This document shows, piece by piece, positions 1 through 64,000 of a stretch of DNA of 64,000 bases (position 1 is the first letter of the stretch; each line of letters starts with the position of its first letter). The position numbers were made by a program, and so were the translations under genes. The notes under the pieces were generated by a model. That model was not told the DNA's origin, made no database searches, and saw nothing but the letters and a program-made list of their open reading frames with translations. This stretch comes from a virus. Lineage: Duplodnaviria; Heunggongvirae; Uroviricota; Caudoviricetes. The stretch is taken from the IMG/VR virus record IMGVR_UViG_2721755712_000001, one strand, 5' to 3'.

Positions 1-17
1 CCGTCGACTCGGCTCTT

Positions 18-344
18 GTGGGCTTAAGCGATATCGCGGAACTGACAGACCTGTCTCGCCAGGCAGTGGCGTTGCTCAAAGACGGTAAGCGCGGAAGCGG
101 CGACTTCCCTTGCCCTGTACAACGCATAAAAGGCCAGTCTCCTCTCTGGGATTGGGCTGATGTGGCTGAATGGCTCATGAATAACGGACGACTTAAAGAG
201 GGCGATCAAATTGTCCAAAATGCCCGAACTTTGAGTAAATGGAATCTGGCGCTTCGAAACAGCGTCTCGAAAGATTTCAACGAAATAGAGCAAATTGCGG
301 AGAAACTGATTAAACGCCGCAAAGATATTGCGAAATGCGCATAA
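18..344 (+). CDS. hypothetical protein, possible HTH DNA-binding protein
   Basis: 108-aa ORF from the track; followed directly by a hairpin terminator; no recognisable catalytic motif. Confidence 0.4.
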   Translation: MGLSDIAELTDLSRQAVALLKDGKRGSGDFPCPVQRIKGQSPLWDWADVAEWLMNNGRLKEGDQIVQNARTLSKWNLALRNSVSKDFNEIEQIAEKLIKRRKDIAKCA

Positions 345-345
345 T

Positions 346-369
346 GATGCCCGCCAATTGGCGGGCATC
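346..369 (+). terminator. Rho-independent terminator-like hairpin
   Basis: perfect inverted repeat GATGCCCGCC-AATT-GGCGGGCATC immediately after the stop of the 18..344 ORF, followed by a T-containing tract. Confidence 0.6.
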
Positions 370-673
370 TGTTCTCTGTAAAGGTGTCTGGCATCGTCTG
401 GTTCGTTAACGTTTACTAAACCAATGGTGACAAAAATTAGTTATCTTTGAAAAATAAAGGTTGCATGAAAAGAAGGGGTATGCGTTAATAGCATCGTTGG
501 TTTGCAAGACAGACCTTATGTAAGCAGTTTTAGTAAAGCAGTCTCAGTTCAGTGTTATCTTCTGATTTCCCTTCTTCGTGAGTCTCCTCCTTAAGTGCCT
601 AAGTAAGTCCCAATCTATACAGATCAAATTCTCGCCGCACTATGTGGCTCACAAAATTAAGAAGGTAATATCT

Positions 674-889
674 ATGTCTAATAAAATGACTGGTTTAGTA
701 AAATGGTTTAACTCTGATAAAGGCTTTGGCTTTATTTCTCCTGCTGATGGCAGTAAAGATGTTTTTGTACATTTTTCGGCAATTCAGAGTAATAATTTCC
801 GCACTTTGGAAGAAGGCCAGCAGGTCGAATTCTCTATCGAGAATGGTGCTAAAGGCCCAGCAGCAGCAAATGTCGTTGCTCTAAGCTGA
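674..889 (+). CDS. cold-shock protein, CspA family
   Basis: ORF 578..889 contains [21 protein letters not shown]...VFVHFSAI, the RNP1/RNP2 motifs of CspA-family proteins; start placed at the internal Met (residue 33), leaving a long 5' leader. Confidence 0.85.
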
Positions 890-1166
890 TTCAACGCTGA
901 TGATCCTCATTTCTACAATAACGAAGACGGTGTAAGCCTGAGTGGATAGATTTGTAGGATTGTACAAGTTGAATAAATTAGCATGGTAAGGCCATGCTAA
1001 TTAAATCGACACAACGGCCAGTTTATTCCATAAAAGTGAATTGCCCATTGTGGCGAAATGCGGGGTTGCCGCATGAATAGTCAAAGGCAGAAGCTAACTG
1101 CCGGCATGGCAAAACAAAGTGCGTAAGAGGAGTGACTTCCTCAACAAGCGCCATAATTCTTTATAA

Positions 1167-1190
1167 ACCCGCCAACAGGCGGGTTTTCTT
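1167..1190. terminator. hairpin terminator between the csp gene and the polymerase gene end
   Basis: inverted repeat ACCCGCC-AACA-GGCGGGT followed by TTTCTTTATT, located directly 3' of the minus-strand polymerase stop. Confidence 0.55.
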
Positions 1191-1192
1191 TA

Positions 1193-4100
1193 TTACTTAT
1201 TTATTGTCTCCGCGATATCAGCCAGAATGGCCTCCAGTCGCTCTCCTTCTTCCGGTCGGAAGTACAGGATATTCGGGTTAAATCCGTAGAAGACGGTTGC
1301 ATCAAGCTCTGGGAAGTACTCCTTACGACCAATCAGATCTGATGGTTTACTCTTATTGTTAAATAGTGCGGTTGAACGACTACCACACGTCAAAATGTAG
1401 GTTGGTCGTACAAGATTAATTTCTTCCCGCATAAAGTCTGTGAACTGGCCTATCTCGTCTTTGGTATAGTCTTTCTCTTTGTCCTTAACCTTCTTACAAA
1501 CACCCGTGACATAAAGATCGCCCATGCGCAGATCTCCAACTGTCAGTAGTTTTGCCTTAAAGTCGTCGTATCCGTTCTCCATGAAGTAGCCGGTACGAGC
1601 GTCATTGCCGTTCGCATTGTCCAGAATGATCATGATTTTGGGTTTAATACCAATAGTCGGGCGTATCAACTCCTCACCCAAGCCCATTTCAGCCGCCATA
1701 CGTGTCATGAGTACGTTGATTTCGGCAGAACGCTTAGGATTCATTTCGAACGGACGTGATGCTTTAACAGCGTCAATGATGAGATTGCCCATCAGCTCAG
1801 CCTGGTCGCGCAGTCGTTCAGGATCAGTTGCTGGCAGACTGCCTGGCTCAATTGACGCAAAAGCCCCTACTTTATGAAGCGACTCGCGTACACGACTGTT
1901 ACATGCACGCTTCTCGACCGCTTCATCGAATTGTGCCACTGACTCGAATTTGCCACCAACTTTCTCACGCGCACGCATAATTGCCTGACAACCATTTTCA
2001 GAACAGCCTTTCACAGCAGAGAATGGCGCATACAGTGCCTGACTGCCGTCTTCGAGTGTGCGGATCTCAATTCGGTTAGATGACACATTAACGTCTGGTG
2101 GCAATACGCGAATGCCATAGGTCAGCGCATCCTTCACCAGCCCCTGATGCTTATCCTCGCCCAGAATGGTGAGCGCAGCTGCGAAGAACTCAGCAGGGTA
2201 GTGCGTCTTTAGCCACATAGACTGATAACTGATTAAAGAATAAGCAACGGAGTGTGATTTATTGAACTGATAGGCTCCGTTTTTCTCAAATGCGGTCCAG
2301 ATCTCCTTCGCTTTCATCTCTGATAGCCCTGGATGTGACGCTGTAACGCGTACTGCGTTTATAGGTAGTTTTGCGCCGTGCTCAAGTGCCTCTTCGACAG
2401 TTTTCAGAGTTCCGTCTTCGCATTTAAAATGTTCCGCACGGTGAATGCGCTGTGTAGTGCCATCTTCCAGCTCAACGTCTATCCAGCCAGCTTGAGCCTG
2501 AACGATGAACTTCTCGCCCATGCTCTTCATTTTTTCCATGTTCTTCTTACCGATTGCGGAACGCACAGCGTCAGCTTCAGCCATTGTGAAGCCGGCAAGC
2601 AATCGAGTCGCGTTCATCGTCTGTTCCTGATAGAGAATCACGCCATTTGTTTCCGCGGTAAGTTCATCAAGAACGGGGTGTAATGATTCCGGCGTCATAA
2701 AGCCTTTGGCGACAGAAACATAGTCATCCAACATGCCTGATTGAATTGGCCCCGGCCGGAAGAGCGCAGTTGTAGCGACGACCGTTTTAAAGCTCATTGG
2801 CTCAATTCCACCACCTAAATCTTTAAGCAGCTTGCGCATTGGGCCTGATTCAAGCTGGAAAACACCTTGAGTGTACCCAGCAGCAAAACCATCCAGCACC
2901 TTGCGATCTTCAAGAGAAATGGCATCAAGATTGATATCTTCACCTGTGTTCTCTTTTATGTAGCGTTTTGCACTATCGAGCAAATCGAGAGTTGCCAGGC
3001 CAAGCACGTCCAGCTTAATTAGGCCCATAGCCTCGCAGTAACGCTTGTCAAATGCGATACAACGCGCGTCACCACGGCGCTCAACCGGTGTACGTTCTGT
3101 CAGAGGAACACCTGCTACGATCATCCCTGCCGCATGTCTACCAAAGCCACGCATAAGGCTTTGTAACTTGCAGGCTGCATTGAATGCATCAGGATATTTT
3201 GTTGCGTATTTGTCGAGACTTGCCAGTTGTTCGCGCAGCTCTTCCAATGGAAGGCTATCATCCTCGACGTTCTTCAGTTCTTTTGATACCGCCATATCTG
3301 CGGACTCCACACCATAAATACGAGCGGTATCACGTAGTGCAGAGGCTGCGCCCAGGTAGGTGAAGTTCGGAATACCCGCAACGTAATCTTCGCCGTAGCG
3401 TTCATTCAGATACTCGATCACCTCATGGCGACGTGCCTGGCTGAAGTCCAAGTCCGCATCCGGCAAGTCGAGACGCTCAGGGTTGATGAAACGCTCAAAC
3501 AGAAGACCGTGACGGATTGGGTCGACGTTGGTTATGCCTATGCACCACGCCACCAGAGAACCGGCAGAGGAACCACGACCAGGCCCAACGGGAATGCCAG
3601 TTTCACGACTATGATTCATCAGATCGCGTACCATCAGGAAGTAACCACAAAATCCCAGGCGAGTCAGCGTGTCCATTTCGTACTTTAGCCGCTCAACATA
3701 AACCCTGTTCTCAGAAGCAGGTGGTGTGTAGCCAAACTCTTTTGTGGTAAGACGTTTACGCAGCCCTGCAACAGCCAGTTTCATAAGCGTTGCAGGCTCG
3801 TCGTCTGCCATCTTTGGCAGTGCTGGCGGCAATTCATGCCAGCGCCATGTGCAGGCATCGATAATGGTATCCTGCGTTGTTGAGGCCATTGCAGCTGTTA
3901 CCGGCACATCCATGCGAACGGAGAAGGCTTTAAGCGCCTCAAGGAGATGGCGGCGACCATTGACGGCGTTATCTCGCTGGTGGGGGATACGCAGACGATG
4001 CGGCTGGTCGATTTTGATGTTGTTCGTAACCATGTGCGCAATGTCTTTAATGTCTGCATCGTCGATCGATTCGTAATAAGCGGGATAGAACGCCACTGGC

Positions 4101-4711
4101 TCTATTTTCAATGCGCTGGCGACTTTCATCGCCCGGACGTTAATCTGGTCGTAGAATGGGGTAGGGTGCGGATAAACCACACTATAGAAGTTGTCTTTTC
4201 CACCCGCTGTAATCAGTGTGCTTATGATTTTTGCAAAATCGTTGCGTTGGAACACGCTACCGATGTCGGAAGTAAGCAGGATGATGTTGCCTTTGGCATA
4301 TGTAGAAACCAACTGTTCGAGCGAGAGACGCGGTACAAAGTAGAACTGTTCTCGTGTGTTGGCCACCGTCATTAGTTCGCAGATGTCGCGATATCCTTGC
4401 TCATTTTTAATTAGAGCGGTAAACGAGTAGTTACGTCCCCGCTCTAATGATTCCATACATCTCATAGATTCTTTAGCAAGTTTAGCCCGGTGCTCGTATG
4501 TGGGATCATCAACAATGTTTAGTTTCACACCACAAATAACCGCCATGTCGTCACCAGCGGCACGTTGTAGTGGAATAACGCTCGCAATATTCATGCTATC
4601 TGCTGAAATTACAGCGGTGTAGCCAGCTTCTCTGGCAATCTTCACCGCGTTTTCTGCTTTTAGAGCCGACTCCCCAAGTGAGAAGTCAGTTCGAACCATC
4701 AGTGCTTTCAT
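1193..4711 (-). CDS. DNA polymerase III alpha subunit-like replicative polymerase (DnaE family)
   Basis: 1172 aa; contains GPGRGSSAGSLVAWCIGITNVDPIRHGLLFERFINPERLDLPDADLDFS, matching the DnaE palm/catalytic-aspartate region; N-terminal PHP-like region appears degenerate (no His cluster). Confidence 0.9.
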   Translation of the reverse strand: MKALMVRTDFSLGESALKAENAVKIAREAGYTAVISADSMNIASVIPLQRAAGDDMAVICGVKLNIVDDPTYEHRAKLAKESMRCMESLERGRNYSFTALIKNEQGYRDICELMTVANTREQFYFVPRLSLEQLVSTYAKGNIILLTSDIGSVFQRNDFAKIISTLITAGGKDNFYSVVYPHPTPFYDQINVRAMKVASALKIEPVAFYPAYYESIDDADIKDIAHMVTNNIKIDQPHRLRIPHQRDNAVNGRRHLLEALKAFSVRMDVPVTAAMASTTQDTIIDACTWRWHELPPALPKMADDEPATLMKLAVAGLRKRLTTKEFGYTPPASENRVYVERLKYEMDTLTRLGFCGYFLMVRDLMNHSRETGIPVGPGRGSSAGSLVAWCIGITNVDPIRHGLLFERFINPERLDLPDADLDFSQARRHEVIEYLNERYGEDYVAGIPNFTYLGAASALRDTARIYGVESADMAVSKELKNVEDDSLPLEELREQLASLDKYATKYPDAFNAACKLQSLMRGFGRHAAGMIVAGVPLTERTPVERRGDARCIAFDKRYCEAMGLIKLDVLGLATLDLLDSAKRYIKENTGEDINLDAISLEDRKVLDGFAAGYTQGVFQLESGPMRKLLKDLGGGIEPMSFKTVVATTALFRPGPIQSGMLDDYVSVAKGFMTPESLHPVLDELTAETNGVILYQEQTMNATRLLAGFTMAEADAVRSAIGKKNMEKMKSMGEKFIVQAQAGWIDVELEDGTTQRIHRAEHFKCEDGTLKTVEEALEHGAKLPINAVRVTASHPGLSEMKAKEIWTAFEKNGAYQFNKSHSVAYSLISYQSMWLKTHYPAEFFAAALTILGEDKHQGLVKDALTYGIRVLPPDVNVSSNRIEIRTLEDGSQALYAPFSAVKGCSENGCQAIMRAREKVGGKFESVAQFDEAVEKRACNSRVRESLHKVGAFASIEPGSLPATDPERLRDQAELMGNLIIDAVKASRPFEMNPKRSAEINVLMTRMAAEMGLGEELIRPTIGIKPKIMIILDNANGNDARTGYFMENGYDDFKAKLLTVGDLRMGDLYVTGVCKKVKDKEKDYTKDEIGQFTDFMREEINLVRPTYILTCGSRSTALFNNKSKPSDLIGRKEYFPELDATVFYGFNPNILYFRPEEGERLEAILADIAETINK

Positions 4712-4895
4712 GTGTTTTTACCTTTATGGTTTTTTTGATTTTGTCATTGGGGAAGCCTACGAACTTCCCATACATCGAAATCGCAACTTCTTTTGCTGAT
4801 TGGTGACAATCGGGCTTGTCTGGACATACCAGACAAGCCTTACCAGTTTCAGAAGCAGCGATAAGAGAGCCGAAACATCCTTTACGCACGATCAA
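4686..4895 (-). CDS. small Cys-rich protein, possible zinc ribbon
   Basis: 69-aa ORF overlapping the polymerase start; C-x2-C...C-x4-C spacing; coupled between CobS-like and polymerase genes. Confidence 0.35.
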   Translation of the reverse strand: MIVRKGCFGSLIAASETGKACLVCPDKPDCHQSAKEVAISMYGKFVGFPNDKIKKTIKVKTHESTDGSN

Positions 4896-6127
4896 CCAAA
4901 TATTTTTTGAACAACTTCACGAGCCGCTTGTGCAGAAGCTGAAGGGAGTTTGTTAATGAAAGAACGCTCAATACCTGTCACAAAGTCGCCTCGCATCATT
5001 CCAATCTTGGCCGACAACAAAAGTTCACGAGGGCCAATTGGCTGACTGATAAGGTGCTCTTCGTATCCATCGCGAACGATACCGGCAAACTTAACCATCT
5101 TTTCTGCGTATTCATCCACGATACCGGCATTTATCAACATGTTGATCTCTGCCTCTTTGCTCATGTATTTCACATTCGAAACGATGCCAAAACGCGAAAA
5201 GTTCGCGGCGTTCTGGATGTTTGTACCCTGGTACAAGCCGGTTTCATCACCAGATCCGTTCGTGTTGCCAGTGCCAATGAAAGCAAACCGTTCATGCGGA
5301 GTAATGCGACGCCATTCTGGAGTCGCCTCTTTGATGACCAACGCTTCACCTTCCAGCACTGGCTGATACACGCCAAGAATCTGTGGAAACGCAAAGTCGT
5401 ATTCATCCGCGAGGTAAACCCAGCCATGCTTCATTGCGAGCGCAAGCAAGCCAGGCTCGAAATACGTAGAGCCATCACGCGCCAGAATTTGCCCCGTAAC
5501 ATGTGCCTCTTCCATTGATGCTGTATGTTGGGCACGGATCAACGGACGATTGAGCAAAGCACATAGTTGTGTAGGCAATGACGATTTGCCTGTTCCTGCA
5601 TGACCCCACAAATAGCCAGGTATGCCAAGTTCAAGCATCATGAAAATGTCTTTGATCAGTTCGAAGTCGCCATATACGTAGCCCTTCTTCACTTCTGGAA
5701 CGAACTCTGGAAACGGCGTATTGACGTTGACGCTAACCATGAGCGGCGTCCCACGTTTTGTTCCGAGTTCTTTCACCGTTACATTTAGCAGTTCGTGAGC
5801 TGCGACCAGATCTGTCTTGTACTCAACTGTGCCTGTGTAGCCTGGGCTACTGGTCACGCCAGATGATTTGGCCATTTCGCTTTTTTGCTCGGCACGTTTA
5901 GCTTGAATTGCATCAAGTGCCTTTTTCGATAGCGTTGGCTCATCTGGAAACTGTGTTGTGTACATTTTCAGTACGGTGTCAGGATCGGCATCTTTTACTG
6001 ACTCAGGAATGCCCTCGCAATTACCATTGGCTACATGGGACTTAAAATAGTGAAATGATTTTCCGCACCACTTGCAAACAAGGTAATCAGAAGGATTTTT
6101 TTCATTTTGCAGTGCAGTAGTAGTCAT
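4892..6127 (-). CDS. AAA+ ATPase, CobS/MoxR-like, with N-terminal Cys cluster
   Basis: Walker A GHAGTGKS, Walker B VYLADEYD; N-terminal CKWCGKSFHY...C motif; paired with a downstream vWA protein as in CobS/CobT pairs. Confidence 0.65.
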   Translation of the reverse strand: MTTTALQNEKNPSDYLVCKWCGKSFHYFKSHVANGNCEGIPESVKDADPDTVLKMYTTQFPDEPTLSKKALDAIQAKRAEQKSEMAKSSGVTSSPGYTGTVEYKTDLVAAHELLNVTVKELGTKRGTPLMVSVNVNTPFPEFVPEVKKGYVYGDFELIKDIFMMLELGIPGYLWGHAGTGKSSLPTQLCALLNRPLIRAQHTASMEEAHVTGQILARDGSTYFEPGLLALAMKHGWVYLADEYDFAFPQILGVYQPVLEGEALVIKEATPEWRRITPHERFAFIGTGNTNGSGDETGLYQGTNIQNAANFSRFGIVSNVKYMSKEAEINMLINAGIVDEYAEKMVKFAGIVRDGYEEHLISQPIGPRELLLSAKIGMMRGDFVTGIERSFINKLPSASAQAAREVVQKIFG

Positions 6128-6222
6128 GCGTTTTTCCTTTGTTTTCTAATGAGCGTTCAACTTCTTATATAAATATATCATTATCTATCGTAAGTGGTTA
6201 CTTATCGTTAAGGCTGTTTTGT

Positions 6223-8331
6223 TCACTTTAAAATGATACGAGATAGTTCAGTAACTACAGATGAACCAAGACTATCAACGCTCGTTACCAGGGCATGATT
6301 TGAGTAAAATCTCTCCGGTGCGTCAGTCATGATGCCAATTGCCATCAAATCAATGTCAGTCTGCGTTTCAATTTGCTTCGCAACCGAACGCAAATGAGCG
6401 TCAAAACCTCTCCCAACAGCCCACGGCTCGCCATCGCTCAGAACAAGCATGATCTTCCTGTCCTCCATGCGACCGGAAAATAACGATGCAAGGCTGGCTA
6501 TGCTTTCACCATCCACGTTATTAAGAAGTGGGAATGTGTAGCCTACGCACCCCATACGTGAGCGAACTTCGCGAGAATTTACCTTTTCATTCCAATTTTT
6601 GATGATAGGTAGCATTAAAGATTCAAAGCGAGAGAACTCATACTTGACAGCCTTAAGTTCTCCTGCCGCCATATGACTACCAAATGTAGTGAAGCCTGTG
6701 ATAATGTTGGGAACATTTATTCGATCAAGGGCATCGGCGATGGTATATGCACTTGCAAGAGCCAATTGTATCGTTATACCCCTCATTGAACCTGATAAAT
6801 CAATCACTTGTTGAACACAGGCGTTAACGGCTTTAGATTCTTCTTTTTTACGAAACACGCGATCATCATTCATTGCTAATCTGTAGATACTAGAACCATG
6901 AATGCGCCCCCGACGCTGGCCCGGTATAAACTGAACTCTGTTTCTGCTTGCTATTGCTCGCTCCAGGTCTTTTGCCAGCGTCGACGAAACACCTGACGAA
7001 AGATGCTTTTCAATATATTTGTCGAAGAGCTGGTTGCCTTCAGGAACGATGCGATAGCGGCTGATTGGACATCCTCCTAAATCAATATCGGAGAATGTTT
7101 TAATAAGCCGTTTGATATGGGCTTCTGCCTGATCAATCGAGCCGATGAAGTCGTATGAGCGATTGTATGGCCTGTATTCGCTTTTCGAGCTTTCTGTTAA
7201 CTCGCTTTTAATCGTTTCGGATAGAGCATCTTCTGTCATGCCTCCGACTTCATCTTCTATGCTATCCAGCTCCTCTAAAGCCTCTTCCAGACTCATTTTT
7301 GACGGAGTTGGGATATCTGAAGAGCCGTCTTCTGTCGTTTTTCTTTTTTCGTGGTCAGCGGTTAATGATTCTGACGCCGCGTTATCAGAAGCATCAGAAT
7401 CTGATACCTCTTTATCATTTTCTGTATCATCGAATATTGTTTCTGATGATTCAGATAATTCTGAATCATCACTGTTGTTATTATCATGTTTGTGCTTACT
7501 ATGTGATTCTGATTTGATAGATTTGTGGTTATCTAACGATGAAGATGTCTCATGATCTTCGTTGTCTTCATTGTTTTCTCCAGAGGCATCCGTCTGGTCA
7601 GCGTCTGAAGGATCGGAAGTTTTTCCCGGAGCTGACTCCTTACCATTGCTTTCACTTTCAGTGTCTTTGAGGATCTTAGCTATGGTCGCAGCCACCTTTA
7701 CACAATCCTCGGTGCAAGACATGTTACGCACGGCCACATCGATACCATGTTCTTTTAATAATGAAATTGGTTTCTCAATGACAGGCCAGTATTCATCCAT
7801 GAAATCTACGAACGGTGCTTGGCCATCCCAGGCTCTTACAACCGGACAGAGAAAGAAGTTTAGAAAAAGCGCGCGCTGATCTTTGCCACAATAAGCAATA
7901 GCCTCTGAAGCCTTTGGTTTAAAGACTTTTTCGATTATAAGGCGCTGAGTTGCCATCAGATTACGTCTTGTTCCGTTAAAGACCTGACCCATTTTTCGCT
8001 CGATGAACACGTCTTCTAAGGCATTCCATAGCGACCAGGAAGGAACGCGTCCTTTTTCTCTCATTTTGTTGGACACACGAATATCGGTAAACAAAATGTG
8101 AGCAACCTCATGATCGAGAAATCCGCGCACAGCATTCATCAATGCCGGTGTTGCGTTATCCGGGATTGATGGGATGTTTACGAGAATTGGCTCTCCATCA
8201 TCGTTATAGCGTACATAAGCGTCGTCCCCTCGTTCTGCAACAGGGATGTTTTTACCTGAAAGGAGAGCGACTACTCGTTTTACACTGTCACGGAAGTCCT
8301 GAACCTCTTTGATGGAACGTTTTTTAGACAT
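6223..8331 (-). CDS. CobT-like von Willebrand factor A protein with acidic Ser/Asp/Glu-rich linker
   Basis: C-terminal MIDAS-like motif VIDLSGSM; central low-complexity acidic region; N-terminal HEVAH (HExxH) motif. Confidence 0.6.
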   Translation of the reverse strand: MSKKRSIKEVQDFRDSVKRVVALLSGKNIPVAERGDDAYVRYNDDGEPILVNIPSIPDNATPALMNAVRGFLDHEVAHILFTDIRVSNKMREKGRVPSWSLWNALEDVFIERKMGQVFNGTRRNLMATQRLIIEKVFKPKASEAIAYCGKDQRALFLNFFLCPVVRAWDGQAPFVDFMDEYWPVIEKPISLLKEHGIDVAVRNMSCTEDCVKVAATIAKILKDTESESNGKESAPGKTSDPSDADQTDASGENNEDNEDHETSSSLDNHKSIKSESHSKHKHDNNNSDDSELSESSETIFDDTENDKEVSDSDASDNAASESLTADHEKRKTTEDGSSDIPTPSKMSLEEALEELDSIEDEVGGMTEDALSETIKSELTESSKSEYRPYNRSYDFIGSIDQAEAHIKRLIKTFSDIDLGGCPISRYRIVPEGNQLFDKYIEKHLSSGVSSTLAKDLERAIASRNRVQFIPGQRRGRIHGSSIYRLAMNDDRVFRKKEESKAVNACVQQVIDLSGSMRGITIQLALASAYTIADALDRINVPNIITGFTTFGSHMAAGELKAVKYEFSRFESLMLPIIKNWNEKVNSREVRSRMGCVGYTFPLLNNVDGESIASLASLFSGRMEDRKIMLVLSDGEPWAVGRGFDAHLRSVAKQIETQTDIDLMAIGIMTDAPERFYSNHALVTSVDSLGSSVVTELSRIILK

Positions 8332-8429
8332 GGCTAATCCTTTGTTATGAAAACAAATTATTTACTAGTGTGTTTAATGTAGCACTGCGCGAACAGGGAA
8401 CTAAGCCATTCGCGCAGGGAGAAGAGGGG

Positions 8430-8642
8430 TTAACAGATTCTGACGGCTAAAGACCCGGAGCCGGTATTGAGAAGCGTGAAGCGTTTGTTGTTAAGTTCGA
8501 ATATAAATCCAGTTGTGTCATTCACACCAACCTGAATCTGCTCATTCGGTAGATCGGTGAGGATGTCAGCTACACACTCATCAACTAATTTCTGTACGTG
8601 TCCGATCTCAAGAGCGATTAGGCTGGAAATAGTGGTGTTCAT
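8430..8642 (-). CDS. hypothetical small protein
   Basis: 70-aa ORF in an otherwise empty interval; no motif recognised. Confidence 0.25.
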   Translation of the reverse strand: MNTTISSLIALEIGHVQKLVDECVADILTDLPNEQIQVGVNDTTGFIFELNNKRFTLLNTGSGSLAVRIC

Positions 8643-8893
8643 TCAATCAATCCATTCTAACTTATACTATGGTAAGGAATACTACTAAAATTTGTATCAA
8701 TACTGAATACATTCATATCATATGCAAGTTGATTTTCTTACCTATTTTTGGCTAATTTTTCTCCGTGCAATGGCCTTTAACCGGTCTTTTAAGTGCCTAT
8801 CGAAAAAAATGATAATAGCTTTACAACCCTAACCTTTGATGTAATATCGGTAAGCACTTACCAGAGAGAATTGAACGCGCAAAGGTTGTAACC

Positions 8894-9280
8894 ATGTCTG
8901 ATAACAAGATTGAATTTATAGAAAGTCGCTACGCTGCTTTTATCGCAGGGTTGATTGAATCCTCACCTATGAGCCAGGCCCAGATAGCCAAAACAATTGG
9001 GTATAAAAACGCCAACAACCTTTCTTTAATTAAAAGCGGCAAAATTCCTTTGCCTATCGATAAGGTTCGTCCGCTGGCGCTGGCACTGGGTATTGAGCCA
9101 AGTCGTCTTATGATGATGGTGCTGGAAGAACGCCAACCCGAACTCGCAGCATTTTTATACAAAGAAGGCACTGCTCCTCTTAACGAGGACGAAAAACAGG
9201 TTCTTGCTGCATATAACGAGCGATTCGGTAAAGAGAAAGGCGCATCACAAAAGGTTGTTGAGGCCATAAAGTCTCTATGA
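8894..9280 (+). CDS. XRE-type helix-turn-helix transcriptional regulator
   Basis: 128 aa; segment SQAQIAKTIGYKNANNLSLIKSGK fits an HTH with flanking hydrophobic core; convergent with the recombinase gene. Confidence 0.55.
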   Translation: MSDNKIEFIESRYAAFIAGLIESSPMSQAQIAKTIGYKNANNLSLIKSGKIPLPIDKVRPLALALGIEPSRLMMMVLEERQPELAAFLYKEGTAPLNEDEKQVLAAYNERFGKEKGASQKVVEAIKSL

Positions 9281-10378
9281 AAAATTTACACGAATAAGCT
9301 CTGTTGATAGACGATCTCCCTTAAATTTGTGGTCAATTTCGTCTAAATCCGGTTGCTCTACGATTGATGCGATGTACGTCGAGAAACTTTCTAAGGCGTC
9401 TCGCATCTCGTCCATATAATCGTGCCGGTCGTAGACCCGATCTATCCCCTCAAGACTGTGGTTCATGATTTTACGTGATACCTCCTGGCTTATGCCTAAT
9501 GCTGGGAAGTAACTACGCGCAGTACGGCGCAAATCTCGGGGTGTAAATGGCTCAAGCTCCATCAGTTCTGGTCGTTCCAGAATACGACGTAATGCCTGGG
9601 CTATTGCCACTTTAGACATAGGAAGGTCTTTCCCGATTTTTTTATTCGAAGGCACGAGCCACTGGCTGTCTTTACCATATTCGAACAACTCTTCAATACA
9701 AGTGCGCATTAATGAGCTTAAAGGCAGAGAATGCTCACGGGCAGATTTGTTCCTCTTGCCTTGATTCCAAACCCCACGCTTAAGATTGAACTCACTTTTT
9801 TTAGCCCGCAGTACTTCGTCAGGTCGTCTTGCGGATACAAGACATAGCCTGGCCGCCCATTTTGTACCAGCACACACATTGAAGTAGTCCCATATATTCC
9901 AGAACACCCATACCTCTGCGTCGGTCAGCTTCCGCTCGCGAGGTGTGGGCTTTGCGCCACCGGCAACTTTGTTAAGTGACATATCGTTTAACGGTGACAC
10001 GTCTATCATCCCCTGGAAGGCGCACCAGCTAAGGAACTGCTTCATCAGAGAGAAAACGCGGCGGCCCATAACAATTTTGCCATCCAGTATTAGTGGGTTG
10101 ACCAGTTGGTTCACCATGAACCTATTAATGTCACTTACTTTTACATCGGCAATGTGCGGCAAAACATGTATCAAAATACAATGAACAGCGATCTCTGGCC
10201 GACGTCTGGTTATCAGCAGAGATAAGCGAGTGAATAACATGAATGCGTCCGAGAATCTCATGTCATTGCTGACCTGGGAGATCATAACGGCCTGCATTTG
10301 AGATGCTCTTTCGAGATACTCTATCGCCTCTTTTGAGGTGTTCTCCGCAGCGCGTGCTCTGTCAAAGCTATTTTTCAT
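9275..10378 (-). CDS. tyrosine recombinase (integrase/resolvase family)
   Basis: 367 aa; C-terminal region with conserved Arg (LRRTARSYF), His (IMNHSL) and a Tyr near RVYDRHDY, in the R-H-R-Y arrangement of tyrosine recombinases. Confidence 0.65.
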   Translation of the reverse strand: MKNSFDRARAAENTSKEAIEYLERASQMQAVMISQVSNDMRFSDAFMLFTRLSLLITRRRPEIAVHCILIHVLPHIADVKVSDINRFMVNQLVNPLILDGKIVMGRRVFSLMKQFLSWCAFQGMIDVSPLNDMSLNKVAGGAKPTPRERKLTDAEVWVFWNIWDYFNVCAGTKWAARLCLVSARRPDEVLRAKKSEFNLKRGVWNQGKRNKSAREHSLPLSSLMRTCIEELFEYGKDSQWLVPSNKKIGKDLPMSKVAIAQALRRILERPELMELEPFTPRDLRRTARSYFPALGISQEVSRKIMNHSLEGIDRVYDRHDYMDEMRDALESFSTYIASIVEQPDLDEIDHKFKGDRLSTELIRVNFS

Positions 10379-10551
10379 ATGACAATCACCGAGTTACGCC
10401 GATGCACTGTATAAGTAAACAGTATATTAGGCATAGATTCTTATAGGATCAAGAGTAAAAGTAACTCATTTTCAGCAATGATTCCATACATAGTAGGTAT
10501 GGAATCATTTAAGGGAGGAATTTAAATTCTGAGGCGTTATTAATATGATTG

Positions 10552-10962
10552 TTAAGGGTTAGTGAGAGCTTGAAATGCGGCCGCGTAGGCAGCGATATCG
10601 ACCATAATTTTTGGATCTTTCGCGTACTGATGTGCGTTGTTAGGGAAGATTGCCAATAGGCTATACACATCTTGGAAATGTGCATGTTGACTGTAAACGA
10701 GTGCACGGTCGCTTGTGCAATTGAATCTGCTGCGGCTGCTGGTTCGTTCTTGCTTCGTGAACAAGAGATGAACGTGATAGACGCGGGAGGACACGATAGC
10801 ACCAGGAGCCGTATACGGGCCATCTTTGCCGAATATGGCTGGGTACATGCCTTGTTTAAACGACTTGAAATCGTTGAGTAACGTAATCTCTAAGTCAGGC
10901 TTTATATCGAAGGTCGGCTTTAAAAATTGGGCGTAACTATCACTGTTCCATGTGATCTTCAT
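10552..10962 (-). CDS. hypothetical protein
   Basis: 136-aa ORF, co-oriented and adjacent to the 10972..11580 ORF. Confidence 0.35.
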   Translation of the reverse strand: MKITWNSDSYAQFLKPTFDIKPDLEITLLNDFKSFKQGMYPAIFGKDGPYTAPGAIVSSRVYHVHLLFTKQERTSSRSRFNCTSDRALVYSQHAHFQDVYSLLAIFPNNAHQYAKDPKIMVDIAAYAAAFQALTNP

Positions 10963-10971
10963 CGTTCAACC

Positions 10972-11580
10972 TCAATGGAATGAGAAGTTGGCGAAGACGT
11001 CCTCATCAATGAGGCCAGTCTGCGATTCGATGACGTCTACGTCGTTAAAACACTGATTTAAAATCAATAGCAGATCAGAGATAGCTAAACGATACTCAGT
11101 TACAGAATCGCTCAAGCGTTTCAAATATGGATGAGGTTGCTCAGAGTCGCGAATCAACTTGTTAACGAATCCCTCCAAACCACGAATGGTCAGGTCAACG
11201 TTCTTCAGTTCTTCGTAACGACTTTCACCGAAGTTGCTGCGAATCTTTTCCGCTTTCCATCCAGAGATGGCATGGGCTAAGCGAACGTGTTTCGCCGTCA
11301 ATTCTGCGAGCTTGCTTTCAATCTTTGCCAGCTGTGCCGCATCGCGGTTTTCTTGAACAGGAATAGCCGCAGTGCTCACATAGGTTTGTGTTTTGAATCC
11401 TGTGAATTTCGCAGAGGGCTTCATCGTGCCACGGAAGCGTCGATATCCACGCGGTTCAATAAAATCACGCCCAGATTTAGCTGTAGGCTTTGCGTTTGAA
11501 AAGCGTGAAGCGTTAGAGGTCACAGTAGCAAGGGCATTGCTAATGACACTCATATCTTCTAGGCAATTTTCTAAACGCAT
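10972..11580 (-). CDS. hypothetical protein
   Basis: 202-aa ORF; no motif recognised. Confidence 0.35.
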   Translation of the reverse strand: MRLENCLEDMSVISNALATVTSNASRFSNAKPTAKSGRDFIEPRGYRRFRGTMKPSAKFTGFKTQTYVSTAAIPVQENRDAAQLAKIESKLAELTAKHVRLAHAISGWKAEKIRSNFGESRYEELKNVDLTIRGLEGFVNKLIRDSEQPHPYLKRLSDSVTEYRLAISDLLLILNQCFNDVDVIESQTGLIDEDVFANFSFH

Positions 11581-11675
11581 AAAACCTCTTAACTGCTCAA
11601 TGGCTCGTAACTAAGTGTACGCTGTGCTGATGAAAGCTACAAATAATAAATGGCCCCAAAAGGAGCCGTATTGTA

Positions 11676-11921
11676 TTACAGAGTGCTCGCAAAAGCAGCA
11701 AATTCTGTGTATCCGCCAATCGGCTGGCCATCGATCAGCACCTGGGGGATCGTCTCTACCGGTTTACCAACAATTTCGCTAAGTTTTTCCTTCTCGATAC
11801 CGGCAGTGGTGATGTCGATGTACTCATAATCACCGTAGCCATGTCCCTTTAGTTGCTTCGCCAGCTCGACCGCACGTTTGCAGTATGAGCAGTTATCTCG
11901 TCCGTAGATAGTGATCGTCAT
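11676..11921 (-). CDS. glutaredoxin-like protein (NrdH/Grx fold)
   Basis: 81 aa; active-site CSYC near the N-terminus and C-terminal IPQVLIDGQPIGGY typical of glutaredoxins. Confidence 0.8.
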   Translation of the reverse strand: MTITIYGRDNCSYCKRAVELAKQLKGHGYGDYEYIDITTAGIEKEKLSEIVGKPVETIPQVLIDGQPIGGYTEFAAFASTL

Positions 11922-12094
11922 AACTTAACAAATACCTTTATAAATATTGATTCGAACATATCAGACTATACTACAAACAGATTTTTTTGATAAGTATGTA
12001 GTAACTTATTGGTTAACTAGTAAACAATTGAAGTGATTACGACAATAGATTACAGTAAGGATTGCCTTGAAATGTACATTTTATAGAGGTTTTA

Positions 12095-13003
12095 ATGATT
12101 GGTAAGTTGTCTGATTCTTTGATTGAAAATAAATACAACGAATTTAGAGAAGAAATATCTTTACTTTTTGACTATTTAAATCAGATAAATGATACAACAA
12201 AGAAAAATATAAAACGTCTTCTTAAAGAAGTGGAGTATGCACAGAATCCAGATACTATTATTAATATTAATGAAACTATTAAGATTAAGTGTGGCACAAC
12301 GTTAGCTCGCCATTTATGTTCAAACCCATATACAGGTTCAACATTAGAGATAGGTAACAGCGCCATTGATTTAGAAGAAAAGATAAGATTGTGTAATACT
12401 TTGAAAAATAAACAATATCAGTGGGTTATTACTGAAGCCTATGAGTTACTGGAAGACTATATTGAGGCAATATATGTCTATACTGTATGTGTTCGAAATG
12501 ATTTATGGTCCTCAAGTGATTTTGGTAAGGTTGAAGATGATGAAATTGGGAAAAGGGAAGTTTATTACAGATTATTAAAAGCAAAAAGTAACCCATCGAA
12601 AAAAATAACTAAAATTTTCAGAAATAAAATACCTGGCTTCAAAGAGATAGAAACAAACAACAAGATTGGCAAAAACTATCGCTTTAACATCAAGCTAATT
12701 GAACTACTAAGACATACAATAGTACACAATAGTGGACGATTCAATGATACAGAAAAATTTATAAATAAGGTTTTAGATGAATCTGAAATAAACGGTAAGA
12801 AAAGAGTTATTGGAGAAAGAGCTGTTAGAAGTTACATTACTAAAGTGCAAGAAGATGATATTGTGATGCTCTTAGAAAGACCATCTGAAATTTTAGGTTC
12901 TTTTGGTGGGTATTTTAACAGAGCAAAATTTTTACTAAGTGATATTTTAGAATACTCACTAATCATTAAAGAAGAACTAAAATCATATCTAGGCAATCAT
13001 TAA
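12095..13003 (+). CDS. AT-rich hypothetical protein with HEPN-like R-x4-H motif (possible abortive-infection-type protein)
   Basis: 302 aa; strongly AT-rich and Lys/Asn/Ile-rich relative to neighbours; motif LLRHTIVHNSG (R-x4-H); own terminator. Confidence 0.3.
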   Translation: MIGKLSDSLIENKYNEFREEISLLFDYLNQINDTTKKNIKRLLKEVEYAQNPDTIININETIKIKCGTTLARHLCSNPYTGSTLEIGNSAIDLEEKIRLCNTLKNKQYQWVITEAYELLEDYIEAIYVYTVCVRNDLWSSSDFGKVEDDEIGKREVYYRLLKAKSNPSKKITKIFRNKIPGFKEIETNNKIGKNYRFNIKLIELLRHTIVHNSGRFNDTEKFINKVLDESEINGKKRVIGERAVRSYITKVQEDDIVMLLERPSEILGSFGGYFNRAKFLLSDILEYSLIIKEELKSYLGNH

Positions 13004-13004
13004 C

Positions 13005-13034
13005 AAAAAAGGGGCCGAAGCCCCTTTGGATTTT
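13005..13034 (+). terminator. Rho-independent terminator
   Basis: A-tract, GGGGC-CGAA-GCCCC hairpin, then TTTGGATTTT, immediately after the 12095..13003 stop. Confidence 0.75.
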
Positions 13035-13183
13035 GCGCTTAAAAAAGTGTTGCTAGGATGTTAGCAAGCTATATGGTTAAGAACGTCTGCCGTAATTGTC
13101 TATCACAGCGTTGAGCGGTCTGGTTTATGTTAGCGGAGTCTTAATCGAGTTGATTAAAAGGCCAAACCGCTCAACGCTGTGTC

Positions 13184-13270
13184 TGGCGGAGAGTAATGGA
13201 ATCGAACCATCATCGTTTGCACAATGGGACGGTTTTCAAGACCGCTTGAGCACCATGCTCCCTACTCTCC
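13184..13270 (-). tRNA. tRNA-Ser (anticodon UGA), long variable arm
   Basis: reverse complement folds with acceptor GGAGAGT/ACTCTCC, anticodon loop CUUGAAA, T-loop GGTTCGATTCC, encoded GCCA 3' end. Confidence 0.8.
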
Positions 13271-13590
13271 AGCTATTGTGATGGTCGGTACTGAACTCCG
13301 ACACAGGGTTGTAGCAAGCCCCGCAAAGCGCGCACTACTGTAGTTGCGGCACATCAGCCTGTGCATTCATCACAACGGTAAGATCACTACCTTTCGACCA
13401 GTCATTGTGCACATGAACGACGATTAACCGTAATGATATTATCGTTGTGTTGTGAAGCCAGATGCTTATCTTCTGGTTGCTTCAAAGAGCTGCACTTCCT
13501 CACAACGGTAAGAGCACTGGTCTGACTCTATCGATTTACGGCCTTGTGGGTCAGTATCGCCGATTCGCCCAATGCTCTTACCTGTTGTGT

Positions 13591-13666
13591 TGGTGCCGGT
13601 TAACGGACTTGAACCGCTGGCCATTCGCTTACAAAGCGACTGCTCTACCAACTGAGCTAAACCGGC
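13591..13666 (-). tRNA. tRNA-Thr (anticodon UGU)
   Basis: acceptor GCCGGTT/AACCGGC, D-arm GCTCAGTTGGTAGAGC, anticodon loop UUUGUAA, T-loop GGTTCAAGTCC, encoded CCA. Confidence 0.75.
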
Positions 13667-13670
13667 AATT

Positions 13671-13757
13671 TGGTGGGGAGTGATGGAGTCGAACCACCCG
13701 AGTCGCCATGACAGTAGATTTACAGTCTACACCGCTACCTCTACGGACTAACTCCCC
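13671..13757 (-). tRNA. tRNA-Tyr (anticodon GUA), long variable arm
   Basis: acceptor GGGGAGT/ACTCCCC, anticodon stem GTAGA/TCTAC with loop CUGUAAA, T-loop GGTTCGACTCC, encoded CCA. Confidence 0.8.
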
Positions 13758-13762
13758 TAAAT

Positions 13763-13837
13763 TGGCGATGGTGGGTGGATTCGAACCACCGACCAGTTGG
13801 TTAACAGCCAACTGCTCTACCGCTGAGCTACACCATC
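13763..13837 (-). tRNA. tRNA-Asn (anticodon GUU)
   Basis: acceptor GATGGTG/CACCATC, D-arm GCTCAGCGGTAGAGC, anticodon stem GTTGG/CCAAC with loop CUGUUAA, T-loop GGTTCGAATCC, encoded CCA. Confidence 0.8.
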
Positions 13838-14615
13838 AATTCAGCACTGCCAGTATTTATTACTCAACAGTGCCAATCGCGACGGTTTAGTTTCTGCCAG
13901 GAAACGCACCGCTACTTGCACTTTTCGTTAGTGCCAGACGCTTTCGACTTCGCTCAATAGTAGAAGGCAAAATCTTTAAGTAGATGATGTTTCTGAGGAC
14001 AGCACCTACTTTGTAATTTATACAATGTGATGTATGGAATCATTTGTTGTGAAAACAGGCACCAATGGCAACAGTGGTTAAACCTACACAACAATCCCGT
14101 CTTCACAACGTTGAGGCCACTACTCCGATTGAATGTTTGCCCAACATGTTACATATCAACGCTCGCCGGTATCTCTGTGAATAGAACCTTAGAATTGATA
14201 AAAATGTAATGGCCTCAACGTTGTGTGCTGGCTAACCATACCAGCCGGGCTACGTCGCCGCTTTTTAACCCAGTATAAACGACATAATTGAACAAAATGA
14301 CGTAACAGGATGGGCGGTCAGTGGCTAAGAATCCGGGAGTCATATGGAGTTGAAAATATACCAACCGCCCATTCTGTTACTTCATCGGAGGGAACATGAA
14401 TGTTCCCTCCTGCGTTCTGCAATCACACTCGCTCAGTGTGTCCCATTTCGGTAACGAGGCTGGAAACTGACCTCGCTGGTGTTGGGCTTATTAGGCTACT
14501 GCCAGATAGACTTCTTCGTTTGCACTTGTATTTAAGTTCAAACAGTCGCGTCTCAACGAAAACAAAGTCATCTTATACATAAAAGATAAGTAAGTAAATA
14601 CTTATCATGATGTTT

Positions 14616-14906
14616 TTATTCGGTTGTGACTTTTTTGATCAAGGCCACTCTACGACTAGGTGTTCTTGTGATGGTGGCAGTGAATCGTTTCGCCTGGATA
14701 GTAATGGTTTCGTTCTCCTTAAGTTGCCCGTAGCGAGTTTCCACCAGGGTGCCAAGACGCCACAGACCATCATCGATACGTTTATGACTAGCAAATTTTA
14801 TCAGCAACAGTTTTACGACTAACTGACCTACGTAAAAGGCGAATGCGACTCCGGCCGCTAAGAAATAGGTGGCCAACCACCAGTCCCAAGAAGTTAAATT
14901 GCTCAT
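14616..14906 (-). CDS. small membrane protein
   Basis: 96 aa; N-terminal hydrophobic segment WWLATYFLAAGVAFAFYVGQLVV consistent with one or two TM helices. Confidence 0.4.
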   Translation of the reverse strand: MSNLTSWDWWLATYFLAAGVAFAFYVGQLVVKLLLIKFASHKRIDDGLWRLGTLVETRYGQLKENETITIQAKRFTATITRTPSRRVALIKKVTTE

Positions 14907-15051
14907 TTTCTAACCTTTGTTTCATGAACTACCCGATACACACGCTTTCCGATGCACAGTGTTTTGGTTTTAAGTTCCTGCTTAATTAAATCACGACAGA
15001 TGCCGAAGCCAATAAGGAAGCCACCCATAAAAGCTAATGAGATGTATGGAA

Positions 15052-15267
15052 TCATTTTAACGCTCCTGATTCTACTAACCGCTGTAGCAATACTTTCCCT
15101 TTATCAGTTAACTGGTAGTTGGCCGAACACCACGTTTCAGAAACGTTTGCAACCAACCCTAACCGCTCTAACTTAGCCCGCGTTTTAGGCTTCCAGTACT
15201 CAGGGAACTCCGGCCACTTACTGATTTCATGAAGCGTTTCCTTCTCCCGCTTACTTAATACGATCAT
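15052..15267 (-). CDS. hypothetical small protein
   Basis: 71-aa ORF upstream of the ligase gene in the same orientation. Confidence 0.35.
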   Translation of the reverse strand: MIVLSKREKETLHEISKWPEFPEYWKPKTRAKLERLGLVANVSETWCSANYQLTDKGKVLLQRLVESGALK

Positions 15268-15426
15268 CCTTAATCTCCTTCACTGTGTGGGTTATTTCTA
15301 CAATGCGATAAATACGTCCGCGTCGTTCTATAACACCGCTTTTAATGTAGTCATTGATGCAACTGGACATCACAACAATACCGATTAAAAAACCAACCGC
15401 TAAAAATGCAATCATCCAGCCGAGCA

Positions 15427-16749
15427 TCATTCTTTATCTCCGATTCGATCTTCTGTATCGCGTAAGCAACGCGGCCATTTCAGTCGTGGGTGGCGTAAGC
15501 TGCCGTCCGGTGTTTTCTCGTGACAATGAACCTCGACAATACGACCACGGTACTTCTCTTTGTTGTTCCAGATCTCGTCCAGATATTTATGCTTAATGCC
15601 GCTCGCACGAACGATGACGCCGTTTTCAAGACGAATAACAATTTTTCCAAGTGTGTTGGCAAAACCAGAGTCCGGGTCGCCCGGCTCAAAGTCGATAATT
15701 TCACCATCTTCTGAATCTTCGTCTTTTAACTTCCACCAGCTGCGGGTACGTTTAAACTCGTAAACAGAGTTCGGATCTTTGCCCATCTCCCCTTCTTCGT
15801 TATCGTCCAGGCGTTTCATGAAGCGTTCGATGAAGTCTTCGTGGCTATGGATGATGTAGAACGGATGTAGGTGAATGTCTTGCGCGTAGTCTTCACTGCG
15901 ATCGTTTTTGAACAACGCCACGAGAATAGCCAGGCGCTCTTTCAGCTTCATACCTGTCTTTGCATACTCTTTGGATTTAGCCTGTGCCCGCCATTCCGGT
16001 AGGAAGAAGTCGAAAACATGATAAATAGCGCCAATTGCCTGCACGTTCTTTTTGCGCAATGCAGATACGGACTGGTTAAATGAACCGGCTGTTCCTTCAC
16101 CATCGAAGAAGATGTGTTTGTGGCCTGAAAGTTTGCCTAATTCGAGCATGGCTGGCTTTAGGTGATCGAGAGACGTGATTGGATTACCAGTACGAGAAAG
16201 GAAGTTCACCTCTTCCTCGTCAACAATAACCTCACAAATTACTCGCAAACCATCGAGCTTAAGACTGCCAATCATCGGCCATTTTGCTTTAGGATTTGGC
16301 TTGAAGGGGTATTTGTCGCCTTTTTCTTTATACGGTGACGCCAGCTGCACCTCGAATTTCGGAATGGGATTTTCAAAAACCTTGTTGCATAGGCTAATCC
16401 CAACACCTGCTTTCGGGTCTTTTAAGAGGAAACGACGGAACACGTCCTGCCCATCGGCGCACATTGACGCCACGATAGACTCAACAGCAGCTATTGCTGC
16501 GTTCCCCGTTAGCTCGCGAGAGGCCAGCTTATTCAGTACATCAATGGCTTTTTCGTCACTTGGGATGGACTCACTAAGCGGCTCTGCCACTTTGTATTTC
16601 TTTACCCCAAAACGGATGAAAGGGTTGAGCATCAATGAAACCATGCTTTGCTCGAAGTCATCCATGTTGGCCAATGCCTCTTTTTTTGCATTGGTTCCCA
16701 TAGCTTTCATTTCGTCCAGCTTATGCTTAAGTGCGATCAACTTTTTCAT
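15427..16749 (-). CDS. ATP-dependent DNA ligase
   Basis: 440 aa; adenylation motif I SLKLDGLRVICE (KxDG) followed by a nucleotidyltransferase-like core. Confidence 0.8.
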   Translation of the reverse strand: MKKLIALKHKLDEMKAMGTNAKKEALANMDDFEQSMVSLMLNPFIRFGVKKYKVAEPLSESIPSDEKAIDVLNKLASRELTGNAAIAAVESIVASMCADGQDVFRRFLLKDPKAGVGISLCNKVFENPIPKFEVQLASPYKEKGDKYPFKPNPKAKWPMIGSLKLDGLRVICEVIVDEEEVNFLSRTGNPITSLDHLKPAMLELGKLSGHKHIFFDGEGTAGSFNQSVSALRKKNVQAIGAIYHVFDFFLPEWRAQAKSKEYAKTGMKLKERLAILVALFKNDRSEDYAQDIHLHPFYIIHSHEDFIERFMKRLDDNEEGEMGKDPNSVYEFKRTRSWWKLKDEDSEDGEIIDFEPGDPDSGFANTLGKIVIRLENGVIVRASGIKHKYLDEIWNNKEKYRGRIVEVHCHEKTPDGSLRHPRLKWPRCLRDTEDRIGDKE

Positions 16750-17228
16750 TGTTGTTTTGCCTCCATATGTTGATCGATTTGCTCATGTGTTTCTTTTGTT
16801 GTTTCTTCAAGCAACGCCGCATACACGTCAGTGATCGCTGTTTGTGATGTGGTGCTCTTCTTAACCATGCTATTAATCGTTACACTGTCACGTTTTCGTT
16901 TTATAGTTCTGGCTTGTTTATTCCGTTCTTCAACCTCCTTAATGAGCGCGGTCATATCTTCGAAATACAGAGATTCTCCTTTACGAATCTCTTCAACCAT
17001 CATTTTTAACGCCTTGCATTTGCCTGCTTTAATAGCGGTTGCGCACGACTGGAAAGAAGTTCGAGGAAGACGGTTTTCTTTGAAGGCAAGAATGGTGTGC
17101 TGGCAAACGGAATAGCTGCAATATGCCGACTCACCGTTTATCTTTACTTCCTCACAACGAAGTGAATAACCGTTATTTCCTGAAATAGAAGGGATTTTTG
17201 ACAAATCAGCTTTCACAACTACCGCCAT
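16746..17228 (-). CDS. hypothetical protein with N-terminal Cys cluster
   Basis: 160 aa; several Cys in the first 80 residues; translationally coupled to the ligase gene. Confidence 0.35.
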   Translation of the reverse strand: MAVVVKADLSKIPSISGNNGYSLRCEEVKINGESAYCSYSVCQHTILAFKENRLPRTSFQSCATAIKAGKCKALKMMVEEIRKGESLYFEDMTALIKEVEERNKQARTIKRKRDSVTINSMVKKSTTSQTAITDVYAALLEETTKETHEQIDQHMEAKQQ

Positions 17229-17283
17229 AAATAATCTTGTACTTACCTATCGTTATTTGCGTAAAAAACGACGCGCGGAGAGA

Positions 17284-18060
17284 TTACCAACTTCCCCAGC
17301 TAACCATCTTGCGCTGATTGCTTTCTAAGCGATAGGGGACAAGAAGCTCTGTGACATGATTGGTGGCGTATGATTTGGCCTCTTGCTCTATCATCGGTAA
17401 TTCGTTAGCAATCCTGACCACCTTCCAAGCAAATTCCGCCATTACGCCATCACATGCCTTCCCAGCATCAATAACGATATGCACCAGATCCAACTGGCTT
17501 TTGCACATGTCGCAAAGAGACGCATACTCACTCTCTCTGATTACATTTACGGCATCATTAGCCCCTTTATTAAGCAAGACTTCCAACAGATTTTTCGGGG
17601 TAACGAAATCTGCTTTCAGAGATAATGTCTTTTCACCACTTATCGAACGCAAGTACTCTTCGTAGTTATTCTTCATCAAACCGCTGCTGCGCATTGCTAG
17701 AACTGCTTCTTGAATGGCCGCTTCAATAGTTTCGTCGTTTGAAAGACAAAAAACGGTATTTGTGTAGATCACTTTTCCATCCATCCATGCACCAACCTGC
17801 ACTTTAAGACTGAGCGGGTTTTCTTTGCTAATAAAAACAACTAATGCAGAACGCCGTGAACAAGAAGGTTCACCCCATACGTGTAACTCAACTTTCAGAT
17901 AAGGTAGCCCTGGTAGCGGGATCTCGACCAAACGAGTGGCGATATGATCCATTGCTGTTTTTACGGCTTTTTCAATGATGTCTAGCCGATTGCTCTCGCT
18001 GATTTCTAAACCAGTTTTATCAATGATGTCGCAGGCTAATTTCTGAATTTCGTCTTTCAT
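17284..18060 (-). CDS. hypothetical protein
   Basis: 258-aa ORF between the primase and ligase genes. Confidence 0.4.
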   Translation of the reverse strand: MKDEIQKLACDIIDKTGLEISESNRLDIIEKAVKTAMDHIATRLVEIPLPGLPYLKVELHVWGEPSCSRRSALVVFISKENPLSLKVQVGAWMDGKVIYTNTVFCLSNDETIEAAIQEAVLAMRSSGLMKNNYEEYLRSISGEKTLSLKADFVTPKNLLEVLLNKGANDAVNVIRESEYASLCDMCKSQLDLVHIVIDAGKACDGVMAEFAWKVVRIANELPMIEQEAKSYATNHVTELLVPYRLESNQRKMVSWGSW

Positions 18061-18138
18061 ACCAACTCCTAGCTAACAGATGAAAGTATTCTCACAGAAA
18101 GATAAGTAATCATCTACTTATTTTAAAGGTGATTGTTA

Positions 18139-19389
18139 TCATAGAGCCTTAATGCCCAAAACCTTGCTTTGTAACTCCAACTGCTTGGTATACGGTTTTG
18201 CCCGATAATAGGCTTTGATGATTTGCTCTGGCGTTGCATCGCCCGGGTCGAGTCCTTCCTCGCCCAAACACGCCACTTTGACATTAAGACCAATACTGGT
18301 CAGTCGCCTGGCTGCGGCCATCGTATTACGTATAGCTTGCTTTTCACTATCCCACATCATGATCACATTACGTAACCCACGCGCCTTGAGCGTCAGGAAC
18401 GCGCCTAACTGATCTTCTGCATCCTGAGTGGTGTTACCAGATAGATGCATCCCGAACGTTCCTATTGGTTCCACGTAATCACGTAATGTTTCTTCGTCAA
18501 AAATAGCTCGTTTAACCCCCATAACATCGAACGCCCCCTCACAGACAACTACAGTCTGTTTGCCGACTGCATTATGGCCGTTGTAGAGAAACTTACCTGA
18601 AGCTGGAAGCTGCATAGGAAAGAGGTAGCGGCGTTCTGCTGTACCGGTAATGTCTCGTCCCTGAAATGTCTTCATTACCCCATCCAGATCGTAAACCGGT
18701 ATCAGTATTCGCATATCGAATATCTGTCCTTTAACCTGATCTGTATACGGATCTACATAGGCGTGCTTACCTTCGACGCAGTATCGTAGGTCAAAATACT
18801 TTGCCATTTCAGGCGATATGTTTCGTTCAACCAGATAGTCTGGAAGACGGCCATCTATAGGAAGTTCGTAATGACGAGGGAGTGCAAGTGGTCCCTCTAA
18901 CTCGACTGTGCTTGCAAGCACTATCTCTTCTTTCTTTGGTGCCCACCCCTGGGAAAGAAGGGCGTTCTGCACATATTCCTCGAACTGTCGTCGTGATTTG
19001 CCGCTGTAGTGCTTGAGGAAGACCAGCTTATTGAACTGAATCTCTTCGGGATGATCACCAGCGAAGCATTTACCGACGCCACTGGTCAGATTGAAATATA
19101 CCTTCCAGTTGGAGCTGCCGCATACCGGACACTCCTTGATATTCACTTCACGACCGCGAGCACTCACGCCTCCACGTCGATAAACGATACCTTCAGTGTC
19201 CAACCATTGTTCAAAATCTAATTCGGTAATTAGCTCTTTCAGCTCGCTCACGATAATTCCACTTTTAATAGGCAATATTGTGACCAACCTAAATGTTGAT
19301 ATAACATAAAGGCTCATGTGTTTTTCTTTTGTGGTTTGGCAAAAGAAAAGTTGTTTCACCAATGAATCAAGCGTGGAGGTGTTCTCCAC
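18139..19389 (-). CDS. DNA primase (DnaG-like, zinc finger plus Toprim)
   Basis: CPVCGSSNW...KCFAGDHP zinc-binding motif and Toprim-like VVVCEGAFDVMGV acidic cluster. Confidence 0.7.
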   Translation of the reverse strand: MENTSTLDSLVKQLFFCQTTKEKHMSLYVISTFRLVTILPIKSGIIVSELKELITELDFEQWLDTEGIVYRRGGVSARGREVNIKECPVCGSSNWKVYFNLTSGVGKCFAGDHPEEIQFNKLVFLKHYSGKSRRQFEEYVQNALLSQGWAPKKEEIVLASTVELEGPLALPRHYELPIDGRLPDYLVERNISPEMAKYFDLRYCVEGKHAYVDPYTDQVKGQIFDMRILIPVYDLDGVMKTFQGRDITGTAERRYLFPMQLPASGKFLYNGHNAVGKQTVVVCEGAFDVMGVKRAIFDEETLRDYVEPIGTFGMHLSGNTTQDAEDQLGAFLTLKARGLRNVIMMWDSEKQAIRNTMAAARRLTSIGLNVKVACLGEEGLDPGDATPEQIIKAYYRAKPYTKQLELQSKVLGIKAL

Positions 19390-19398
19390 GCTTATTTT

Positions 19399-20739
19399 TT
19401 AGGTAACGTCTAAGATTCGCTCAATGAAGCGCATTTGTTCGAGGTTTTGTTTAACGCGAATGCTGATCCCTCCCTGCTGGTTACGTGAACCAGCAAAGTA
19501 GAGACGAGCCTCTCCTTTCGCTTCTTCTTCTTCTGTTTTGTTGATCGTTATTACCAGGTCAGCAATACGTACTTTTTCGATGTTGTCGGCAGCGTGCATC
19601 ATTGTGGCAACTTCTGACGCGCCACCTTCACGGTTTGTTTGCGATGCTGTGATACCAGCAACGTTGTGTTTGTCATAAAGAGCACGTAAGTCGGTATAGA
19701 TACTACGTATGTTGGCGCGATCATCACGAAGGTCATAACTGGCACGCATCAAATCTGCATAGTCGACAACAACCATGTCAGGCACCATGCCATTGGCTTT
19801 CATGCTGTTAAGCATACGATCCAGATCTGCCGGTGACATACTTCCTGACGGACGCTCAACAACCCACAAACTACCAATCCCCTTCGTGGCTCCCAACTCT
19901 GCCAACTTACGATGAACCTCATCGCGCCGTTCCACCAGCTTGGACATTTCTGTCTCCGACAATCTTGCATCAAAACGGTCGGATAAAATGGTGGTGTGAA
20001 CCTCCAGCGAGAGATACAGAACATTGTAGCCAGCAAGCGTTGCGTTTATGGAAAACTCACCCATTGCGGTCGATTTACCGGATTTAGCGAACCCCATGAA
20101 GAGCACCATTTCACGCTTCGCCCAGCCTTTTTGGTACAGCAACCTATCGAGCAGAGGGAGTCCAGTTGTAATGCTGTTTGGCACATACTCCTCTGAAGCC
20201 TCATATTCACGCGCTTTCAATCGCTCACTTGCGGAGGTGTAGTAGTCATAGATTCCGGTCGCTTCGTTCGATCCAATCTGCTGAACCTTGGCCATGATTG
20301 CCATCGCCCCCTGAAAGTCGCCCTTCTCTTTCAGTTCAGCAGCCTTAATCAGAGCATCATCAAACGCTACGCTTTTTGCGAAGGTTGATACCTGGTCAAC
20401 CATGTACGAGGTATCAGACAATTTTTCTGCAAGGATGCGCTTAAACGCAGCAACAACATCGGCGAATAGTTCCTCACGGATAGTCTTATCGCGTTTCGCA
20501 CGCTTAAGCATATCCAGAATCGCAGATGAAGAGGGCGCGCTCTTGTACATACGGTAATAGCCCGAAACCATATTAACCAATATGGCATTGGCCGCATTGG
20601 CAAATTGGCTAGGTACAACCAGATCTCCAGCACGAGTAAGAAACTCGTGATCACGACAAAAATAGGCCGTCAATCTGTTCTGAAAATCTTCATCAAACTC
20701 TTCGGACAGCCCGCGTCCTGTATGGCAAAGTTCGGTCAT
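19399..20739 (-). CDS. replicative DNA helicase (DnaB-like RecA-fold ATPase)
   Basis: Walker A GFAKSGKST, Walker B VVVDYADLM, ITASQTNREG resembling the DnaB-family Q/R motif. Confidence 0.7.
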   Translation of the reverse strand: MTELCHTGRGLSEEFDEDFQNRLTAYFCRDHEFLTRAGDLVVPSQFANAANAILVNMVSGYYRMYKSAPSSSAILDMLKRAKRDKTIREELFADVVAAFKRILAEKLSDTSYMVDQVSTFAKSVAFDDALIKAAELKEKGDFQGAMAIMAKVQQIGSNEATGIYDYYTSASERLKAREYEASEEYVPNSITTGLPLLDRLLYQKGWAKREMVLFMGFAKSGKSTAMGEFSINATLAGYNVLYLSLEVHTTILSDRFDARLSETEMSKLVERRDEVHRKLAELGATKGIGSLWVVERPSGSMSPADLDRMLNSMKANGMVPDMVVVDYADLMRASYDLRDDRANIRSIYTDLRALYDKHNVAGITASQTNREGGASEVATMMHAADNIEKVRIADLVITINKTEEEEAKGEARLYFAGSRNQQGGISIRVKQNLEQMRFIERILDVT

Positions 20740-20782
20740 GTGCTTTCCTTTGTTTTTTAAACAAATTGTTTTCTAGTATTAG

Positions 20783-23071
<2,289 letters not shown>

Positions 23072-23491
23072 CCGTCGTGCAGCTGCGGAAAGAACGGTGG
23101 AGATAAAGTAGTCGTATGAGCAGCAATAGCGGTCAGCAAACTGGCGTGCTTTCCATAGAGACGTTTTATTGGCAGTCGACAACTCCTGATAAGGCAGGCG
23201 TTTTAACCCGGTGGTGAACGGAGCTGTTTCAAAGTGTTCGCGACCGTGCGTCAGCATGATATTTGAGTACTGACGTTTGTATGCCTCCGTAAAAAGACAG
23301 GTGGCCATGAGAGGATGCATGTCGCGGTAATCAAACCACTTCGTCTCGAAGAGTTCAGCCTCATCTTTACAGCGCGACAAACCAATGTTTTCAGCAACCC
23401 ACTTGTCCATAACAGCGGTATTCCACTCTGTCATGAAGTCGTACTGGTTGTTGTCGATGGTATCGAAAAAGATTTGGCTCATGTGGCTCAC
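23072..23491 (-). pseudogene. N-terminal fragment of the phage gene interrupted by the IS element
   Basis: ORF 23015..23491 continues into the IS right end before stopping; first 140 codons are phage-derived. Confidence 0.6.
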
Positions 23492-23597
23492 CTGGTAGGT
23501 AGTTACTTACTTATCACGATGAGCGGATGATAGCGACTGGTGGCAGTTTTTGGAAGTGGAAACGGAAGGGAGTTGTTCTGGTGGTGTCTTTTAAAAG

Positions 23598-23652
23598 ACC
23601 TGCTTCCGTATATATTTAATAAGTTACTTATTATTTATATATACAGAAGCAG
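23598..23652. repeat. 55-bp near-palindromic element, copy 1
   Basis: CCTGCTTCCGTATATATTTAATAAGTTACTTATTATTTATATATACAGAAGCAGG, identical to 54905..54959; sits in the divergent region between the interrupted gene and the GIY-YIG gene. Confidence 0.9.
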
Positions 23653-23764
23653 GCATAACTTGTCGTCTTAGACGCCCAGAAGCTCTACACTTTGAGCCTG
23701 TTAAATTGATTAAAAACTTATGTGTAAAATAGAACGCATTAGTCAGTAGCAAAGAGATGCAATA

Positions 23765-24532
23765 ATGGACGATTTATCGGTATACGCGAGATCATTGGAT
23801 AAGGCTAAATACTATGTTTACTGCCTCTATGATACAGAAGACAAGATGAAAAGACCGTTTTACATAGGAAAAGGCAAATCGACTCGTTGTCTCGATCACA
23901 TCAAGTATCCCGATGACTCTCCCAAATCCATGCGGATCAAAGAACTTTTGGCTAATAAAAAATTAGGCATAGATATTCTTCGTCATGGTATGGATGAAAC
24001 CACAGCCAAACTTGTTGAGGCGACATGCATCGACCTTATGGGGGTCGGAGAGCTTACGAATAAGGTACGAGGAAGTGGTTCCATGATGGGCAGAATATCA
24101 CTGGACGCCTACCATCACTTAGTGCTGCAAGAGGAAACTGAAATTGCTCCTGAGCACGCCGGTCTTGCCTTCCTGCTAAACAGCACCTACAAGTCAGGAA
24201 TGTCCGCTCTGGCATTATATGAAGCTACGCGTGGCGTATGGGCAAAGGTTCCAAGAGACGAGAATCTCAAATATGCCTACGCTACATATGGTGGGCTAAT
24301 AATGGAAGTTTATCAGATTGAATGCTGGGTCAAAGCCGGTTCTCAGCAGTACTTTACAAGGGATATAGCTCTTGGCCCCGACACAAAACGTTATGAATTT
24401 GTTGGCAGAATAGCCGATGAGCATATTAGAAAACTGTATGTAGGCAAATTAATCAAGAAGCCACCAAGCTACGGTAGCCCTTTTGTGAAGGTTGGGGTGG
24501 TTAGGACTGAACATAGTGTTAGCGCGGCATAA
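23765..24532 (+). CDS. GIY-YIG nuclease-domain protein with uncharacterised C-terminal region
   Basis: N-terminal YYVYCLY...PFYIGKGK...R...H matches the GIY-YIG catalytic motif; about 150 C-terminal residues without a recognisable motif. Confidence 0.6.
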   Translation: MDDLSVYARSLDKAKYYVYCLYDTEDKMKRPFYIGKGKSTRCLDHIKYPDDSPKSMRIKELLANKKLGIDILRHGMDETTAKLVEATCIDLMGVGELTNKVRGSGSMMGRISLDAYHHLVLQEETEIAPEHAGLAFLLNSTYKSGMSALALYEATRGVWAKVPRDENLKYAYATYGGLIMEVYQIECWVKAGSQQYFTRDIALGPDTKRYEFVGRIADEHIRKLYVGKLIKKPPSYGSPFVKVGVVRTEHSVSAA

Positions 24533-24547
24533 AGCTGACACTGTAGT

Positions 24548-24580
24548 TATGCATTGGCGCAATGTACGCGCCAATGCATA
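24548..24580. terminator. bidirectional hairpin terminator
   Basis: perfect inverted repeat TATGCATTGGCGC-AATGTA-GCGCCAATGCATA followed by ATTTTTAA, between convergent GIY-YIG and partition genes. Confidence 0.7.
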
Positions 24581-24584
24581 ATTT

Positions 24585-24944
24585 TTAACCTTTCTTCATC
24601 AACTCTCGTTTGATTTCATCGGTACGCATCGTGACATCGGCAGCGGTGATCGCCTCATTCAATTTCACGATGTCCTCGATTTCCTGCGGTGACTTCTCTG
24701 CCAGATGGAAAATGGCTGCTCGAATCACGTCAGAACGAGTGAACTTCTCGAAGCGAGGGATGAACTTCATCATCTCCAGCAGTTCGAAGTATTCGTCCTC
24801 CAGTGACATTGTGCGGCTTTTAATTTTCTCTTTGCCACGAGTCGGGCGTCCCTGTGGTCTGACTGGTTGGCGCAAAGGAGTTGTGTTCTTAGCCGGTGCA
24901 TCAGGCTCTTTGCGCTTTGCTAGGTCACCCATTTTCATGGACAT
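24585..24944 (-). CDS. partition centromere-binding protein, ribbon-helix-helix (ParG-like)
   Basis: 119 aa; basic disordered N-terminus then C-terminal RHH-like segment; stop/start overlap with the parA-like gene. Confidence 0.5.
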   Translation of the reverse strand: MSMKMGDLAKRKEPDAPAKNTTPLRQPVRPQGRPTRGKEKIKSRTMSLEDEYFELLEMMKFIPRFEKFTRSDVIRAAIFHLAEKSPQEIEDIVKLNEAITAADVTMRTDEIKRELMKKG

Positions 24945-25612
24945 TATTCTTCTTCCTCCAGACTCAACAGATAATCTACAAATTCTTCAAACTCGGCTTC
25001 CGCCTTTTTGTCGCGCTCGCTACCGGTCATTTCAAAGATAGAACGACCAGACTCTTCCGCATCATCATAGACGTTGCGGTTATATAGATTGACTGGCGCA
25101 GACTCGATTCCAAACGTCTCAACAATCTCTTTAGCCGCCAGAATGCGAGACACTTGTGATGGCAAAGCCGGGCACTGGTTCATGACCGCGCGGACCTTCA
25201 CTTTATCGTTTACATTGCGAACATTGTCGATAATAGGATCGATGTCACGTAAAGATTTCAAATCACGACGCTTAGGACGCAGCGGGATAATGATAACGTC
25301 AGCCATCAGCATCGCTTGTCGCTGAATTTCGGAGTCGAAGCCACCAGCATCTACCACTACAAACTCAGCTCTACCCTGAAGCGATTTTAGGTGCTTAATG
25401 ATGTCATCCTGAACGTATGCAAAAGGAATCAGCTCAAGGTCTTCGTTCTGTCGACGGTCTTCACACCAGCTCGTTGTCGTGCGCTGAATATCTATATCGG
25501 TAATATAAACCTTCTTCTTCTTTTTGACTTTCAGGCAAACGGCAATTTGCTGGGCAACGGTGGATTTGCCAGGCCCGCCCTTTGTGCCGCCAACCACAAA
25601 GATCTTGGTCAT
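24944..25612 (-). CDS. parA: ParA-family partition ATPase (small, type Ib-like)
   Basis: 222 aa; deviant Walker A GGTKGGPGKST near the N-terminus. Confidence 0.8.
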   Translation of the reverse strand: MTKIFVVGGTKGGPGKSTVAQQIAVCLKVKKKKKVYITDIDIQRTTTSWCEDRRQNEDLELIPFAYVQDDIIKHLKSLQGRAEFVVVDAGGFDSEIQRQAMLMADVIIIPLRPKRRDLKSLRDIDPIIDNVRNVNDKVKVRAVMNQCPALPSQVSRILAAKEIVETFGIESAPVNLYNRNVYDDAEESGRSIFEMTGSERDKKAEAEFEEFVDYLLSLEEEE

Positions 25613-25930
25613 TGGAGAGTTCCCTTTGCGTATATAATTATCGTCTGAAACAACTTGTTTTCTTATATGTGATATAGCCTAAATGCCTACGGCTGCGGTG
25701 TAAAGGTTAAATGGTAGGTTGTGATTAACAATTGGCAATCATAGCTTGTATTTGTCTGTTGAAAAAAGTAACAATGACCTCTATATTACAAGTACGGTGA
25801 TATGCCGTACACAATTTGATAATGCACACGTAATGGGCTATAGCCTTTTAAAGTAATTTTTGAGTCGAAAACTCAGTTTGAACAGAGGAGATTGATGGCC
25901 TTCCTACATCACGGCCATCAGGAGGAATAC

Positions 25931-26200
25931 ATGTCAGCACTAAAAAAGCAGCGCATCGATTTGAGATTAACCGATGACGATAAAAGCATCATCGAGGAAG
26001 CTGCCGCAATGTCTAACCAGAGCATTACTCAGTTTATGGTTAGCAGTGCATCTGAACGTGCCGTGAAAGTTATAGAGCAACACCGTAGACTAGTTCTGAA
26101 TGAAGAATCCTGGAATCTGGTTATGGACGCTATAAGCAATCCTCCGGCACCGAACGACAAGCTGAAACGAGCTGCTGATCGTCTGAAAAGCATGGAGTAG
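25931..26200 (+). CDS. antitoxin, RHH/DUF1778-like (TacA-like)
   Basis: small protein immediately upstream of and coupled to a GNAT gene; start placed at internal Met MSALKKQRIDLRL; the track ORF begins at 25892. Confidence 0.6.
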   Translation: MSALKKQRIDLRLTDDDKSIIEEAAAMSNQSITQFMVSSASERAVKVIEQHRRLVLNEESWNLVMDAISNPPAPNDKLKRAADRLKSME

Positions 26201-26207
26201 TTTACTC

Positions 26208-26729
26208 GTGAGCAATACAACGATAGAGATTTTCTCTGGAGAGAAAGATTATGATCTAAACGGTTTTGATTGCGGCGAAGAGTCACTAAACGCCTTTTTA
26301 GCCAACCACTTAAAAAGGCAGCATGAGGGAAAAATTCTTCGTGCTTATGTGCTTTGCACTCAAGAAGAAAGGCCAAAAGTGTTAGGATATTACACTTTGT
26401 CAGGTAGTTGTTTTGAAAAGGAGTCCTTACCTTCAAGAAGCAAACAAAAGAAGGTTCCTTATCGGAATGTTCCAAGTGTCACTTTGGGTAGGCTGGCTTT
26501 GGACAAGTCCCTTCAAGGTCAAGGATTTGGCTCAATGCTTGTAACACATGCAATGCGCGTTGTGTACAATGCATCTCTTGCTGTAGGCATTCATGGGCTT
26601 TTCGTTGAGGCGTTAAATGACAAAGCCAAGGCGTTTTATAAAAGTTTAGGCTTTATCCAGCTGGTTGGTAACAACGAGCGTTCTTTGTTCTATCCTACAA
26701 AATCTATCGAAAAATTGTTCGAAGAATAA
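26208..26729 (+). CDS. GNAT-family acetyltransferase toxin (TacT-like)
   Basis: 173 aa; acetyl-CoA binding motif QGQGFGSMLV; 8 bp after the antitoxin gene. Confidence 0.65.
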   Translation: MSNTTIEIFSGEKDYDLNGFDCGEESLNAFLANHLKRQHEGKILRAYVLCTQEERPKVLGYYTLSGSCFEKESLPSRSKQKKVPYRNVPSVTLGRLALDKSLQGQGFGSMLVTHAMRVVYNASLAVGIHGLFVEALNDKAKAFYKSLGFIQLVGNNERSLFYPTKSIEKLFEE

Positions 26730-26761
26730 TGTGTTCCCCTCATTTGAGGGGAACTTCGACA

Positions 26762-26947
26762 TCACCAACCACAAACCCTCTCTCCCATCGTATTGTGAAA
26801 AAGGATTTGGCGTTCGGTTTCTTCAGTCATTACATCATTATTGCTGATATAGATAGGCTCAGCCCCATCGCAGAACAACACGCTGGCTGTTTGTGGTTTA
26901 ATGACGCACCCACTTATCATACAACTCACGATGAACGGCAGAAGCAT
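26762..26947 (-). CDS. putative o-spanin (Rz1-like outer-membrane lipoprotein), overlapping the i-spanin gene
   Basis: alternate-frame ORF starting inside the i-spanin gene; predicted start MLLPFIVSCMISGC with lipobox ISGC; short Cys-containing mature peptide. Confidence 0.45.
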   Translation of the reverse strand: MLLPFIVSCMISGCVIKPQTASVLFCDGAEPIYISNNDVMTEETERQILFHNTMGERVCGW

Positions 26948-27149
26948 CTTTCTGACGTATTTTACTGCTCGTCTCATTCACCACTTTCACTGTGTTTTGA
27001 AGTCGTTTTCTGTCTTCCTGTTTTGCCTTCTCTTCCATTGCTCGTCGCGCCGCATTCCCGCCCATCGTGTAAGCGCCGACAAGAACGAAAAGAACGGCAG
27101 CCAGCGTAATCAAAGCAACTTTTAGCTTTGTCATCAGGCTGCCTAGCAT
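26898..27149 (-). CDS. putative i-spanin (Rz-like type II membrane protein)
   Basis: 83 aa; N-terminal TM LKVALITLAAVLFVLVGAY followed by a charged coiled-coil-like periplasmic region. Confidence 0.5.
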   Translation of the reverse strand: MLGSLMTKLKVALITLAAVLFVLVGAYTMGGNAARRAMEEKAKQEDRKRLQNTVKVVNETSSKIRQKDASAVHRELYDKWVRH

Positions 27150-27150
27150 A

Positions 27151-27870
27151 TTAGACCATCCCTTTCTGGTGTTTTCTTACCTGCGACCAGGCAATGAATC
27201 CTGCCACAACAATAGTGGCAATACCGAAGATGATGCGTACTGTATCCCCGCTAGAGATATGACCTTGTGCTTTATCCATAGCAGCGGAAACCTGCGGCAT
27301 AACATCGGCCAGCTGCGCCAGACCAATACCTGCTGTAACAGTTGCGCCTGCGGTTTCTTTAGTTACAGGAACAGCCTTCACGGTTTTCACCGGCTTAACA
27401 ACGCCAGCTCGACGCAGACCTTCCTCAATAACTTCTGCCGCATACCAGGTGTTCAGCGTTTTTAGCGGGCCTCGGCCATTCTCGTGGCGAATGATTGCCT
27501 CAACCAAAGGTCGAAGGATGTCGTAATCATGCAGATCGATGATCATGTCTGCGGTTACACCAACGGCTTTAGACACCTCATTAATGTAGGCGTCAGTATT
27601 GTTTTCATTCGGCGGTGCCCAGCGTTCAATAACTTCACGAATGGTATCGATACTTGTGCCGTCTTTTGCGCGACGTTTGTCGTGGTAGGTAATTAGAGTC
27701 ACCGCCAGCGCACGAATCCCCCAAACAGGGTCTTTAAACGTGCAAAAGCGCGGTTCGTCTGGATTCGCAACCAGACCTTGCCACGGTGATCCTTTATCAA
27801 GATTACCGGGGTTATTATTACGAATGCCTCTCGGAGTCTTCATCCTTGATCTCCTGTTATTGCAGTCCAT
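27151..27870 (-). CDS. putative peptidoglycan hydrolase (endolysin candidate) with C-terminal TM segment
   Basis: 239 aa; lies between holin-like and spanin genes; conserved-looking GIRNNNPGNL motif; C-terminal hydrophobic helix IIFGIATIVVAGFIAW; enzymatic class not determined. Confidence 0.4.
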   Translation of the reverse strand: MDCNNRRSRMKTPRGIRNNNPGNLDKGSPWQGLVANPDEPRFCTFKDPVWGIRALAVTLITYHDKRRAKDGTSIDTIREVIERWAPPNENNTDAYINEVSKAVGVTADMIIDLHDYDILRPLVEAIIRHENGRGPLKTLNTWYAAEVIEEGLRRAGVVKPVKTVKAVPVTKETAGATVTAGIGLAQLADVMPQVSAAMDKAQGHISSGDTVRIIFGIATIVVAGFIAWSQVRKHQKGMV

Positions 27871-28192
27871 TTTTTACGCCATACGCGGCTAACCCCAAAA
27901 GCAGTGCAGTAATAATGAACGACGTTATTTTAGAAACAATGCCGCCAAAGAACCCACTGGAGATGGAATCTAACCGGTTAAGGAGTTTGTCCAGATTGGA
28001 GTGTTGAATACTATGTTGCGCCGGGGTCATATCACCAAAGTAGGTTTTCAGCTGATCATTGACCTCCTGGCCAATTTCTTCACGTAGCTCTTTACCTAAT
28101 TTACCAACAACCTCCCGAGCAACGATCGCGGCAATACGCTCAACTTGCTCTGTTGTAACGCCCGCCATCTCGTTCGACATGTTTTCCTCCAT
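27857..28192 (-). CDS. putative holin-like membrane protein
   Basis: 111 aa with a single C-terminal TM helix ITSFIITALLLGLAAYGV; overlaps the start of the endolysin candidate. Confidence 0.35.
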   Translation of the reverse strand: MEENMSNEMAGVTTEQVERIAAIVAREVVGKLGKELREEIGQEVNDQLKTYFGDMTPAQHSIQHSNLDKLLNRLDSISSGFFGGIVSKITSFIITALLLGLAAYGVKNGLQ

Positions 28193-28382
28193 GAAAAGTC
28201 AAATCGGGATGGCGGATTTATATCACATTTCACCCTTTTGTTGTAGGTGTGTACTTACCTATCTATGTATATACCGTTTAACGGCTGTTCAAATTCGTAT
28301 CTAGTAACTCACTAATATATCCCTATGATTGCGGCTGTGAGATCGCATTTTAAACCTCACAGCCATATAAATAATGTCTAAA

Positions 28383-31300
28383 TCAGTTACTTGTTGCCCC
28401 AACAGTACCGGCAAATTTCAGCCATTGACCTGACGGACTTCTATTACTGCGGTAGTGATAAACGAGGATTGCGTTTGTCACTCCACCGTAATCAGCTTTA
28501 TGTGACGTTGTTAAACGAATTGTATAATCACCGTTAGGTAGATTAAAAACTTCGATTATAGATTCTGCTAATTCTACAGCACCAAATCCCGTTATATTGT
28601 TGATACTGCCAGCATTGAATCCCATAGCATCGCCAAAGCCAATCCAATATCTTTTGCTAAACGCCCCATTTGATTTAAGGTGGCTAATGAATGTGGACAA
28701 ACTCATGCCCATATCCCCACCTGAAATAGAGGAAGTTCGCACAGTCATGCTTGGAAGAGCACTGCTCTTCACATAGGAACTTAGAAGATTCGTTACCTCT
28801 GTTTTCGTATAAGCATTAAGGTTAGCCGCAGTCAAAGTAATATCGGCAGAGCCATCAAACGCCACACCAGCAATTTTCCTTGCTGTCTGCAATTTTGTGG
28901 CGGTTGCTGCATTGCCAGTTGTATTCTGATTGCCAGTGGCATTCACACCAGGAATGGAGTCCCTTGATGTATATACCTGCGCCCACGCTGACCATGCCGC
29001 ATCTGTGGTATCTCTTCGTGAGCGAATGAAAACTGGCGCATGTGCACCGCTCGTACCACTCCAGCCAATAAGCAACTCGCCCTCACCAGCAGCACTCGCA
29101 CCTTTCATGTGCAATACGTTGCCATACGTGGTCGGGTAGCTAGTGCTGTACGCCTCGTACATTTGAATGCCAGCAGTGCCTTGAGTAGAGCCGCTTAACG
29201 CCGTAACTCGGCCACGAGATACCAATGTATTAATATTGATATCGCCTGAACCATCAAACTTAACACCATTGATGTTTCTCGCTGTTTGCAACTTCGTAGC
29301 AGTAGCCGCGTTGCCCGTTGTATTCTGATTACCTGCCGTATTTACACCAGGCAAATTTATGTTCGCAGATCCATCGAAGGCCACGCCGCCGATAGTTCTT
29401 GCAGTCTGCAATTTCGTTGCTGTAGCAGCATTTCCTGAAAGACTTGAAATAAATGGATGTGAACAGTAATAACCTCGTCCATTTTTAAAGTCCAAAATTA
29501 TCTGTGCATTCGTACTTTCTGATAAAGGATCAGTTGCCCCCCACTTATAAGTGGTTTGACCAACTGCATAATCAGCCGTTGGAACAATTACGTTCAAGCC
29601 CTCCTCAGCAAATATCTTGATAGGGAATGCTCTGGCTTCAACGTAAAATACACTACACAAATCGTCATCTTTCACACTTGAAATAATCGAGTGTATAGCT
29701 CGCTCAGCAGTAGAATATATTGAGAAAAAACCAGCCGCATATGAACCGCGATCAGACCAACCGCCAGGCATAACAAACCCATTAAATTCACAATTATTCA
29801 TGGCGTATCCGCCAACTGAGGAACCAGTAGTTATCACAACTCGTGAGGCTAATTCATCGGTACTGCCTCTAGATCGGCGAAAGACTATAGGATACCACTT
29901 ACCGCTTACTGCATTTGCAGGCGCTGAAAAAGTGTATTTTCTCATCCCTTTTTTATTGTCTATTTCGCTTTTGCTGTATACGTCAAGGTTCGCAGGAGTC
30001 AGCGTTATGTCCGCAGAACCATCAAACTTAACACCGTTGATTGTACGCGCTGTCTGTAGTTTTGTAGCGGTTGCAGCATTGCCGGTAGTGCTCTGATTAC
30101 CAGCCGTATTAACACCTGGCAAATTAATATTCGCAGTACCATCAAAGCTCACGCCGCCGATAGTTCTTGCCGTCTGAAGTTTTGTAGCAGTTGCAGCATT
30201 ACCAGTGGTGTTCTGATTACCCGTAGTATTTACACCTGGAAGGTTGATATTTGCAGAACCGTCGAAACCAACTCCACCGATAGATCTTGCCGTCTGCAAT
30301 TTCGTTGCTGTACTTGCATTACCATTTAATGTTCCGGTGATACCACCAGTAACAGACAACGGACCTGAAACTGTTCCTCCGGTTGTTGGCAGTGCTCCAA
30401 TATCTAACGGCGTCGGTTTCTGATGTGTGCTATACATCGTATAAACAACACCATCGGTAACGCTGGAAGGCTTACTCGCTGAATATGTTGGCGATGTATA
30501 AATAGAAACTGACGCATTTGCAGTACAATCCCAATGGATATTTACACTCGTCGCATAATTGCCAATTTCAACGTAAATATCATATGTATCGCCGGATGTG
30601 TTGATCCAGGCGAAATTCGCTAATCCGACAGCTGTACGCTTCCACAAAGCACCTGTAATTCCTTTGGGGTTTCCATTGCCTGCTCGTAGAACCAGTTCTG
30701 AAATGCCTGCCTGATGTGGGGAACCGACGTTGTAACCAGCGCCACCAATCAATGCGATGTAAACGATGGAACTCGCTTGTGGCATGGTAACCGTAGCCAG
30801 TTTGAACCACCCTGCCCCGCCAGAGAAAGACATCGTTACTGAATTTAAAGTACCAATATCTTTCGGCGTTAATGTGATATCCGCAGTCAGTGCTTTTCCG
30901 TTAACTTTTCGGTTAGATGGCACCCTGCTATTCGCATTGTCATTGGCTGCTTTAACTGCTTTTGGCGTTGCGGCCAGCGATTCACTGGTGCTGTCGACAG
31001 CACTGCTAAGTTTCACAACACCTTTAGTTGTAAGGCTTGCGTCTTCCATCGCAACTGCACCGGCAATCTCTTCAGCACGATCAGCAGCAGCTTCCGCACG
31101 GGTCGCAGCGGATTCAGCAGCAGTTTTGCTCTGAGATGCTGCCGTCGCACTGCCTGCCGCCTCTGTTGCTTTCGTGGATGCCGTCGTGGCGCTGCCCTTC
31201 GCTGCTGACGCCTGTCTGGTCGCCTCATCTTTTGAAGCAGACGCCGATGATGCCGATGACGCCGCCGAACTGGCGGACGATGCGGCTGCCGTTTTTGAGG

Positions 31301-32411
31301 ATTCTGCACGGTTTTCCGACGCTTTCGCGTTCGTTTCGGATGTCTTCGCTGCGGAAGCAGACCTCGCTGCTGCGCTGGCCTGTTCAGTGGCTTGGCCAGC
31401 CTTCGTTGTGGCTGTTGAAGCAGACGATGCGGCACTTTCTGCCGATTTTCCGGCGGCGGTGGCACTGGCTGAGGCCTGCCCGGCACTTGTTGACGCGGCA
31501 CTGGCAGACGACGCAGCCGCTGTTTTTGAGCCTGCCGCAGCCGAGGCGCTCTGTCCCGCTGCCGTTTCAGAAGACCTGGCGTTCGTCTCGGACGTTTTTG
31601 CCGCCTTCGCGGAATTTCCTGCCGCCGTTGCCGAGGAAGCGGCATTACTGGCGCTCGAGGCTGCGCTCGTTTCTGATGATTTCGCTGCCTCTTTTGAGGC
31701 CGCCGCATCCCGGGCTGAGGTGGCAGCTTCTGACGCCTTCGTGGTCGCGGTGGATGCAGAAGTGGCTGCAGATTTTTGTGACGCTGCAGCATTCGTTTCA
31801 GATTTTTTCGCAGCAGTTGCACTCGCACTTGCGGCACTTTGTGAGGATGCCGCAGCGGATGCACTTTGAGACGCTTGAGAGGCTTTTTCTCCAGCGGCAT
31901 TGGCGCTTTTTGCTGCTGCGGCAGCACTGGCCGCCGCCTCACGAGCTTTGTCGCCAGCAGCATCAATCGCGTCAGTGTTATTTTTATACCACTCAACGTT
32001 TTCGTTGTGCTCGTTGACGATCTGCATTAGCGGCTTAACGGTCACTTCTGTACCGTCTTCACGCTCGATTGTCACCTCATCCAGCGCAGTCAACCAACTG
32101 CGTATGGACTTGGAATCAGCCGACATACGCGACATTAGCGCAGTAAAGCGCGCGCTAAACTGTGTTAAGTCGCCTTCATAGGTCGTAATGATTCGGCACG
32201 GAACCTCAGACTGAGTTTCGCCGGTATAAGGTTCTGAGAGAACAATATTCGTATCGCTTATTACGCGCTTGATCTCGTACAGCTTATTGTCGGGGCCAAT
32301 GACGATCATCCCCGGCAACACACCATTAGCTGTTACGTTCCAGGCTGTCCCTGCCCCAACCAGAGTATTGCTACCCTGTGTAAATGTGATAGTACCTTCC
32401 CTGTACCACAT
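28383..32411 (-). CDS. tail fibre protein with Ala/Ser-rich region and repeated fibre motifs
   Basis: 1342 aa; about 300-aa Ala/Ser/Thr low-complexity tract; at least five copies of ...NTTGNAATATKLQTAR.IGGV.FDGSANINLPGVN... Confidence 0.8.
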   Translation of the reverse strand: MWYREGTITFTQGSNTLVGAGTAWNVTANGVLPGMIVIGPDNKLYEIKRVISDTNIVLSEPYTGETQSEVPCRIITTYEGDLTQFSARFTALMSRMSADSKSIRSWLTALDEVTIEREDGTEVTVKPLMQIVNEHNENVEWYKNNTDAIDAAGDKAREAAASAAAAAKSANAAGEKASQASQSASAAASSQSAASASATAAKKSETNAAASQKSAATSASTATTKASEAATSARDAAASKEAAKSSETSAASSASNAASSATAAGNSAKAAKTSETNARSSETAAGQSASAAAGSKTAAASSASAASTSAGQASASATAAGKSAESAASSASTATTKAGQATEQASAAARSASAAKTSETNAKASENRAESSKTAAASSASSAASSASSASASKDEATRQASAAKGSATTASTKATEAAGSATAASQSKTAAESAATRAEAAADRAEEIAGAVAMEDASLTTKGVVKLSSAVDSTSESLAATPKAVKAANDNANSRVPSNRKVNGKALTADITLTPKDIGTLNSVTMSFSGGAGWFKLATVTMPQASSIVYIALIGGAGYNVGSPHQAGISELVLRAGNGNPKGITGALWKRTAVGLANFAWINTSGDTYDIYVEIGNYATSVNIHWDCTANASVSIYTSPTYSASKPSSVTDGVVYTMYSTHQKPTPLDIGALPTTGGTVSGPLSVTGGITGTLNGNASTATKLQTARSIGGVGFDGSANINLPGVNTTGNQNTTGNAATATKLQTARTIGGVSFDGTANINLPGVNTAGNQSTTGNAATATKLQTARTINGVKFDGSADITLTPANLDVYSKSEIDNKKGMRKYTFSAPANAVSGKWYPIVFRRSRGSTDELASRVVITTGSSVGGYAMNNCEFNGFVMPGGWSDRGSYAAGFFSIYSTAERAIHSIISSVKDDDLCSVFYVEARAFPIKIFAEEGLNVIVPTADYAVGQTTYKWGATDPLSESTNAQIILDFKNGRGYYCSHPFISSLSGNAATATKLQTARTIGGVAFDGSANINLPGVNTAGNQNTTGNAATATKLQTARNINGVKFDGSGDININTLVSRGRVTALSGSTQGTAGIQMYEAYSTSYPTTYGNVLHMKGASAAGEGELLIGWSGTSGAHAPVFIRSRRDTTDAAWSAWAQVYTSRDSIPGVNATGNQNTTGNAATATKLQTARKIAGVAFDGSADITLTAANLNAYTKTEVTNLLSSYVKSSALPSMTVRTSSISGGDMGMSLSTFISHLKSNGAFSKRYWIGFGDAMGFNAGSINNITGFGAVELAESIIEVFNLPNGDYTIRLTTSHKADYGGVTNAILVYHYRSNRSPSGQWLKFAGTVGATSN

Positions 32412-32504
32412 GTTGAATATGCTCCTTGATTTGGCGGGCTATCCTTGCCCGCCATTAAGTAATTACTTACCTATTCTTACCGATATAAAATTTTTTTTCC
32501 ACCA

Positions 32505-35500
32505 TCACAGACGGCCAATTCTTACTCGTAAGACGTTGTTATCGTCATAAACGTCAATCCGCTGACCATTTATAACCAATCGCCCATTGCCGCCGCTATT
32601 ACCGTTGATCTCAAGCGTTCCATTTTTGCCGAACCGCCATCCAGATCTACCGCTAACAAAATTGGTAGATTGCAGATCGCCTACTTTTGCATTGGTGATT
32701 GTGCCATCCTTGATATACGCTCCATTCATATAGGCGATACTGTTTTCGATAACAAATGGCGTTGTGATCTTCCCGTTAACAGAGTTGACCAAACCAAACC
32801 TGTCCGCCTGAACCAAAAACTGAGATAGCCCAGTGGTGTCAATACCAAGCGCAATACCGGCAACATACTTCTGCCCTCCGCTCGTTGAAGTCTCCATTTT
32901 CAACGTCCACGCGGTTGATACTTTTTTGTTGGTATCAGCAATAGCTGTTGCCTGCTGTTGAATTGTCGCGGTATTTCCATCCACCTCTGCTTTCAGAGTA
33001 TCGATTCGCCCACTCAGAGCATTATCTGCCTGCGTTCTCGCTGTCGTTTCAGTTGTTACCGCCGCGGAAATGTTGGCTGCCGTTTGAGACTCTAAGTTTG
33101 TGATTTGAGTCGCCAGTGCCGCATCTTGCTCTGTACGCGTTTTCGTTTCGGTTGCTACAGCCGCTTTAATATCCTCTTTGTATTGAGAGGTCAGCTTGGT
33201 GATCTGAGACGACAACGCCGAGTCAGCATCAGTTCGAGCCTGCGTTTCAACTGCAACGGCCGCACTAATATCTTTCGCAGTCTGTGCTTTTAAACTTGAA
33301 ACCTCTTTTGTTAAAGCGGTATCACCATCTGCACGAGCCGTTGTTTCTCTGGCAAGAGATGCCTCAAGATCATTAGCTTTTGCTGTAAGAGACGTAATCT
33401 GAGTGGACAATGCACTATCGGCATCAGTCCTTGCTTTTGTCTCTACAGCAACCGCTGCGGCAATATCAGTTCCGGTTTGTGCTCGCAGGCTGTTAATTTC
33501 TCGTGAGAGCGCCTGGTCAGCACTTGCTCTGGCCTCCTGCTCCTGAGTGATGGCAGCGGATATATCACCGTCAACCTTTGACTGAAGCTGGTTTATTTGT
33601 TTGGCTAACGCAGAGTCCCCGCTTGCTCGGGCCTCCTGCTCACTACGTATTGCAGCAGAAATATCATCATCAACCTTTGCCTGAAGTTGGGTGATCTGGC
33701 TTGCCAGAGCCGAATCTTCCGTTGCTCGGGCTTCTTGCTCTTCCTTAATAGCTGCGACGATATCGTTGCTTACTTTCGACTCAAGCTGAGTGATCTGTGT
33801 CGTCAGAGCTTCATCGGCAGATGTACGAGCCTCCTGCTCTGTACTAATCGCCGCGCTGATATCTCCTTCAAACTTAGATTGCAGCTGAGTGACACGCTTT
33901 GCCAACGCTTCATCGCCATCGGCACGAGCGGTGGACTCTTCCAGAATACTGGCCTTAATGTCTTCGCCAATTTCTACGCGAATTTCCTCAACCTTCGTGG
34001 CCATTGCAGACATATCATCAGCAAAGGTTTTCTGTGTTGTTGCGATCTTCGCGTTATTGACCATCTGCTTGTGCTGGTCTTCATCTTGACGAAGAGCCAG
34101 GTCAATATTTGTTTTGGCCAACGCCTCAATGTTCGTAGTCAGTTCTGCACTGGCACGATCGACCTCTGCAACCGTCTTTTTCATTTCTTCAACGGCAGCG
34201 GAGCTTTCCTCTACCGTTGACTGCAACACTTCCAGTTGTTTAGCGTTTGCAGCATCGCCTTCAACACGAGCCTCGCTTTCCTTAGCAATAAGAGCCGCCG
34301 CTTCATCTCTTGCAGCCTTTATTGCCTCGACTGTATTAGCGAGAGCTTTATCGTGTTCAGATACGGTGTTTTCGATTTCAACAATTGCAGCATCAGTAGC
34401 ATCAATTTTTTCAAACGCTTCATTGACCTTGTCGATCGTTGCCGAAACCTCACCTTTAAGCTCGGTTTGTGCGTTCTCCAAAGCATCGCTACGCTCGTTG
34501 AATTTTATTTCAAAATCCGCGAGGTTATCGCTGAACTGCTTATCTAATTCAGCTATATCTTCCTTAACGTCGTTTACCGACCCCTCCAAAGATTCGACGC
34601 TCTGGTTGATATGCTCATTTAACTCGTCAACTGCTTCTTGAGAGGCTTTGCTGTTGATGTCCTCAAGCAGAGCCTGACCAAGCTCGGAAGATGTAATTTT
34701 GCCAGTCAGGAACGACAGTACATCGCGAGTTGTCGCCTCTGTACCCAAGTTTGAGTTCGGAGGACTTAACATACCTCGCTTGTTCGATGCTCGAACCCAG
34801 TAATACCACGTTTCGCTATCCCCAAGACCAGCATGTGTAAAGGTGGTGCTTGCAGACTCTGCGATCAGTTTCGCCGTATCCAGATTGTTGGTCTGGGATG
34901 CGTAAACATTAATGTGATCAAGGTCCACCGAATCTGGATTAACCCAATTCAGTATCACATTACGATAGTCTCCAACGGCCGTTAATGACGTTGGTGCATC
35001 CGGCGGTGTCATTGTGCCCAGCACCTGATAAACGGTACTGATAATTTCTGTTTTTTTACCGTTGAATGAAACCGCATACAGTTGGAAGTCGTAGCGTCCA
35101 TTCTCCGCGACATTAACGATTTCGTATTGCTCTTCGGTTACACGCGCCGATTGCCAGTTCGATACATTGTTTTCATCAGAACGTCGCCAACTGATCCAAT
35201 ACTCTGGAGATTTCCCTTCCCATGTTGCAGTCAGTTTTACTGACAGGTTGCCAGGGCTTGAGAGATAAGTCCCTTCGGTGATTTGCAAATTAGACGGCTT
35301 GGAGTAAGTCGGGTCCAATACCGTCGTATTTTGCGGGATAAGCGTTGCACCATTGTCGATCGCCTCATATTTAGACGGATTGTTCTCAACAGCGGTGATG
35401 TCAAAGCTACCCGGCGTTTCCCCCTGCGCGATGTTAACGATGCGAACGCGCATAGGTTCGAGGTCTGGTTCTGTAATAGTCCAGACGCCGTTCAAAACAG

Positions 35501-37238
35501 GCGTTTCAGCCGAAGACAGGGATTTTGAAAACGTAACTTTTGTTATATTTTCGCCAGTTTCAAGAACATCGCGTTCAACGATTTTGCCTTCCTGATTCAG
35601 TATTCGAATAAAGCAGCCGCCTTTGGCTAACGACACCGGCGCATCGAGTGTGACGCTGTTTTTGGTAAACGCCACAATTCGACCTGAGTTACGTTTGCCT
35701 GCGCGATATTTGTTCTGAATCAGAACGGTTTCACCAGGCATCAGAAATGACGCGTCTAAGCCGGCAGTAAATGTAATTACATCCGACTCCATTCTGGCGG
35801 TATATAAAAGCCACAAACCAACTCGGTGAGCCTGCCCTCGGCTTGTACAGCCAAATGCTACGACTTCTGTCTTACGCTCACCATAACGGCGCATTGCGTC
35901 CTGATCTTCAACGTACTCGATGTTTTGCTTATAACCGTCCTCCTTGTTGTTGTAGGTTACGAGCGCAACGGATGGGCGATCTTTACGCGCAGAACCTTTA
36001 TAGGTAAACAATCCATCTTTGACGTTAGAGTTGGTAAACATCATTACCGGATCTGATGGGCTATCCTGCATGATGTTAACCATCCCACCAGCCCAAAACA
36101 CCATGCCGCGGAATGCTCCAGCAATATCCTGAATTAGTCGGTATGCGTCCTGTCGACTGGTGATCTGCGTATTGATTGCAAAGCGTTTCTCTTTGCCACC
36201 AAAGCCATCATCGACCTCTTCGTCACAATATCGACCAATCTGGTACAACTGGCCAAGGTCAATCATAGATTCCGACACATACTGACCAAGGCCATATCGA
36301 GCATTGGTCAGCAAATCAAAGAGAATCCACGCGGGGTTCGAAGAAGACAACAGCTTAAAAGTGCCATCCCATACCCCAGCGTAAGTGTTACTGGACTCGT
36401 TATAGTTTGAAGGTACTCGAATTTTTAGGCCACGCACCAGATAAGAGCGAGATGGCATGGTGCTGCCGAATTGCTCAGAGTTTACCTTCAATCCAACTAA
36501 AACAGAGTTTGGATAGTTCATCGGTGTATCGACAATTTCCCCGATTGAATCCACCCATGTATCGTTATAGAGATACTGGCTACTGTTATCATCGGTAATA
36601 CGGACTACACGAACCTTGTATGCGCGTCCAGGCTTAGGCAGCTTCAGCTCGTAGCTACGGTAATAAACGCCGGTCTTCTTTGCTGTTAGCTTAATGCCAA
36701 CGCTTTTTTCACCTTCCGCGACCACATCTACAAATGTTGAGTCGCCATTTGCTATCTGGAACTTGTACTCAACAGTCGTACCGTTCGTGTCACCAGTTTT
36801 TTTATCTATGCTTCGCAAAGAAGGAAACTTCATGATGACACGAACCCGATCAGCTTCATCGTTATCGATTGAAACCGTTACATAATGTGTTTTTTTTAAC
36901 TGGATATTGACGGATTTAGGCGTTTCAACGAAATCAAAGCCAGACATTGGAGTTTGGTCTTGCGAACCGTCGCGAAAATCCCATGTGATTCCGCTGAAGT
37001 TGGAGGAACCGTCTTCATTTACAATCGGCAGATCGTCGATAAAAATAGATCTTGCGCCATTTACTAAGCCGCCAATTACCCCTTCCCCAAGAAGATCGAG
37101 GATAGCGGCCATTGCACGAGAATTTACGGTATCGTCGGCTTCAACCGGTGTACGGCTGGAGCTTTTGCTGCTTTTTTTACCACCCGCACCGGCAATAAAC
37201 AGCGGTAGCTTTTTCTTCTTGAACTGTTCCATGTTCAA
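32505..37238 (-). CDS. J: central tail fibre / host specificity protein, lambda J-like, with expanded coiled-coil repeat region
   Basis: 1577 aa; N-terminal and central regions share long motifs with lambda gpJ (VLVGLKVNSEQFGS, AFGCTSRGQAHRVGLWL); about 15 tandem copies of a roughly 33-aa heptad-like repeat before a J-like C-terminal domain. Confidence 0.9.
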   Translation of the reverse strand: MNMEQFKKKKLPLFIAGAGGKKSSKSSSRTPVEADDTVNSRAMAAILDLLGEGVIGGLVNGARSIFIDDLPIVNEDGSSNFSGITWDFRDGSQDQTPMSGFDFVETPKSVNIQLKKTHYVTVSIDNDEADRVRVIMKFPSLRSIDKKTGDTNGTTVEYKFQIANGDSTFVDVVAEGEKSVGIKLTAKKTGVYYRSYELKLPKPGRAYKVRVVRITDDNSSQYLYNDTWVDSIGEIVDTPMNYPNSVLVGLKVNSEQFGSTMPSRSYLVRGLKIRVPSNYNESSNTYAGVWDGTFKLLSSSNPAWILFDLLTNARYGLGQYVSESMIDLGQLYQIGRYCDEEVDDGFGGKEKRFAINTQITSRQDAYRLIQDIAGAFRGMVFWAGGMVNIMQDSPSDPVMMFTNSNVKDGLFTYKGSARKDRPSVALVTYNNKEDGYKQNIEYVEDQDAMRRYGERKTEVVAFGCTSRGQAHRVGLWLLYTARMESDVITFTAGLDASFLMPGETVLIQNKYRAGKRNSGRIVAFTKNSVTLDAPVSLAKGGCFIRILNQEGKIVERDVLETGENITKVTFSKSLSSAETPVLNGVWTITEPDLEPMRVRIVNIAQGETPGSFDITAVENNPSKYEAIDNGATLIPQNTTVLDPTYSKPSNLQITEGTYLSSPGNLSVKLTATWEGKSPEYWISWRRSDENNVSNWQSARVTEEQYEIVNVAENGRYDFQLYAVSFNGKKTEIISTVYQVLGTMTPPDAPTSLTAVGDYRNVILNWVNPDSVDLDHINVYASQTNNLDTAKLIAESASTTFTHAGLGDSETWYYWVRASNKRGMLSPPNSNLGTEATTRDVLSFLTGKITSSELGQALLEDINSKASQEAVDELNEHINQSVESLEGSVNDVKEDIAELDKQFSDNLADFEIKFNERSDALENAQTELKGEVSATIDKVNEAFEKIDATDAAIVEIENTVSEHDKALANTVEAIKAARDEAAALIAKESEARVEGDAANAKQLEVLQSTVEESSAAVEEMKKTVAEVDRASAELTTNIEALAKTNIDLALRQDEDQHKQMVNNAKIATTQKTFADDMSAMATKVEEIRVEIGEDIKASILEESTARADGDEALAKRVTQLQSKFEGDISAAISTEQEARTSADEALTTQITQLESKVSNDIVAAIKEEQEARATEDSALASQITQLQAKVDDDISAAIRSEQEARASGDSALAKQINQLQSKVDGDISAAITQEQEARASADQALSREINSLRAQTGTDIAAAVAVETKARTDADSALSTQITSLTAKANDLEASLARETTARADGDTALTKEVSSLKAQTAKDISAAVAVETQARTDADSALSSQITKLTSQYKEDIKAAVATETKTRTEQDAALATQITNLESQTAANISAAVTTETTARTQADNALSGRIDTLKAEVDGNTATIQQQATAIADTNKKVSTAWTLKMETSTSGGQKYVAGIALGIDTTGLSQFLVQADRFGLVNSVNGKITTPFVIENSIAYMNGAYIKDGTITNAKVGDLQSTNFVSGRSGWRFGKNGTLEINGNSGGNGRLVINGQRIDVYDDNNVLRVRIGRL

Positions 37239-37249
37239 AAAATCCTTGT

Positions 37250-37843
37250 TTACATTAGCTGGTCAATCGTGATTGAAGAACTCACAACCTGTGAGCCAAC
37301 CAGAATTTCCTCGCCATAGATAAGTTGTACTGGGTTGCCCTGGTTTTCTGTATTTTGAGGGCCGTCGAAATAATAAGAGTTCGAGTTATCTGCCTGTCTC
37401 ACACTTTCGTTAGTGGCTTGCGGCGATATGATTTGTGATATGCCGCCCATCATCAGTGACAAACCGAGAGGTGCTAAAGCAGGCATCACTACCGCCGATA
37501 CAACCAACAAAGCGGCCCCTACTACCGTCTGAAACCACCCAAAAGCAGATCCACCGCTTCCTCGCGGAACAGGTGTAATGCGGATTTTGGCAATGTTGTC
37601 AGACTGCCCCATCATCTGATATTCACTTTCGTCAACAGACCACTTGTGGCCCTGTTTATTGGTGATCTGGATGTGGTAACGGTCATAGGTTTTGATATTG
37701 CGCTTCATCCATGCTTTAAACCCAGGCTTGTTGGCCTCAATTAAATCCAGAGCCTGTTTTGTATTGCGCACCTTTAGATGCCAGTGGCGGCCAAAATGTT
37801 TGGCCATAGGGCCGCCAAGCTGCACATGAACTAACTCAGACAC
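37250..37843 (-). CDS. I: tail assembly protein, lambda I-like
   Basis: 197 aa; position between K-like and J-like genes; C-terminal hydrophobic Gly-rich segment. Confidence 0.65.
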   Translation of the reverse strand: MSELVHVQLGGPMAKHFGRHWHLKVRNTKQALDLIEANKPGFKAWMKRNIKTYDRYHIQITNKQGHKWSVDESEYQMMGQSDNIAKIRITPVPRGSGGSAFGWFQTVVGAALLVVSAVVMPALAPLGLSLMMGGISQIISPQATNESVRQADNSNSYYFDGPQNTENQGNPVQLIYGEEILVGSQVVSSSITIDQLM

Positions 37844-38655
37844 GTCTCATCTCCCTTGAGCAAGTCTCTGTGACGCAAGTGATGCGTCGTATGTTTCTGA
37901 TACATTCCGCCGTAATAAGCACGACAACTAAGGCGGTCGATCTGGTGATGAAGAATCATTCCATCGCCGATATAAACCGCGCAGTGGTCAGGCATTTTCC
38001 CGTATTGGATAAAGAAGATGTCCCCACGTTGAGGCTCTGTTCCGGGCGCAAGACGCACCAATCCCTCGTTACGGTAGTTCTGATCGAGAATGTCGTTATC
38101 GCCGGTGTACCACGATGGAATATGCAGGTGTGCGTTCGGGTTTAGTTCGACGTTAAACTCACGCTTCAAATAGTCCCGACACAACATCCAGCAATCGAAT
38201 ACGCCAAATACATACGGTCTGCCCAGGTATGGCATTTCGAAACCATCAGGTGTGATCACATTCATCTCGCTAAAATGGAAAGGGGCATCTCCCTCAACAT
38301 TCTTGCGAATAGCCAGAATCATCCACGGAACTTCCGTCGCTTCGCAGCCTGCACGATCGGCATCAGATGCTTCTGCTGATTCATCAGTATGTGAATGCCA
38401 GATTGCGATAACATCACCCGCATCCTCTGCCGCCATAATGTCGTCAACGTGCATTACAAAAGTGTTCTGCGGGTTCTCCGAAACATTCCGCGCTTCCATA
38501 AAGCGATATTTGTCGCCATTAGTTCTAACCAGAAAGCCACACGCTTCATTAGGGTAGCGATTTATGGCGCAGAGATAGATTTGCTGCATAACGTCAGAGC
38601 CAAGCTCAGGGATTGCTTTATTACCCATACCGCGTAGCTCCAATAAATCCGCCAA
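37831..38655 (-). CDS. K: tail tip assembly protein, lambda K-like (JAMM/MPN plus NlpC/P60)
   Basis: 274 aa; JAMM-like motif AIWHSHTDESAEASDAD and a C-terminal Cys/His cell-wall hydrolase-like half. Confidence 0.8.
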   Translation of the reverse strand: MADLLELRGMGNKAIPELGSDVMQQIYLCAINRYPNEACGFLVRTNGDKYRFMEARNVSENPQNTFVMHVDDIMAAEDAGDVIAIWHSHTDESAEASDADRAGCEATEVPWMILAIRKNVEGDAPFHFSEMNVITPDGFEMPYLGRPYVFGVFDCWMLCRDYLKREFNVELNPNAHLHIPSWYTGDNDILDQNYRNEGLVRLAPGTEPQRGDIFFIQYGKMPDHCAVYIGDGMILHHQIDRLSCRAYYGGMYQKHTTHHLRHRDLLKGDETCLS

Positions 38656-39352
38656 AATGGATCACACCGTCGGCAAAATAATTCCGACGCGCATTACAGG
38701 CGTCATAACGTTTTGTGCAGTAATCCGCACCAGACATAGACGTCTGCTGGTTATTTTTGTCGAAATATGGACCGGTATAGCCGCATTCTGGCCCTCGGTA
38801 TTTCCACGGGCAGGTGTTTTTAATGATCTGACGATACGGCAGTTGCACCCCCATCAAATCGAACACACTAGACAATTCAAACTCGACAACCTGATGAGTT
38901 TCGAGAGTTTTCTGTTCGATAAACCACATTTCATCCGGGAAATGTTGGTTTGGATCTGCTGTTGGGTTGCCGTCTTTAAAATTAACGGCATCGAGGAAGC
39001 GAGCCAGCGTCATCTTGCGAATAATGCGGCAGCCAACAAGATCGTCGTTTGCCTGAACTTCCGCAGAGACAGTTCCGGCAAAGTTCGATACCTGAATTTT
39101 TGGACGTGGCAACGTTCCCTGGCCAGTTTTGTCAAAGCCTGATGCTTTGATTGGCCACGGCTCGTATGTCACTCCTTGCCAGACGACCGGTTGCATCAGT
39201 TCGTTTGTTCCGGCGTGGAAGAATAGCTTCCCCCCTGAAGTTGTGTTCGACATATCCAGTACGAACAACTCAATGAGTGCAGAGGGAGATAAGCTCTGAA
39301 TATCAGCTTTAATTCCCATTGTTTCATCCTTGAAATAAGTAGGCGCTAACAT
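38621..39352 (-). CDS. L: minor tail protein, lambda L-like
   Basis: 243 aa; motifs ARFLDAVNF and CGYTGP plus C-terminal Cys cluster matching lambda gpL. Confidence 0.85.
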   Translation of the reverse strand: MLAPTYFKDETMGIKADIQSLSPSALIELFVLDMSNTTSGGKLFFHAGTNELMQPVVWQGVTYEPWPIKASGFDKTGQGTLPRPKIQVSNFAGTVSAEVQANDDLVGCRIIRKMTLARFLDAVNFKDGNPTADPNQHFPDEMWFIEQKTLETHQVVEFELSSVFDLMGVQLPYRQIIKNTCPWKYRGPECGYTGPYFDKNNQQTSMSGADYCTKRYDACNARRNYFADGVIHFGGFIGATRYG

Positions 39353-39401
39353 CCTGTCAGCGCCACAATGATAGTAAATTAGTACTTACTTATCCAGATG
39401 C

Positions 39402-39737
39402 TTAAGCCTCAAATACTTGTCTGAATGTAGCAGTTAAGACACAGTACCCCTGATATCGCTTGACCGTATGACTGTCACATACAACTACAATCCGTTTTCC
39501 TCTTTGATTAACCCAATAGAACGACTCAACGCCTGCTCGCTCAGTCAGGAAGTCATCGATTGCATTAATTTCGTTGTATGATCTGGTAAAGGTTAACGAC
39601 CATTCTTCTTTAATACGATTAAGACCTTGAGCCTGTCGCTGCTCGTAGTCATCACCAAAATTAAGTATCGTTACATTCGGTTTTACGCTTTTTTCAGATT
39701 CGTAATCTGGATACCAATTAAACGTTTGTCTTTCCAT
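39402..39737 (-). CDS. M: minor tail protein, lambda M-like
   Basis: 111 aa; FGDGYEQR motif and size match lambda gpM. Confidence 0.75.
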   Translation of the reverse strand: MERQTFNWYPDYESEKSVKPNVTILNFGDDYEQRQAQGLNRIKEEWSLTFTRSYNEINAIDDFLTERAGVESFYWVNQRGKRIVVVCDSHTVKRYQGYCVLTATFRQVFEA

Positions 39738-39779
39738 CTCACATCCTTGTGAGACTGCCCCGGTCGGGGCAGTCGATAG

Positions 39780-42700
39780 TTAGTTACGTTGAGTGTTTGG
39801 GTTGAGTGATCCGCCAGGGCGTTTCTCTTGAGCGATAGTCTCAAGCGCGATTGCTTTCATCCGTTGAGCGGCATTGTTCCATATGCTTTCTGTATCGCCG
39901 GATTCAGTTGTGCTACCGTCACTATGGACGTTGATCTCAATTGATACCGGAGAAAGAACATTTCCTCCTCCACTCATACCATCGGTACTGAGCGTTACAG
40001 GGATTGTTCGACCATCAGGCAATGGAACATACGCCTCATTCATATCGCCTTCCCCAAACAACGCCAATTGAGGTGAGTTGGCGATACCGCCTTTCTGGTA
40101 TGCCCGGAGCGGGATCACGCCGTCTTTTCCGAATATGCCACCATTTGCAAACTTCGGAATTGCAGGAATACCATTCGTGCCATCGGCAGCAGAACTGGTC
40201 AGATTGTTGAACCCGGAAGTTGAACCAGAAGAACCGGACATCAATCCATCGAATCCACCACTAGCCCATACTGAAACCAAACCAGATGCAACTGTCGCGC
40301 CGAAATTCAACCACTTATTACCAGAGCCGGAAGCATTAGCTCCAAGCATTGCAAACGCGGCAGACAGCGCGCCGGTAACAGAACTGAGGTTCTGCATCGA
40401 GAAGATGGAGTCCTTCACGGCTTTTGTCTCGGCATCTTTGGCTTCAGTGCTATCAAATAGCCCTGATACCCAGCTACCAATCGCATTTGTTGCAGTGCCA
40501 ATTGCGCTGGTGGTCTGCTGTGTTGTTTGCCCCAATCCAGTTACCGAACTGGACGTCTCCTTCGTGGCTTCTCCTACCGACTTGTCGCCATTAACAGTGT
40601 TGCTTATGCGCACACCTTGATTGGCAACTGCGGAAGCAACCCCGGTGAGCAAATTACCACTCTGTGAACTACCAGCTGCGGTGGCTCCCATCCCCAACAT
40701 GTTCATTAGAGGCAGCGTGATTTGCGACTTCACGACCATATTGGTGATATCTTTCAAAATGGACTGAGACAGGCTGGAGAAGCTCATCTTCCCGTTAATA
40801 ACGAAATCAGTCAGGACATCAGTTAAGCCACTAAACAAATCAGTCCAGGTGCTTTCGATCTGCTCTGCCAGGTTTTCGTATTCCAGTGCCAACTTCTGCG
40901 TCGCAGTCCCCGTCTCTTTAATAAGCGCGGTATTGCCAGCAGCAATCAGTTGATTGATTTTCTTTGTATAAAGCGCCACAACTTTAGGATCAGACGCCTT
41001 ATCACGAAGTTCTATCAACGCTTTGAGATTGCGGTTGTAGGTGTCTTCGAAATCAGCAACTTTATCTTCGCGAGACGGCGTATAGCCAGCACTAATAATG
41101 GAATCCGCCTTCGGTGCCCAAGTGGAGATCATCTGCTCAACATTGCGGCGATTAAACATCTCGCGATATTCAGGTGTCGCATTTTTGAGGTCTTCAAGAC
41201 GTTTTTTCGCCTTGTCGATCATCTCTTGAGTGATGAACTCGTTAGGAACCGCATTAGCCAAATCTGTCAGCGATTTCGTTGTATCGCGAAGAGACTGATC
41301 AAACGATACCGTAGCCTTAGAGCTTTCACCCATTTGCCCCATAAGCTGATCGGCTTTGTCCAGAGCCTTCTGGTATCCGGCTGCCAGTTTCTGTTGCGCT
41401 GCCTGTTCCTTCTTGGCCGCACGCTGCGAGGCGTTAGCTGATCGTTGGGCTGCTTTCTCGGCAGCTGCTGCATCCTGTTCACGAGCTTTAGTCAGTGCAG
41501 CAATGGCTGCGGCACGCTCTTCATCGCTCATTTTCTCCAGAGAGCTGGCGCTGGATGCTTTCTGCAAATTAAGCTGCGTCTTGAGTTGTTTAGGCCCAAT
41601 AATCGGCTTACCTTCGAAGTCCATCATCGGAGTGCCGTCAGGCAAAGTACGTTGATAAGTCGCAGAATCCATCTGGTTTCGCATATATTGCGCCAGCGCC
41701 TTCTGAGCAGCTTTATCAGTTGTACCTAACCCAAGAACATCTCCATTGATTGACACTAAGCCATTACCACTTTTGGCCGCGTTATCCCTCTTAAACTCTG
41801 CCTGAGTCAGTTCCTGAGCAACGACTTCCAAATGCTCCTGATAGCCACGAATACTTCCTTGCAGTTTCTGAATCTGCTCGGTATTTCCTTCCTTTTTCGC
41901 TTTTTCAAGCTGATCATTAAGAGTCGCGATTTGCTTCTCGGTCGCATTCTTACGAGAAGAAAGTGAATCAACCAGTTTTTGCGCAGGCTCCAGATAGCTT
42001 TTGTTTACCGTTTCACGTAACGGTGCCAATAGCTTGTTCTTTTCGTCATCCGAAAGTGAACCGTCATCCTTGATTTTCTGGATTTTCTCCAGAGCCTCCT
42101 GACGAGCTTTCACGAACGTTGCCGCAAAGTCTCTATTCTCTTCGAGTATTTTCTCTATCTGGGATTCTGCCGTCTCTTTTGCCAGACGTTTGGCTACAGC
42201 CAAATCCCCTCTGGCAATAGTTTCATTGGTTTCATCGCGTTTCTTACGAAGTTCATTTAGCTCATTTTCTATTCGCTTACGTTCATCATGATTAATCTTT
42301 ACTGTAGTTCCGGCCATACCCGGCCCATAAACCACCTTTTCGCCAGATTTTAACTCTTGTTCCTTTTGCGTGATTTGTTGCTCAAGACGCGCTTTATACT
42401 CGGCCATCTGTGCACGTTTAGCCGCCGTCATCGCTTCTGGTATTTTCCTAATCTCGTCAACGACCTTTGAAGTTTCGCTACGAAGCATGGTCATATACGT
42501 GATTAAGCCAGCAACAGCGGTCATTGCAGCAGTGAAAACAAAACCTATCGGATTCGCCGCAATAAACGCAGTCAGGCCAGCAAAAGCGCCTTTAAGCCCC
42601 GTAATCGCCCCACGGATGGCGAAAATAAGAGAGGGGATCGGAGCCAGCCCCATACGTGCCGCACGATTGAATCGGGTTACTGCTGTAGCGCCGAGGTTAA

Positions 42701-44378
42701 ATGGAGTCTGTATGGCGGTCGCCATCGTGGCAAAGGTGCTAACCATCTGGCTGCCTGCGCCAACTACCCCCATGATCCCTGCTCGCATCAGTTTGAACGC
42801 AACCATCGCGGCCACGACCTTACCGAGATTAATCACCAGCTCTTGGTTCTTTGCTAACCATTGAGCAAGCTGACGCAACCCATCGATTGCCGTTGTTAAC
42901 CCCGAACCTAAAGAATTGGCAAACGAAATCCCTTCGGCGCTATTCATGATTGAAGCCAGTTCTTTCATCCCCTTCGATAGAGAATCCAGATATCCGGCCT
43001 GACCAACCCGATCAGCAAATAACGAGAATGACGTCTGAAGTTGCGCCAGCGCACCTGTGTAGGTTTGCATCATGTCTTTCGCTGCGTTCTCATTCTCCGC
43101 ACGCAGACCAACAAACATCAGAGACAACGCCTGTTTTGCCTCAACCATACCGCTGGCAACGGCTTTAGTCAGTTCCCCCATAGTGATGCCTGCGGCGTCT
43201 GCCATTGCCTGCATCGCGTTAGGAACGGCTTCACCTAATTGCTGACGTAGCTCTTCCATTGACACAACGCCCTTACCGGACATCTGCTGAACGGCCACAG
43301 CCGCACGTTTCAACAGCTCACTATCACCACCAAAACGAGCAACGGAGTCCACCAGCGCCTTCAGAGAACCATCGGTTGGATCTAAGCCAGCAGAACGAAA
43401 CTTCACGAAGGAGTCTGTTAACGCCTGCATCGCGAACGGCGCATTTTGAGCCATGTCTACGATGTACTTCATATCATCAGCGGCAGCCTGGCCCGGGTTG
43501 GACTTCTCCTTATTCAACCCTCGAAGCATCACCCGCATACGTTCCATTTCGGCCGCAGCTTCAACAATAGGCTTCTGCCACCCAAACATGATGTCAGTAA
43601 CCGTTCTGGCTGCATCTCCGATCTCGCCAAGCAGGAAAATGTTGCCACGAAGGCCAGAGAACATACCTCCTTCGTTACTTTTACCGCTATGGCCAGAAGC
43701 GCCGCTACGCCGCCCGCTACCACCATCGCCACTTCCAGATGTACGAACGCGTACCGGCTTGCTAATCAGTTGCTGACGTCCGATAACTTCGTCCATCTGC
43801 TCACGAACCTTTTTCAGTCCCTCGGCAGCCTGACTCGTTGTGACACCCCAATTACTGAGTCGCTTCGTCGTGGTATTAAGGCGCGTATTCATGCCACTCA
43901 CGGACGCAGAGGCTTCTTTGACCTCCGTACCAAAGCGGCTTGCGCTTTTGCTTGCATAGGTCGCCCAATCAGAGAAATCATTTAGCTCTGATTGCACTTT
44001 ACGTAATGACGCGGTGAGTTTATCTACTGAAGAAGTTGTCGTATCGACGCGCTCAATCAGGGCTTTAAGACCAGAATTGAGGCTGGTGATGTTGCCACGC
44101 ATTTTACGCGTAGCATCTGAAGCAAGCTCAAAACCGGCAGCTACATCCTGTAGTTTATCTGCCGTAGAATCGAGCTTGCTTTCCAGAACGCCAATGATAC
44201 GGGCGACCGAACCCAAAGAGCGTTCAAAGGTTTGGATTTTTTGAGCAGGCTTTGTTACCTGCTCACCAAATCGAGTAAGCAGTTTCCCCGCACGATCGAT
44301 TGACGCTGTAAACTGTTTGTCTTCCAGCGACAGGATAAACTCTACGTTTTGTGACATTCCCTTGTCATCCTCTGCCAA
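39780..44378 (-). CDS. tail tape measure protein
   Basis: 1532 aa; long coiled-coil stretches, Gly-rich and hydrophobic segments; immediately downstream of the G/G-T chaperone genes. Confidence 0.85.
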   Translation of the reverse strand: MAEDDKGMSQNVEFILSLEDKQFTASIDRAGKLLTRFGEQVTKPAQKIQTFERSLGSVARIIGVLESKLDSTADKLQDVAAGFELASDATRKMRGNITSLNSGLKALIERVDTTTSSVDKLTASLRKVQSELNDFSDWATYASKSASRFGTEVKEASASVSGMNTRLNTTTKRLSNWGVTTSQAAEGLKKVREQMDEVIGRQQLISKPVRVRTSGSGDGGSGRRSGASGHSGKSNEGGMFSGLRGNIFLLGEIGDAARTVTDIMFGWQKPIVEAAAEMERMRVMLRGLNKEKSNPGQAAADDMKYIVDMAQNAPFAMQALTDSFVKFRSAGLDPTDGSLKALVDSVARFGGDSELLKRAAVAVQQMSGKGVVSMEELRQQLGEAVPNAMQAMADAAGITMGELTKAVASGMVEAKQALSLMFVGLRAENENAAKDMMQTYTGALAQLQTSFSLFADRVGQAGYLDSLSKGMKELASIMNSAEGISFANSLGSGLTTAIDGLRQLAQWLAKNQELVINLGKVVAAMVAFKLMRAGIMGVVGAGSQMVSTFATMATAIQTPFNLGATAVTRFNRAARMGLAPIPSLIFAIRGAITGLKGAFAGLTAFIAANPIGFVFTAAMTAVAGLITYMTMLRSETSKVVDEIRKIPEAMTAAKRAQMAEYKARLEQQITQKEQELKSGEKVVYGPGMAGTTVKINHDERKRIENELNELRKKRDETNETIARGDLAVAKRLAKETAESQIEKILEENRDFAATFVKARQEALEKIQKIKDDGSLSDDEKNKLLAPLRETVNKSYLEPAQKLVDSLSSRKNATEKQIATLNDQLEKAKKEGNTEQIQKLQGSIRGYQEHLEVVAQELTQAEFKRDNAAKSGNGLVSINGDVLGLGTTDKAAQKALAQYMRNQMDSATYQRTLPDGTPMMDFEGKPIIGPKQLKTQLNLQKASSASSLEKMSDEERAAAIAALTKAREQDAAAAEKAAQRSANASQRAAKKEQAAQQKLAAGYQKALDKADQLMGQMGESSKATVSFDQSLRDTTKSLTDLANAVPNEFITQEMIDKAKKRLEDLKNATPEYREMFNRRNVEQMISTWAPKADSIISAGYTPSREDKVADFEDTYNRNLKALIELRDKASDPKVVALYTKKINQLIAAGNTALIKETGTATQKLALEYENLAEQIESTWTDLFSGLTDVLTDFVINGKMSFSSLSQSILKDITNMVVKSQITLPLMNMLGMGATAAGSSQSGNLLTGVASAVANQGVRISNTVNGDKSVGEATKETSSSVTGLGQTTQQTTSAIGTATNAIGSWVSGLFDSTEAKDAETKAVKDSIFSMQNLSSVTGALSAAFAMLGANASGSGNKWLNFGATVASGLVSVWASGGFDGLMSGSSGSTSGFNNLTSSAADGTNGIPAIPKFANGGIFGKDGVIPLRAYQKGGIANSPQLALFGEGDMNEAYVPLPDGRTIPVTLSTDGMSGGGNVLSPVSIEINVHSDGSTTESGDTESIWNNAAQRMKAIALETIAQEKRPGGSLNPNTQRN

Positions 44379-44751
44379 ATATTTGCATCAGTTGCTCTTT
44401 GGCGTCAGGGTCTGCCTTATCCTGGCTTGGATCGTAGACTTTATCTGTTACGACTGGTCTTCCAATCCTGAGTTGCAAACCCTCCATGAACGCCTTCACA
44501 GCCTCGCCATCCGCCTGGGACGCACGAGCGACTTGTAAGTTGCGGACATCCTCTTCCGCACGCAGACGGTCTATATTGCGACTGAGCATCCAGAACATCG
44601 TGAGAGGAACGTTCAGTAGCTCTAATGGCGACACGGCGTAGTGAGCAACTACACGACTGAAATAGAATCCGAGATCTATTGAGACGGTCCTTGTCCCGGA
44701 TTCATCGCGGGAAATTACTTTGCCCCTTCGCCAGCCGCTTTTTCGTTTTCT
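44365..44751 (-). CDS. T segment of the tail assembly chaperone G-T fusion (reached by -1 frameshift from G)
   Basis: this frame is open from 44751 and overlaps the last 11 codons of the G ORF in the -1 frame; minus-strand A-run GAAAAAG at about 44738..44744 is a candidate shift site. Confidence 0.5.
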   Translation of the reverse strand, partial: RKRKSGWRRGKVISRDESGTRTVSIDLGFYFSRVVAHYAVSPLELLNVPLTMFWMLSRNIDRLRAEEDVRNLQVARASQADGEAVKAFMEGLQLRIGRPVVTDKVYDPSQDKADPDAKEQLMQIFGRG

Positions 44752-45032
44752 TCATCAATCACTTCCATAGCGAAGGTGAAGATCTGCTGGAGTTGCGGAA
44801 CAGTCAGTTTTTCAAGAACTTCGTCAGGTACTGAAGGGATAACCTTACGAACCAGATCTGCATAAGCTGTCACTTGCTCAACAGGAGACATGTTCATGAG
44901 ATCTTTGCCTTCCATCTGCTTGATGGAAACGAACAGACCTACCGTCATTTCAACGATGGGATATTCCTGACCGCCAAATTTGATGCTTTTCTTCGGAGGC
45001 AGAATGGAATCGAGATCGAGTAATTTGGTCAT
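44715..45032 (-). CDS. tail assembly chaperone, lambda G-like
   Basis: 105-aa acidic protein between the major tail protein and tape measure genes. Confidence 0.7.
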   Translation of the reverse strand: MTKLLDLDSILPPKKSIKFGGQEYPIVEMTVGLFVSIKQMEGKDLMNMSPVEQVTAYADLVRKVIPSVPDEVLEKLTVPQLQQIFTFAMEVIDEENEKAAGEGAK

Positions 45033-45087
45033 TGGTTAAAATCCTTTTAAAAGAGAGGCCCATCCTGAGCCTCTGCTTAATTACTGA

Positions 45088-45834
45088 TTAATCTGCGGGG
45101 TTAATCGTTACTGACTTAGTTGCCTTCTTACCACCGCTATTGCTGGTGAAGGAAATATTTGTAGAACCCTGCGCCACACCACGTACCAGACCCGTTTGAT
45201 CTACCGTGGCCTTTTCCTGGTCTTCGGATTCCCAAACACCGGTTTTGTCTGCGGCATCAGCTGGAGTGATTTCGGCTGTCAGTTGCACAGTTTCTCCAGC
45301 TTTTACGGTTGGAGATTCCGGTGAGATCGACACAGTTTTTACCGGTTTAGGACCGCTCATTTTGCCCAGAACGCCTTCATCATCCGGGTATGCGCTGAAC
45401 TGAACAGAGAACACACGAACATCATCAGACTGGTAGGTCATAGTGAAGTTGCCCGCGGTTGCCGCTTTCGGGATGGTCAACACATAGTCGGTGGTGTCCT
45501 GCGGAGTCAGAACCAGCTCCTTCGCCACATCAATCAGGTTAACGCCCTGTGCAGATGTGATCGTGACAGAGTTGTCATCTTCGCTCAGAGTAGAACCAGG
45601 CATCAGGTCAACCATGTTTTGGAGTACAGACTCAGCCAGAGGCGCGGTGATGGTAATGTTGCGCCCCTGAACTAATTCGGAAATTACGGTCTGCCCCAAC
45701 TGATCGACGGTGACTTTCAGCGTTTCAGTGGCTACTTCAACCTGAACACCACCTTTGGTGTAACCCAAATCCACACCACCAAACGACACCTTACAGGCAC
45801 CAAGTTTGATGTTTTTTACATGGGTATTAGACAT
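45088..45834 (-). CDS. major tail protein with C-terminal Ig-like (Big_2-type) domain
   Basis: start at internal Met MSNTHVK preceded by AAAGGAG; C-terminal TVSISPESPTVKAGETVQLTAEITP...ATVDQTGLV fits a bacterial Ig-like fold. Confidence 0.7.
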   Translation of the reverse strand: MSNTHVKNIKLGACKVSFGGVDLGYTKGGVQVEVATETLKVTVDQLGQTVISELVQGRNITITAPLAESVLQNMVDLMPGSTLSEDDNSVTITSAQGVNLIDVAKELVLTPQDTTDYVLTIPKAATAGNFTMTYQSDDVRVFSVQFSAYPDDEGVLGKMSGPKPVKTVSISPESPTVKAGETVQLTAEITPADAADKTGVWESEDQEKATVDQTGLVRGVAQGSTNISFTSNSGGKKATKSVTINPAD

Positions 45835-45908
45835 TGATGGAAAACTCCTTTTTCCGTTAATTCTACGCATTCATTGCGCTAATAGTAAGTATATACTTAC
45901 TAATTGAG

Positions 45909-46265
45909 TTAATTCAATAAATAGCCAGCAAATTCAACAGGAATGCCTGCTTCTATTAATGCCCCATCATTTTTGGGATAAATGATTGGCATCGCCATCG
46001 GTCGTACAAGTCGAAAATAAACACCACCAGATTCCGTTTCCTCTACTGGAAACATCTCAATGATTTTATTGGCTTTCTCAACCGTCGTAGTAATTGACGA
46101 ACCACGCACAATGATTGTGAATGATTCGAGATAAAAGCCCTGTAGCTCATGATCGATGCTGATACCGGTATTTGGGTTAATAAGCAGGACGCCAGATTTC
46201 ACATTGGCAGGCAAGTAGTGACAGAAAATGTCAGTCCCGACCGTGCCAATCTTTGCCTTCTGCAT
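45909..46265 (-). CDS. tail terminator / tail completion protein (lambda U-like position)
   Basis: start taken at internal Met (residue 51 of the track ORF) just downstream of the preceding stop; position matches lambda U. Confidence 0.45.
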   Translation of the reverse strand: MQKAKIGTVGTDIFCHYLPANVKSGVLLINPNTGISIDHELQGFYLESFTIIVRGSSITTTVEKANKIIEMFPVEETESGGVYFRLVRPMAMPIIYPKNDGALIEAGIPVEFAGYLLN

Positions 46266-46293
46266 CAAACTTGCAAACGCTTCAATAAACACA

Positions 46294-46767
46294 TTAACCT
46301 CTCGTAAATCCGGCTTTTCTGGCAGCCTCAAGAATCGCTTCTGAGAACTGCTTCTCGCTAATTTCCACCGCTCTTTCCAGAAAGTGTGGCCCAACACGGG
46401 GTTTAACACCGGCAATTGGTGGGTTTGTCACGTTCTTCATTCGAGAAAGATAACCGAGTCGGTATTTACCCAGCTCCATGTACTTAGCATAGTCACCTAC
46501 TTCTACGCCCGGATGCCCCTGACGTGGTTTTGCTCCAGACACAGAAAGCTCAATACGCAGCCCTGAATAACCTTCTTTAATCACCCTGGCAAAGATGGCT
46601 GTCTCCAGAGATCCGGTTTCCAGCGGGGCCATTGCACGGCTGAGACGCTCAACCAAACGCGCCAGCTTTTCCATGTCCCGAATAAGATATCGCTTAAATG
46701 CTTTCTGGCTGTTGTTGAGTCGATTCCCCGCACGTTTGAACTGATGCGCATCGTATTTCAGACCCAT
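46294..46767 (-). CDS. head-tail connector / tail completion protein
   Basis: 157-aa ORF in the head-tail joining block; positional inference. Confidence 0.45.
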   Translation of the reverse strand: MGLKYDAHQFKRAGNRLNNSQKAFKRYLIRDMEKLARLVERLSRAMAPLETGSLETAIFARVIKEGYSGLRIELSVSGAKPRQGHPGVEVGDYAKYMELGKYRLGYLSRMKNVTNPPIAGVKPRVGPHFLERAVEISEKQFSEAILEAARKAGFTRG

Positions 46768-47198
46768 ATATTCGCCCCTACTTCAAGATGCCCAGGTCTT
46801 CCTCGTAGCCCCCAGCGGCGATGAACACTGGACACCTTTAATTTTTGACCTTCAAGGATCAGTACATCATCAAGTTGTACAGCCGCTTCCAAAGGGACAA
46901 CTAACACAGCATCAAACAGCTCCAGACTCGCCTTACCACGACTACCAGAGCTATCAGCACGAACTGACGATTTCTCATTACTCTGTTCGAACTTAACCAC
47001 GCCGACATTCGTCTTCCTGACGAATTGTAATTGCGCCTCACCGTAAACGTTCTTTGCGCCAAAGCGGTAGATCGCAATTTCTGTTTGCCATGAAATATTC
47101 ATGCTCTCTCCCTGTTGTTGTCGGTCGCTCTCATTACTGGCCAAAAACCCTTTAGACCAAAAGTAAATAATGCGACTGGCGTTACGCACGGCGAACAA
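46758..47198 (-). CDS. head-tail joining protein
   Basis: 146-aa ORF overlapping neighbours by a few codons in the structural operon. Confidence 0.4.
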   Translation of the reverse strand: MFAVRNASRIIYFWSKGFLASNESDRQQQGESMNISWQTEIAIYRFGAKNVYGEAQLQFVRKTNVGVVKFEQSNEKSSVRADSSGSRGKASLELFDAVLVVPLEAAVQLDDVLILEGQKLKVSSVHRRWGLRGRPGHLEVGANIWV

Positions 47199-48015
47199 TC
47201 ATACGGTTGTTGATGTAACTGACCAGCAAGCGCCAGGTACTACGAGCCACATGCACGTTTGCAGCTTTACCGGTACGGTACATGTTGGTTGTTTCACCGA
47301 TTGACTCTGACAAAATACCATCCTCTCGTGCTGCGGCAACATCATTGCCATTTGCGATCTCACACGCTTCGTTGACAACGGCAAGCATCAACGCTTCTTT
47401 GAAGTAGTCAGGGAACTCTTCAAACTTCTCCTGCGTCATCTTTTCCCAATCGACTAAATCATGCCGGTACGCTCCATCTGCTCCCCACGGAATGTCATAC
47501 ACATTCAGCATATTTTGAGGGCGATCGTATCGGTCAAAGTCGATACGTAGAATTTTGCGGATTGAGAACGGTAAAGTTTTAATACGTCTGGTAGCCTCAA
47601 TGAGACGCTTGCGCATTAAGCCTTCACCATCCGACAGCAAAGTGTCCCCATTCAGCATATCGATCGCCTGCATTTGAGCATCAGCGACAGTTGCAAACGA
47701 CTGTTCTGGTATCGACAGTTCAAAAGTATTCAGCAGAACATACATTTGACGCTCTTCATGCGTCAGGCCCGATGCAACAGCCTTCACAATGACGTACCGC
47801 AGATCTCGCTCTTTCTCAGAGAGCTGGTTATATTCAGCCGACACGACAACCGGAATCGACATTTGACCGTTGGTAATTTCTAGCGGCTCGCCATCAACGA
47901 GAATAGCCCCGGTACTGTCCTTTACTGTGTAGGTGGCAGATTCGATATCCAGCACGTTGAAGGCAAATGAAAGAGAAACAGCTTCACCGCTACGATACGA
48001 GTCGATCTGCGCCAT
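47182..48015 (-). CDS. hypothetical structural protein
   Basis: 277-aa ORF in the head module; no motif recognised. Confidence 0.4.
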   Translation of the reverse strand: MAQIDSYRSGEAVSLSFAFNVLDIESATYTVKDSTGAILVDGEPLEITNGQMSIPVVVSAEYNQLSEKERDLRYVIVKAVASGLTHEERQMYVLLNTFELSIPEQSFATVADAQMQAIDMLNGDTLLSDGEGLMRKRLIEATRRIKTLPFSIRKILRIDFDRYDRPQNMLNVYDIPWGADGAYRHDLVDWEKMTQEKFEEFPDYFKEALMLAVVNEACEIANGNDVAAAREDGILSESIGETTNMYRTGKAANVHVARSTWRLLVSYINNRMIVRRA

Positions 48016-48449
48016 TACTCACCACCTTGTGCTTTCAGGATGCCGTCAATCATTTCGACAATTCCTTTCGCTTTGACACCAACCTGATTACCAATAACTC
48101 GTAGACCGGCAATACCTTCGTTGTCTGCAATTGACTCCAGTTCTTCTCGTGTGAAAGTCTGGATCTGTTTGGCCGGTTCATCTGGTGTCCCACGTTTCAT
48201 TGGCACAATGTCAGGCGCTGCTGGCTCGGTAATCAGGTCTGCTGTCAATTCACCACGATCACTGTATGCGGCAGACGGAGAAACATTTTTGCCCTCTACT
48301 GTTGACGCTCGCATTGAAGCACAAATCCTCTGCTGATCGATAAAAGGCAACTCCGCTACGGATACCCCGTTCTCGAACTGAACGCCACACAGCATTCCCG
48401 AATAACCGGAAAATTGCGGTTCTAATAAAACAATTTTTGCTGGTTTCAT
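48015..48449 (-). CDS. hypothetical head protein
   Basis: 144-aa ORF translationally coupled within the head module. Confidence 0.4.
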   Translation of the reverse strand: MKPAKIVLLEPQFSGYSGMLCGVQFENGVSVAELPFIDQQRICASMRASTVEGKNVSPSAAYSDRGELTADLITEPAAPDIVPMKRGTPDEPAKQIQTFTREELESIADNEGIAGLRVIGNQVGVKAKGIVEMIDGILKAQGGE

Positions 48450-48493
48450 AACGCTTTCTCTCCACTTGGGCGGCGAAAGCCGCCCAATATCAG

Positions 48494-49414
48494 TTATTCC
48501 TGTGCGGCAGTAACTTCTACAGTTGCTGTCGCTTTGTGGCTACCATCTTGGGTAGTAACCTCGATTGTGGCAGTACCAGCCGCAACGCCAGTTACAACAC
48601 CGGTTTCGCTATCCACCGTTGCAAACTCGGTATTTTTGGATTCCCAAGTAACGGTTTTATTTGTTGCTCCTGCCGGCTCGACATTTGCGGTCAGCTGAAC
48701 AGTTTTGTTTGCCTCAACGGTTGTGCTATTTGGGTCGATTTCGACGCCGGTAACAGCCACAACAGGCGCAGTTACTTCCACCGTTGCAGTTGCCTTTTTG
48801 CTGCCATCTTGGGAAACGATCTCAATCGTCGCAGTGCCAACTTCTACACCAGTAACGTTCCCGCTCTGGTCTACCGTTGCCTTATCTTCATTTTTTGAAG
48901 ACCAGGTAACAGCCTTATTCGTCGCATTTGACGGCTGAACATTCACTTTCAGACTGACTGATTTCCCTTTCTCAACAGAGGTTGAGTCTGGCGTTACCGT
49001 TACGGATTGAACGGCTACCGGATTTACGGTGACTTCCACTGACGCGGAAAGCTGGGTTTCCTGATCAGTTGCAGTAATTTTTACTTTGCCTGGTGATACG
49101 CCAGTTACTAATCCAGTGCCGTTAACGGTTGCAATTTGATCATTCGCTGACTTCCAGGTGAATGAACTGGCACTCTTACCCATACTAATACCTGCACTAA
49201 GTTGAACAGTTTTCCCAACCAAAACTGACGGTGAAGCCGGGGTTATGTTTACGGATTGGGAGAGGGGAACCGCCTGCAAACAAGCAGATAGCTGACTTTG
49301 TTGCCGCTCGGTTAAAGGTTCATCGGAGATAGAATTGGTAAATCCGGCGCGGCACATATGCCCCGTAAAATCCGAAAATGCCTCTTCCGTAATCTTCATC
49401 TTTTGTTCTGGCAT
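48494..49414 (-). CDS. head decoration / Ig-like repeat protein
   Basis: 306 aa with three tandem Ig-like repeats of pattern TVQL.A...W.S.N...ATVD..G.VTGV..G.A.I. Confidence 0.6.
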   Translation of the reverse strand: MPEQKMKITEEAFSDFTGHMCRAGFTNSISDEPLTERQQSQLSACLQAVPLSQSVNITPASPSVLVGKTVQLSAGISMGKSASSFTWKSANDQIATVNGTGLVTGVSPGKVKITATDQETQLSASVEVTVNPVAVQSVTVTPDSTSVEKGKSVSLKVNVQPSNATNKAVTWSSKNEDKATVDQSGNVTGVEVGTATIEIVSQDGSKKATATVEVTAPVVAVTGVEIDPNSTTVEANKTVQLTANVEPAGATNKTVTWESKNTEFATVDSETGVVTGVAAGTATIEVTTQDGSHKATATVEVTAAQE

Positions 49415-49487
49415 TTCTTGCTCCTACAAAAAGGGTGGGCGTATAGCCCACCCTTTAACATAGATAATTACTTATCTACTGCACTGA

Positions 49488-50363
49488 TTAAATTTTTACA
49501 TTGGTCAGTGCAGCGATAGCCTTATCGTGCTTATTCGCCAGAGAGCAGTACCACTTCACACGGGTACGTACTGCGTCTTTGTTCTGTACAGTGCCAATGT
49601 TTTCAACAACGATACCTGCGTTGTCGCCGCCATACAGACCAGTAACGCCGTTCTCTTCTGACAGGTGCAGGCAGTAGATGCTTGCTTTGCCAGAATCGGT
49701 CGGGATGAAGTCGTTGATGATGAACGGAACGCCGTTATGACACAGCATCGGACGACCAAAGTTCTCCATCATGATTTCAGACGGACCTACGTTTACTGTA
49801 CGCAGCAGCGCACGATAAGCACGCAGGTGCTCTGAACGCATCATGATGCAGTCAGCACCAAGATCTTTCACCGCATCGACCAGTTCGTCGAACATAGAGA
49901 AAGTCATAGATGCACCGGCGATATCGATCTTCTGATCTGCGTGCATCAGGCGTGGAATGCCGTCAAACGCCTTGTTGTTGGAGCTGGAGTCACCCAAAAT
50001 CAGGTTGCGACGGAACGCACGAGCCAGACCTTTAACTTTCTGACGAACCTGAATAGCCAACTGGTTGTTGGTGTCGGCCATAGTGGTCGCCAGGAATTTA
50101 TCAACGTCTACGTCACCAGCCAGAATACGCAGTTTCGCAACGCATTCTTCGAAGGTTGCTGCACCTTCAGGGATGGTGTCGTTAACGTCGATGAAGGTAG
50201 CTTCACTCAGCGTTTTTTCACGGTTGTACAGATATGCCTTTGAATTAATTTTCATAAAAGGCAGGATGGCAAACAGGTCATCGCGATCGATGATAGTTTC
50301 GATCACACCCTGTTCAAGTTCGTTGTTAGACAGCTTTTCAGCTTCTTCACGCAGTAATGGCAT
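49488..50363 (-). CDS. putative major capsid protein
   Basis: 291-aa ORF directly downstream of the scaffold-like gene and upstream of the decoration gene; positional inference. Confidence 0.5.
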   Translation of the reverse strand: MPLLREEAEKLSNNELEQGVIETIIDRDDLFAILPFMKINSKAYLYNREKTLSEATFIDVNDTIPEGAATFEECVAKLRILAGDVDVDKFLATTMADTNNQLAIQVRQKVKGLARAFRRNLILGDSSSNNKAFDGIPRLMHADQKIDIAGASMTFSMFDELVDAVKDLGADCIMMRSEHLRAYRALLRTVNVGPSEIMMENFGRPMLCHNGVPFIINDFIPTDSGKASIYCLHLSEENGVTGLYGGDNAGIVVENIGTVQNKDAVRTRVKWYCSLANKHDKAIAALTNVKI

Positions 50364-50388
50364 CTATCAATTCCCTTTGATTTAGATG

Positions 50389-51276
50389 TTACTTAAGTCC
50401 AATTTTCCCCAGACCGGAGGCCAACTTATCCATAGTCGACTTGTTCTTCGGTCGGGATATTGTGTAGGTCGATTTGGAATGTGAGCCTACACCCTGCTTG
50501 GCTTCGCTACGCATCAATGCGTCAGCTTCCGGATCTGCCCGCACAATGCGTTCAATCGCGGATTCAAACGGCAACGGCTTACCTTCACCGTCAACCAGAA
50601 CAGCTCGTTCTTTGTGACCTGCCGGTTTGTCATAACCCACTACGCTACCGTCTTCACCCACTTCAAAATGAGAACCGTAGATCACGCGGGCTTTTGCCGG
50701 GGTCATCAGAACTTTGTCACGTAGGAAGAGAGAGTTACTGAAGGAAGCGCCCACGGTCATCTCGACTAATTGAGATTTCAGTGATGCGTTTTCACTTTCC
50801 AGTGCTGCATAACGTTCGTCACGCTGTGCCAGCTCTGCCTGGTGTGCTTCGATCATCTGTTTTTTAACAGCATCGAACTCACCACGACGCTCCAGTTCAG
50901 CTTGCTCCGCCTCACGACGTGCGTTTTCTGCGGCTTGTTCAGCTTCTAAAAGCTGGCGAGCACGAGCCGGATCGATATCACCGTACTGAGCAAGCTGATC
51001 GGCCAATGTGCGCTCTTTCTCTTTGCGCTTCATGTTCTCCTTCAGCAGTTCAGCACCAGCTTTCTTGGTTTTACGAAGTTCGGCCAGTAACTCTTCCTGA
51101 GTCATGCCAGCGTATTCGTCATCGCCCTTCGGCTGCTCTTTTTGTTCACCCTGTTTGTCAGGATCTTGTGTACTCTGCTCATTATCAGCAGCTACACCGC
51201 CAGCGCCTCCACGCTCATGCGCTTCAGCGACATCCATCAGACCACGACGGGCCAAAAGCATTTGCCACAGATTCAT
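50389..51276 (-). CDS. putative scaffolding protein
   Basis: 295 aa; Glu/Ala/Arg/Gln-rich coiled-coil core; located between portal and capsid genes. Confidence 0.5.
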   Translation of the reverse strand: MNLWQMLLARRGLMDVAEAHERGGAGGVAADNEQSTQDPDKQGEQKEQPKGDDEYAGMTQEELLAELRKTKKAGAELLKENMKRKEKERTLADQLAQYGDIDPARARQLLEAEQAAENARREAEQAELERRGEFDAVKKQMIEAHQAELAQRDERYAALESENASLKSQLVEMTVGASFSNSLFLRDKVLMTPAKARVIYGSHFEVGEDGSVVGYDKPAGHKERAVLVDGEGKPLPFESAIERIVRADPEADALMRSEAKQGVGSHSKSTYTISRPKNKSTMDKLASGLGKIGLK

Positions 51277-51297
51277 AAAAATTCCTTTTGTTACTTA

Positions 51298-52872
51298 TCA
51301 CTCGTTCTCTTGAGTAGATGAGTCCCCATTCCCTCGGGGTTGATCTTGCCCGCTTTCTTGGGCTGCACCACGATCATAAGTAAGTACTGACTTATTTTCA
51401 AGGGTATTTAGATCATTTTTTGGAGGAAAATTCAAGAGATCTTTATCAAATTCCTTTTTCATCGCCTCAGTAATGTTCGGGAAAATCTTCTCAATAAGCA
51501 TTTCCATCTGGTGACGACGTACAGAGTCCGGTGCCTGAAGTAATGACAGTTTCTCGGCAACAGAAAATTCATCAGTAAGGCCACGAATATCGAAACTTTC
51601 TGGATACGCAATTAAAGAGTGGTCTTCGTCCAGATCTACCCCCATCCATTTCGCAACCAGTAGCATGATTTGGCGTTCAGCCCTTTCCAGACGCTCTGCT
51701 TTTGTGACAAGCAAGCTATTTACACGCTGGAAGTCATACATTTTTGCGGCACCAGATGAGTTATCGATTCCCTGTGCGTTGTCCTGCTTCGTTCGCTCAC
51801 CAGCTACACCAACTGAATGGTAGATTTCGTTAATCACCGTCTTAATCGTAGTGATGATCATCTGAGCTTGTTTCGGGTCTGGTGACAGATAAAACGGCTG
51901 GTTTCCACCTTCAGAATCGTAGGTGAAGACTCGCTTTGTGCCCATTTCAAGCACTTTAGTGTGGTTTTCATCACCAGGTAAAAGCGACTGTACCGGTATA
52001 GCCAACTGGCTAAATGTCTGATCCTGAATAATGGCATCAAGGTTTGACAGATAGTTTGCAACCGCACGATCAAGATAAGCGATATCATCGATCAACGATG
52101 GGCTGAAATACGGTGATTCACTTTCTCCAATACAATCAACAGGAAATACAGGAACTACGCCGAGATTATGCGCGCCGCTGTCCTCTAAAATAACTTTTGC
52201 CTGACGACGACCTGCTCCACCAGCGCCCTTCTTCACTTCCTCACGGAACAGATACCACTCGTTTTGTGTCCACAGACGATAACGTTGGTATTCCTGACCT
52301 GTAGAAGTAAAAGGATCTGCGTCATCGCGAGCGACTTCCACAATTAACGCCCATAACATATTCCCGTCGTCGTCCCATGCCACATCCAGCATTTGCTGAG
52401 GTGAAATCCAGTAGGCGTAGGCGCGAGCATCTTTCTTTTTCTCGTCAGCTACTGACTCAACATCACCACTCATCGTGCTATCGACAACAACCCATATGCG
52501 ACCGTAAATAGACGACTGCAAATCAATAGCGGCCATAAATGAGTCAATAGAGGCATTCTGGCGAGTCGCACGTTTCCAGAAATTGCGGATCTGCTCTGGT
52601 GCCTCTTCGATATTTCTATGAATGTCTTCTTTAAAGAGATATTTGTTGATGAGGTTTACCACCTCACGAGTGTGGTTGAAGCGATAAGCACGTTCAACTC
52701 GCTCCTTAAACTCCTGATCTCCCTCTTTAAAGTAACGAAAGATATTGTCTGTAAACCAACCACGCCCGCCAGCGTAAGTGCTGGCGAGGAAGTCCCAATG
52801 TTCTTTTTTCTTTTCGTATTCCGGGTGGCGTCGCGCCACCAGATCCTTAATTTGTTTGTCGTTCAATTCCAT
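51298..52872 (-). CDS. portal protein
   Basis: 524-aa ORF immediately downstream of the large terminase gene; size and position typical of portal. Confidence 0.6.
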   Translation of the reverse strand: MELNDKQIKDLVARRHPEYEKKKEHWDFLASTYAGGRGWFTDNIFRYFKEGDQEFKERVERAYRFNHTREVVNLINKYLFKEDIHRNIEEAPEQIRNFWKRATRQNASIDSFMAAIDLQSSIYGRIWVVVDSTMSGDVESVADEKKKDARAYAYWISPQQMLDVAWDDDGNMLWALIVEVARDDADPFTSTGQEYQRYRLWTQNEWYLFREEVKKGAGGAGRRQAKVILEDSGAHNLGVVPVFPVDCIGESESPYFSPSLIDDIAYLDRAVANYLSNLDAIIQDQTFSQLAIPVQSLLPGDENHTKVLEMGTKRVFTYDSEGGNQPFYLSPDPKQAQMIITTIKTVINEIYHSVGVAGERTKQDNAQGIDNSSGAAKMYDFQRVNSLLVTKAERLERAERQIMLLVAKWMGVDLDEDHSLIAYPESFDIRGLTDEFSVAEKLSLLQAPDSVRRHQMEMLIEKIFPNITEAMKKEFDKDLLNFPPKNDLNTLENKSVLTYDRGAAQESGQDQPRGNGDSSTQENE

Positions 52873-52898
52873 TTGAATAACCTTAGATAATTACTTAC

Positions 52899-54155
52899 CT
52901 ATCGAGAACCACCAAGAATAACACGGTTTTTGACTGGATACCTACGATGTACTGGATAGCCCAATGCGTCTGCACTATGCTCAATGCCACCTGTCTTATC
53001 CATATCTCGTGTTCCAGGCTTGTAGATGACTTTTTCCAGTGAATCAATCAAATGCTTGCACTTCGGATCGATATACAGCCGGATATCTCCAGATGCGGTC
53101 ATCAGCATTCGGTTAACAGCATTAACACGATCCGCAATTGGCGGGTGCTTTTTCGAATAATCGACACGTAAGAATCCCTTCTCTTTGAATATGTCGACGT
53201 CAGACTCCCCGCGAGCATGTTGGCGATAAGCACCTGCCGGATCTGGAAATACCGTTATCTGTGATTTCCAGCGCCAGAAGCGTCTCTCAAGCTCATCACA
53301 AACCTCTGCCGTGTTAGAGGAAAAGAGCACCAATTCATCAATTGCCCATAGCTCACCATTTGGCTGAGGTTGCAAAATTACGGAAGACATCGGGTCAATG
53401 TTGAAGTCCTGCCCTACCCATATAGGCAACCGAGGGTTGAACTGAAGCGGTTTTACATGCACGTTACGATCAAACGGGTAGTAAACGCGCCCGGACATGT
53501 TCTCAAAGCTGGCCAGGTACTCCTGAGCGAACGATTTGGGGTCCATATCGTTCTTAGCAGCTTCAATTTCCGCCGTAGGTACAAACGGAGAATCGGCAGT
53601 TACAAACTGCCAGCTCTTCCACTGTCCCTTTCTTTGCAGCTCTACGTTCTGGCCTATAGTCCACAGTTTGTGAAATTCCGAGAAGCCTTTTGGCGTACCA
53701 ATGATCAGTGCACCGCCGCGTGTCGATGAAAGAGTAGGTCGTAACACCTTGTACCAGGTGTCAGCCTTCATATCCTGAAATTCATCAAGCACTACAAAAT
53801 GCAACGCTACGCCGCGCAGAGTGTCAGGCTTATCAGCACCTTTGAGGGCGATCTCCGAACCGTTCTTCAACACGATTGTCATCGTGGTGTCGTTCTTTTT
53901 CCTAACCCACTTACGAGGCAGAACTTCCTGTAGATCGTCCCACAAAATCTGGCGAGCCATTTGGTAAGTAGGAGCGACATACCAGACCCTTTGCTTTTTT
54001 TCCTTTGCCGCCGCACGAATAATAGTGGAGATCGACAACCGGGATTTTCCCCAGCGTCGACCAGCACAAACAACTTTAAATCGATGCGGAGACTGGAAGA
54101 CTTTCATCTGTCCAGAATGCAGTTGCACAAGACTGAGCGAGGACGGGATTGCCAT
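52899..54155 (-). CDS. terminase large subunit
   Basis: 418 aa; Walker A-like VVCAGRRWGKS, Walker B HFVVLDEF, and an acidic C-terminal nuclease-like half. Confidence 0.8.
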   Translation of the reverse strand: MAIPSSLSLVQLHSGQMKVFQSPHRFKVVCAGRRWGKSRLSISTIIRAAAKEKKQRVWYVAPTYQMARQILWDDLQEVLPRKWVRKKNDTTMTIVLKNGSEIALKGADKPDTLRGVALHFVVLDEFQDMKADTWYKVLRPTLSSTRGGALIIGTPKGFSEFHKLWTIGQNVELQRKGQWKSWQFVTADSPFVPTAEIEAAKNDMDPKSFAQEYLASFENMSGRVYYPFDRNVHVKPLQFNPRLPIWVGQDFNIDPMSSVILQPQPNGELWAIDELVLFSSNTAEVCDELERRFWRWKSQITVFPDPAGAYRQHARGESDVDIFKEKGFLRVDYSKKHPPIADRVNAVNRMLMTASGDIRLYIDPKCKHLIDSLEKVIYKPGTRDMDKTGGIEHSADALGYPVHRRYPVKNRVILGGSR

Positions 54156-54787
54156 TATTCGTCCTCCTCTTCACTTCCATCATCTGTCGCATCAAATTCG
54201 CTTAGAGCTTCTTCTTCCAACGTCTCAAGCAATTCGTCATCGATGATTTCAGGCTCGTCGTCTTCCTGACGTAATTTCGCCACCTGGGAAGGCGTAAGCT
54301 CACCAAATACCAGGTTCGGAATTTCTTCCTCGTCATTTTCCGCATGATCCATGCCCAATGCTTTGGACGAAACTTCAAAGCATTTTGCAAGGGTATTACT
54401 GGCTCTCTGTAAGCTCTTGAGAGAATCCTCAATCGCCCCTAAAGGCTTACCCTCACGTTTGGCCGTAGTGACTTCGACCATCACCATCTGCCCCAACGCA
54501 TACGCCCAGCCGTCATAACGTGTACGACGTTCTTCTATCTTTTCCGCACGGGCTTTAGCGCGAAGCTCTGCGTCAGATTTAAGAGACTCACGAACCATCT
54601 TCCCAACAGAGTCCGCACCTTTCTCTAATCCTCGCTTTTTGAAATGTCTGGAGAGTGTTTCACGACGAATGCCGTACTCTTCCTCCAGCTTTGAGAGTGT
54701 ATATTCGCCTGACGTCCATTTGGCTTCAGCTTCGGCCCACTCCGCTGGTGTCAGGCGAGTTTTTACCTCGTCTTTTTCGACCGTCAT
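54155..54787 (-). CDS. terminase small subunit
   Basis: 210 aa; N-terminal HTH-like LSKLEEEYGIRRETLSRHFKKRGL, acidic C-terminal tail; overlaps the large subunit start. Confidence 0.55.
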   Translation of the reverse strand: MTVEKDEVKTRLTPAEWAEAEAKWTSGEYTLSKLEEEYGIRRETLSRHFKKRGLEKGADSVGKMVRESLKSDAELRAKARAEKIEERRTRYDGWAYALGQMVMVEVTTAKREGKPLGAIEDSLKSLQRASNTLAKCFEVSSKALGMDHAENDEEEIPNLVFGELTPSQVAKLRQEDDEPEIIDDELLETLEEEALSEFDATDDGSEEEDE

Positions 54788-54904
54788 AGATCCCTCTAAA
54801 ACACACAGAGCGCGTCCATGCGCTCTAAAACAACTTGTTTACTGAATCTGCTAACCAACTTGTTTTCTGGGGTGTTTAATTAGGTCTGGGCATGTCTTAT
54901 TAAG

Positions 54905-54959
54905 CCTGCTTCCGTATATATTTAATAAGTTACTTATTATTTATATATACAGAAGCAGG
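54905..54959. repeat. 55-bp near-palindromic element, copy 2
   Basis: identical to 23598..23652; about 120 bp upstream of the small terminase start. Confidence 0.9.
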
Positions 54960-54983
54960 TCTTTAAATAAGCTCCCAGACCGA

Positions 54984-55250
54984 TTACATCACCAGTAACT
55001 TCGCTTTGGCTCGACCTAAAGTGGTTAACCCAAGAGTTCGGCGGTGATAGCGATTGTCACTGCGTTGGCGCGTATGCCCTTTCTCCACCAGCCCCTTTTT
55101 TATCAGAGCGCGAATTGAGAACTGGATACTTTGCTTGGTTGTCTTGTACGGCAAAACTTCAAGCAATTCGTCCAGATCAAGTAAATGACCTCGCTCATAA
55201 CCGAGATTGAGCGTTTTGATGATGTCCTTTTGTTTATCGGTTAACGTCAT
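54984..55250 (-). CDS. small DNA-binding protein (winged-helix-like)
   Basis: 88-aa basic protein ending the upstream operon; helix-turn-helix-like core TTKQSIQFSIRALIKKGLVEKG. Confidence 0.4.
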   Translation of the reverse strand: MTLTDKQKDIIKTLNLGYERGHLLDLDELLEVLPYKTTKQSIQFSIRALIKKGLVEKGHTRQRSDNRYHRRTLGLTTLGRAKAKLLVM

Positions 55251-55259
55251 GGCAAATCC

Positions 55260-56150
55260 TTATGCCGGTAAAGCAATTTCTAACGGTTTATCCAAAGGTT
55301 GTTTGTCGAATGCCAGCAGTGGCAGCGTGTCAGGCAGCCGACGACCAAAGTCAGGGTTTCGGTACACACCATACAACGGAGACGTAAAGCTCAGGTTGTG
55401 AATGTCCTTGAGCAGCTTCACAATGCTGGCCTCGTCCACCAGACTGTCGGCAATGTCCTGAATCGTCGTGCCACGATTCCGCCCAGCTTTTGCCAGGGAA
55501 CTGTTCTTGTGGTAGTCCGCTACCAGATCACGCAGTGCACGGCGACGACGAGACTCGCTCATTGCGAACAACTCTTTGACGATCGCCTCGTTATCACCCG
55601 GGTCGGAACGGAAATGGCGCTGGAATACACGCAGTGCACTTTCATAGCTCTTCGGTCGCTCAGGGCGGATGAACTTAAACCCTGCTTTCATGGCGAAGGG
55701 ATTGTATTTGCTCATCGAGGACTGGATCTCAATGATTGGCCGGTCATGCATCCTGCTAACCAGGTTAATCATTCGATAAGAGACGCCTACGCCACGATAC
55801 TGAGTATCCACAACTGAGCGACTGATCACCGCAAAGTTGTTATTCACGTACCGACCCCAGTACTGGTTAGCCACGGTGGTATTAGTGGTTGGTTTCAACT
55901 TAGGAAACATGCGGTGGCGAGGTGCCAACAGTAGTTTCGGGTAAGCCATAACCACGACGCCCACCAGACGGTCATCAAGTTCGCAGCGATAGTAAGTTGG
56001 CGCGAAAGGTTTGCCGTCTGTTTTGTAGTGAAGCGACTTAAGAGCGTGCCAGTCCTCTACAGTTCCCTTTGTGACAGTCATTCGCTCCAGAAAGTCCAGA
56101 TGACGCGGAAACTCTTCAGGGCGGTAGCGTTTAATGATGATGTCCGTCAT
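55260..56150 (-). CDS. hypothetical protein with GNAT-like acetyltransferase motif
   Basis: 296 aa; VVDTQYRGVGVSYRMINLV (Q/R-x-x-G-x-G) and NPFAMKAGFKFI resemble GNAT motifs A and B; about 130 extra C-terminal residues. Confidence 0.35.
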   Translation of the reverse strand: MTDIIIKRYRPEEFPRHLDFLERMTVTKGTVEDWHALKSLHYKTDGKPFAPTYYRCELDDRLVGVVVMAYPKLLLAPRHRMFPKLKPTTNTTVANQYWGRYVNNNFAVISRSVVDTQYRGVGVSYRMINLVSRMHDRPIIEIQSSMSKYNPFAMKAGFKFIRPERPKSYESALRVFQRHFRSDPGDNEAIVKELFAMSESRRRRALRDLVADYHKNSSLAKAGRNRGTTIQDIADSLVDEASIVKLLKDIHNLSFTSPLYGVYRNPDFGRRLPDTLPLLAFDKQPLDKPLEIALPA

Positions 56151-56812
56151 AAATGAACCTCATCATGACTACCATTGTGATATTCCACCTTCACGCGTTC
56201 TTTGTAGTGCTTGGTGATCTGCATATCCGGGCGCAGCGCGTTCTTCAGGTCTTCGTGAGTCGTCGCCACCATTACCGTCGCACCAACCTTTCGAGCGGCA
56301 CGCTGGAGGTTAGATGCCACAACCTGAGCGGTTACACGGTCTAGAACAGCCCCGAACTCGTCAGCAGCCCACACTTTAGCGCCTGACTCAATCAGTTTGG
56401 CAATCTTGAGACGATATTTCTGGCCGTCTGACATTTCAGAAGGCTTGCGAACAAACAGATATGCATCGTTCAGACCAGCCATAGATAACAACCCAAGCGC
56501 ATCACTGGTCGTTTTGCCCAACTGATCGATGACGTTAACCTCATTATCGAAGGTAAAATCATCGATGGAGGCTACAGACAGCCCTTCATCCTTCATCTGT
56601 CGTTGCAACTCGCGCAGCACAACGGATTTGCCGGATCCGGATTGGCCGGTGATGTACACCACATCGCCCTGCTTCACTTCCAGCTCCAGATTGTCGTAAA
56701 GCGTCCACTCTTTTTCGTCCAGGCCAAGCCCGAACGACTCAGCGATTTCCAACGTGCGCGTGGTTTTATTTACGCGTGTCTGAAACGATACGTTGATGAT
56801 GTATTTGCTCAT
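56147..56812 (-). CDS. small ABC-type P-loop ATPase
   Basis: 221 aa; Walker A GQSGSGKS, signature-like LSDGQKYRLKIAKL, Walker B KVWAADEF, H-loop-like ATTHED. Confidence 0.6.
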   Translation of the reverse strand: MSKYIINVSFQTRVNKTTRTLEIAESFGLGLDEKEWTLYDNLELEVKQGDVVYITGQSGSGKSVVLRELQRQMKDEGLSVASIDDFTFDNEVNVIDQLGKTTSDALGLLSMAGLNDAYLFVRKPSEMSDGQKYRLKIAKLIESGAKVWAADEFGAVLDRVTAQVVASNLQRAARKVGATVMVATTHEDLKNALRPDMQITKHYKERVKVEYHNGSHDEVHL

Positions 56813-57510
56813 GCAGCCATCTCCCCGGAAGAGATCTTCTCCGCATATGCCACAAATGCGTCTACCCCGCTTTCTCCTGTCATTTCTTCCATGTGGGCAA
56901 GCAAATCACCAACAACAATGGCAGAGCCAGCAGGGAGCGTTTTAAAGCCCAATACGTCGACAACACGTACTTCTTCCGCTGCAACTTCACGACTGATCTC
57001 GGTGTGTTCATCCTTCTGTCGTTTAGTTTCTTCGCCAAGATCGATAACTAGCGAGTCGGTGTCCATTTCTTCTGTCATACTGCCAACGAGAACATTCAAC
57101 TCACGCTCTTCAAAGCCGAAAACCTCGATATCGTCCAGAACAAGCGACTCAAGCTCTTTCTGTAGCTTAATTGCATCGTAATCAATGCTGGCTAGTCGGT
57201 TATCTTCAAGGCGCTTCGCACGAACCTCGTCATCACTGAGATCATCGCGAACAATAACCGGTACGCGCTCAAGTCCAGCAAAAATTGCAGCCTCACGGCG
57301 GCCGTGGCCAGTAATAATTACGTCGTTCTTATCGACCGTAATTGGCTGGTCAAATCCGCGCTTTTTAATGGCTGCGGCCAGATCTCGGATCTGCTGTTCA
57401 TCATGCTTTTTGGCATTCATCTCATAGGGAATAAGATCTGCCGGGTCGCGATATACGATTTCAAACTTTTTGGTCATTACATACGCTCCTTGTAGTAGTC
57501 GACCAGCCAC
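56809..57510 (-). CDS. ParB/Srx-like nuclease-domain protein
   Basis: 233 aa; ParB-type motif IITGHGRREAA; acidic C-terminal half. Confidence 0.55.
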   Translation of the reverse strand: MAGRLLQGAYVMTKKFEIVYRDPADLIPYEMNAKKHDEQQIRDLAAAIKKRGFDQPITVDKNDVIITGHGRREAAIFAGLERVPVIVRDDLSDDEVRAKRLEDNRLASIDYDAIKLQKELESLVLDDIEVFGFEERELNVLVGSMTEEMDTDSLVIDLGEETKRQKDEHTEISREVAAEEVRVVDVLGFKTLPAGSAIVVGDLLAHMEEMTGESGVDAFVAYAEKISSGEMAA

Positions 57511-58175
57511 ACCAGAGCCTCACCAGCGTTCTCCATTTCATTACCGGTGTTAATAGCCTGCTCTTTGATGATGTTTTTTATGGTTTCTGCAACGCGATCT
57601 GACGCATCGAAGGTTACTTTGAAGCGCATGGTCTGATGTTCCGCACCGACACGTTCGGTTTTCTCTCGTTTGTCGGTATCGACAGGCTCGTCACCGCCAC
57701 GAGACAACGCCTCCAGTGCTTCAAGGTCGATTGCAGCCTCTTTTGCTAAAACCATCGAGATTTCGTCGTCATACGGGGCGATTTCAGACAGTTGATAGTC
57801 AAGTTCTGACTGAATTTCTTCAATGAAGCGTTGCAATGCGATTTGGTCGTCTTCACCGTATCGCTCGTTGTCCACCAGTGACATCTGTTTAGCTACGACA
57901 TCGCTAATTTTGCCCACAGAAAGCACCGGAACCGTTGAAATTCCTTGCTCAATAGCAGCACGCCAGCGATGTTCGCCGCCGAGGATTTCAAAAAATCCAT
58001 CTTCAAGTTCACGAGCCAAAATTGGCTTAAAAAAGCCCAATTTTTCGATAGAACCTTTCAGTTTTTCAAAATTCTGCGCACCAACCGAATTGGTGTTCCA
58101 GGTATTCGGGCGAAGGTTGGCAACATCAACCTGCAAAATCGTGATTTTTACATCCATTTTATTGCTACAATCCAC
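57477..58175 (-). CDS. ParB/Srx-like nuclease-domain protein
   Basis: 232 aa; canonical ParB box motif ILGGEHRWRAA. Confidence 0.65.
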   Translation of the reverse strand: MDCSNKMDVKITILQVDVANLRPNTWNTNSVGAQNFEKLKGSIEKLGFFKPILARELEDGFFEILGGEHRWRAAIEQGISTVPVLSVGKISDVVAKQMSLVDNERYGEDDQIALQRFIEEIQSELDYQLSEIAPYDDEISMVLAKEAAIDLEALEALSRGGDEPVDTDKREKTERVGAEHQTMRFKVTFDASDRVAETIKNIIKEQAINTGNEMENAGEALVWLVDYYKERM

Positions 58176-58239
58176 TAAGTAATCACTTACTTATTATAAT
58201 AGCCAAATAACATACAAAAGGCACTAAGGAAAGAGGTTT

Positions 58240-59799
58240 ATGACTGTTCGGATTGTATCTAACGCAGTAAATGCGCTTATTTCTGGCGCAGATGACAAGG
58301 TAAAGCAAATGGTGCAACAGATGTTGAGCTACGAAGTCGAGACTGGCGACTGGAAGGGCACAAGCACGATGTTCAACTGGAGTAAAAACTCGTTCCCTGC
58401 TGGCTTTGCCAAGCCTGTAGCGGCGAACTTGAACAAGGCGGGCATCAAATGTGTTCATATCCGCAAAGACAAAGCCCCGGCGCTTGGTAAACCAAATCCG
58501 GCGGTTAACCCATTCCCATACAATCCTGATTATGCGTATCAGGATCAGACTGTGGAAACACTGGTTCGAGAGGGAATGATGATTGCGCAGATCGCTACTG
58601 GTGGCGGGAAATCTAATGTTGCCTGCAAAGCAGCTGCACGTATCGGTCGAATGACATTATTTTTAACAACCCGCTCTGTTCTGATGTTTCAAATGGCCGA
58701 AAACTTCCAGAGATCCATCGACTACCGCGCCAAAAATGGCGAACCGTGGTTAAAAGACCAAAAGGTTGGAGTCATTGGCTCGGGTGAGTTCCAGGTATCA
58801 CGACATATCAACGTCGCTACAGTTCAAACTCTTGCAAGTTTCCTCGAAGAACCACCACGCGATGCAACACCAGATAAGAAAAGCTACCACCTCAAACGTC
58901 GGGACTTGGTGAAACGCTTCCTTTCAAGTGTGTCTCTGCTTATTCTGGAAGAGGCGCATGAGTCTTCAGGTTCTAATTTCTATGACATTGCCAGATTATG
59001 TGTGAACGCAGACTATCGTCTGGCACTTACGGCCACGCCGTTCATGAAGGATTCTACAGAAGCCAACATGCGTCTGATGGCTGTGGCTGGGCGAATTGAA
59101 ATCAAAGTCACAGAAAAGTACCTGATTGATCGAGGCATTCTGGCAAAACCGTACTTCCTTTATCATAAAGTTGCCTACAAGCCAGACGAGGCCAGAATCA
59201 AGGCCGAACTTGCCAACAAACACCTCAATTTTAGAGTTGGTATGAGCACCGCCTACCAAAAGGCTTATCAGTTGGGGATCGTGTATAATTTGGGACGTAA
59301 CGAGGCCATTGTGCGCGAAGCATTGCTCTATAAGCAACATTCTCTCAATTGCATGACTCTGGTTCGTCTTAAACGCCACGGGCAAATCCTGATGGAAATG
59401 ATGAAAGAGTCCGGCCTTAGAGTTGACTTCATTTATGGGGAATCGAACCAGTCGACAAGGCAAGCAAAGCTGAACAGTTTAGCGTCTGGTGAAATAGATG
59501 TTTTAATAGGCTCGACTATTCTGGATGTTGGTGTTGATGTGCCAAGCGTTGGTGCGGTCATTCTTGCTGGTGGTGGGAAAGCAGAAGTTGAAATGAGACA
59601 GCGTGTCGGTCGTGGCTTACGAGCCAAGAAGAATCAGGCAAACGTGTGTTTTATCACTGATTTCATTGACATTAGCAACAAATACCTGTTGTCTCACTCT
59701 TATGAGCGAAAACACATCATCGACACCACACCTGGCTTTGCAGAAGGTGTATTGCCTATTGATGGCGCATTCGATTTTGGAGTTCTGAAACGAGATTAG
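58240..59799 (+). CDS. superfamily 2 helicase (DEAD/DEAH-like)
   Basis: motif I ATGGGKS, motif II LILEEAHE, motif III LTATP, motif VI QRVGRGLR. Confidence 0.75.
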   Translation: MTVRIVSNAVNALISGADDKVKQMVQQMLSYEVETGDWKGTSTMFNWSKNSFPAGFAKPVAANLNKAGIKCVHIRKDKAPALGKPNPAVNPFPYNPDYAYQDQTVETLVREGMMIAQIATGGGKSNVACKAAARIGRMTLFLTTRSVLMFQMAENFQRSIDYRAKNGEPWLKDQKVGVIGSGEFQVSRHINVATVQTLASFLEEPPRDATPDKKSYHLKRRDLVKRFLSSVSLLILEEAHESSGSNFYDIARLCVNADYRLALTATPFMKDSTEANMRLMAVAGRIEIKVTEKYLIDRGILAKPYFLYHKVAYKPDEARIKAELANKHLNFRVGMSTAYQKAYQLGIVYNLGRNEAIVREALLYKQHSLNCMTLVRLKRHGQILMEMMKESGLRVDFIYGESNQSTRQAKLNSLASGEIDVLIGSTILDVGVDVPSVGAVILAGGGKAEVEMRQRVGRGLRAKKNQANVCFITDFIDISNKYLLSHSYERKHIIDTTPGFAEGVLPIDGAFDFGVLKRD

Positions 59800-59801
59800 T
59801 T

Positions 59802-60080
59802 ATGAGCGAAAAGAAAACAACTTATTGCCAGGTGGCATTGTCTGATAAGGCCAATGAAAAACTTGGAAAATTCCAAATAAAACTCAAAGAGAAAAAAATC
59901 AAGATGTCTAAGGCTGAAGTTATCAATGCCATTCTGGAGACGATGACTATGGCTGAATTTGACAAAGTCACATCTGCCGTTGGGGTTTCCGCTAAGACGC
60001 GTGAGAAAATCATGCGCATCTATGAAAACTCCAATATGACAAAAAAAGATCTAGAGGAAATACTGAGCAGGTTGCCGTAA
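59802..60080 (+). CDS. hypothetical small protein
   Basis: 92-aa Lys-rich ORF coupled to the helicase gene. Confidence 0.4.
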   Translation: MSEKKTTYCQVALSDKANEKLGKFQIKLKEKKIKMSKAEVINAILETMTMAEFDKVTSAVGVSAKTREKIMRIYENSNMTKKDLEEILSRLP

Positions 60081-60145
60081 CATTTCATATTTACCCCCTA
60101 TCTACTAATTCTATGATGTGCTCACTTGTTAGAAAGGAGCACATC

Positions 60146-60712
60146 ATGAGTTGGTTAAAAGAATTATCATTTGTTGACACCACTGGCGCTAAGAAAAATC
60201 ATTCTTTCTGGAAAGTCAGCGATCCTTCTGATTTTCTTGTTGGTGCTAATGCTGCTTTTGAATTGCTTAACTTTTATCAACGTTATCCAGAAATGAAACA
60301 CAGTCCACTCCTGTACAGAATAACAAACGATATGAATAGGTCTGGTTTATTATCAAGTGAGTCAGCGAAAGGCTTTTTTAGCAAAATTACGCCTCACATA
60401 TCATTCGATGCAACAAACGAAATTGATTATCTATCCACGAAATCTCAAGAACAATTATCTGTACCACCTGAGAAAAAAGAAAGACGAATTGCCAGCATTG
60501 AAAATATATCGAAAGAGCTTCGCACAACAACGTTGAGGCTGCTGAACTTTCTTACGCTGCTTAATTGGATAGATGATCAAACATTGATTCCATCAACAGA
60601 TGCGTTGGATAACAGAGTCCTTAGGCTGAACAAAAAATCGCAATTTGGTTTTGTGTTCACCAAAAAAGGTGAAGATTTAATCAAAAGAAAATATAGATTA
60701 TTGAATGATTAA
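60146..60712 (+). CDS. AT-rich hypothetical protein
   Basis: start placed at MSWLKEL after AAAGGAG; the track ORF begins at 60113; low-GC cargo-like composition. Confidence 0.45.
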   Translation: MSWLKELSFVDTTGAKKNHSFWKVSDPSDFLVGANAAFELLNFYQRYPEMKHSPLLYRITNDMNRSGLLSSESAKGFFSKITPHISFDATNEIDYLSTKSQEQLSVPPEKKERRIASIENISKELRTTTLRLLNFLTLLNWIDDQTLIPSTDALDNRVLRLNKKSQFGFVFTKKGEDLIKRKYRLLND

Positions 60713-61001
60713 TAGTCTACATGCAGGTGTATGAGAGCACCTGCATGTGACATTCATCACATTTTTGAATGTATATACCTTCGGCTGAAAAAGATCTTGA
60801 TAGGCTGAATGATATTTGTAGGCTTCGCCTCCGAAGAAATTCGGAGGATATATGCGACAATTTATAAAAACGTGTGACCTAAGAAATATAGTAGATGATA
60901 TTGCATGTGATGAAATTAGCAAAAAAGAGAAGAACAAAAACGCCAATTAACGCTATCTACCTATAAATCTGAAGAGTTCAATAGGATGCATATCTGAAAC
61001 A

Positions 61002-61037
61002 CGCCCTCGACAATACCAAAAAGATTTGTCGAGGGCG
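61002..61037. terminator. hairpin terminator downstream of the lipoprotein gene
   Basis: 10-bp inverted repeat CGCCCTCGAC / GTCGAGGGCG with 16-nt loop. Confidence 0.45.
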
Positions 61038-61096
61038 TCGGGCTTTCCCTATGTCTGAACGATTAAATTTTACAGCAATTAAATATTTTGTATATG

Positions 61097-61897
61097 TTAT
61101 TCTTCTGGTGGCACGACAAAATCATCGAGCTTATTCTTTTCGTCTCGAAGCAACTTGATTTCTTCTTCTGTTATACATTTGTCATAATCTGTTTGTTCAG
61201 AATGGCACAGTGTAACCGCGAATGGATAGCCGGTATAAGACAGTCCCCTAACAGGTTCTAGTTCACCGTTGTCTTTTTTCCTAAATTTGTAAAAGTCAGG
61301 AGTGTCATAATTGGTGACGCTAACAAGAGCATATTTATCATTTTCTCTTGCATACACTTCACTAACACCTCTCGATTCGCCCAACTCTCTACTCACATAT
61401 GTCGAATCACTTGCAGCATCAAACACAGCCTGACCTAATGGAGTTTTTTTTAAATCATCTATTTTCTCTTTTTCCTTCCTGATTTTAGATTCGTTTTCCA
61501 GATAAAGTTTCACACCGTTTTCTTTGCATGCTAGATTTTGGCGTTCAAAACGTAATCGTTCTCTTGCCGAGTTGGTACTTTTATCCATTGTAACGAATAC
61601 AATCGGGTTACGTTCACGAACATCAAAGATGTGCGCATTGAATGCGGTCGCACCTGTATAGGCATTCAAGACGTTTTTGCCATTCACCTCTCCACATACC
61701 ATATATGAATAGCTATTTTCACCTAACTGAATAGCTCGCATATTCGTGAACCGACCAGCATCAGGATCTAGCAGTGTAGAGCGAATATCCTTTTCAACTA
61801 GATCTATGGCTCGCTCTTCGTCAGAATCACAACCTGTTAATAGTAAAGCCGCTATTAACAATGCTAATGAGTATTTTTTATTCACCCCATTCTTCAT
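61097..61897 (-). CDS. AT-rich lipoprotein
   Basis: 266 aa; signal peptide with lipobox LLLTGC (ALLIAALLLTGCDSD). Confidence 0.6.
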   Translation of the reverse strand: MKNGVNKKYSLALLIAALLLTGCDSDEERAIDLVEKDIRSTLLDPDAGRFTNMRAIQLGENSYSYMVCGEVNGKNVLNAYTGATAFNAHIFDVRERNPIVFVTMDKSTNSARERLRFERQNLACKENGVKLYLENESKIRKEKEKIDDLKKTPLGQAVFDAASDSTYVSRELGESRGVSEVYARENDKYALVSVTNYDTPDFYKFRKKDNGELEPVRGLSYTGYPFAVTLCHSEQTDYDKCITEEEIKLLRDEKNKLDDFVVPPEE

Positions 61898-61999
61898 GAA
61901 ACTTATTCCATAATCAATTTTTGGTGGAATGTACGGTTAGTCTGTCTACGCATCATAGAGATGTATATAATGACCAAAAAAGACTTAAAAAGGTAGACT

Positions 62000-62521
62000 A
62001 TGGTTAAAGACATCACCTACGGCATACCGGCTGAAGTCTGGCCGCGAGACTACGAACATGCTGAAAACATACTTATGTTCTGGCGGAAGAACAACATTCC
62101 TGTAAGAGTCACGCTTGAAGACGGTCAGGTGTTTTGCATGTACGTTCAGGGGACAATGCCTTCCCGCAATAAGCTAGATTTATGCCCGCTTCCATATGAT
62201 AAAGAAAATCGTATAAGACTCCCACTTGAGCGCATTAGCACAATTGAATCAGGTGTAATCGATGGCATTGCTCGCGAGTTCAAAGGTAGGCTAACAATAC
62301 ATCCAGACTATGTTGACAATCAGCCATCACGCCGTGACTTTTTTGCGATATGTCGCAAGGCTTATCAAAACGACCAATCTATAAGGGTCTACATGACAGA
62401 CGGTCGTGAAATAGAAGGGGTGTCAAGAGGCGTTGATGCTTGCCAGGTCACTCTTAAGTTAGAAGACGGCAGAAAAATACTTGTTTTCTTCGATTGGGTT
62501 GAACGAATCCTTCCATTTTAA
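62000..62521 (+). CDS. hypothetical protein with internal tandem duplication
   Basis: 173 aa; two similar halves (VRVTLEDGQVFCMYV and VTLKLEDGRKILVFF); followed by a terminator. Confidence 0.45.
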   Translation: MVKDITYGIPAEVWPRDYEHAENILMFWRKNNIPVRVTLEDGQVFCMYVQGTMPSRNKLDLCPLPYDKENRIRLPLERISTIESGVIDGIAREFKGRLTIHPDYVDNQPSRRDFFAICRKAYQNDQSIRVYMTDGREIEGVSRGVDACQVTLKLEDGRKILVFFDWVERILPF

Positions 62522-62533
62522 ATCTATAAGGGT

Positions 62534-62564
62534 AATAACCGGCTAAGCCCGGTTATTATTTTAC
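62534..62564 (+). terminator. Rho-independent terminator
   Basis: TAATAACCGG-CTAAGC-CCGGTTATTA hairpin followed by TTTTAC. Confidence 0.65.
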
Positions 62565-62816
62565 ATGCCATTCGTTTAAAACTCTTTCAATGTCACTCTG
62601 TATAAATATATAAGGTTAAAAGCCCGAATTGATTATTTATTTAGGGAACACCTTCGACGATCTCGCTTTTATTTCTAGGACTTTCATCCCTGCAGAAAAT
62701 TTAAAAAAAATACTTGCAATCTTTTTTCACGTATCGATAATTGAACTCGTCGAAAGCGAGCTAGCTAACGACAGTAAAAAATAAATTCATTTTAATTTTT
62801 CGTAAGGATGTCCATC

Positions 62817-63467
62817 ATGACTAACATTATCATTTCTAAAAAGTCCATCATTGAAGCTGCTGCCATTGTATCCGACGAGCTGCGCGAAAAAGCAGATCTG
62901 GCAACTCAAACATATAACGAACATTATAAAAATGGTACGCACACAAAAGCAGACAAAGCAAATATGCAAGCTGCAACCACTAAACTTGCTTACTTCATCA
63001 ACAACGTTGTAAACGCTGTAGAAGACGAAAAATTGTGCTCTGTTTTCTACTATGCGATCAAAGCAAGCAAACAAGCGCCAGAAGTATTTTTCCGTGATGC
63101 AATGACTAATAGTTATTCTCTGGAAAAACTGGTTTATCTGGTTAAATCCATTAAAGCTGGAAAGTGTGTTTATTCCGTCGCTGATATGTCCGGATCTCGT
63201 GTATTCGCATTAATCGATATGATTAACGACGAGATCGACACGTTCACCAATGGCGCTGTTTTCGATTTAATGAATGAAGCGAAAAAAGCGTGCGAAATTA
63301 AATTGGACGCTGGCTATACTCAAGCCAACCAGTTGATCAATCTTTGCGAACGTCTTGGACTTGTTGAAAAAGTCAAAGGAGCTGGGAGCGCGAAAGCTGG
63401 TACTCAGCAATATCGCTTCATTAAAAATGATTTCTATAACTATCTGGCTGATGCTTTCAAAGCGTAA
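62817..63467 (+). CDS. hypothetical protein
   Basis: start taken at the second ATG with better spacing from TAAGGA; the track ORF begins at 62808. Confidence 0.45.
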   Translation: MTNIIISKKSIIEAAAIVSDELREKADLATQTYNEHYKNGTHTKADKANMQAATTKLAYFINNVVNAVEDEKLCSVFYYAIKASKQAPEVFFRDAMTNSYSLEKLVYLVKSIKAGKCVYSVADMSGSRVFALIDMINDEIDTFTNGAVFDLMNEAKKACEIKLDAGYTQANQLINLCERLGLVEKVKGAGSAKAGTQQYRFIKNDFYNYLADAFKA

Positions 63468-63480
63468 TTAATGGAATCTT

Positions 63481-63501
63481 GCGCCCACTATGGGCGCTTT
63501 T
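63481..63501 (+). terminator. hairpin terminator/attenuator
   Basis: GCGCCCA-CTA-TGGGCGC followed by TTTT, between two co-oriented genes. Confidence 0.6.
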
Positions 63502-63514
63502 AAGGAGCTTAATC

Positions 63515-63745
63515 ATGTTTATTCTTATCGCTGGCGTTAACGTACGTAATGAATATTTTGTCAATCGCATCGCTGGGATCGCTGGTTACGCTGGGCGCGC
63601 AGTCGAGTTTATCGATGAAACGACGCGCAAAATTGACTTATTGAGCGACCAGGAGCGAAAAAAAGCAGACGTGAATGACGCTGATATATTTTTAATGTTA
63701 AAAGCGTTTGTAGAAATGGGATTTGAAATCAGTTTACATAAATAA
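63515..63745 (+). CDS. hypothetical small protein
   Basis: start at MFILIAGVNV preceded by TAAGGAG; the track ORF start at 63479 would overlap the upstream terminator. Confidence 0.45.
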   Translation: MFILIAGVNVRNEYFVNRIAGIAGYAGRAVEFIDETTRKIDLLSDQERKKADVNDADIFLMLKAFVEMGFEISLHK

Positions 63746-63751
63746 AATCGA

Positions 63752-63775
63752 GCGCCCACTATGGGCGCTTTTTTC
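63752..63775 (+). terminator. Rho-independent terminator
   Basis: second exact copy of GCGCCCACTATGGGCGC followed by TTTTTT. Confidence 0.65.
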
Positions 63776-63798
63776 GTTTCCAATACTTCCACCATAAC

Positions 63799-63821
63799 GC
63801 GCCAATGATGGCGCTTTTTTT
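63799..63821 (+). terminator. Rho-independent terminator
   Basis: GCGCCA-ATGA-TGGCGC hairpin followed by TTTTTTT. Confidence 0.6.
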
Positions 63822-64000
63822 ATTGTCTTTGACTCAAGCCAACAACATAAAAATAAGCGCCAAAATAACGCCATAGACGCGCTTTTATATCCTTACCAGT
63901 ACATACCCATTACTTAGCGCATTAACGCGCTTAAATCGCGTTATATTGCGTTATGGTGTATGGTTAATCATTGGCTTTTATTCTTGCTATGTGATCCGCG

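Follow-up and report, generated by a model that had tools for sequence, protein, structure and literature searches.

The open reading frame (ORF) at 12095-13003 of the window, the 64,000-nucleotide stretch of phage DNA analysed here, probably encodes a stand-alone HEPN-type RNase. Its family is unannotated and travels as exchangeable cargo of phage-plasmids, prophages and islands, with a triggered abortive-infection or exclusion effector as its most likely role. We hold this reading with slightly better than even confidence. It draws on an R-x4-H motif that is invariant across the family, on the topology of a predicted structure, and on the genomic setting of the gene and its relatives.

A swappable cargo slot in an SSU5-like phage-plasmid

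The window comes from an SSU5-like phage-plasmid: the region has 98% identity to 'Escherichia phage CMS-2020a' (CP053388), and its flanks are common to phage Cyrano and other SSU5-like phage-plasmids of ~105-115 kb. The ORF is optional, swappable cargo between a glutaredoxin gene and a tRNA-Ser gene, and the features of the locus are as follows:

11676-11921, minus strand: GrxA-family glutaredoxin (grx; Pfam Glutaredoxin, E = 5.9e-11), left boundary of the slot, at the same position in all compared plasmids
11960-12094, plus strand: upstream region specific to the cassette; divergence from plasmid L059, described below, begins 5' of the ATG
12028-12056, plus strand: weak sigma-70-like candidate, TTGAAG (12028-12033), 17-nt spacer, TACAGT (12051-12056), 8/12 matches, found by eye
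12086-12089, plus strand: GAGG Shine-Dalgarno sequence, 5 nt 5' of the ORF ATG, found by reading the sequence
12095-13003, plus strand: the ORF, 302 aa with an ATG start, identical to WP_001755525.1 in RefSeq plasmids
13008-13027, either strand: G+C-rich hairpin AAAGGGGC-CGAA-GCCCCTTT, preceded by an A-run and followed by a T-run
13184-13270, minus strand: tRNA-Ser(UGA), right boundary of the slot, conserved whatever the slot contains
after tRNA-Ser and up to 13837, minus strand: tRNA-Thr(UGU), tRNA-Tyr(GUA) and tRNA-Asn(GUU)

The ORF stands apart from its neighbours in composition and orientation, and on both counts the initial annotation was correct. Its GC content is 0.285-0.318, compared with 0.43-0.50 in both flanks (400-nt windows), and its product is rich in isoleucine, lysine, leucine, glutamate and asparagine (34, 31, 31, 30 and 25 residues, respectively). 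It is transcribed from the plus strand, away from grx and towards the tRNAs, since the glutaredoxin and all four tRNAs lie on the minus strand. The 173-nt gap upstream contains no ORF of at least 40 aa, and a promoter scan with a threshold of 9/12 returned no plus-strand site upstream of the ORF. An Rfam scan of 9000-16000 detected nothing beyond the four tRNAs. The window also encodes a toxin of the YafO family, one slot away.

The hairpin 3' of the ORF has a predicted folding energy of -17.2 kcal/mol in its 56-nt context (z = -3.0) and is 92-100% conserved between plasmids that carry differing cargo alleles. The terminator scan calls it on the minus strand, where its T-run is uninterrupted, and its plus-strand tail is TTTGGATTTT. 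Because the T-run is clean on the minus strand, with an A-run on one side of the hairpin and TTTGGATTTT on the other, we read it as a shared element, probably a bidirectional terminator common to the ORF and the convergent tRNA-Ser unit. The ORF had originally been credited with a strong terminator of its own; the strength of the hairpin stands, but it is probably not exclusive to the ORF.

The contents of the slot were surveyed with a 1301-nt query, consisting of the ORF and ~200 nt of each flank, against 5426 complete E. coli genomes. A plasmid match was found in 244 of these genomes, and in 29 of the 244 at least 80% of the query was matched; the full-length matches, among the matches listed, had either at least 99% or ~75% nucleotide identity. 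The exact protein, WP_001755525.1, occurs on many E. coli plasmids, where it is annotated 'hypothetical protein'. More distant alleles occupy the same slot, with 56-59% protein identity in plasmids of E. coli and of E. marmotae and 38-42% in Klebsiella plasmids, phage pJN2-26 included. In comparison with L059, a plasmid carrying a 59% allele, nucleotide identity drops from 99% at 11786-11885, inside grx, to 62% at 11986-12083; it lies between 54% and 77% over ~11960-13000 and returns to 92-100% from the terminator onward. Since this divergent block of ~11960-13000 sits between near-identical flanks, the exchanged unit is the ORF together with its upstream region. The ORF is a real gene under purifying selection: dN/dS between it and the L059 allele is 0.22, with dS saturated at 1.2. 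These comparisons point to slot alleles that are old and functional and that have been shuffled through recombination in the conserved flanks.

Other occupants are unrelated to the ORF. In two of the compared elements (L035 and L037), the slot holds a low-GC gene in the same orientation, whose 410-420-aa product has N-terminal hydrophobic segments and no match in Pfam or PADLOC. In L038 and in Cyrano, the slot is empty apart from a Gp49-family gene. The four tRNAs form an identical set whether the slot holds this ORF, the unrelated gene or nothing. The comparisons define a slot of recombination-swappable contents, bounded by GrxA and tRNA-Ser, in the SSU5-like phage-plasmids carried by clinical E. 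coli and Klebsiella. Its other occupants are no better characterised than the ORF and lend themselves to a joint screen. Natural near-isogenic plasmids that differ in slot contents, such as pRM9131-1 with the ORF, WEM25 p1 (L038) with an empty slot and pLR4-105k (L035) with the 420-aa gene, provide a ready experimental system.

A large family defined by an invariant R-x4-H motif

The family of the ORF protein is large: a six-sequence profile, used in an exhaustive HMM search, recovered 453 representatives of 50%-identity clusters at E<=1e-3 and 351 at E<=1e-10. Family members are nearly all 285-320 aa long and are matched end to end. A word-indexed search recovered eight clusters and, with a 137-sequence profile, only close relatives among the matches listed. 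PHROG 35492, a group of unknown function, matches the ORF protein over its full length, and the members of all ten inspected clusters are named 'hypothetical protein'. Pfam, NCBIfam and PADLOC-DB v2 contain no model of the family, and PADLOC-DB v2 returned 0 families for both the ORF protein and the family consensus. In the literature covered, nothing specific was found on WP_001755525 or on HEPN proteins in phage-plasmids.

Conservation was assessed from an alignment of 137 sequences whose columns average 24% identity, and three elements of the protein emerge from it:

12407-12475, plus strand: helix-2 block N105-Y127 (NKQYQW..EAYE..ED..Y), within model helix 93-133
12443-12445, plus strand: E117, candidate auxiliary acidic active-site residue, in 137/137 sequences
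12710-12727, plus strand: RHTIVH (residues 206-211), an R-x4-H motif with the predicted catalytic Arg and His, R206 and H211 in 137/137 sequences

RHTIVH, in which the initial annotation had recognised the R-x4-H signature of HEPN RNases, is the sole R-x4-6-H in the protein. Chance would produce 0.21 R-x4-H motifs in this protein, so RHTIVH alone would be weak evidence. What raises it above chance is the invariance of R206 and H211 in 137 relatives that otherwise share so little sequence, and this invariance makes the motif family-defining. Position 207, directly after the arginine, is histidine in 132 of the 137 sequences and asparagine in the other five, with no other residue accepted; the asparagine variant is the canonical RNxxxH. 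V210 is present in 135/137. Within the helix-2 block, N105 and W110 are each found in 134/137 sequences and Y127 in 133/137. Overall, the positions conserved in at least 90% of the 137 sequences include N105, Q107, W110, Y127, W138, E186, N189, H207, V210 and G214. The position four residues after E117 is aspartate in 85/137 and not lysine or arginine; the conserved glutamate does not stand in the usual E-x3-[KR] form.

Predicted structure

AlphaFold2 models the ORF protein with high confidence from the 137-sequence alignment (pLDDT 94, pTM 0.90), compared with a pLDDT of 76 from six sequences. The core is predicted to be a four-helix bundle, formed by helices 2-50, 93-133, 195-212 and 276-300. 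Three elaborations decorate it in the model: a β-hairpin at 69-91; a helical insert at 134-194, composed of four short helices (140-187) between core helices 2 and 3; and an alpha/beta insert at 213-275, with its elements at 219-257. RHTIVH closes the third core helix, 195-212, on its C-terminal side, with the near-invariant G214 coming next.

A Foldseek comparison of the model with the PDB returned nothing significant. Below significance, the closest solved structures are the HEPN toxins of HEPN-MNT modules. When PDB sequences were searched, neither the protein nor the family profile gave a HEPN match, only coiled-coil noise such as SNAP-25. A HEPN fold for this protein is in keeping with the topology of the AlphaFold2 model, and no significant structural match in the PDB adds to this.

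Probable relationship to HEPN RNases

The HEPN survey of Anantharaman et al. 2013 (PMC3710099) describes the domain as an up-down four-helix bundle in which helices 2 and 3 are often separated by inserts, with a polar residue (N, D or H) directly after the motif arginine, and a conserved acidic residue in helix 2 beside the motif, often within E-x3-[KR]. The ORF family resembles this description in several respects. The R-x4-6-H motif is present and invariant in 137 members, the residue after the arginine is only ever histidine or asparagine, and in the AlphaFold2 model core helix 3 finishes in the motif, just ahead of the loop that leads to helix 4, while residues 134-194 are inserted between helices 2 and 3. 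The helix-2 acidic residue has a predicted counterpart in the invariant E117 of helix 93-133, but without the E-x3-[KR] context. A further likeness to HEPN RNases in general (Pfam clan CL0291) is occurrence as AT-rich mobile cargo near restriction-modification (R-M) and Abi genes. From motif and modelled topology, we infer that the family is homologous to HEPN proteins.

Profile comparisons did not add to this relationship. No profile link to a recognised HEPN, Abi or defence family was found in Pfam, NCBIfam or PADLOC or by hhalign against DUF3644, the one HEPN family compared profile to profile, and the ORF family differs from established HEPN RNases in that neither its sequences nor its profile detectably resemble any HEPN family of Pfam. 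It differs also in its very long core helices (41-49 residues) and its three large inserts, β elements included. Pfam scans of the query, the consensus and the 137 members gave chance-level matches only. The sole Pfam family matched by the ORF protein is DUF3644 (PF12358; E = 2.9), which 3 of the 137 aligned sequences also match (best E = 0.0065) and which the survey classes as HEPN (PMC3710099). A 36-sequence alignment was built for its type protein, EC042_2821 of E. coli 042 (WP_001222856.1; L058, 43189-44502). In hhalign comparisons of full and trimmed alignments, lRHiIVH fell over fRDqAVH in register in two of three runs, at probabilities <1% (P ~0.07-0.09), and shuffled or reversed family sequences scored as high against the DUF3644 HMM as real ones. 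The resemblance is at chance level, and a DUF3644 link was rejected. The HEPN reading of RHTIVH is supported by motif invariance and topology, and not by a sequence or profile link with HEPN or Abi families.

The main alternative is that the protein is a non-HEPN helical-bundle enzyme or binding protein, possibly still conflict cargo, in which E117, R206, H207 and H211 would build another kind of site. This could be a metal site of the His-x3-His plus Glu type on a four-helix bundle, or a phosphate- or nucleotide-binding site. To this reading as a whole, both options included, we assign a low probability, although the highest of any alternative. The exclusive replacement of H207 by asparagine speaks against a His-His metal site. 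Because LRHTIVH resembles an H-x-LRH box and five members weakly match NDC10_II, a tyrosine recombinase or Ndc10-like protein was also considered; it was rejected on the predicted fold, as the integrase catalytic fold with its R..K..HxxR..H/W..Y residues was not found.

Several single-gene and paired HEPN systems invite comparison with the ORF. AbiD, AbiD1 and AbiF (Abi_2, PF07751) are lactococcal single-gene HEPN proteins of ~300-350 aa, all-alpha and with a motif of the R-N-x-x-x-H type. Like the ORF, they are stand-alone, AT-rich and plasmid- or phage-borne, and their size is similar to that of its product. They differ in sequence: the ORF protein has no match to Abi_2 or AbiD models in Pfam or PADLOC at E<=10. 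HepS, from the Gifsy-1 prophage (PDB 9oik), is a single-protein HEPN that acts as a triggered anticodon nuclease in abortive infection (PMC13043305). At 218 aa, compared with 302 aa for the ORF protein, it shares no sequence similarity with it, and its carrier is an integrated prophage, whereas that of the ORF is a plasmid prophage. The MNT-associated HEPN toxins of the DUF86 type (PDB 5yep, 7ae2, 8xdj, 1jog and 1ylm) are 130-145 aa long and always occur with a nucleotidyltransferase antitoxin; the ORF, in contrast, has no partner gene, and its product is more than 150 residues longer.

Relatives and their genomic neighbourhoods

Scanning one genome of each species with a sequence pattern identified 31 loci with relatives of the ORF, spanning Gamma-, Beta-, Delta- and Epsilonproteobacteria (Campylobacterota), Bacteroidota, Spirochaetota and Nitrospirota. 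In nearly all of the 31 genomes, the relative is markedly AT-richer than its surroundings, with a GC content of 0.31 in a locus of 0.60 in one case (L012) and of 0.31 in a locus of 0.57 in another (L023). Relatives are mostly found in bacterial chromosomes and islands, and the 13 viral-contig loci represent mainly the same phage-plasmids.

The 87 proteins encoded within two genes of a homologue at 29 loci contain no recurrent partner, as no family appears more than twice among them. Closely spaced co-directional neighbours are varied and include an MmeI-type R-M enzyme, an HNH protein, an integrase, DUF58/VWA proteins and an IS200-like transposase. Because the neighbours are heterogeneous and no family exceeds two occurrences, the family gene is autonomous. 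A conserved partner or antitoxin gene was accordingly rejected for the 29 loci, and a nucleotidyltransferase antitoxin gene was found neither adjacent to the ORF in the window nor recurrently beside the relatives at these loci.

Some of the flanking genes belong to conflict systems or mobile elements. By raw count, at least 12 of the 87 flanking proteins have strong PADLOC matches, with ~85% of flanking genes being non-defence. The matches include PDC-S15, PD-Lambda-1, PD-T7-5, PDC-S13, Avs4 and AbiEi, as well as a type I S subunit, a type IIG R-M enzyme, PD-T7-1, PD-Lambda-2 and, twice, PtuA. ToxN, HigB, integrases and transposases also flank relatives. The original suggestion that the gene is cargo beside the tRNA cluster is supported both by the variable slot and by the position of relatives among defence and mobile-element genes.

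Individual loci differ in setting. In Undibacterium jejuense, the homologue belongs to a P2-like prophage, where gpR-gpS and gpV enclose it along with a Dam methylase and two unknown genes; in P2, this S-V interval is the variable Z/fun region. A chromosomal E. coli homologue with 32% identity forms a lone islet with a GC content of 0.30 between tam/yneE and uxaB, in housekeeping surroundings, which, like the non-defence majority of flanking genes, counts against the defence reading. Proximity to tRNAs is rare, with a tRNA within 6 kb at only two of the 29 relative loci. A coupling of the gene to the tRNA cluster was rejected on the grounds that the same tRNAs are present whatever the slot holds and that relatives seldom lie near tRNAs.

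Proposed function and alternative readings

As an abortive-infection or exclusion effector, the ORF product would combine RNase chemistry, oligomerisation, triggering and a defence phenotype. R206 and H211 from the end of helix 3 would join H207 and, probably, E117 of helix 2 in a metal-independent RNase site; by analogy with other HEPN enzymes, this site may be built across a homo-oligomer interface. The elaborations of the bundle, namely the 50-residue N-terminal helix, the hairpin at 69-91 and the inserts at 134-194 and 213-275, may both restrain the enzyme and act as the sensor of a trigger. The ORF, which has an upstream region of its own and a terminator, would behave as a self-contained moron cassette expressed from the resident plasmid prophage. 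On infection by a competing phage or mobile element, the product would cleave cellular RNA (tRNA, mRNA or rRNA), and this cleavage would abort the infection and protect the plasmid-carrying lineage.

Should this proposal hold, the family would represent a HEPN-type protein of immunity or conflict, encoded by a single gene and widespread, with 453 clusters in at least five bacterial phyla, that present defence-annotation pipelines miss, since Pfam, NCBIfam and PADLOC v2 lack a model for it and its PHROG is without function. Such a family would extend a known mechanism and overturn no concept.

A role in the life cycle of the phage-plasmid or in counter-defence is unlikely in our estimation. The gene could encode an RNase that remodels the tRNA or mRNA of the host while the adjacent plasmid tRNAs stand in, a factor that processes the tRNA transcript, or an anti-restriction factor. 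The ORF adjoins the tRNA cluster, converges on it and has a terminator in common with it, and both HEPN anticodon nucleases and phage tRNA countermeasures are established. However, the four tRNAs are unchanged with a different gene in the slot or with none, few relatives lie within 6 kb of a tRNA, and most are chromosomal or island genes rather than viral ones. Most related plasmids were seen without the gene, which is therefore dispensable for the life cycle. A weak match of the N-terminal helix to PHROG 4452, 'anti-restriction nuclease' (E = 0.0027, residues 20-60), would favour an anti-restriction role, but it is borderline and falls in a Lys/Glu/Asn-rich helix, and we judge it to be compositional.

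Equally improbable is a toxin of a toxin-antitoxin or addiction module that would stabilise the phage-plasmid, has no part in phage defence and is held in check by an unrecognised antitoxin, an RNA antitoxin or autoinhibition. Plasmid prophages frequently carry addiction modules, the YafO-family toxin is encoded nearby in the window, and HEPN-MNT toxins are the closest solved structures to the model. Against such a module stand the lack of a conserved adjacent gene at the relative loci and of any ORF of at least 40 aa in the upstream gap, the size of the protein, which with its large inserts is more than twice that of MNT-associated HEPN toxins, and the absence of the gene from most related plasmids.

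Less probable still is a specific version of the RNase proposal, in which the protein is a self-contained sensor-effector HEPN anticodon nuclease of a new class, its N-terminal helix, hairpin and inserts sensing a phage protein, and the carrier is spared by its own resistant or replacement tRNAs (Ser-UGA, Thr-UGU, Tyr-GUA and Asn-GUU); if true, the element could fire the nuclease at competitors and still complete its own lytic cycle.

For the favoured reading, an abortive-infection or exclusion effector, a Klebsiella relative provides a circumstantial hint. Plasmid p2 of Klebsiella Kp1604 (NZ_CP085480) carries a homologue with 38% identity, WP_161424757.1, in the same slot next to grx and phoH. 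Curing Kp1604 of p2 increased both the propagation of three phages and plasmid uptake (PMC8969562). The authors of that study ascribed the effect to an R-M system without mapping the responsible gene (PMC8969562), and a carrier of a homologue is already associated with an unexplained anti-phage phenotype.

Variable cargo in SSU5-like phage-plasmids

The slot between the glutaredoxin gene grx and tRNA-Ser(UGA), which holds the HEPN-like ORF in the window, is not the only variable position in this region. A gene pair, consisting of a YafO-family type II toxin gene and, just upstream of it, a gene of unknown family, is inserted between the integrase gene and grx (window 10552-11580). The genes concerned are as follows:

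Window 9275-10378, integrase
Window 10552-10962, minus strand, YafO-family type II toxin (Pfam E = 5.3e-22)
Window 10972-11580, minus strand, 202-aa gene of unknown family
L035 902-2164, same orientation as the ORF, alternative occupant of the grx/tRNA-Ser slot, 420 aa, GC 0.31
L037 1061-2293, same orientation as the ORF, alternative occupant of the grx/tRNA-Ser slot, 410 aa, GC 0.38
L060 2480-3394, 38% homologue of the ORF in the same slot, Klebsiella pneumoniae Kp1604 plasmid p2 (NZ_CP085480.1)

In three related plasmids (L035, L036 and L059), the integrase gene directly adjoins grx, without the toxin pair, so the integrase-grx interval is a further variable cargo slot, separated by a single gene from the grx/tRNA-Ser slot. 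Both alternative occupants of the latter, from other E. coli phage-plasmids, have hydrophobic N-termini, and neither matched Pfam or PADLOC. Since they are oriented like the ORF, they are candidates for further conflict genes of unknown type. Curing of Kp1604 p2 increased both phage propagation and plasmid uptake, an effect that was never mapped to a gene (PMC8969562).

Homologues in other genomic contexts

Homologues of the ORF are also found in a prophage, in metagenome-assembled genomes (MAGs) and on the E. coli chromosome:

L026 5734-9334 and L056 4734-8334, region of a P2-like prophage of Undibacterium with the homologue between gpR-gpS and gpV
L029 2582-3082, 166-aa ORF upstream of the homologue, canonical motif R-N-K-L-I-H, Burkholderiaceae MAG
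L025 3703-5649, VWA/CobT-like protein gene upstream of the homologue, Noviherbaspirillum MAG
L040-L043 8001-8927, 308-aa homologue, 32% identity, GC 0.30, E. coli chromosome

The Undibacterium homologue, together with 318-aa and 194-aa genes (no Pfam family) and a Dam-type methylase gene in reverse orientation, forms a compact cargo block within the tail-gene region of the P2-like phage. The Burkholderiaceae 166-aa ORF, for which Pfam has no family, is co-directional with the homologue and separated from it by 13 nt on the upstream side; the two may be HEPN-like genes in tandem. The Noviherbaspirillum VWA/CobT-like protein recalls the CobT-related protein and AAA ATPase pair of SSU5-like plasmids (window 4892-8331; L039 1-2432). 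On the E. coli chromosome, the homologue is a single-gene islet surrounded by core metabolic genes, with tam/yneE on one side and uxaB on the other; the adjacent yneE-like gene is uncalled in some strains.

The tRNA cluster

Between tRNA-Ser and tRNA-Thr lies a spacer of 320 nt (window 13271-13590) that varies from plasmid to plasmid, with 34% identity and gaps around 13283-13349 versus 100% identity further on, and that has no Rfam match. In one plasmid, a 133-nt ‘tRNA-OTHER’ is annotated at the tRNA-Thr position (L037 2785-2917). The tRNA-Ser(UGA) gene, identified as tRNA-Ser by ARAGORN, has tRNA-Sec as its best Rfam model (window 13187-13271; 44.8 bits versus a gathering score of 47), presumably due only to the long variable arm.

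Follow-up and report, generated by a model that had tools for sequence, protein, structure and literature searches.

A family of long RNA hairpins, hitherto uncatalogued and without an entry in Rfam, is located around the tRNA cluster of an SSU5-like phage-plasmid, where the inverted repeats fold on the minus strand, the same strand as the four tRNAs; the 20-bp stem shared by the family is under selection as RNA. Judging from the sequence, these hairpins would act, with a probability of about one half, as double-stranded punctuation or processing modules, most probably RNase III sites, separating the RNAs of a non-coding operon. The DNA analysed was a stretch of 64,000 nt from a Caudoviricetes virus (IMGVR_UViG_2721755712_000001), referred to here as the window. 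Members of the family were found in SSU5-like phage-plasmids, P1/P7/D6, HK620 and Stx phages as well as in T1-like, N4-like and Ackermannviridae phages, always within untranslated transcripts rich in tRNAs and/or small RNAs (sRNAs). The family, shared by classical model phages (P1, HK620, Stx phages) and many virulent ones, is masked by erroneous "hypothetical protein" annotations, among them upl and plp of P1 and small ORFs of Magnus; its recognition would correct these annotations, explain the cutting of phage tRNA/sRNA clusters into working RNAs and account for their cassette-like mosaicism.

The four long inverted repeats of the original prediction (H1 to H4) were all present at slightly shifted coordinates (Table 1), and the perfect 11-bp palindrome proposed in the same region was exact. 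Beside the palindrome lies a further long hairpin, H5, which the prediction did not contain; its 22-nt arms (14297-14318 and 14364-14385) are 91% complementary and the hairpin is kept in SSU5-like relatives. The stability of the stems of the long hairpins ranged from -39 to -48 kcal/mol. RNA folding, which had been suggested as a check, gave z-scores of -5.6 to -9.0 for H1 (-41.2 kcal/mol, z = -9.0), H3 (z = -6.1) and H4 (z = -5.6), the 20-nt arms of H1 and of H4 being 95% complementary, and z = -2.2 for H2, in which a duplicated CACAA extends to 13454. The related ends attributed to the repeats were evidenced by the motif CACARCGKTRAG, with six exact matches in the window, all within 13104-14225, and one extra match with a single mismatch at 60526; shuffled windows gave 1.6 matches and seven were reached in none of 100 shuffles. 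Family copies in the window are confined to 13104-14225. The absence of a convincing protein-coding gene there was also confirmed, as the ORFs of the region are of 73 aa at most, lie on the opposite strand and overlap the tRNAs.

Table 1. Elements of the non-coding region of the window (all on the minus strand)
Feature	Position	Strand	Remarks
Weak sigma-70-like promoter	14570..14598	-	TTTACT-17 nt-TAAGAT; possible unit start
5' element of tmRNA-like module	14524..14565	-	UUGUUUUCGUUGAGACGCGACUGUUUGAAC...A-rich
Tag frame	14488..14523	-	GCA AAC GAA GAA GUC UAU CUG GCA GUA GCC UAA UAA; ANEEVYLAVA, then two stops
Two consecutive H-type pseudoknots	14409..14479	-	directly past tag stop codons
Perfect 11-bp palindrome	14388..14411	-	GGAGGGAACAT-GA-ATGTTCCCTCC; short hairpin in tmRNA-like module
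H5, fifth long hairpin	14292-14390	-	stem of 22 bp plus; ends unlike those of the family
Candidate third pseudoknot	14227..14285	-	AUGUCGUU/GGCGACGU with GGGUU/AGCCC
H4, family hairpin	14104-14225	-	20-bp stem, 82-nt interior
tRNA-Asn (GTT)	13763..13837	-	
tRNA-Tyr (GTA)	13671..13757	-	
tRNA-Thr (TGT)	13591..13666	-	CCA encoded; H3 begins 1 nt on
H3, family hairpin	13501-13589	-	bulged A and U·G pair
Small spacer hairpin	13454..13483	-	GAAGCAACCAGA..UCUGGCUUC, in the H3/H2 interval; also in P1
H2, family hairpin	13371-13449	-	weakest copy; A·C mismatch
Spacer RNA	13271..13370	-	conserved 3' flank GAUGAAUGC; tRNA-Ser leader CAUCACAAUAGC
tRNA-Ser (TGA)	13184..13270	-	CCA encoded; H1 begins 2 nt on
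H1, family hairpin	13104-13181	-	20-bp stem, 38-nt interior
Intrinsic terminator	13008..13027	-	GGGGCUUCGGCCCC then U6; after H1, ends unit

Selection at the RNA level was evidenced by the pairing of the stem, which follows the consensus CACAACGKURAG-N-CAYUGG ... CCARUG-N-CUYAMCGUUGUG. When 51 distinct hairpins were oriented solely by the strand of the tRNAs or by a flank motif, the non-Watson-Crick positions of the outer stems amounted to 80 G·U and 2 A·C, a ratio which indicates selection on the RNA of one strand. Over 30 distinct arm pairs, 95.8% of the cells of the 20-bp stem were paired, compared to 82.3% in shuffled and 35-55% in slid controls, and compensatory changes, with both sides varying, occurred at 12 of the 20 pairs; this combination of pairing and two-sided changes was reached by none of 500 shuffles. 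The comparison with relatives, also suggested as a check, revealed stems that are conserved through compensatory changes and interiors that are exchanged wholesale. At the gathering thresholds of Rfam 15, the window passed with cspA and three tRNAs and with none of the hairpins, which at E values up to 10 matched just miRNA or sX4 models, by chance.

A DNA-level element, whether a mobile palindrome of the MITE or attC kind, a single-strand origin or a recombination site, could account for the terminal inverted repeats (79-128 bp in total), for presence/absence polymorphisms with CACAA junctions and for the vicinity of a tyrosine recombinase gene (9275-10378), but it is very improbable, considering that the 80 to 2 ratio denotes one-strand RNA selection, that target-site duplications were not seen in the flanks, that the copies, instead of being dispersed, all belong to a single non-coding unit, that T1-like, N4-like and Ackermannviridae records carry the family with no integrase annotated in the stretches examined, and that the hairpin ends misfit the attC core sites. 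The replication origin or recombination site envisaged originally was likewise not supported as the selected function, as the fold selected is that of RNA from one strand; the family spans unrelated virulent phages without shared replication or integration machinery. The tRNA pseudogene remnants that had also been proposed were not supported for the four copies of the window, which have neither a T-arm nor a D-arm; T-arm-like pieces are present in homologous hairpins of some relatives. Two specific identities were discarded. A MITE or other transposable palindrome was dismissed for the lack of target-site duplication and the crowding of all copies into a 1.2-kb part of the 64-kb window. The consensus core sites of integron attC are RYYYAAC...GTTRRRY, adjoining ORF cassettes and an IntI integrase; here the ends are CACAACG...CGTTGTG, in which GTTGTG does not fit GTTRRRY, and tRNAs instead of ORF cassettes lie next to the hairpins.

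The position of the hairpins relative to the tRNAs is a further trait of the family, as they often start 0-2 nt past the CCA of a tRNA. In 178 related loci, a sample biased by the fact that many loci were gathered via the motif itself, 71 of 183 tRNAs were abutted by a family hairpin (-3 to +6 nt). A scan of contigs with a 15-nt flank pattern was too unspecific, giving mostly chance matches. Altogether, the strand-specific G·U pairs, the compensatory changes, the occurrence in many phages and the placement after CCA support the option, raised among several in the original prediction, of structured non-coding RNAs or processing signals of the tRNA transcript.

Abutment also bears on whether the hairpins are cut at all. 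Uncleaved structural insulators, blocking 3' exonucleases and preventing Rho loading as REP/BIME or ERIC sequences do in operons, would suit the very high stability of the stems and an untranslated stretch of ~1.5 kb, which has a similar length in P1 with genes downstream; however, insulation leaves unexplained both the conserved sequence of the stem and the exact abutment to CCA ends, and an uncut hairpin right after CCA would hinder, not help, the trimming of the tRNA 3' end, so that this role is improbable. Correia elements of Neisseria, ERIC and REP/BIME are transcribed palindromes processed by RNase III or RNase E. The phage family resembles them as imperfect palindromes of ~80-130 nt in transcribed intergenic regions that can alter RNA processing or stability; in contrast to these elements, which are dispersed over host chromosomes, it is limited in each phage genome to a single cluster of non-coding RNAs and shows no target duplications.

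The reading of the hairpins as processing modules is consistent with what is known of RNase III. According to the text of one study, substrates of this enzyme measure ~22 bp and the in vivo rule in E. coli comprises G-C/C-G central pairs and A-U/U-A pairs at D/D' (PMC6212723). The family stem has the appropriate duplex length of ~20-22 bp (20 bp, 95.8% paired in 30 copies), and in the register centred on base pairs 14/15 both central pairs are G-C/C-G in 20 of 30 copies and both D/D' pairs (base pairs 11 and 18) are A-U/U-A in 28 of 30. The two features coincide in 19 of 30 copies in this register, which was derived from the wording of the rule and chosen post hoc, and in 13 of 30 in the next best one. 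Only the register at 14/15 brings the two features together in this way, in an incomplete fit to which H1, H3 and H4 conform and H2 does not; the base-pair pattern is compatible with a WSSW centre plus A-U at D/D'. Similar to the RNase III stems of rRNA operons, the T7 early region and the lambda N leader, the hairpins are intramolecular duplexes of ~20 bp between RNAs of a polycistronic transcript; unlike those stems, they show a conserved stem sequence with CACAACG/CGUUGUG ends, abut the CCA of tRNAs, have a hypervariable interior and are exchanged horizontally among unrelated phages.

A cut near base pairs 14/15 would set free a small RNA made of the variable interior and, at the same time, split the transcript between the tRNAs, the tmRNA-like RNA described below and STnc100/PasD-like sRNAs; the 3' trailer of the tRNA would then be trimmed exonucleolytically back to the encoded CCA. 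Such a cut leaves a stable 14-bp duplex with the tRNA 3' trailer, and hence no obviously efficient path to the mature CCA end. Moreover, the terminal CACAACG/CGUUGUG is strongly conserved, beyond what RNase III rules explain, and could be a mark for another factor, for example RNase P, RNase E or a phage protein.

The interiors vary in size from a tetraloop (in the palindrome) to 82 nt and have no motif common across classes. They are swapped wholesale between modules that are otherwise near-identical by eye, as in HK620 vs swi2, and some of them, in swi2, Magnus and L184, hold T-arm-like or class-II-tRNA-like parts. Interiors of the H4 class retain CACAGAG, a UGGG loop and AAUCGG across SSU5-like relatives, and for this reason the interior may be the functional part; RNAalifold recovered the outer stem of this class and no conserved interior structure. 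These observations also bear on the possibility that the hairpins are carriers, in which the stem would serve as a scaffold for stabilisation or release, with the interior as the effector (an sRNA, a decoy or a tRNA-like piece). The wholesale exchange, the tRNA-like parts and the short H4-class motifs favour carriers, but given the absence of conserved structure in the H4-class interior, of a cross-class motif and of any interior matching an Rfam family, this seems rather unlikely. It overlaps with the processing role and differs from it in where the function resides, in a small-RNA gene or in a mere boundary.

Whole cassettes vary as well: that of H3 is missing from CMS-2020a, pEcFELIX526 and Cyrano, and the junctions of indels between relatives fall in the CACAA motif. 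Over H2/H3, a pTW10722-like plasmid of the SSU5-like group shows 100% identity. As a side effect, the shared stems of ~20 bp and CACAA may provide short homologies at which recombination would swap RNA cassettes between phages.

Two groups of small RNAs offer further comparisons. The tRNA cluster of T4 encodes the stable RNAs species 1 and 2 (rnaC/rnaD), of unknown function. They may be comparable as small structured non-tRNA RNAs that are co-transcribed and co-processed with phage tRNAs; they differ from the family in that they are not described as repeated hairpins. With STnc100 (RF02076)/PasD the family shares the genomic niche, the lambdoid late leader, and a conserved flank, made up of GGUGAAUGC and a small hairpin, located just 3' of the stem, which in P1 is the start of a match to the STnc100 model that continues with CACCGGGAGGCACCCGGCACC (33.4 bits, E = 7e-6 in a 301-nt search, under the gathering score of 47). 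The long hairpin itself falls outside the matched model positions 31-147, and a search of the window with Rfam at E up to 10 reported no STnc100 match. STnc100 and PasD are known prophage sRNAs, and PasA, which is related to them, reportedly acquires its 5' end when a longer transcript is cleaved (bioRxiv 10.64898/2026.05.13.724894).

Analysis of the hairpin family also brought to light a tmRNA-like RNA that encodes a tag and is conserved among enterobacterial phages. In the window this unannotated module can be recognized at 14409-14565 (-), just upstream on the hairpin transcript, and it is kept in the same phages; the original prediction had missed it, and both the palindrome and H5 belong to it. 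Its 5' element bears the motif GUUUUCG...GCGACU(U/G)U, conserved across 24 aligned phage modules, and the tag frame, as expected for tmRNA, has GCA as resume codon, encodes a hydrophobic C-terminus and closes with a stop codon; among phages of this class the tag occurs in 12 variants, every one of 10 codons. Two pseudoknots flank the coding region downstream, and an upstream PK1 was not established. The pseudoknots covary, with 87% of cells paired vs 35-49% when the partners were slid and with both partners changed in 13 of 18 pairs; in some rows the second pseudoknot is poorly aligned along its 3' strand. The stem of the palindrome is maintained despite altered sequence in SSU5 and L039 (GGAUAGGGCAUG..CAUGCCCUAUUC and GGAGAGAGCAUG..CAUGCUCUUUCC), and in the region of the candidate third pseudoknot a small hairpin, GCUGGU-N7-GCCAGC, abuts H4 and retains, in five relatives, a stem of 6 bp and a loop of 7 nt.

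The module resembles tmRNA (ssrA, two-piece/permuted) in its resume codon GCA within a UAAAU/AAGU-GCAAACGA context, its 10-codon tag AN(D/E)(D/E)....(A/V)A, the double stop codons and the covarying pseudoknots downstream, and differs from it in the lack of a detected tRNA-like domain and in Rfam scores under gathering thresholds. ARAGORN with default settings found no tRNA-like domain (acceptor stem with G3·U70, T-arm, 3' CCA), and with -ps85 it made permuted-tmRNA calls with correct tags and arbitrary, non-homologous pieces as tRNA domain. The Rfam beta_tmRNA model matched 14440-14533 partially (E = 0.014, coding part only), and tmRNA_permuted gave weak full-length matches, with 31 bits in an N4-like phage vs a gathering score of 47. 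Since blastn of E. coli ssrA against the phage modules matched the first 13 nt of the tag and nothing more, the module is not a recent copy of the host gene, and recent descent from E. coli ssrA was ruled out for the lack of extended nucleotide similarity. A literature search for phage tmRNA-like RNAs yielded nothing relevant; a census from 2014 listed phage ssrA in mycobacteriophages and Bacillus phage G only (PMC4131195).

The module raises the question of whether the hairpins are themselves helices of a phage tmRNA-like ribonucleoprotein, comparable to helix P2 in tmRNAs of the permuted or two-piece type, joining or presenting tRNA-like and tag parts. Most modules have a family hairpin directly before the GUUUUCG element and another directly past the second pseudoknot, some interiors contain tmRNA-like T-arms (GGCGGGUUCAAUUCCCGAC in L184), and the weak tmRNA_permuted matches are of full length; but an acceptor stem with G3·U70 and a CCA end was not found, H1-H3 of the window are distant from the tag module and beside ordinary tRNAs, and the hairpins of L011 and L012 adjoin tRNAs with no tag module in the stretches examined, making such helices quite improbable. 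In a broader and tentative formulation, one we regard as unlikely, the hairpins would be parts of an unrecognised phage tmRNA-like gene class (tag AN[DE][DE]xxxx[AV]A) spanning P1, SSU5-like phage-plasmids, HK620, Stx, T1-like, N4-like and Ackermannviridae phages, in which a tag RNA acts in concert either with tRNA-like pieces that the hairpins present or release or with phage tRNAs encoded nearby. If true, this class would rescue or re-tag stalled host ribosomes on the phage's terms; should the tag module prove functional, control of ribosome rescue by phages could be tested directly in E. coli.

Some likenesses of the hairpins to other RNAs were considered and abandoned. The boxA element is a single-stranded GCUCUUA / UGCUCUUUAACAA; a nut/boxA function was rejected because UGCUCUUA, present in the 3' arm of H3 and in many relatives, is base-paired, and this sequence is absent from H1 (CCGCUCAACG), H2 and H4 (GGCCUCAACG). 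The 3' arm of H2 is presumably similar to human Y1 RNA at its 5' end, a likeness dropped when Rfam Y_RNA and YrlA gave no support. The put RNA of HK022 consists of two stems in ~70 nt downstream of an early promoter (PMC9378689), in contrast to the single long stems described here, of which there are several per transcript, far from promoters.

The arrangement of these elements suggests an untranslated minus-strand transcript of ~1.55 kb, which would run from near 14598 to the terminator at 13027-13008 and comprise, in order, the tmRNA-like RNA, H5, H4, tRNA-Asn, tRNA-Tyr, tRNA-Thr, H3, H2, the spacer RNA, tRNA-Ser and H1. The spacer RNA includes a small hairpin, GCACA-GGCUGA-UGUGC, and another of the form GUCGG..CCGAC. 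Every element of the unit has the orientation of the ligase operon that lies upstream, and transcription may start at the promoter-like site near 14598 or result from read-through from that operon. This site was read by eye, matches at 8 of 12 positions (under the scan threshold) and is kept in SSU5 and L039. In P1, where a literature search on the ban operon and dicF gave nothing relevant, the untranslated stretch is about as long and is followed by tciABC, trnI and ban on the same strand. The homologous unit lies between pR'/qut and the holin gene in HK620 and downstream of cI and its operators in the lambdoid contig L026, and in the T1-like swi2 it is bracketed by a terminator and a 10/12 promoter at the place equivalent to that of the window.

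The long hairpins around the tRNA cluster are members of a widespread, uncatalogued family of phage RNA hairpins that punctuate non-coding multi-RNA transcripts. The four long inverted repeats of the original prediction (H1-H4) are all present, with small coordinate corrections, and the palindrome claimed beside them is exact; together with a fifth long hairpin that had been overlooked (H5), the finding is real and exceeds what was supposed. The end motif CACARCGKTRAG has six exact matches in the 64 kb, every one inside 13104-14225, against 1.6 expected from shuffles, and a broader scan of the entire 64-kb window yielded no additional family copies. The best matches of the region are SSU5/pHCM2-like phage-plasmids, Klebsiella phage-plasmids and SSU5 also being among them; Escherichia phage CMS-2020a is 96.8% and Cyrano 98.1% identical to the region, and P1, P7 and D6 match parts of it. 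The H2/H3 stretch is present in 696 of 5426 complete E. coli genomes, nearly always plasmid-borne. Small ORFs upstream of the tRNA unit share the tRNA strand.

Features of the tRNA and hairpin region (window coordinates)
Feature	Position	Strand	Remarks
Intrinsic terminator	13027-13008	-	
H1	13104-13181	-	-41.2 kcal/mol, z = -9.0
tRNA-Ser	13184-13270	-	
H2	13371-13449	-	z = -2.2, weakest
H3	13501-13589	-	z = -6.1
tRNA-Thr	13591-13666	-	
tRNA-Tyr	13671-13757	-	
tRNA-Asn	13763-13837	-	
H4	14104-14225	-	z = -5.6
H5	arms 14297-14318 and 14364-14385		22 nt, 91% complementary
Palindrome	14388-14411		
tmRNA-like module	14409-14565	-	
Tag frame	14523-14488	-	GCA AAC GAA GAA GUC UAU CUG GCA GUA GCC UAA UAA
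DNA ligase gene	15427-16749	same as tRNAs	upstream of the tRNAs

Whether the stems are selected as RNA or as DNA was assessed by orienting the copies solely via the strand of a neighbouring tRNA or an asymmetric flank motif. Among 51 distinct hairpins, the outer stems show 80 G·U pairs on the tRNA strand vs only 2 A·C mismatches, and each of these G·U pairs becomes an A·C mismatch on the opposite strand; therefore, it is the folding of the tRNA-sense transcript, rather than a DNA cruciform, that is under selection. When the arms of 30 distinct copies were aligned, a 20-bp helix emerged with 95.8% paired cells, compared to 82.3% in shuffled controls and 35-55% with partners slid out of register, and both-sided changes in 12 of the 20 stem pairs. 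None of 500 shuffles attained the observed values, a test that overstates significance because the copies are paralogues or homologues of one another; this weakness affects neither the strand asymmetry nor the controls with slid partners. Structured ncRNA, one of the options originally offered, is thus well supported by strand asymmetry and covariation. A replication origin, also proposed, or a single-strand DNA element is contradicted by the same asymmetry and by the spread over unrelated phages, and the suggested tRNA pseudogenes were discarded since the window copies contain no tRNA parts. T-arm-like pieces were found in hairpin interiors of phages swi2 and Magnus and of a further locus (L184). 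Other candidates were also rejected: MITEs (no target duplications; copies clustered, not dispersed), attC sites (ends unlike attC core sites; copies clustered), boxA/nut (UGCUCUUA is present in some 3' arms only, and is base-paired there) and put RNA (different architecture).

The family was not found in Rfam. P1 carries four or more copies near trnT and trnA within the ban operon. Scanning IMG/VR for the exact pattern returned 44 contigs, some of them lambdoid and without tRNA, and sensitive blastn with one 3' arm and its flank as query matched 144 phage records, including HK620, Stx2 phages, HK629, T1-like and N4-like phages, Ackermannviridae (Magnus, UPM 2146) and phages of Erwinia, Pantoea and Cronobacter. 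All copies occupy leaders or tRNA regions that are untranslated and strongly transcribed. In a lambdoid contig (L026), three of them stand at the start of the leftward early operon, after cI and its operators; HK620 has its copy between pR'/qut and the holin gene, that of swi2 adjoins tRNA-Met, and those of Magnus and the N4-like phages occupy long stretches where annotated ORFs are few or tiny only. In P1 (L001, 1376-1945) the ORFs upl and plp are annotated antisense to the ban-operon transcript, partly over family hairpins, and these calls may be spurious. The T1-like phage swi2 (L177, 1212-1811) has a self-contained non-coding operon in the order 10/12 promoter, tmRNA-like module, long hairpin with T-arm-like interior, spacer RNA, tRNA-Met and terminator. 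In the Qin prophage of E. coli K-12 (L299), the flank motif GGUGAAUGCGGCUGAGCGCACGCGG is found some 25 nt downstream of dicF (~19460), and at 11167-11224, between cspB and essQ, the late-operon strand carries a shorter hairpin related to the family, CACAAUGG...CCAUUGUG, with GUGAAGUGCA after it.

In transcript sense the consensus reads CACAAC(A)GKURAG-NNC-AYUGG, interior, CCARUG-GNN-CUYAMCGUUGUG, with 4 to ~90 nt between the conserved arms. Many copies are followed 3' by GRUGAAUGC and a small hairpin with the loop GRCUGA, the stem of which covaries (GCGCA/UGCGC, GCACA/UGUGC, UCGCA/UGCGA). H1 begins 2 nt past the encoded CCA of tRNA-Ser and H3 1 nt past that of tRNA-Thr, and in Klebsiella relatives the CA of the tRNA-Asn CCA forms the first two stem pairs; over 178 related loci, many of them found via the motif and hence a biased sample, hairpins abut 71 of 183 tRNAs. 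CAYCACAA was also found before the 5' end of tRNA-Ser. Indel junctions between close relatives fall within the CACAA motif: Cyrano has the order tRNA-Thr-CCA-ACACAAU-tRNA-Ser, and CMS-2020a is missing precisely the H3 cassette. Between modules that are near-identical by eye (HK620 vs swi2), stems are kept and interiors swapped wholesale; function may instead be located in these interiors. In E. coli plasmid pSTEC388_1 (NZ_CP041426.1; L054, 1070-1202), PGAP annotates a 133-nt 'tRNA-OTHER' at the tRNA-Thr position, with acceptor, D and T arms intact and the anticodon arm replaced by a structured insert of ~75 nt.

Selected as RNA helices, the hairpins share a predicted transcript with tRNAs and further small RNAs and are sited at the boundaries of those RNAs. 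It can be hypothesized that they are double-stranded processing modules, for which RNase III-type cleavage is the best-fitting, albeit unproven, mechanism. According to one source (PMC6212723), RNase III substrates measure ~22 bp, close to the 20 bp of the family helix; in vivo, E. coli targets have G-C/C-G as the two pairs enclosed by the cuts (WSSW) and, in 95-97% of cases, A-U/U-A at positions D/D'. The sole register of the stem that agrees with these rules, a post hoc fit, is centred on bp 14/15, with an S-S centre in 20 of 30 copies, A-U at both D positions in 28 and both features in 19 (next best register, 13/30); H1, H3 and H4 fit and H2 does not. A cut there would free the interior as a small hairpin RNA and detach the RNAs on either side from each other. 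Against it, a 14-bp duplex would be left on the tRNA 3' trailer, and RNase III rules leave the conserved stem ends unexplained; RNase P or RNase E may act at the stem base, or the hairpins may be barriers to an exonuclease or to Rho. With regard to the boundary role, an STnc100-like match in P1 (33.4 bits, gathering score 47) starts at the flank immediately 3' to the stems. STnc100/PasD belong to the known sRNAs of prophages, and PasA, which is related, reportedly acquires its 5' end through cleavage of a longer transcript (bioRxiv 10.64898/2026.05.13.724894), which fits such a role.

The most novel lead from the hairpin analysis is an unannotated module reached by tracing upstream of the palindrome and H5 on the same strand, which reads like the coding part of a tmRNA. 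Its tag is ANEEVYLAVA vs ANDENYALAA in E. coli tmRNA, and Rfam beta_tmRNA gives a partial match there (E = 0.014). The module is conserved in P1 (ANDDLMMVAA), HK620 and T1-like swi2 (both ANEEMYLAVA), Ackermannviridae (Magnus, ANDDVVLMAA), N4-like (ANDDVILMAA) and SSU5-like phages (SSU5, ANEDTYLAVA), and the P1 record has a 'dicF-like region' immediately upstream. The IMG/VR class defined by a common upstream GUUUUCG motif comprises 12 tag variants, all of exactly 10 codons and of pattern AN[DE][DE]xxxx[AV]A. Two H-type pseudoknots lie immediately 3' of the stop codons, and their four helices covary over 24 modules (87% paired cells vs 35-49% slid; 13 of 18 pairs changing on both sides). In most modules one family hairpin lies directly 5' of the 5' element and another 3' of the second pseudoknot. 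Because a tRNA-like domain, a defining feature, was not found, the module is termed tmRNA-like: ARAGORN called none at default settings, and with relaxed thresholds its permuted-tmRNA calls had the correct tags joined to arbitrary tRNA-domain pieces, and Rfam tmRNA_permuted reached 31 bits at most (gathering score 47). In a 2014 census, mycobacteriophages and Bacillus phage G were the only phages listed with ssrA (PMC4131195); a literature search of incomplete coverage found no description of the module, and an earlier one may exist elsewhere.

Other observations concern the surroundings. The stretches 13954-14043 and 14903-15055 (both -) share a 22-nt direct repeat (95% identical); through it, the beginning of a 50-aa ORF (MIPYISL...) recurs as the short ORF MIPYITLYK... 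in the H4/tRNA-Asn spacer, probably as a gene-start relic within the non-coding unit. Convergent on the terminator is a 302-aa ORF (12095-13003, +) without a Pfam match, inside an island of 29-33% GC (surroundings ~45-50%); Cyrano has different genes there, which suggests that this ORF is an accessory gene acquired recently. The cspA thermoregulator 5' UTR (Rfam RF01766) is matched over its full length at 496-914 (+), with 187.6 bits, which implies that the phage-plasmid has a gene for a cold-shock protein.

Follow-up and report, generated by a model that had tools for sequence, protein, structure and literature searches.

Two identical palindromes in an SSU5-like phage-plasmid

The window, as we call the whole 64,000-nucleotide stretch of DNA analysed here (IMG/VR record IMGVR_UViG_2721755712_000001), belongs to an E. 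coli SSU5-like phage-plasmid. It is ~98–99% identical to Escherichia phages CMS-2020a, PhiR41_1 and Cyrano (= pLF82), is also related to Salmonella phage SSU5 and to Klebsiella phage-plasmids, and carries almost all of its genes on the minus strand. Two exact occurrences of the 55-mer CCTGCTTCCGTATATATTTAATAAGTTACTTATTATTTATATATACAGAAGCAGG lie within it, at 23599–23653 (copy 1, the replication-side palindrome) and 54905–54959 (copy 2, the terS-proximal palindrome). Both are on the plus strand, the sense of the surrounding operons being minus, and they are separated by 31,306 bp. Exact-match search and shuffles confirmed an earlier note on this DNA, which had reported two identical 55-bp imperfect palindromes ~31 kb apart and had placed copy 2 correctly but copy 1 one base too low. 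Allowing up to three mismatches gave no further match in the window, nor did any of 100 dinucleotide-preserving shuffles of it contain one, and the only palindrome arms detected within the window were the four arms of copies 1 and 2. Identity between the copies ends precisely at the palindrome edges, beyond which the flanks are unrelated.

Copy 2 lies 24 nt past the stop codon of a gene for an 88-aa protein (54984..55250, minus strand; phrog_900, a DNA-binding-domain protein in the Cyrano annotation) and 117 nt ahead of the ATG (54787) of the putative small terminase gene terS (54155..54787, minus strand; phrog_867 'DNA binding domain', terminase small subunit in the Cyrano annotation), which is followed by terL (52899–54155). 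The interval between copy 2 and terS holds two AACAAGTTG(T/G)TT dyads (54824..54868; repeat family D6) and, directly upstream of the terS RBS, a small GC-rich hairpin with a T-run (54806..54827, minus strand; terminator-like match TAGAGCGCATGGACGCGCTCTG + TGTGTTTTAG), a candidate attenuator or terminator. Pseudomonas phage nickie has an analogous hairpin and T-run ahead of terS; the AACAAGTTG-type motif is also found upstream of terS in nickie, as well as upstream of parA at 25644.

Copy 1 faces the replication operon, whose order is phrog_2500, then a DnaB-like helicase, then a primase. The 5' part of the phrog_2500 gene occupies 23073..23482 (minus strand), as defined by alignment to the intact PhiR41_1 homologue. 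It is interrupted by IS100 (21118–23072; IS21-family IstA/IstB ORFs at 21204–23005), past which the 3' part resumes at 21117, running downward. The sense-strand 3' end of copy 1 is 116 nt from the phrog_2500 ATG at 23482, and by tblastx the copy 1 flanks match SSU5 at 33.5 kb, upstream of the phrog_2500/helicase/primase operon. A 20-bp AAGT-type dyad found by motif scan (families D4/D7) sits just upstream of the operon start at 23495..23514; it is a member of a dispersed family and makes a more plausible operator candidate than the 55-mer. Beyond the opposite edge of copy 1, 111 nt away and divergent, starts an ORF with a GIY-YIG nuclease domain (23765..24532, plus strand; Pfam PF22945, E = 5.5e-7). 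Homology to Cyrano ends at 23663 and returns at 24587, marking this ORF as the occupant of a variable cargo slot that abuts copy 1 and holds other cargo in relatives. Copy 1 is also about 1–2 kb downstream of parA (24944–25612). The gene context previously described, with copy 1 between the IS-interrupted gene and the GIY-YIG ORF and copy 2 upstream of terS, is thus borne out.

Palindrome anatomy and flanking motifs

The 55-mer is an imperfect palindrome whose outer 8 bp (CCTGCTTC/GAAGCAGG) are perfect. At position 9 a C stands opposite the A of position 47, and the AT-rich interior is offset by one base. Single-stranded, the 55-mer folds at −30.8 kcal/mol as RNA (z = −7.8 vs shuffles) and at −12.9 kcal/mol as DNA (z = −8.1 vs shuffles). 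With its flanks included, copy 2 reaches −50.6 kcal/mol as RNA (z = −10.3) and −25 kcal/mol as DNA, and hairpin z-scores over the sites of the family described below run from −5 to −10.

The hexamer CCCAGA is scarce in the window (13 seen vs ~31 expected), and 4 of the 13 occurrences fall within 50 bp of the two palindromes, where those on opposite sides are inverted relative to each other. Copy 1 and its flanking motifs together span 23576..23680, from TTCTGG (23576–23581) to CCCAGA (23675–23680). Copy 2 alone sits in a symmetric structure of ~100 bp, an extended imperfect palindrome at 54883..54981 composed of GGTCTGGG, 14 nt, the 55-mer, 14 nt and CCCAGACC, with extra CCCAGA repeats at about 20-bp spacing. 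Downstream of the hairpin, the sequence reads UCUUUUAAAAG at copy 1 and CUUAAUAAG at copy 2. A 14-bp palindrome, GTCTTTTAAAAGAC, abuts copy 1 and is the source of a sense-strand T-run (UCUUUU).

A three-site family at syntenic gene boundaries

In all SSU5-like genomes examined, three syntenic gaps each hold a palindrome, and the arms are shared (CCTGCTTCYGTATA...TATACRGAAGCAGG); two of the gaps precede terS and the replication operon, and the third follows the Dam methylase gene. Their spacing follows a rule, the palindrome starting 23–28 nt after a co-directional stop codon and ending ~106–119 nt before the next start codon. In SSU5, the terS-side site is at the record ends (26 nt after the SSU5_130 stop, 116 nt before terS), the replication-side site is at 33458–33513 (23 nt after a stop codon, 118 nt before SSU5_038) and the third is at 78304–78360 (28 nt past the stop of the Dam methylase gene and 119 nt short of the following gene), giving inter-site distances of 33.5, 44.8 and 25 kb. 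Cyrano has all three palindromes, with the third at ~78086–78140. The two copies had been regarded as a pair; every complete relative (SSU5, Cyrano) has a third copy in synteny, which shows otherwise, and we expect, from this synteny, that the third site of the window's own genome lies ~25 kb past the window end. The description of the copies as heads of the replication and packaging operons is accurate in that they lie ~116–117 nt upstream of the first gene of each, but they are equally operon tails, as indicated by their position 23–28 nt past stops, by a T-run at two of the three site types and by a drop in RNA-seq signal at the replication-side site.

Surveys of larger collections gave the same picture. 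A one-arm scan of IMG/VR returned 102 palindromic sites, which tblastx of the flanks assigned to the three syntenic positions (31, 34 and 31 sites; one locus with flanks of opposite orientation, L092, was resolved, and 6 sites less than 70 nt from a locus end were dropped). In a set collected by terS homology, and therefore unbiased as to arms, the palindrome was present in 47 of 47 distinct upstream regions. Complete E. coli genomes carried the element in 258 of 5,426 cases, at 403 places (median two per genome), all on plasmids and none chromosomal. Among 185,579 species-representative genomes we found seven loci with the element, all SSU5-like. The Yersinia pestis match is an SSU5/pHCM2-like contig, which makes it unusable as a test of the partition idea considered below. 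Comparison with related phage genomes, suggested in the earlier note to test the conservation of both copies, showed that the element is kept in all relatives. A description of these palindromes, or of the genome ends of SSU5, was not found in the searchable literature, and the three-site element appears to be undescribed.

Conservation, flipping and homogenisation of the arms

The constant parts of the palindrome are CCTGCTTC-Y-GTATA(TA)n on one arm and the complement on the other. Total length is 52–57 among the IMG/VR sites, the arm-to-arm spacing varying by 5 bp. The interior is AT-rich and usually has a TAAGTnACTTA core. This core is absent from the E. coli-type third site, which keeps the arms and (TA)n, so that the proposal of an extended form of a recurrent dyad motif is weak. 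The outer stem is near-invariant across the three paralogous sites and across the E. coli, Salmonella and Klebsiella lineages, and we found no outer-stem compensatory pairs across SSU5-type sites. Pairs at position 9:47 were UG (21), CG (12), CA (6) and UA (6), in proportions that fit independence. Single mismatches of the G.U and C.A kinds were both present, and neither their counts nor sense vs antisense folding energies revealed a consistent strand bias. Together, the invariant arms, the lack of outer-stem compensation and the independence at 9:47 look like the product of sequence recognition and not of structure only. Whole palindromes have flipped, between the SSU5-type and E. coli-type replication-side site, in Cyrano's copy and in L086, with no loss of a site.

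Exact identity of the replication-side and terS-side copies (55/55) is limited to the window and three close relatives in IMG/VR; elsewhere the two match at 46–52 of 55 positions. This confinement to a sub-lineage points to recent, lineage-limited homogenisation, probably by gene conversion. Of the two causes proposed for the identity, strong selection or recent conversion, the latter is therefore the right reading of the exact match. A separate comparison speaks for purifying selection on the element itself: between the E. coli and SSU5 lineages the terS-side palindrome is identical at 52 of 55 positions, whereas the adjoining intergenic flanks are ~65–70% identical, having diverged by ~30–35% (an estimate from hand alignment).

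Counterparts in virulent Nickieviruses

Pseudomonas phages nickie and hairong (Nickievirus, ~112 kb) show genome-wide synteny with SSU5, including the shared order ParB_N, ParB_N, ABC-ATPase, x, ABC-like, x, gap, terS, terL. We take both to be virulent given their phage-only classification, their isolation as free phages and annotations that list neither par nor plasmid-replication genes. When the syntenic gaps were folded, large palindromes of different sequence appeared at the same three boundaries. One is upstream of terS, 10 nt past a stop codon; one is on the replication side, 7 nt past the PhoH stop and upstream of the phrog_2500 homologue and helicase; and the third is in the early region. 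In nickie, an arm core (CTTTCCCT/AGGGAAG) is common to all three palindromes, and TTAAC[AT]ACT occurs twice on the searched strand, at two of the three palindrome sites. The replication-side arms of nickie and hairong (CCACTCTTTCCCT...AGGGAAGAGTTGG vs CCAACCCACCCCT...AGGGGTGGGTTGG) differ by substitutions compensated on both arms, which suggests that structure is kept there rather than sequence. The terS-upstream palindrome of hairong opens with CCTGCTT, a 7-mer of the SSU5-type arm. No T-run was found at the nickie or hairong palindromes, and in Stenotrophomonas phage BUCTxx99 the region ahead of terS is without a large palindrome.

The occurrence of palindromes at the same three boundaries in virulent relatives suggests that the arrangement is old and independent of a plasmid lifestyle. 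By the same reasoning, the ParB_N/ABC-ATPase module beside copy 2, which is conserved in virulent phages, appears to be a core phage module and not one for plasmid partition.

Palindromes as candidate transcriptional boundaries

We tentatively favour the reading that SSU5-type palindromes are operon-boundary terminator or insulator hairpins, which we consider nearly an even call. Three paralogous hairpins would act as punctuation between the three large blocks of co-directional genes found in SSU5-type phage-plasmids, namely packaging/structure/lysis/par, replication with nucleotide metabolism, and early/regulatory genes. At each site the sense (window minus) strand would form a long, GC-clamped, AT-rich hairpin just past the final gene of a block. 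A U-run follows the hairpin at the replication-side and third sites, where the two would make an intrinsic terminator or insulator, and the replication-side site would keep lysogeny-on plasmid-maintenance transcription out of the lytic replication genes. Copy 2, which has no U-run, probably passes most transcription, leaving the hairpin and T-run at 54806–54827 as a putative regulated stop; copy 2 may additionally be processed by an RNase III-type enzyme or act at the DNA level.

The sequence 3' of the hairpins is consistent with this division of labour. Replication-side sites (TCTTTT...) and third sites (CTGTTTT or CTTTTT) have retained a T-rich sense-strand tract from lineage to lineage, although the neighbouring bases have diverged; terS-side sites had no T-run or U-run in any lineage. 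Published gene-level RNA-seq of one relative, the LF82/Cyrano lysogen, gives values of 49.8 for ParA, 89.1 for CYRAN_29, 54.6 for CYRAN_30 and 6.2 for CYRAN_31, with a background of 9.8 (PMC9928086 supplement). CYRAN_31 is the first gene past the replication-side palindrome, which lies in a gap of 193 nt, and par-operon transcription is at background level beyond it. Under other conditions, signal across the same gap goes from log2 8.6–10.4 to 2.3–4.2; at the terS-side site, from CYRAN_123 to CYRAN_1, it drops by just ~1–1.7 log2 units, and the third site is silent on both sides in the lysogen (PMC9928086 supplement). The abrupt drop thus belongs to one of the three sites, the replication-side one. 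As an intrinsic terminator, this site has a stable, atypically long stem and, in Cyrano, a co-directional upstream gene and a fall in transcripts. We infer that the palindrome itself causes the termination and that it works alike in this window. Flipping of whole palindromes without site loss is as expected of an orientation-independent hairpin.

Known systems offer partial parallels. Like intrinsic terminators, such as the moron insulators of temperate phages, the palindromes are GC-clamped hairpins just past a stop, with a U-run at two of three site types and an abrupt transcript drop at the replication-side site in a lysogen. They differ in having stems of ~24–40 bp vs 5–14 bp, one site type with no U-run, the same arms at three loci and across genera, and CCCAGA flanks. 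Bacteriophage T7 provides another comparison, its early-gene RNase III hairpins being paralogous, sequence-related, long, interrupted by internal loops and placed between co-directional genes. The SSU5-type sites resemble these as related long hairpins between genes, and the stems of the two copies are long enough for an RNase III substrate (at least ~20 bp of double-stranded RNA). They are unlike the T7 hairpins in that the DNA is fully palindromic and both strands fold with no sense-strand bias.

Several features argue against a terminator. Stems of ~24 bp, up to ~40 bp at copy 2, far exceed those of ordinary intrinsic terminators; the arms are near-invariant; and the CCCAGA flanks have no role in a simple terminator. 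Folding gives the sense strand no consistent advantage over the antisense strand, the Nickievirus palindromes and copy 2 are without a U-run, and in the window copy 1 adjoins the divergent GIY-YIG ORF instead of following a co-directional gene. Consensus scans for promoters and for terminators both failed to call the palindromes; the scanner's loop and stem limits are unsuited to long AT-rich stems. Rfam 15 had no family at gathering threshold for either copy, the sub-threshold matches being generic miRNA-precursor hairpins only.

Possible sites for a DNA-acting protein or for packaging

Conservation of the same arms and CCCAGA flanks at three sites across genera suggests a sequence-specific factor and keeps DNA-level models alive. 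In one of these, the palindromes and CCCAGA motifs would be assembly sites for a conserved DNA-acting phage protein (multi-site packaging or replication initiation), the terS-proximal copy would be the true virion end, the system would be ancestral to SSU5-like phages and Nickieviruses, and termination would be secondary. We hold this proposal to be rather doubtful.

Another model casts the terS-proximal palindrome as the terminase recognition or cut site (cos or pac), with the other two as paralogous secondary or decoy sites, and we think it unlikely. Copy 2, 117 nt upstream of terS, is in the usual place for cos or pac, and it alone lies within the ~100-bp symmetric structure with extra CCCAGA repeats. 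Its outer 7-mer, CCTGCTT, is common to the terS-upstream palindrome of hairong. The linear SSU5 record opens inside the terS-side palindrome, between its positions 18 and 19, and joining its ends restores the palindrome exactly. The Cyrano record starts one base from the SSU5 position, a start probably taken over from SSU5: Cyrano is a plasmid that was re-annotated and compared with SSU5, so only the SSU5 record counts as independent. Genome-length IMG/VR contigs end at arbitrary positions, and the L059 assembly breaks inside the replication-side copy, indicating that a contig end in the palindrome can be an assembly artefact. Three copies per genome do not make a unique cos site, and cutting all of them would yield sub-genomic pieces. 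Moreover, TerL (418 aa) groups with P74-26, T4, T5 and Jersey-type terminases and not with the lambda, HK97 or P2 cos types. Copy 2 therefore resembles known cos and pac sites in its place beside terS, its partial two-fold symmetry, its flanking repeats and the opening of the SSU5 record inside it, and is unlike them in being one of three copies in a genome whose TerL is outside the classical cos clade. A cos or pac role for copy 2 is possible.

Proposed regulatory, replication and partition sites

The earlier note had also offered the palindromes as master operators, and we weighed the idea that a phage regulator binds them as operators or upstream activating sites at the heads of all three operons. 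The near-constant 106–119 nt to the first start codon of each operon fits such a role, as do the divergent gene that starts 111 nt from copy 1 on its opposite flank, arm sequences conserved without covariation, the silence of all three blocks in the lysogen and a TATAAT box that abuts the right arm of the terS-upstream palindrome in nickie and hairong. We nonetheless judge it distinctly unlikely. A consensus scan detected no sigma-70-like promoter beside either copy, the 5-bp variation in arm spacing (length 52–57) is awkward for a rigid dimer, and the outer arms of Nickievirus palindromes differ between sites of one genome and covary, so that one protein could not read them. Smaller operon-specific dyads nearer the start codons are better operator candidates; these include a TAAAATCGATTTTA dyad before the third block. 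Such class-specific dyads differ downstream of each palindrome, a pattern in which the shared element fits a shared boundary role and each block would be regulated separately.

A further idea treats the palindromes as lytic replication origins, three per genome, in which AT-rich, readily melted palindromes with CCCAGA repeats at their flanks would serve as initiator sites. Multiple origins are familiar from T4, and SPP1 has an oriL/oriR pair. AT-rich cores with GC clamps and repeated flanking motifs, a copy directly upstream of the phrog_2500/helicase/primase operon, the roughly even spacing of the three sites in SSU5 (33.5, 44.8 and 25 kb) and conservation of the arrangement in virulent relatives all suit an origin. 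However, Nickievirus arms are not especially AT-rich, and a sequence search of the phrog_2500 protein against solved structures gave nothing informative on an initiator; the same searches with the 88-aa protein and terS were uninformative. We regard three-origin models as improbable.

Partition sites had been suggested as well. The linear phage-plasmid N15 has scattered centromere palindromes, and dispersed centromeres for the ParA system would explain multi-copy palindromes in a plasmid prophage, the copy ~1–2 kb downstream of parA and the restriction of the element in E. coli to plasmids (403 places, 0 chromosomal). As in N15, one palindrome is scattered round a plasmid-prophage genome with some copies beside phage operons; here, unlike in N15, analogous sites occur in virulent relatives, and no SopB-type ParB adjoins the SSU5-type sites. 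The virulent Nickieviruses, with no annotated par genes, have analogous palindromes at the same three boundaries, and the ParB_N/ABC-ATPase module beside copy 2 is found in virulent phages too. These points disfavour the partition proposal, which we consider very improbable.

The possibility that the copies are remnants of a small MITE-like or REP-like mobile element, prompted by a short, palindromic, multi-copy sequence whose identity ends exactly at its edges, is scarcely credible: the element occupies only three fixed syntenic positions across lineages, has no chromosomal copy in the 5,426 complete E. coli genomes and just the seven SSU5-like loci among the 185,579 species representatives, and shows no evident target-site duplications in the flanks of copies 1 and 2. 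The earlier note had named evidence of such an origin as grounds for abandoning a functional reading; with syntenic positions only, we found no sign of mobility. Other candidates were rejected. A protelomerase target (telRL) does not agree with three sites per genome or with the circular related replicons (PhiR41_1 and plasmid NZ_JCATIJ010000003); no protelomerase was among the features of the inspected parts of relatives. The palindromes also bear some likeness to loxP (arms CTTCGTATA vs CTTCYGTATA here), to ERIC/IRU repeats and to sites bound by SlmA. These elements differ in architecture, however, and recombination between three directly repeated sites would delete the genome.

Implications for SSU5-like phage-plasmids

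Resistance genes are carried by SSU5-like phage-plasmids, which were present in 258 of the 5,426 complete genomes of E. coli and are also common in Klebsiella and Salmonella. The signals that govern their regulation, packaging and lytic replication are essentially unmapped. An element found at each border between the late, replication and early blocks is a handle for transcript mapping and for the engineering of insulated cargo slots, for which the gap abutting copy 1 is a natural example. It also gives a handle on how a plasmid prophage can express its maintenance genes and yet hold lytic genes silent at a distance of a few hundred bases. Should the sites instead turn out to work at the DNA level, in packaging or as origins, an entire phage lineage would have its cis-acting signals defined by them.

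Shared features upstream of terS

Directly upstream of the putative small terminase gene, terS, lies a block encoding two ParB_N-domain proteins, two ABC-type ATPases and one small protein (window 55260-58175; nickie 3383-7187). SSU5-like phage-plasmids and virulent phages of Pseudomonas alike retain this block. It is therefore a core phage module and not a plasmid partition system.

The virulent Nickieviruses have large palindromes too, which form a family of their own and lie at the three boundaries that match the SSU5 sites by synteny; in SSU5-like genomes these are the gaps before terS, before the replication operon and after the Dam methylase gene. We located these palindromes at ~7197-7262, ~41058-41133 and ~98096-98160 in nickie (MG018927) and at ~6040-6105 and ~38615-38680 in hairong (OM223115). 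Changes in the palindrome arms between nickie and hairong are compensated.

Smaller dyads of the AACAA(C/G)TTGTT type occur in the window at 20755, 25644, 54824 and 54849, with two copies 5' of terS and a further occurrence 5' of parA. This motif type likewise precedes terS in nickie, a distant Pseudomonas phage (locus L206, 7215-7254), suggesting a binding site for a conserved regulator or for TerS. A small GC hairpin followed by a T-run sits on the minus strand directly 5' of the terS ribosome-binding site (window 54806-54827). Together with its counterpart in nickie, this hairpin hints that late-gene expression needs antitermination.

Dispersed dyads and other window features

A separate family of 20-bp dyads (consensus ~ATAAGTAAGTACTTACTTAT) is scattered over the window at gene junctions, frequently immediately 5' of start codons (11990, 14586, 18102, 23495, 32455, 39374, 51376, 52883 and 58175). 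These dyads are candidate phage repressor operators, and their core, GTAAGTACTTAC, presumably resembles the SlmA-binding site.

An Rfam match to the cspA thermoregulator (187.6 bits; 496-914, plus strand) indicates that the phage-plasmid carries a cold-shock protein gene complete with its predicted 5' UTR. The minus strand also holds a cluster of three tRNA genes (13594-13837; RF00005). Four tandem 99-nt repeats (33492-33887), 62-72% identical to the reference copy and of in-frame length, probably encode, on the minus strand, a domain repeated within a large structural protein.

Variation around the replication operon

The interval from a 119-aa gene downstream of parA to the replication-side palindrome forms a variable cargo slot (window 23664-24586; relatives' loci L002 4604-5407 and L218 3566-5260; SSU5 31523-33435), and its variable region has one edge no more than 10 bp from that of the palindrome. 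The window and PhiR41_1 have a reversed GIY-YIG ORF in the slot, and Cyrano has CYRAN_30; an E. coli plasmid carries a 565-aa P-loop NTPase there, and SSU5 three small genes. Within the window, IS100 of the IS21 family (21118-23072; IstA 21204-22226, IstB 22223-23005) is inserted in the phrog_2500 gene, with which the lytic replication operon begins. Since this gene is broken, the phage-plasmid may be defective in lytic growth.

What the first reader, a model, noticed from the sequence alone, without database searches (positions are those of the whole stretch)
23765..24532. GIY-YIG nuclease-domain protein with unassigned C-terminal domain in the accessory region
A clear N-terminal GIY-YIG motif is fused to about 150 residues without a recognisable motif. 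The gene sits between the IS insertion and the partition/toxin-antitoxin block and is driven from the divergent region containing the 55-bp palindrome. It could be a homing endonuclease, a defence effector, or an anti-defence nuclease.
Basis: partly seen in the sequence, partly recalled or inferred. Interest (0 to 1): 0.5.

Follow-up and report, generated by a model that had tools for sequence, protein, structure and literature searches.

The report
PD-T4-3/CMoRE-type restriction nuclease on phage-plasmid
The gene is a divergent copy of an already characterised single-gene anti-phage nuclease (PD-T4-3, also called CMoRE) that cuts the chemically modified DNA of T4-like phages, carried here as swappable cargo on an SSU5-like phage-plasmid of E. 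coli. It is a sound observation but essentially an ordinary one.

Summary
The 255-aa ORF at 23765-24532 (+) is real. Its GIY-YIG motif is real. The "unassigned" C-terminal 150 residues have no Pfam or NCBIfam model, but they are not unknown.

CMoRE is a published type IV restriction endonuclease that cuts 5hmC/glucosyl-5hmC DNA of T-even phages (Nat Commun 2026). Its GIYxY-YIG tyrosines and catalytic Arg/Glu/Asn are all conserved here (Y17, Y19, Y33, R41, E85, N99). The acidic autoinhibitory loop is five residues shorter and keeps only two of the four acidic residues.

The gene fills a 933-bp variable slot (23654-24586) between a conserved 55-bp palindrome and the par operon. Related phage-plasmids carry other candidate defence genes in that slot. 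About 41% of E. coli elements with this par backbone carry this cassette.

The homing-endonuclease and anti-defence readings are not supported. Substrate specificity at about 30% identity is inferred, not shown.

The parts
23765..24532 (+). [quoted passage not shown]
   Evidence: ORF. PADLOC PD-T4-3 E 1.3e-23, residues 11-231 against profile positions 11-238 of 256. PDB chains 9U7U/9U75 phmmer E 2e-15, query 12-230. Foldseek top hits 9u75/9u7u, E 2e-11.
23765..24049 (+). [quoted passage not shown] N99 lies at the start of the linker.
   Evidence: Pfam PF22945. These residues are invariant in the close subfamily and in 55 family representatives at 28-48% identity. They align with CMoRE Y17/Y19/Y31 and the catalytic Arg/Glu. 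After the CMoRE chains, the next fold hits are UvrC GIY-YIG domains.
23906..23920 (+). Alpha2-alpha3 loop (residues 48-52, YPDDS). It corresponds to CMoRE's acidic autoinhibitory loop but is 5 residues shorter, with 2 of the 4 acidic positions kept.
   Evidence: phmmer alignment to 9U7U/9U75. Loop census across 55 subfamily members. Helix boundaries from the model.
24050..24094 (+). Flexible inter-domain linker (residues 96-110)
   Evidence: pLDDT below 50 for residues 96-105 in the AF2 model. The CMoRE linker is disordered in the crystals.
24095..24505 (+). C-terminal domain (residues ~111-247), homologous to the CMoRE modification-sensing domain. W159, W188 and F212 are invariant across the family.
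23654..23764 (+). Cassette-specific upstream region. Candidate promoter read by eye: TTAAAT 23701-23706, 18-bp spacer, TAAAAT 23725-23730. Shine-Dalgarno-like AAGAG at 23752-23756.
   Evidence: Homology to Cyrano, SSU5, pJN2-26 and CP054387 stops at 23653-23663, while PhiR41_1, which has the gene, continues. The promoter is my reading of the sequence. The consensus scan did not flag it.
24545..24586 (+). Intrinsic-terminator-like hairpin (16-bp stem, 7-nt loop) running into a T run, directly after the stop codon
   Evidence: Perfect 14-bp inverted repeat at 24547-24581. RNA fold -25 kcal/mol, z -6.0. It lies inside the cassette-specific DNA. The simple terminator scan did not list it.
23654..24586 (.). 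Variable cargo slot of the SSU5-like backbone, filled here by the PD-T4-3-like cassette
   Evidence: The right breakpoint is 24587 in all four comparisons. The left breakpoint is 23653-23663. Other occupants: DUF2971/PADLOC PDC-S31 in Cyrano, SSU5 and pJN2-26, and a 567-aa PDC-S49-like protein in CP054387.
23599..23653 (.). Conserved 55-bp palindrome that marks the left edge of the slot. It is backbone, not part of the cassette.
   Evidence: It is conserved from E. coli to Salmonella and Klebsiella elements with compensatory arm changes. The minus-strand RNA hairpin is -30.2 kcal/mol and is followed by UCUUUU.

Best explanation

By analogy with the characterised enzymes, the C-terminal domain binds hypermodified cytosines (5hmC or glucosyl-5hmC) in incoming phage DNA. 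The N-terminal GIYxY-YIG nuclease then cuts that DNA, probably as a dimer or tetramer. The unmodified DNA of the host and of the phage-plasmid is spared. The system needs no methyltransferase or other partner.

The gene is a self-contained cassette with its own upstream region and terminator hairpin. It sits in a cargo slot at the end of the par operon of an SSU5-like phage-plasmid. Its benefit to that element is protection of its host cell from T-even-type lytic phages.

Shown here: homology over both domains, fold identity, conservation of catalytic residues, cassette boundaries, and distribution. Inferred: nuclease activity, the modification recognised, oligomeric state, expression signals, and the protective phenotype.
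For: PADLOC PD-T4-3 hit, E 1.3e-23, near full length.

phmmer against PDB 9U7U/9U75, 'GIY-YIG domain-containing protein' = PD-T4-3, E 2e-15 over query residues 12-230. Identity on aligned pairs is 35%: N-domain 40%, C-domain 32%.

Y17, Y19, Y33, G35, G37, R41, E85, N99, W159, W188 and F212 are invariant across 55 family representatives. All 55 hit PADLOC PD-T4-3.

The family is large and keeps the same ~250-aa architecture: 1340 clusters at E<=1e-10.

Published function of homologues: CMoRE cleaves only 5hmC/5ghmC DNA, protects about 10^5-fold against T2/T4/T6, and is not abortive (PMC12923530). A 48%-identical Capnocytophaga homologue behaves the same way (PMC12366544). A native PD-T4-3 is active in a clinical E. 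coli strain.

DefenseFinder reports PD-T4-3 in SSU5-group phage-plasmids of E. coli and Shigella.

The slot holds other PADLOC candidate defence genes in sister elements. No methyltransferase gene is adjacent.
Against: Identity to the biochemically characterised enzymes is only about 27-35%, so specificity cannot be transferred with certainty.

One of the two features the CMoRE authors call distinctive is reduced. The acidic lid loop with four consecutive acidic residues is five residues shorter here and contains only D50-D51, balanced by two basic residues.

Interface residue L96 of CMoRE is Cys88 here.

The only ligand contact described in the paper is a main-chain oxygen, so binding-site conservation cannot be judged from sequence.

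No expression or phenotype data exist for this subfamily, and the promoter is only a by-eye candidate.
Confidence: 0.8

Rival explanations
1. Same family and same chemistry, but a different or broader specificity than 5hmC/5ghmC. Possible targets include arabinosyl-hmC, Mom-type carbamoylmethyl-adenine or another hypermodified base. The shortened, near-neutral lid loop would imply a different way of avoiding self-cleavage.
For: The C-domain is only about 32% identical to CMoRE. The loop is shortened and has 2 acidic and 2 basic residues. Published homologues already show plasticity: PD-T4-3Capno also cuts Mu DNA, and CMoRE acts weakly on arabinosylated phages. A native PD-T4-3 misses some Tevenvirinae genera.
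Against: All tested family members so far, down to 48% identity between them, restrict T4 in a modification-dependent way. The family-wide invariant C-domain residues are kept. The authors state that 'most', not all, family members have the acidic loop.
Confidence: 0.15
2. A free-standing GIY-YIG homing endonuclease (Seg/I-TevI-like) that spreads its own cassette into phage-plasmids lacking it.
For: It has a GIY-YIG catalytic domain. Cassette boundaries are sharp. There is a weak PHROG hit to a 'homing endonuclease' family (E 0.28). Distant jumbo-phage homologues are annotated 'putative homing nuclease'.
Against: The C-terminus has no NUMOD, HTH or zinc-finger DNA-binding module; its fold is the CMoRE sensor domain. 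Elements without the gene carry unrelated genes in the slot rather than an empty target site. Chromosomal 75-79% homologues are isolated genes among housekeeping genes. In non-phage-plasmid replicons the gene travels with its backbone flanks, not alone. Homologues are experimentally modification-dependent, not site-specific.
Confidence: 0.03
3. A nuclease that serves the phage-plasmid itself: anti-defence, host-DNA degradation during lytic growth, or replication/recombination.
For: It lies next to the replication (helicase/primase) and partition modules of a phage genome. Its PHROG family has no assigned function.
Against: Only about 41% of E. coli elements with this par backbone carry it (105 of 253 genomes). 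SSU5 itself lacks it, so it is accessory. It is homologous over its full length to a proven defence enzyme. Close homologues occur on chromosomes outside any phage.
Confidence: 0.02

Closest known systems
PD-T4-3 / CMoRE (E. coli APEC O1 and O157:H7; PDB 9U7U, 9U7Z, 9U75, 9U8D; Liu et al., Nat Commun 2026, PMC12923530; originally from E. coli ECOR68)
   Different: Only ~27-35% identity. The alpha2-alpha3 lid loop is 5 residues shorter, with DD instead of DDDD/DDDE. L96 is replaced by Cys88. It is carried in a cargo slot of an SSU5-like phage-plasmid. No biochemical or phenotypic data exist for this subfamily.
PD-T4-3Capno (Capnocytophaga homologue from metagenomic selection, PMC12366544)
   Same: Member of the same family. 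It shows that distant members keep modification-dependent cleavage of T4 DNA and depend on the GIY-YIG active site.
   Different: It also cuts Mom-modified Mu DNA at high concentration. I did not compare its sequence with the window protein directly.
EVE-HNH / SRA-type type IV enzymes (VcaM4I, PvuRts1I, McrB N-terminal reader domains)
   Different: Different nuclease fold (HNH or PD-(D/E)XK versus GIY-YIG). Reader similarity is in the grey zone, with under 10% identity. The assignment of those PDB entries to the PUA-like group rests partly on my own knowledge.
GIY-YIG homing endonucleases (I-TevI, SegA-G)
   Same: GIY-YIG catalytic core, and occurrence on phage genomes.
   Different: No NUMOD, HTH or zinc-finger DNA-binding tail. 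It is not in an intron or an empty-site polymorphism. Homologues are modification-specific, not sequence-specific.

Membership tests
PD-T4-3 / CMoRE | Profile-level match over the whole protein to the family model | tested here: met
   PADLOC PDLC04031, E 1.3e-23, residues 11-231 against profile 11-238/256. All 55 of 55 family representatives related to the window protein hit the same model.
PD-T4-3 / CMoRE | Sequence homology to the solved CMoRE chains across both domains | tested here: met
   phmmer E 2e-15 and 3.5e-15, query 12-230 against chain 17-243. Identity on aligned pairs is 35%.
PD-T4-3 / CMoRE | 'GIYxY-YIG' motif: three tyrosines (CMoRE Y17, Y19, Y31) | tested here: met
   Y17, Y19 and Y33 align with them and are invariant.
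PD-T4-3 / CMoRE | Catalytic Arg and Glu of the GIY-YIG active site (plus the conserved Asn) | tested here: met
   R41, E85 and N99 align with the CMoRE Arg, Glu and Asn and are invariant.
PD-T4-3 / CMoRE | Inserted acidic alpha2-alpha3 lid loop with four consecutive acidic residues (autoinhibition) | tested here: not met
   The loop is 5 residues shorter. Only D50-D51 remain, with 2 acidic and 2 basic residues in the loop. Across the subfamily the longest acidic run is 1-2 residues in 43 of 55 members. The authors say 'most', not all, members have this loop, so the feature is typical rather than obligatory.
PD-T4-3 / CMoRE | C-terminal modification-sensing domain of the CMoRE fold | tested here: met
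   [not shown]
PD-T4-3 / CMoRE | Single-component system with no cognate methyltransferase or partner | tested here: met
   The cassette 23654-24586 contains only this gene. Chromosomal homologues are solitary.
PD-T4-3 / CMoRE | Dimer/tetramer interface (V92/L96 essential) | tested here: inconclusive
   V92 aligns with V84 (kept). L96 aligns with C88, which is invariant in the subfamily. No multimer model was made.
PD-T4-3 / CMoRE | Cleaves 5hmC/5ghmC DNA only, and protects against T-even phages without abortive infection | not testable with these tools
   Requires plaque assays and in vitro nuclease assays.
GIY-YIG homing endonucleases | C-terminal sequence-specific DNA-binding modules (NUMOD/IENR1, HTH, Zn finger) | tested here: not met
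   No such Pfam hit at E<=1. The C-domain fold is the CMoRE sensor.
GIY-YIG homing endonucleases | Presence/absence polymorphism with an intact target site in relatives lacking the gene | tested here: not met
   Relatives carry unrelated genes in the same slot.
PUA-like reader domains (EVE/ASCH/YTH) | Significant structural similarity of the C-domain to PUA-like barrels | tested here: inconclusive
   [not shown]

The most novel reading that the evidence does not exclude
The phage-plasmid subfamily is a functionally distinct branch of PD-T4-3. It has a shortened, near-neutral lid loop and a sensor domain only ~32% identical to CMoRE. It may therefore read a different phage DNA hypermodification, or control self-toxicity by another route. 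In addition, the family's sensor domain may be a cryptic PUA-like (EVE/ASCH/YTH-type) reader rather than the 'distinct fold' reported.
Probability: 0.2. Interest if true: 0.45.

Novelty: new member of a known kind. Interest (0 to 1): 0.25.

Why it matters
The finding mainly closes a question. RefSeq calls this gene 'hypothetical' or 'LEM-3-like GIY-YIG'. It can now be read as a type IV restriction enzyme against hypermodified (T-even-type) phages.

Two modest points go beyond that.
- The SSU5-like phage-plasmids have a defined cargo slot at the end of the par operon that exchanges defence candidates. This helps anyone cataloguing phage-plasmid accessory genes, and it bears on phage therapy with T4-like phages against E. 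coli that carry these elements.
- This branch lacks most of the acidic 'safety catch' described for CMoRE. That makes it a natural test of the published autoinhibition model.

Tried and rejected
- NCBIfam gave no hit. PHROG 5356 matched strongly but has no assigned function.
- Pfam and PADLOC scans of the flanking parB-like protein and the IS-split 246-aa protein gave nothing useful.
- The consensus promoter/terminator scan found no promoter upstream of the gene and missed the hairpin after the stop codon. The promoter I list is therefore only a by-eye candidate.
- Superposing the full-length model on the crystal structures gave a low TM of 0.37, because the modelled domain orientation differs across the flexible linker. 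I resolved this by modelling the C-domain alone.
- I considered that the cassette is independently mobile, because it also occurs in 52-230-kb plasmids. There it is embedded with remnants of its phage-plasmid flanks among IS elements or in a reduced phage-plasmid, so I rejected this.
- I considered that this could be the original ECOR68 PD-T4-3. The modest 82-bit score against the PADLOC model, compared with up to E 3.6e-47 for other family members, argues against it. I did not check it against the ECOR68 sequence.

Full report
**1. Observation**

The ORF at 23765-24532 (+) is real: ATG start, 255 aa. Its product is 100% identical to a protein cluster with 372 member sequences, which NCBI names 'LEM-3-like GIY-YIG domain-containing protein'. 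Pfam sees only a GIY-YIG domain (PF22945, residues 32-104, E 5.5e-7). NCBIfam sees nothing.

The neighbourhood is as described:
- IS100kyp (IS21 family, istA/istB) occupies 21118-23071, flanked by a 5-bp duplication CCGTC.
- It splits a conserved 246-aa gene into fragments at 20783-21117 and 23072-23482 (minus strand).
- To the right lie a parB-like gene (24585-24944, -), parA (24944-25612, -) and a DUF1778/GNAT toxin-antitoxin pair (25892-26729, +).
- The 55-bp palindrome is at 23599-23653.

**2. What the window is**

The region is 98-99.7% identical to ~105-115-kb, mostly non-mobilizable plasmids of E. coli and E. albertii. It also matches Escherichia phages CMS-2020a and PhiR41_1, and its par region is 80-86% identical to Salmonella phage SSU5 and related Klebsiella phage-plasmids. 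The window is therefore part of an SSU5-supergroup phage-plasmid.

**3. What the gene is**

Four independent lines identify the protein as a PD-T4-3/CMoRE family member.

- *Profile match.* PADLOC's PD-T4-3 model matches residues 11-231 against profile positions 11-238 of 256 (E 1.3e-23).
- *Match to solved chains.* A sequence search of PDB chains returns only 9U7U/9U7Z and 9U75/9U8D (E 2e-15 and 3.5e-15). The alignment covers query residues 12-230, which is both domains. These entries are PD-T4-3, renamed CMoRE (PMC12923530). Identity on the HMMER-aligned pairs is 35%: 40% in the N-domain and 32% in the C-domain.
- *Fold, full length.* An AlphaFold2 model built on 55 homologues (pLDDT 82.7, pTM 0.77) hits the four CMoRE entries first (E 2e-11, probability 1.0). 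UvrC GIY-YIG domains come next. The global TM is low (0.37) because the modelled domain orientation differs across the flexible linker.

The 'unassigned' C-terminal domain is therefore the CMoRE modification-sensing domain.

**4. What is known about the family**

From papers:
- CMoRE protects E. coli about 10^5-fold against T2, T4 and T6 by direct defence, not abortive infection.
- It binds and degrades DNA containing 5hmC or glucosyl-5hmC, but not C or 5mC.
- It cuts CN11/N9G and needs two modified sites.
- It forms a tetramer whose disruption (V92S/L96S) abolishes defence.
- It has a 'GIYxY-YIG' motif (Y17, Y19, Y31) with catalytic Arg and Glu.
- It has a 15-residue acidic loop between helices 2 and 3 that acts as a safety catch. 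Replacing its four acidic residues with alanine gives activity on ordinary DNA and toxicity.
- A Capnocytophaga homologue, 48% identical to the original PD-T4-3, shows the same modification dependence and also cuts Mom-modified Mu DNA at high concentration.
- A native PD-T4-3 is one of only two active systems in the clinical E. coli strain NILS69.
- A survey of clinical Enterobacteriaceae already lists DefenseFinder PD-T4-3 calls in SSU5-group phage-plasmids of E. coli and Shigella.

**5. Residue-level comparison**

Numbering in the PDB chains is the paper's numbering plus 5. The table maps CMoRE residues to the window protein.

| CMoRE (paper numbering) | Window protein | Status |
|---|---|---|
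| Y17, Y19, Y31 | Y17, Y19, Y33 | conserved |
| catalytic Arg | R41 | conserved |
| catalytic Glu | E85 | conserved |
| conserved Asn | N99 | conserved |
| R80 | R73 | conserved |
| V92 | V84 | conserved |
| L96 | C88 | changed |

Y17, Y19, Y33, G35, G37, R41, E85, N99, G103, W159, W188 and F212 are invariant in an alignment of the window protein with 54 family representatives at 28-48% identity. All 55 sequences hit PADLOC PD-T4-3.

The profile of the close subfamily finds 3143 clusters at E<=1e-3 and 1340 at E<=1e-10 among 1.84 billion representatives. Most are 240-265 aa and match end to end.

The one clear departure is the lid loop. It is five residues shorter here (YPDDS against VDDDE/ADDDD plus a 5-residue insert). 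It keeps two of the four acidic positions and carries two basic residues. The whole close subfamily shares the short loop.

**6. Genomic setting**

Comparison with Cyrano, SSU5, pJN2-26 and CMS-2020a (CP054387) shows where homology ends. On the left it ends at 23653-23663, immediately after the palindrome. It resumes at exactly 24587, two bases beyond the parB-like stop codon. The 933 bp in between form a cassette that contains only this gene, its 111-bp upstream region and a strong hairpin after the stop codon (-25 kcal/mol, z -6.0, running into a T run).

Other elements fill the same slot differently:
- Cyrano, SSU5 and pJN2-26 carry a DUF2971 protein matching PADLOC candidate PDC-S31. SSU5 and pJN2-26 add two further small genes.
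- CP054387 carries a 567-aa P-loop protein matching candidate PDC-S49.

Among 5426 complete E. coli genomes, 253 carry this par backbone and 105 carry the cassette, always on plasmids.

In some larger plasmids the gene survives together with fragments of its phage-plasmid flanks among IS elements. Chromosomal homologues at 75-79% identity in Providencia and other Enterobacterales are solitary genes between housekeeping genes.

This is the pattern of an accessory defence cargo gene exchanged by recombination in conserved flanks. It is not the pattern of a homing endonuclease.

**7. The palindrome**

The palindrome is conserved from E. coli to Salmonella and Klebsiella elements, with compensatory changes in its arms. 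On the minus strand it folds at -30.2 kcal/mol and is followed by UCUUUU. In elements whose cargo genes are on the minus strand, it lies just downstream of them.

I read it as the terminator of the par-plus-cargo transcription unit and the left anchor of the slot, not as the promoter region of the GIY-YIG gene. This is inference. A candidate promoter for the gene lies inside the cassette (TTAAAT, 18-bp spacer, TAAAAT at 23701-23730), but I found it by eye and the consensus scan did not report it.

**8. Mechanism**

[quoted passage not shown] It senses hypermodified cytosine through the C-domain and cuts through the GIYxY-YIG domain. This protects the cell, and so the resident phage-plasmid, from T-even-type phages.

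| Claim | My estimate |
|---|---|
| Family membership | about 0.95 |
| Modification-dependent anti-phage nuclease | about 0.8 |
| Specificity is 5hmC/5ghmC in particular | lower than 0.8; not estimated |

Specificity is less certain because identity is low, the lid loop differs, and the published contact is a backbone atom.

**9. Novelty and score**

This is a new, uncharacterised branch of a known and recently solved family. Standard defence-finding tools already recognise it. Interest is low to moderate (0.25).

Noticed in passing
window 23599-23653: The 55-bp palindrome is conserved across the SSU5 supergroup (E. coli, Salmonella and Klebsiella elements) with compensatory arm changes. Homology between elements ends right after it. 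The minus-strand RNA hairpin is -30.2 kcal/mol and is followed by UCUUUU. It is probably the terminator of the par(+cargo) operon and the left anchor of the variable slot.
   Followed up: partly
window 23654-24586; L001 3590-4405; L003 ~3063-5000; L005 ~3081-4838: A cargo slot between the palindrome and the parB-like stop codon holds different genes in sister phage-plasmids. Cyrano, SSU5 and pJN2-26 carry DUF2971/PADLOC PDC-S31, with two extra small genes in SSU5 and pJN2-26. CP054387 carries a 567-aa P-loop protein matching PDC-S49. It looks like a defence hotspot.
   Followed up: partly
window 21118-23071 (flanks 21113-21117 and 23072-23076): IS100kyp (IS21 family, istA/istB), 1954 bp, with a perfect 5-bp target duplication CCGTC. 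It splits a conserved 246-aa gene of unknown function next to the DnaB-like helicase gene, into fragments 20783-21117 and 23072-23482. Only one PLSDB plasmid (NZ_CP041426.1) matched across this junction.
   Followed up: partly
[not shown]
   Followed up: partly
phage records H123-H136 (e.g. Serratia phage Moabite NC_048792 6439-7125): Lytic jumbo phages of Serratia and Pectobacterium (~255-276 kb) encode full-length two-domain homologues (~28% identity, 85-88% coverage). They are annotated as GIY-YIG or homing endonucleases. This could be phage-versus-phage use of a PD-T4-3-type enzyme.
   Followed up: no
L006 (NZ_CP062888.1, 141-kb plasmid) 4734-6285: In ETEC-type plasmids carrying the CFA/III regulator cofR, the GIY-YIG gene, the parB-like gene and a stub of the upstream gene survive as an island between IS3, IS30 and IS2 copies. 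This is a retained fragment of a decayed or fused phage-plasmid.
   Followed up: partly
window 25892-26729: A DUF1778 antitoxin and a GNAT acetyltransferase toxin (KacAT/TacAT-type, as annotated in phage Cyrano and RefSeq plasmids) lie directly beside parA. PhiR41_1 has different genes at that position, so this may be a second variable spot.
   Followed up: no
window 13184-13837 (-): Cluster of four tRNA genes: Ser-TGA, Thr-TGT, Tyr-GTA and Asn-GTT.
   Followed up: no
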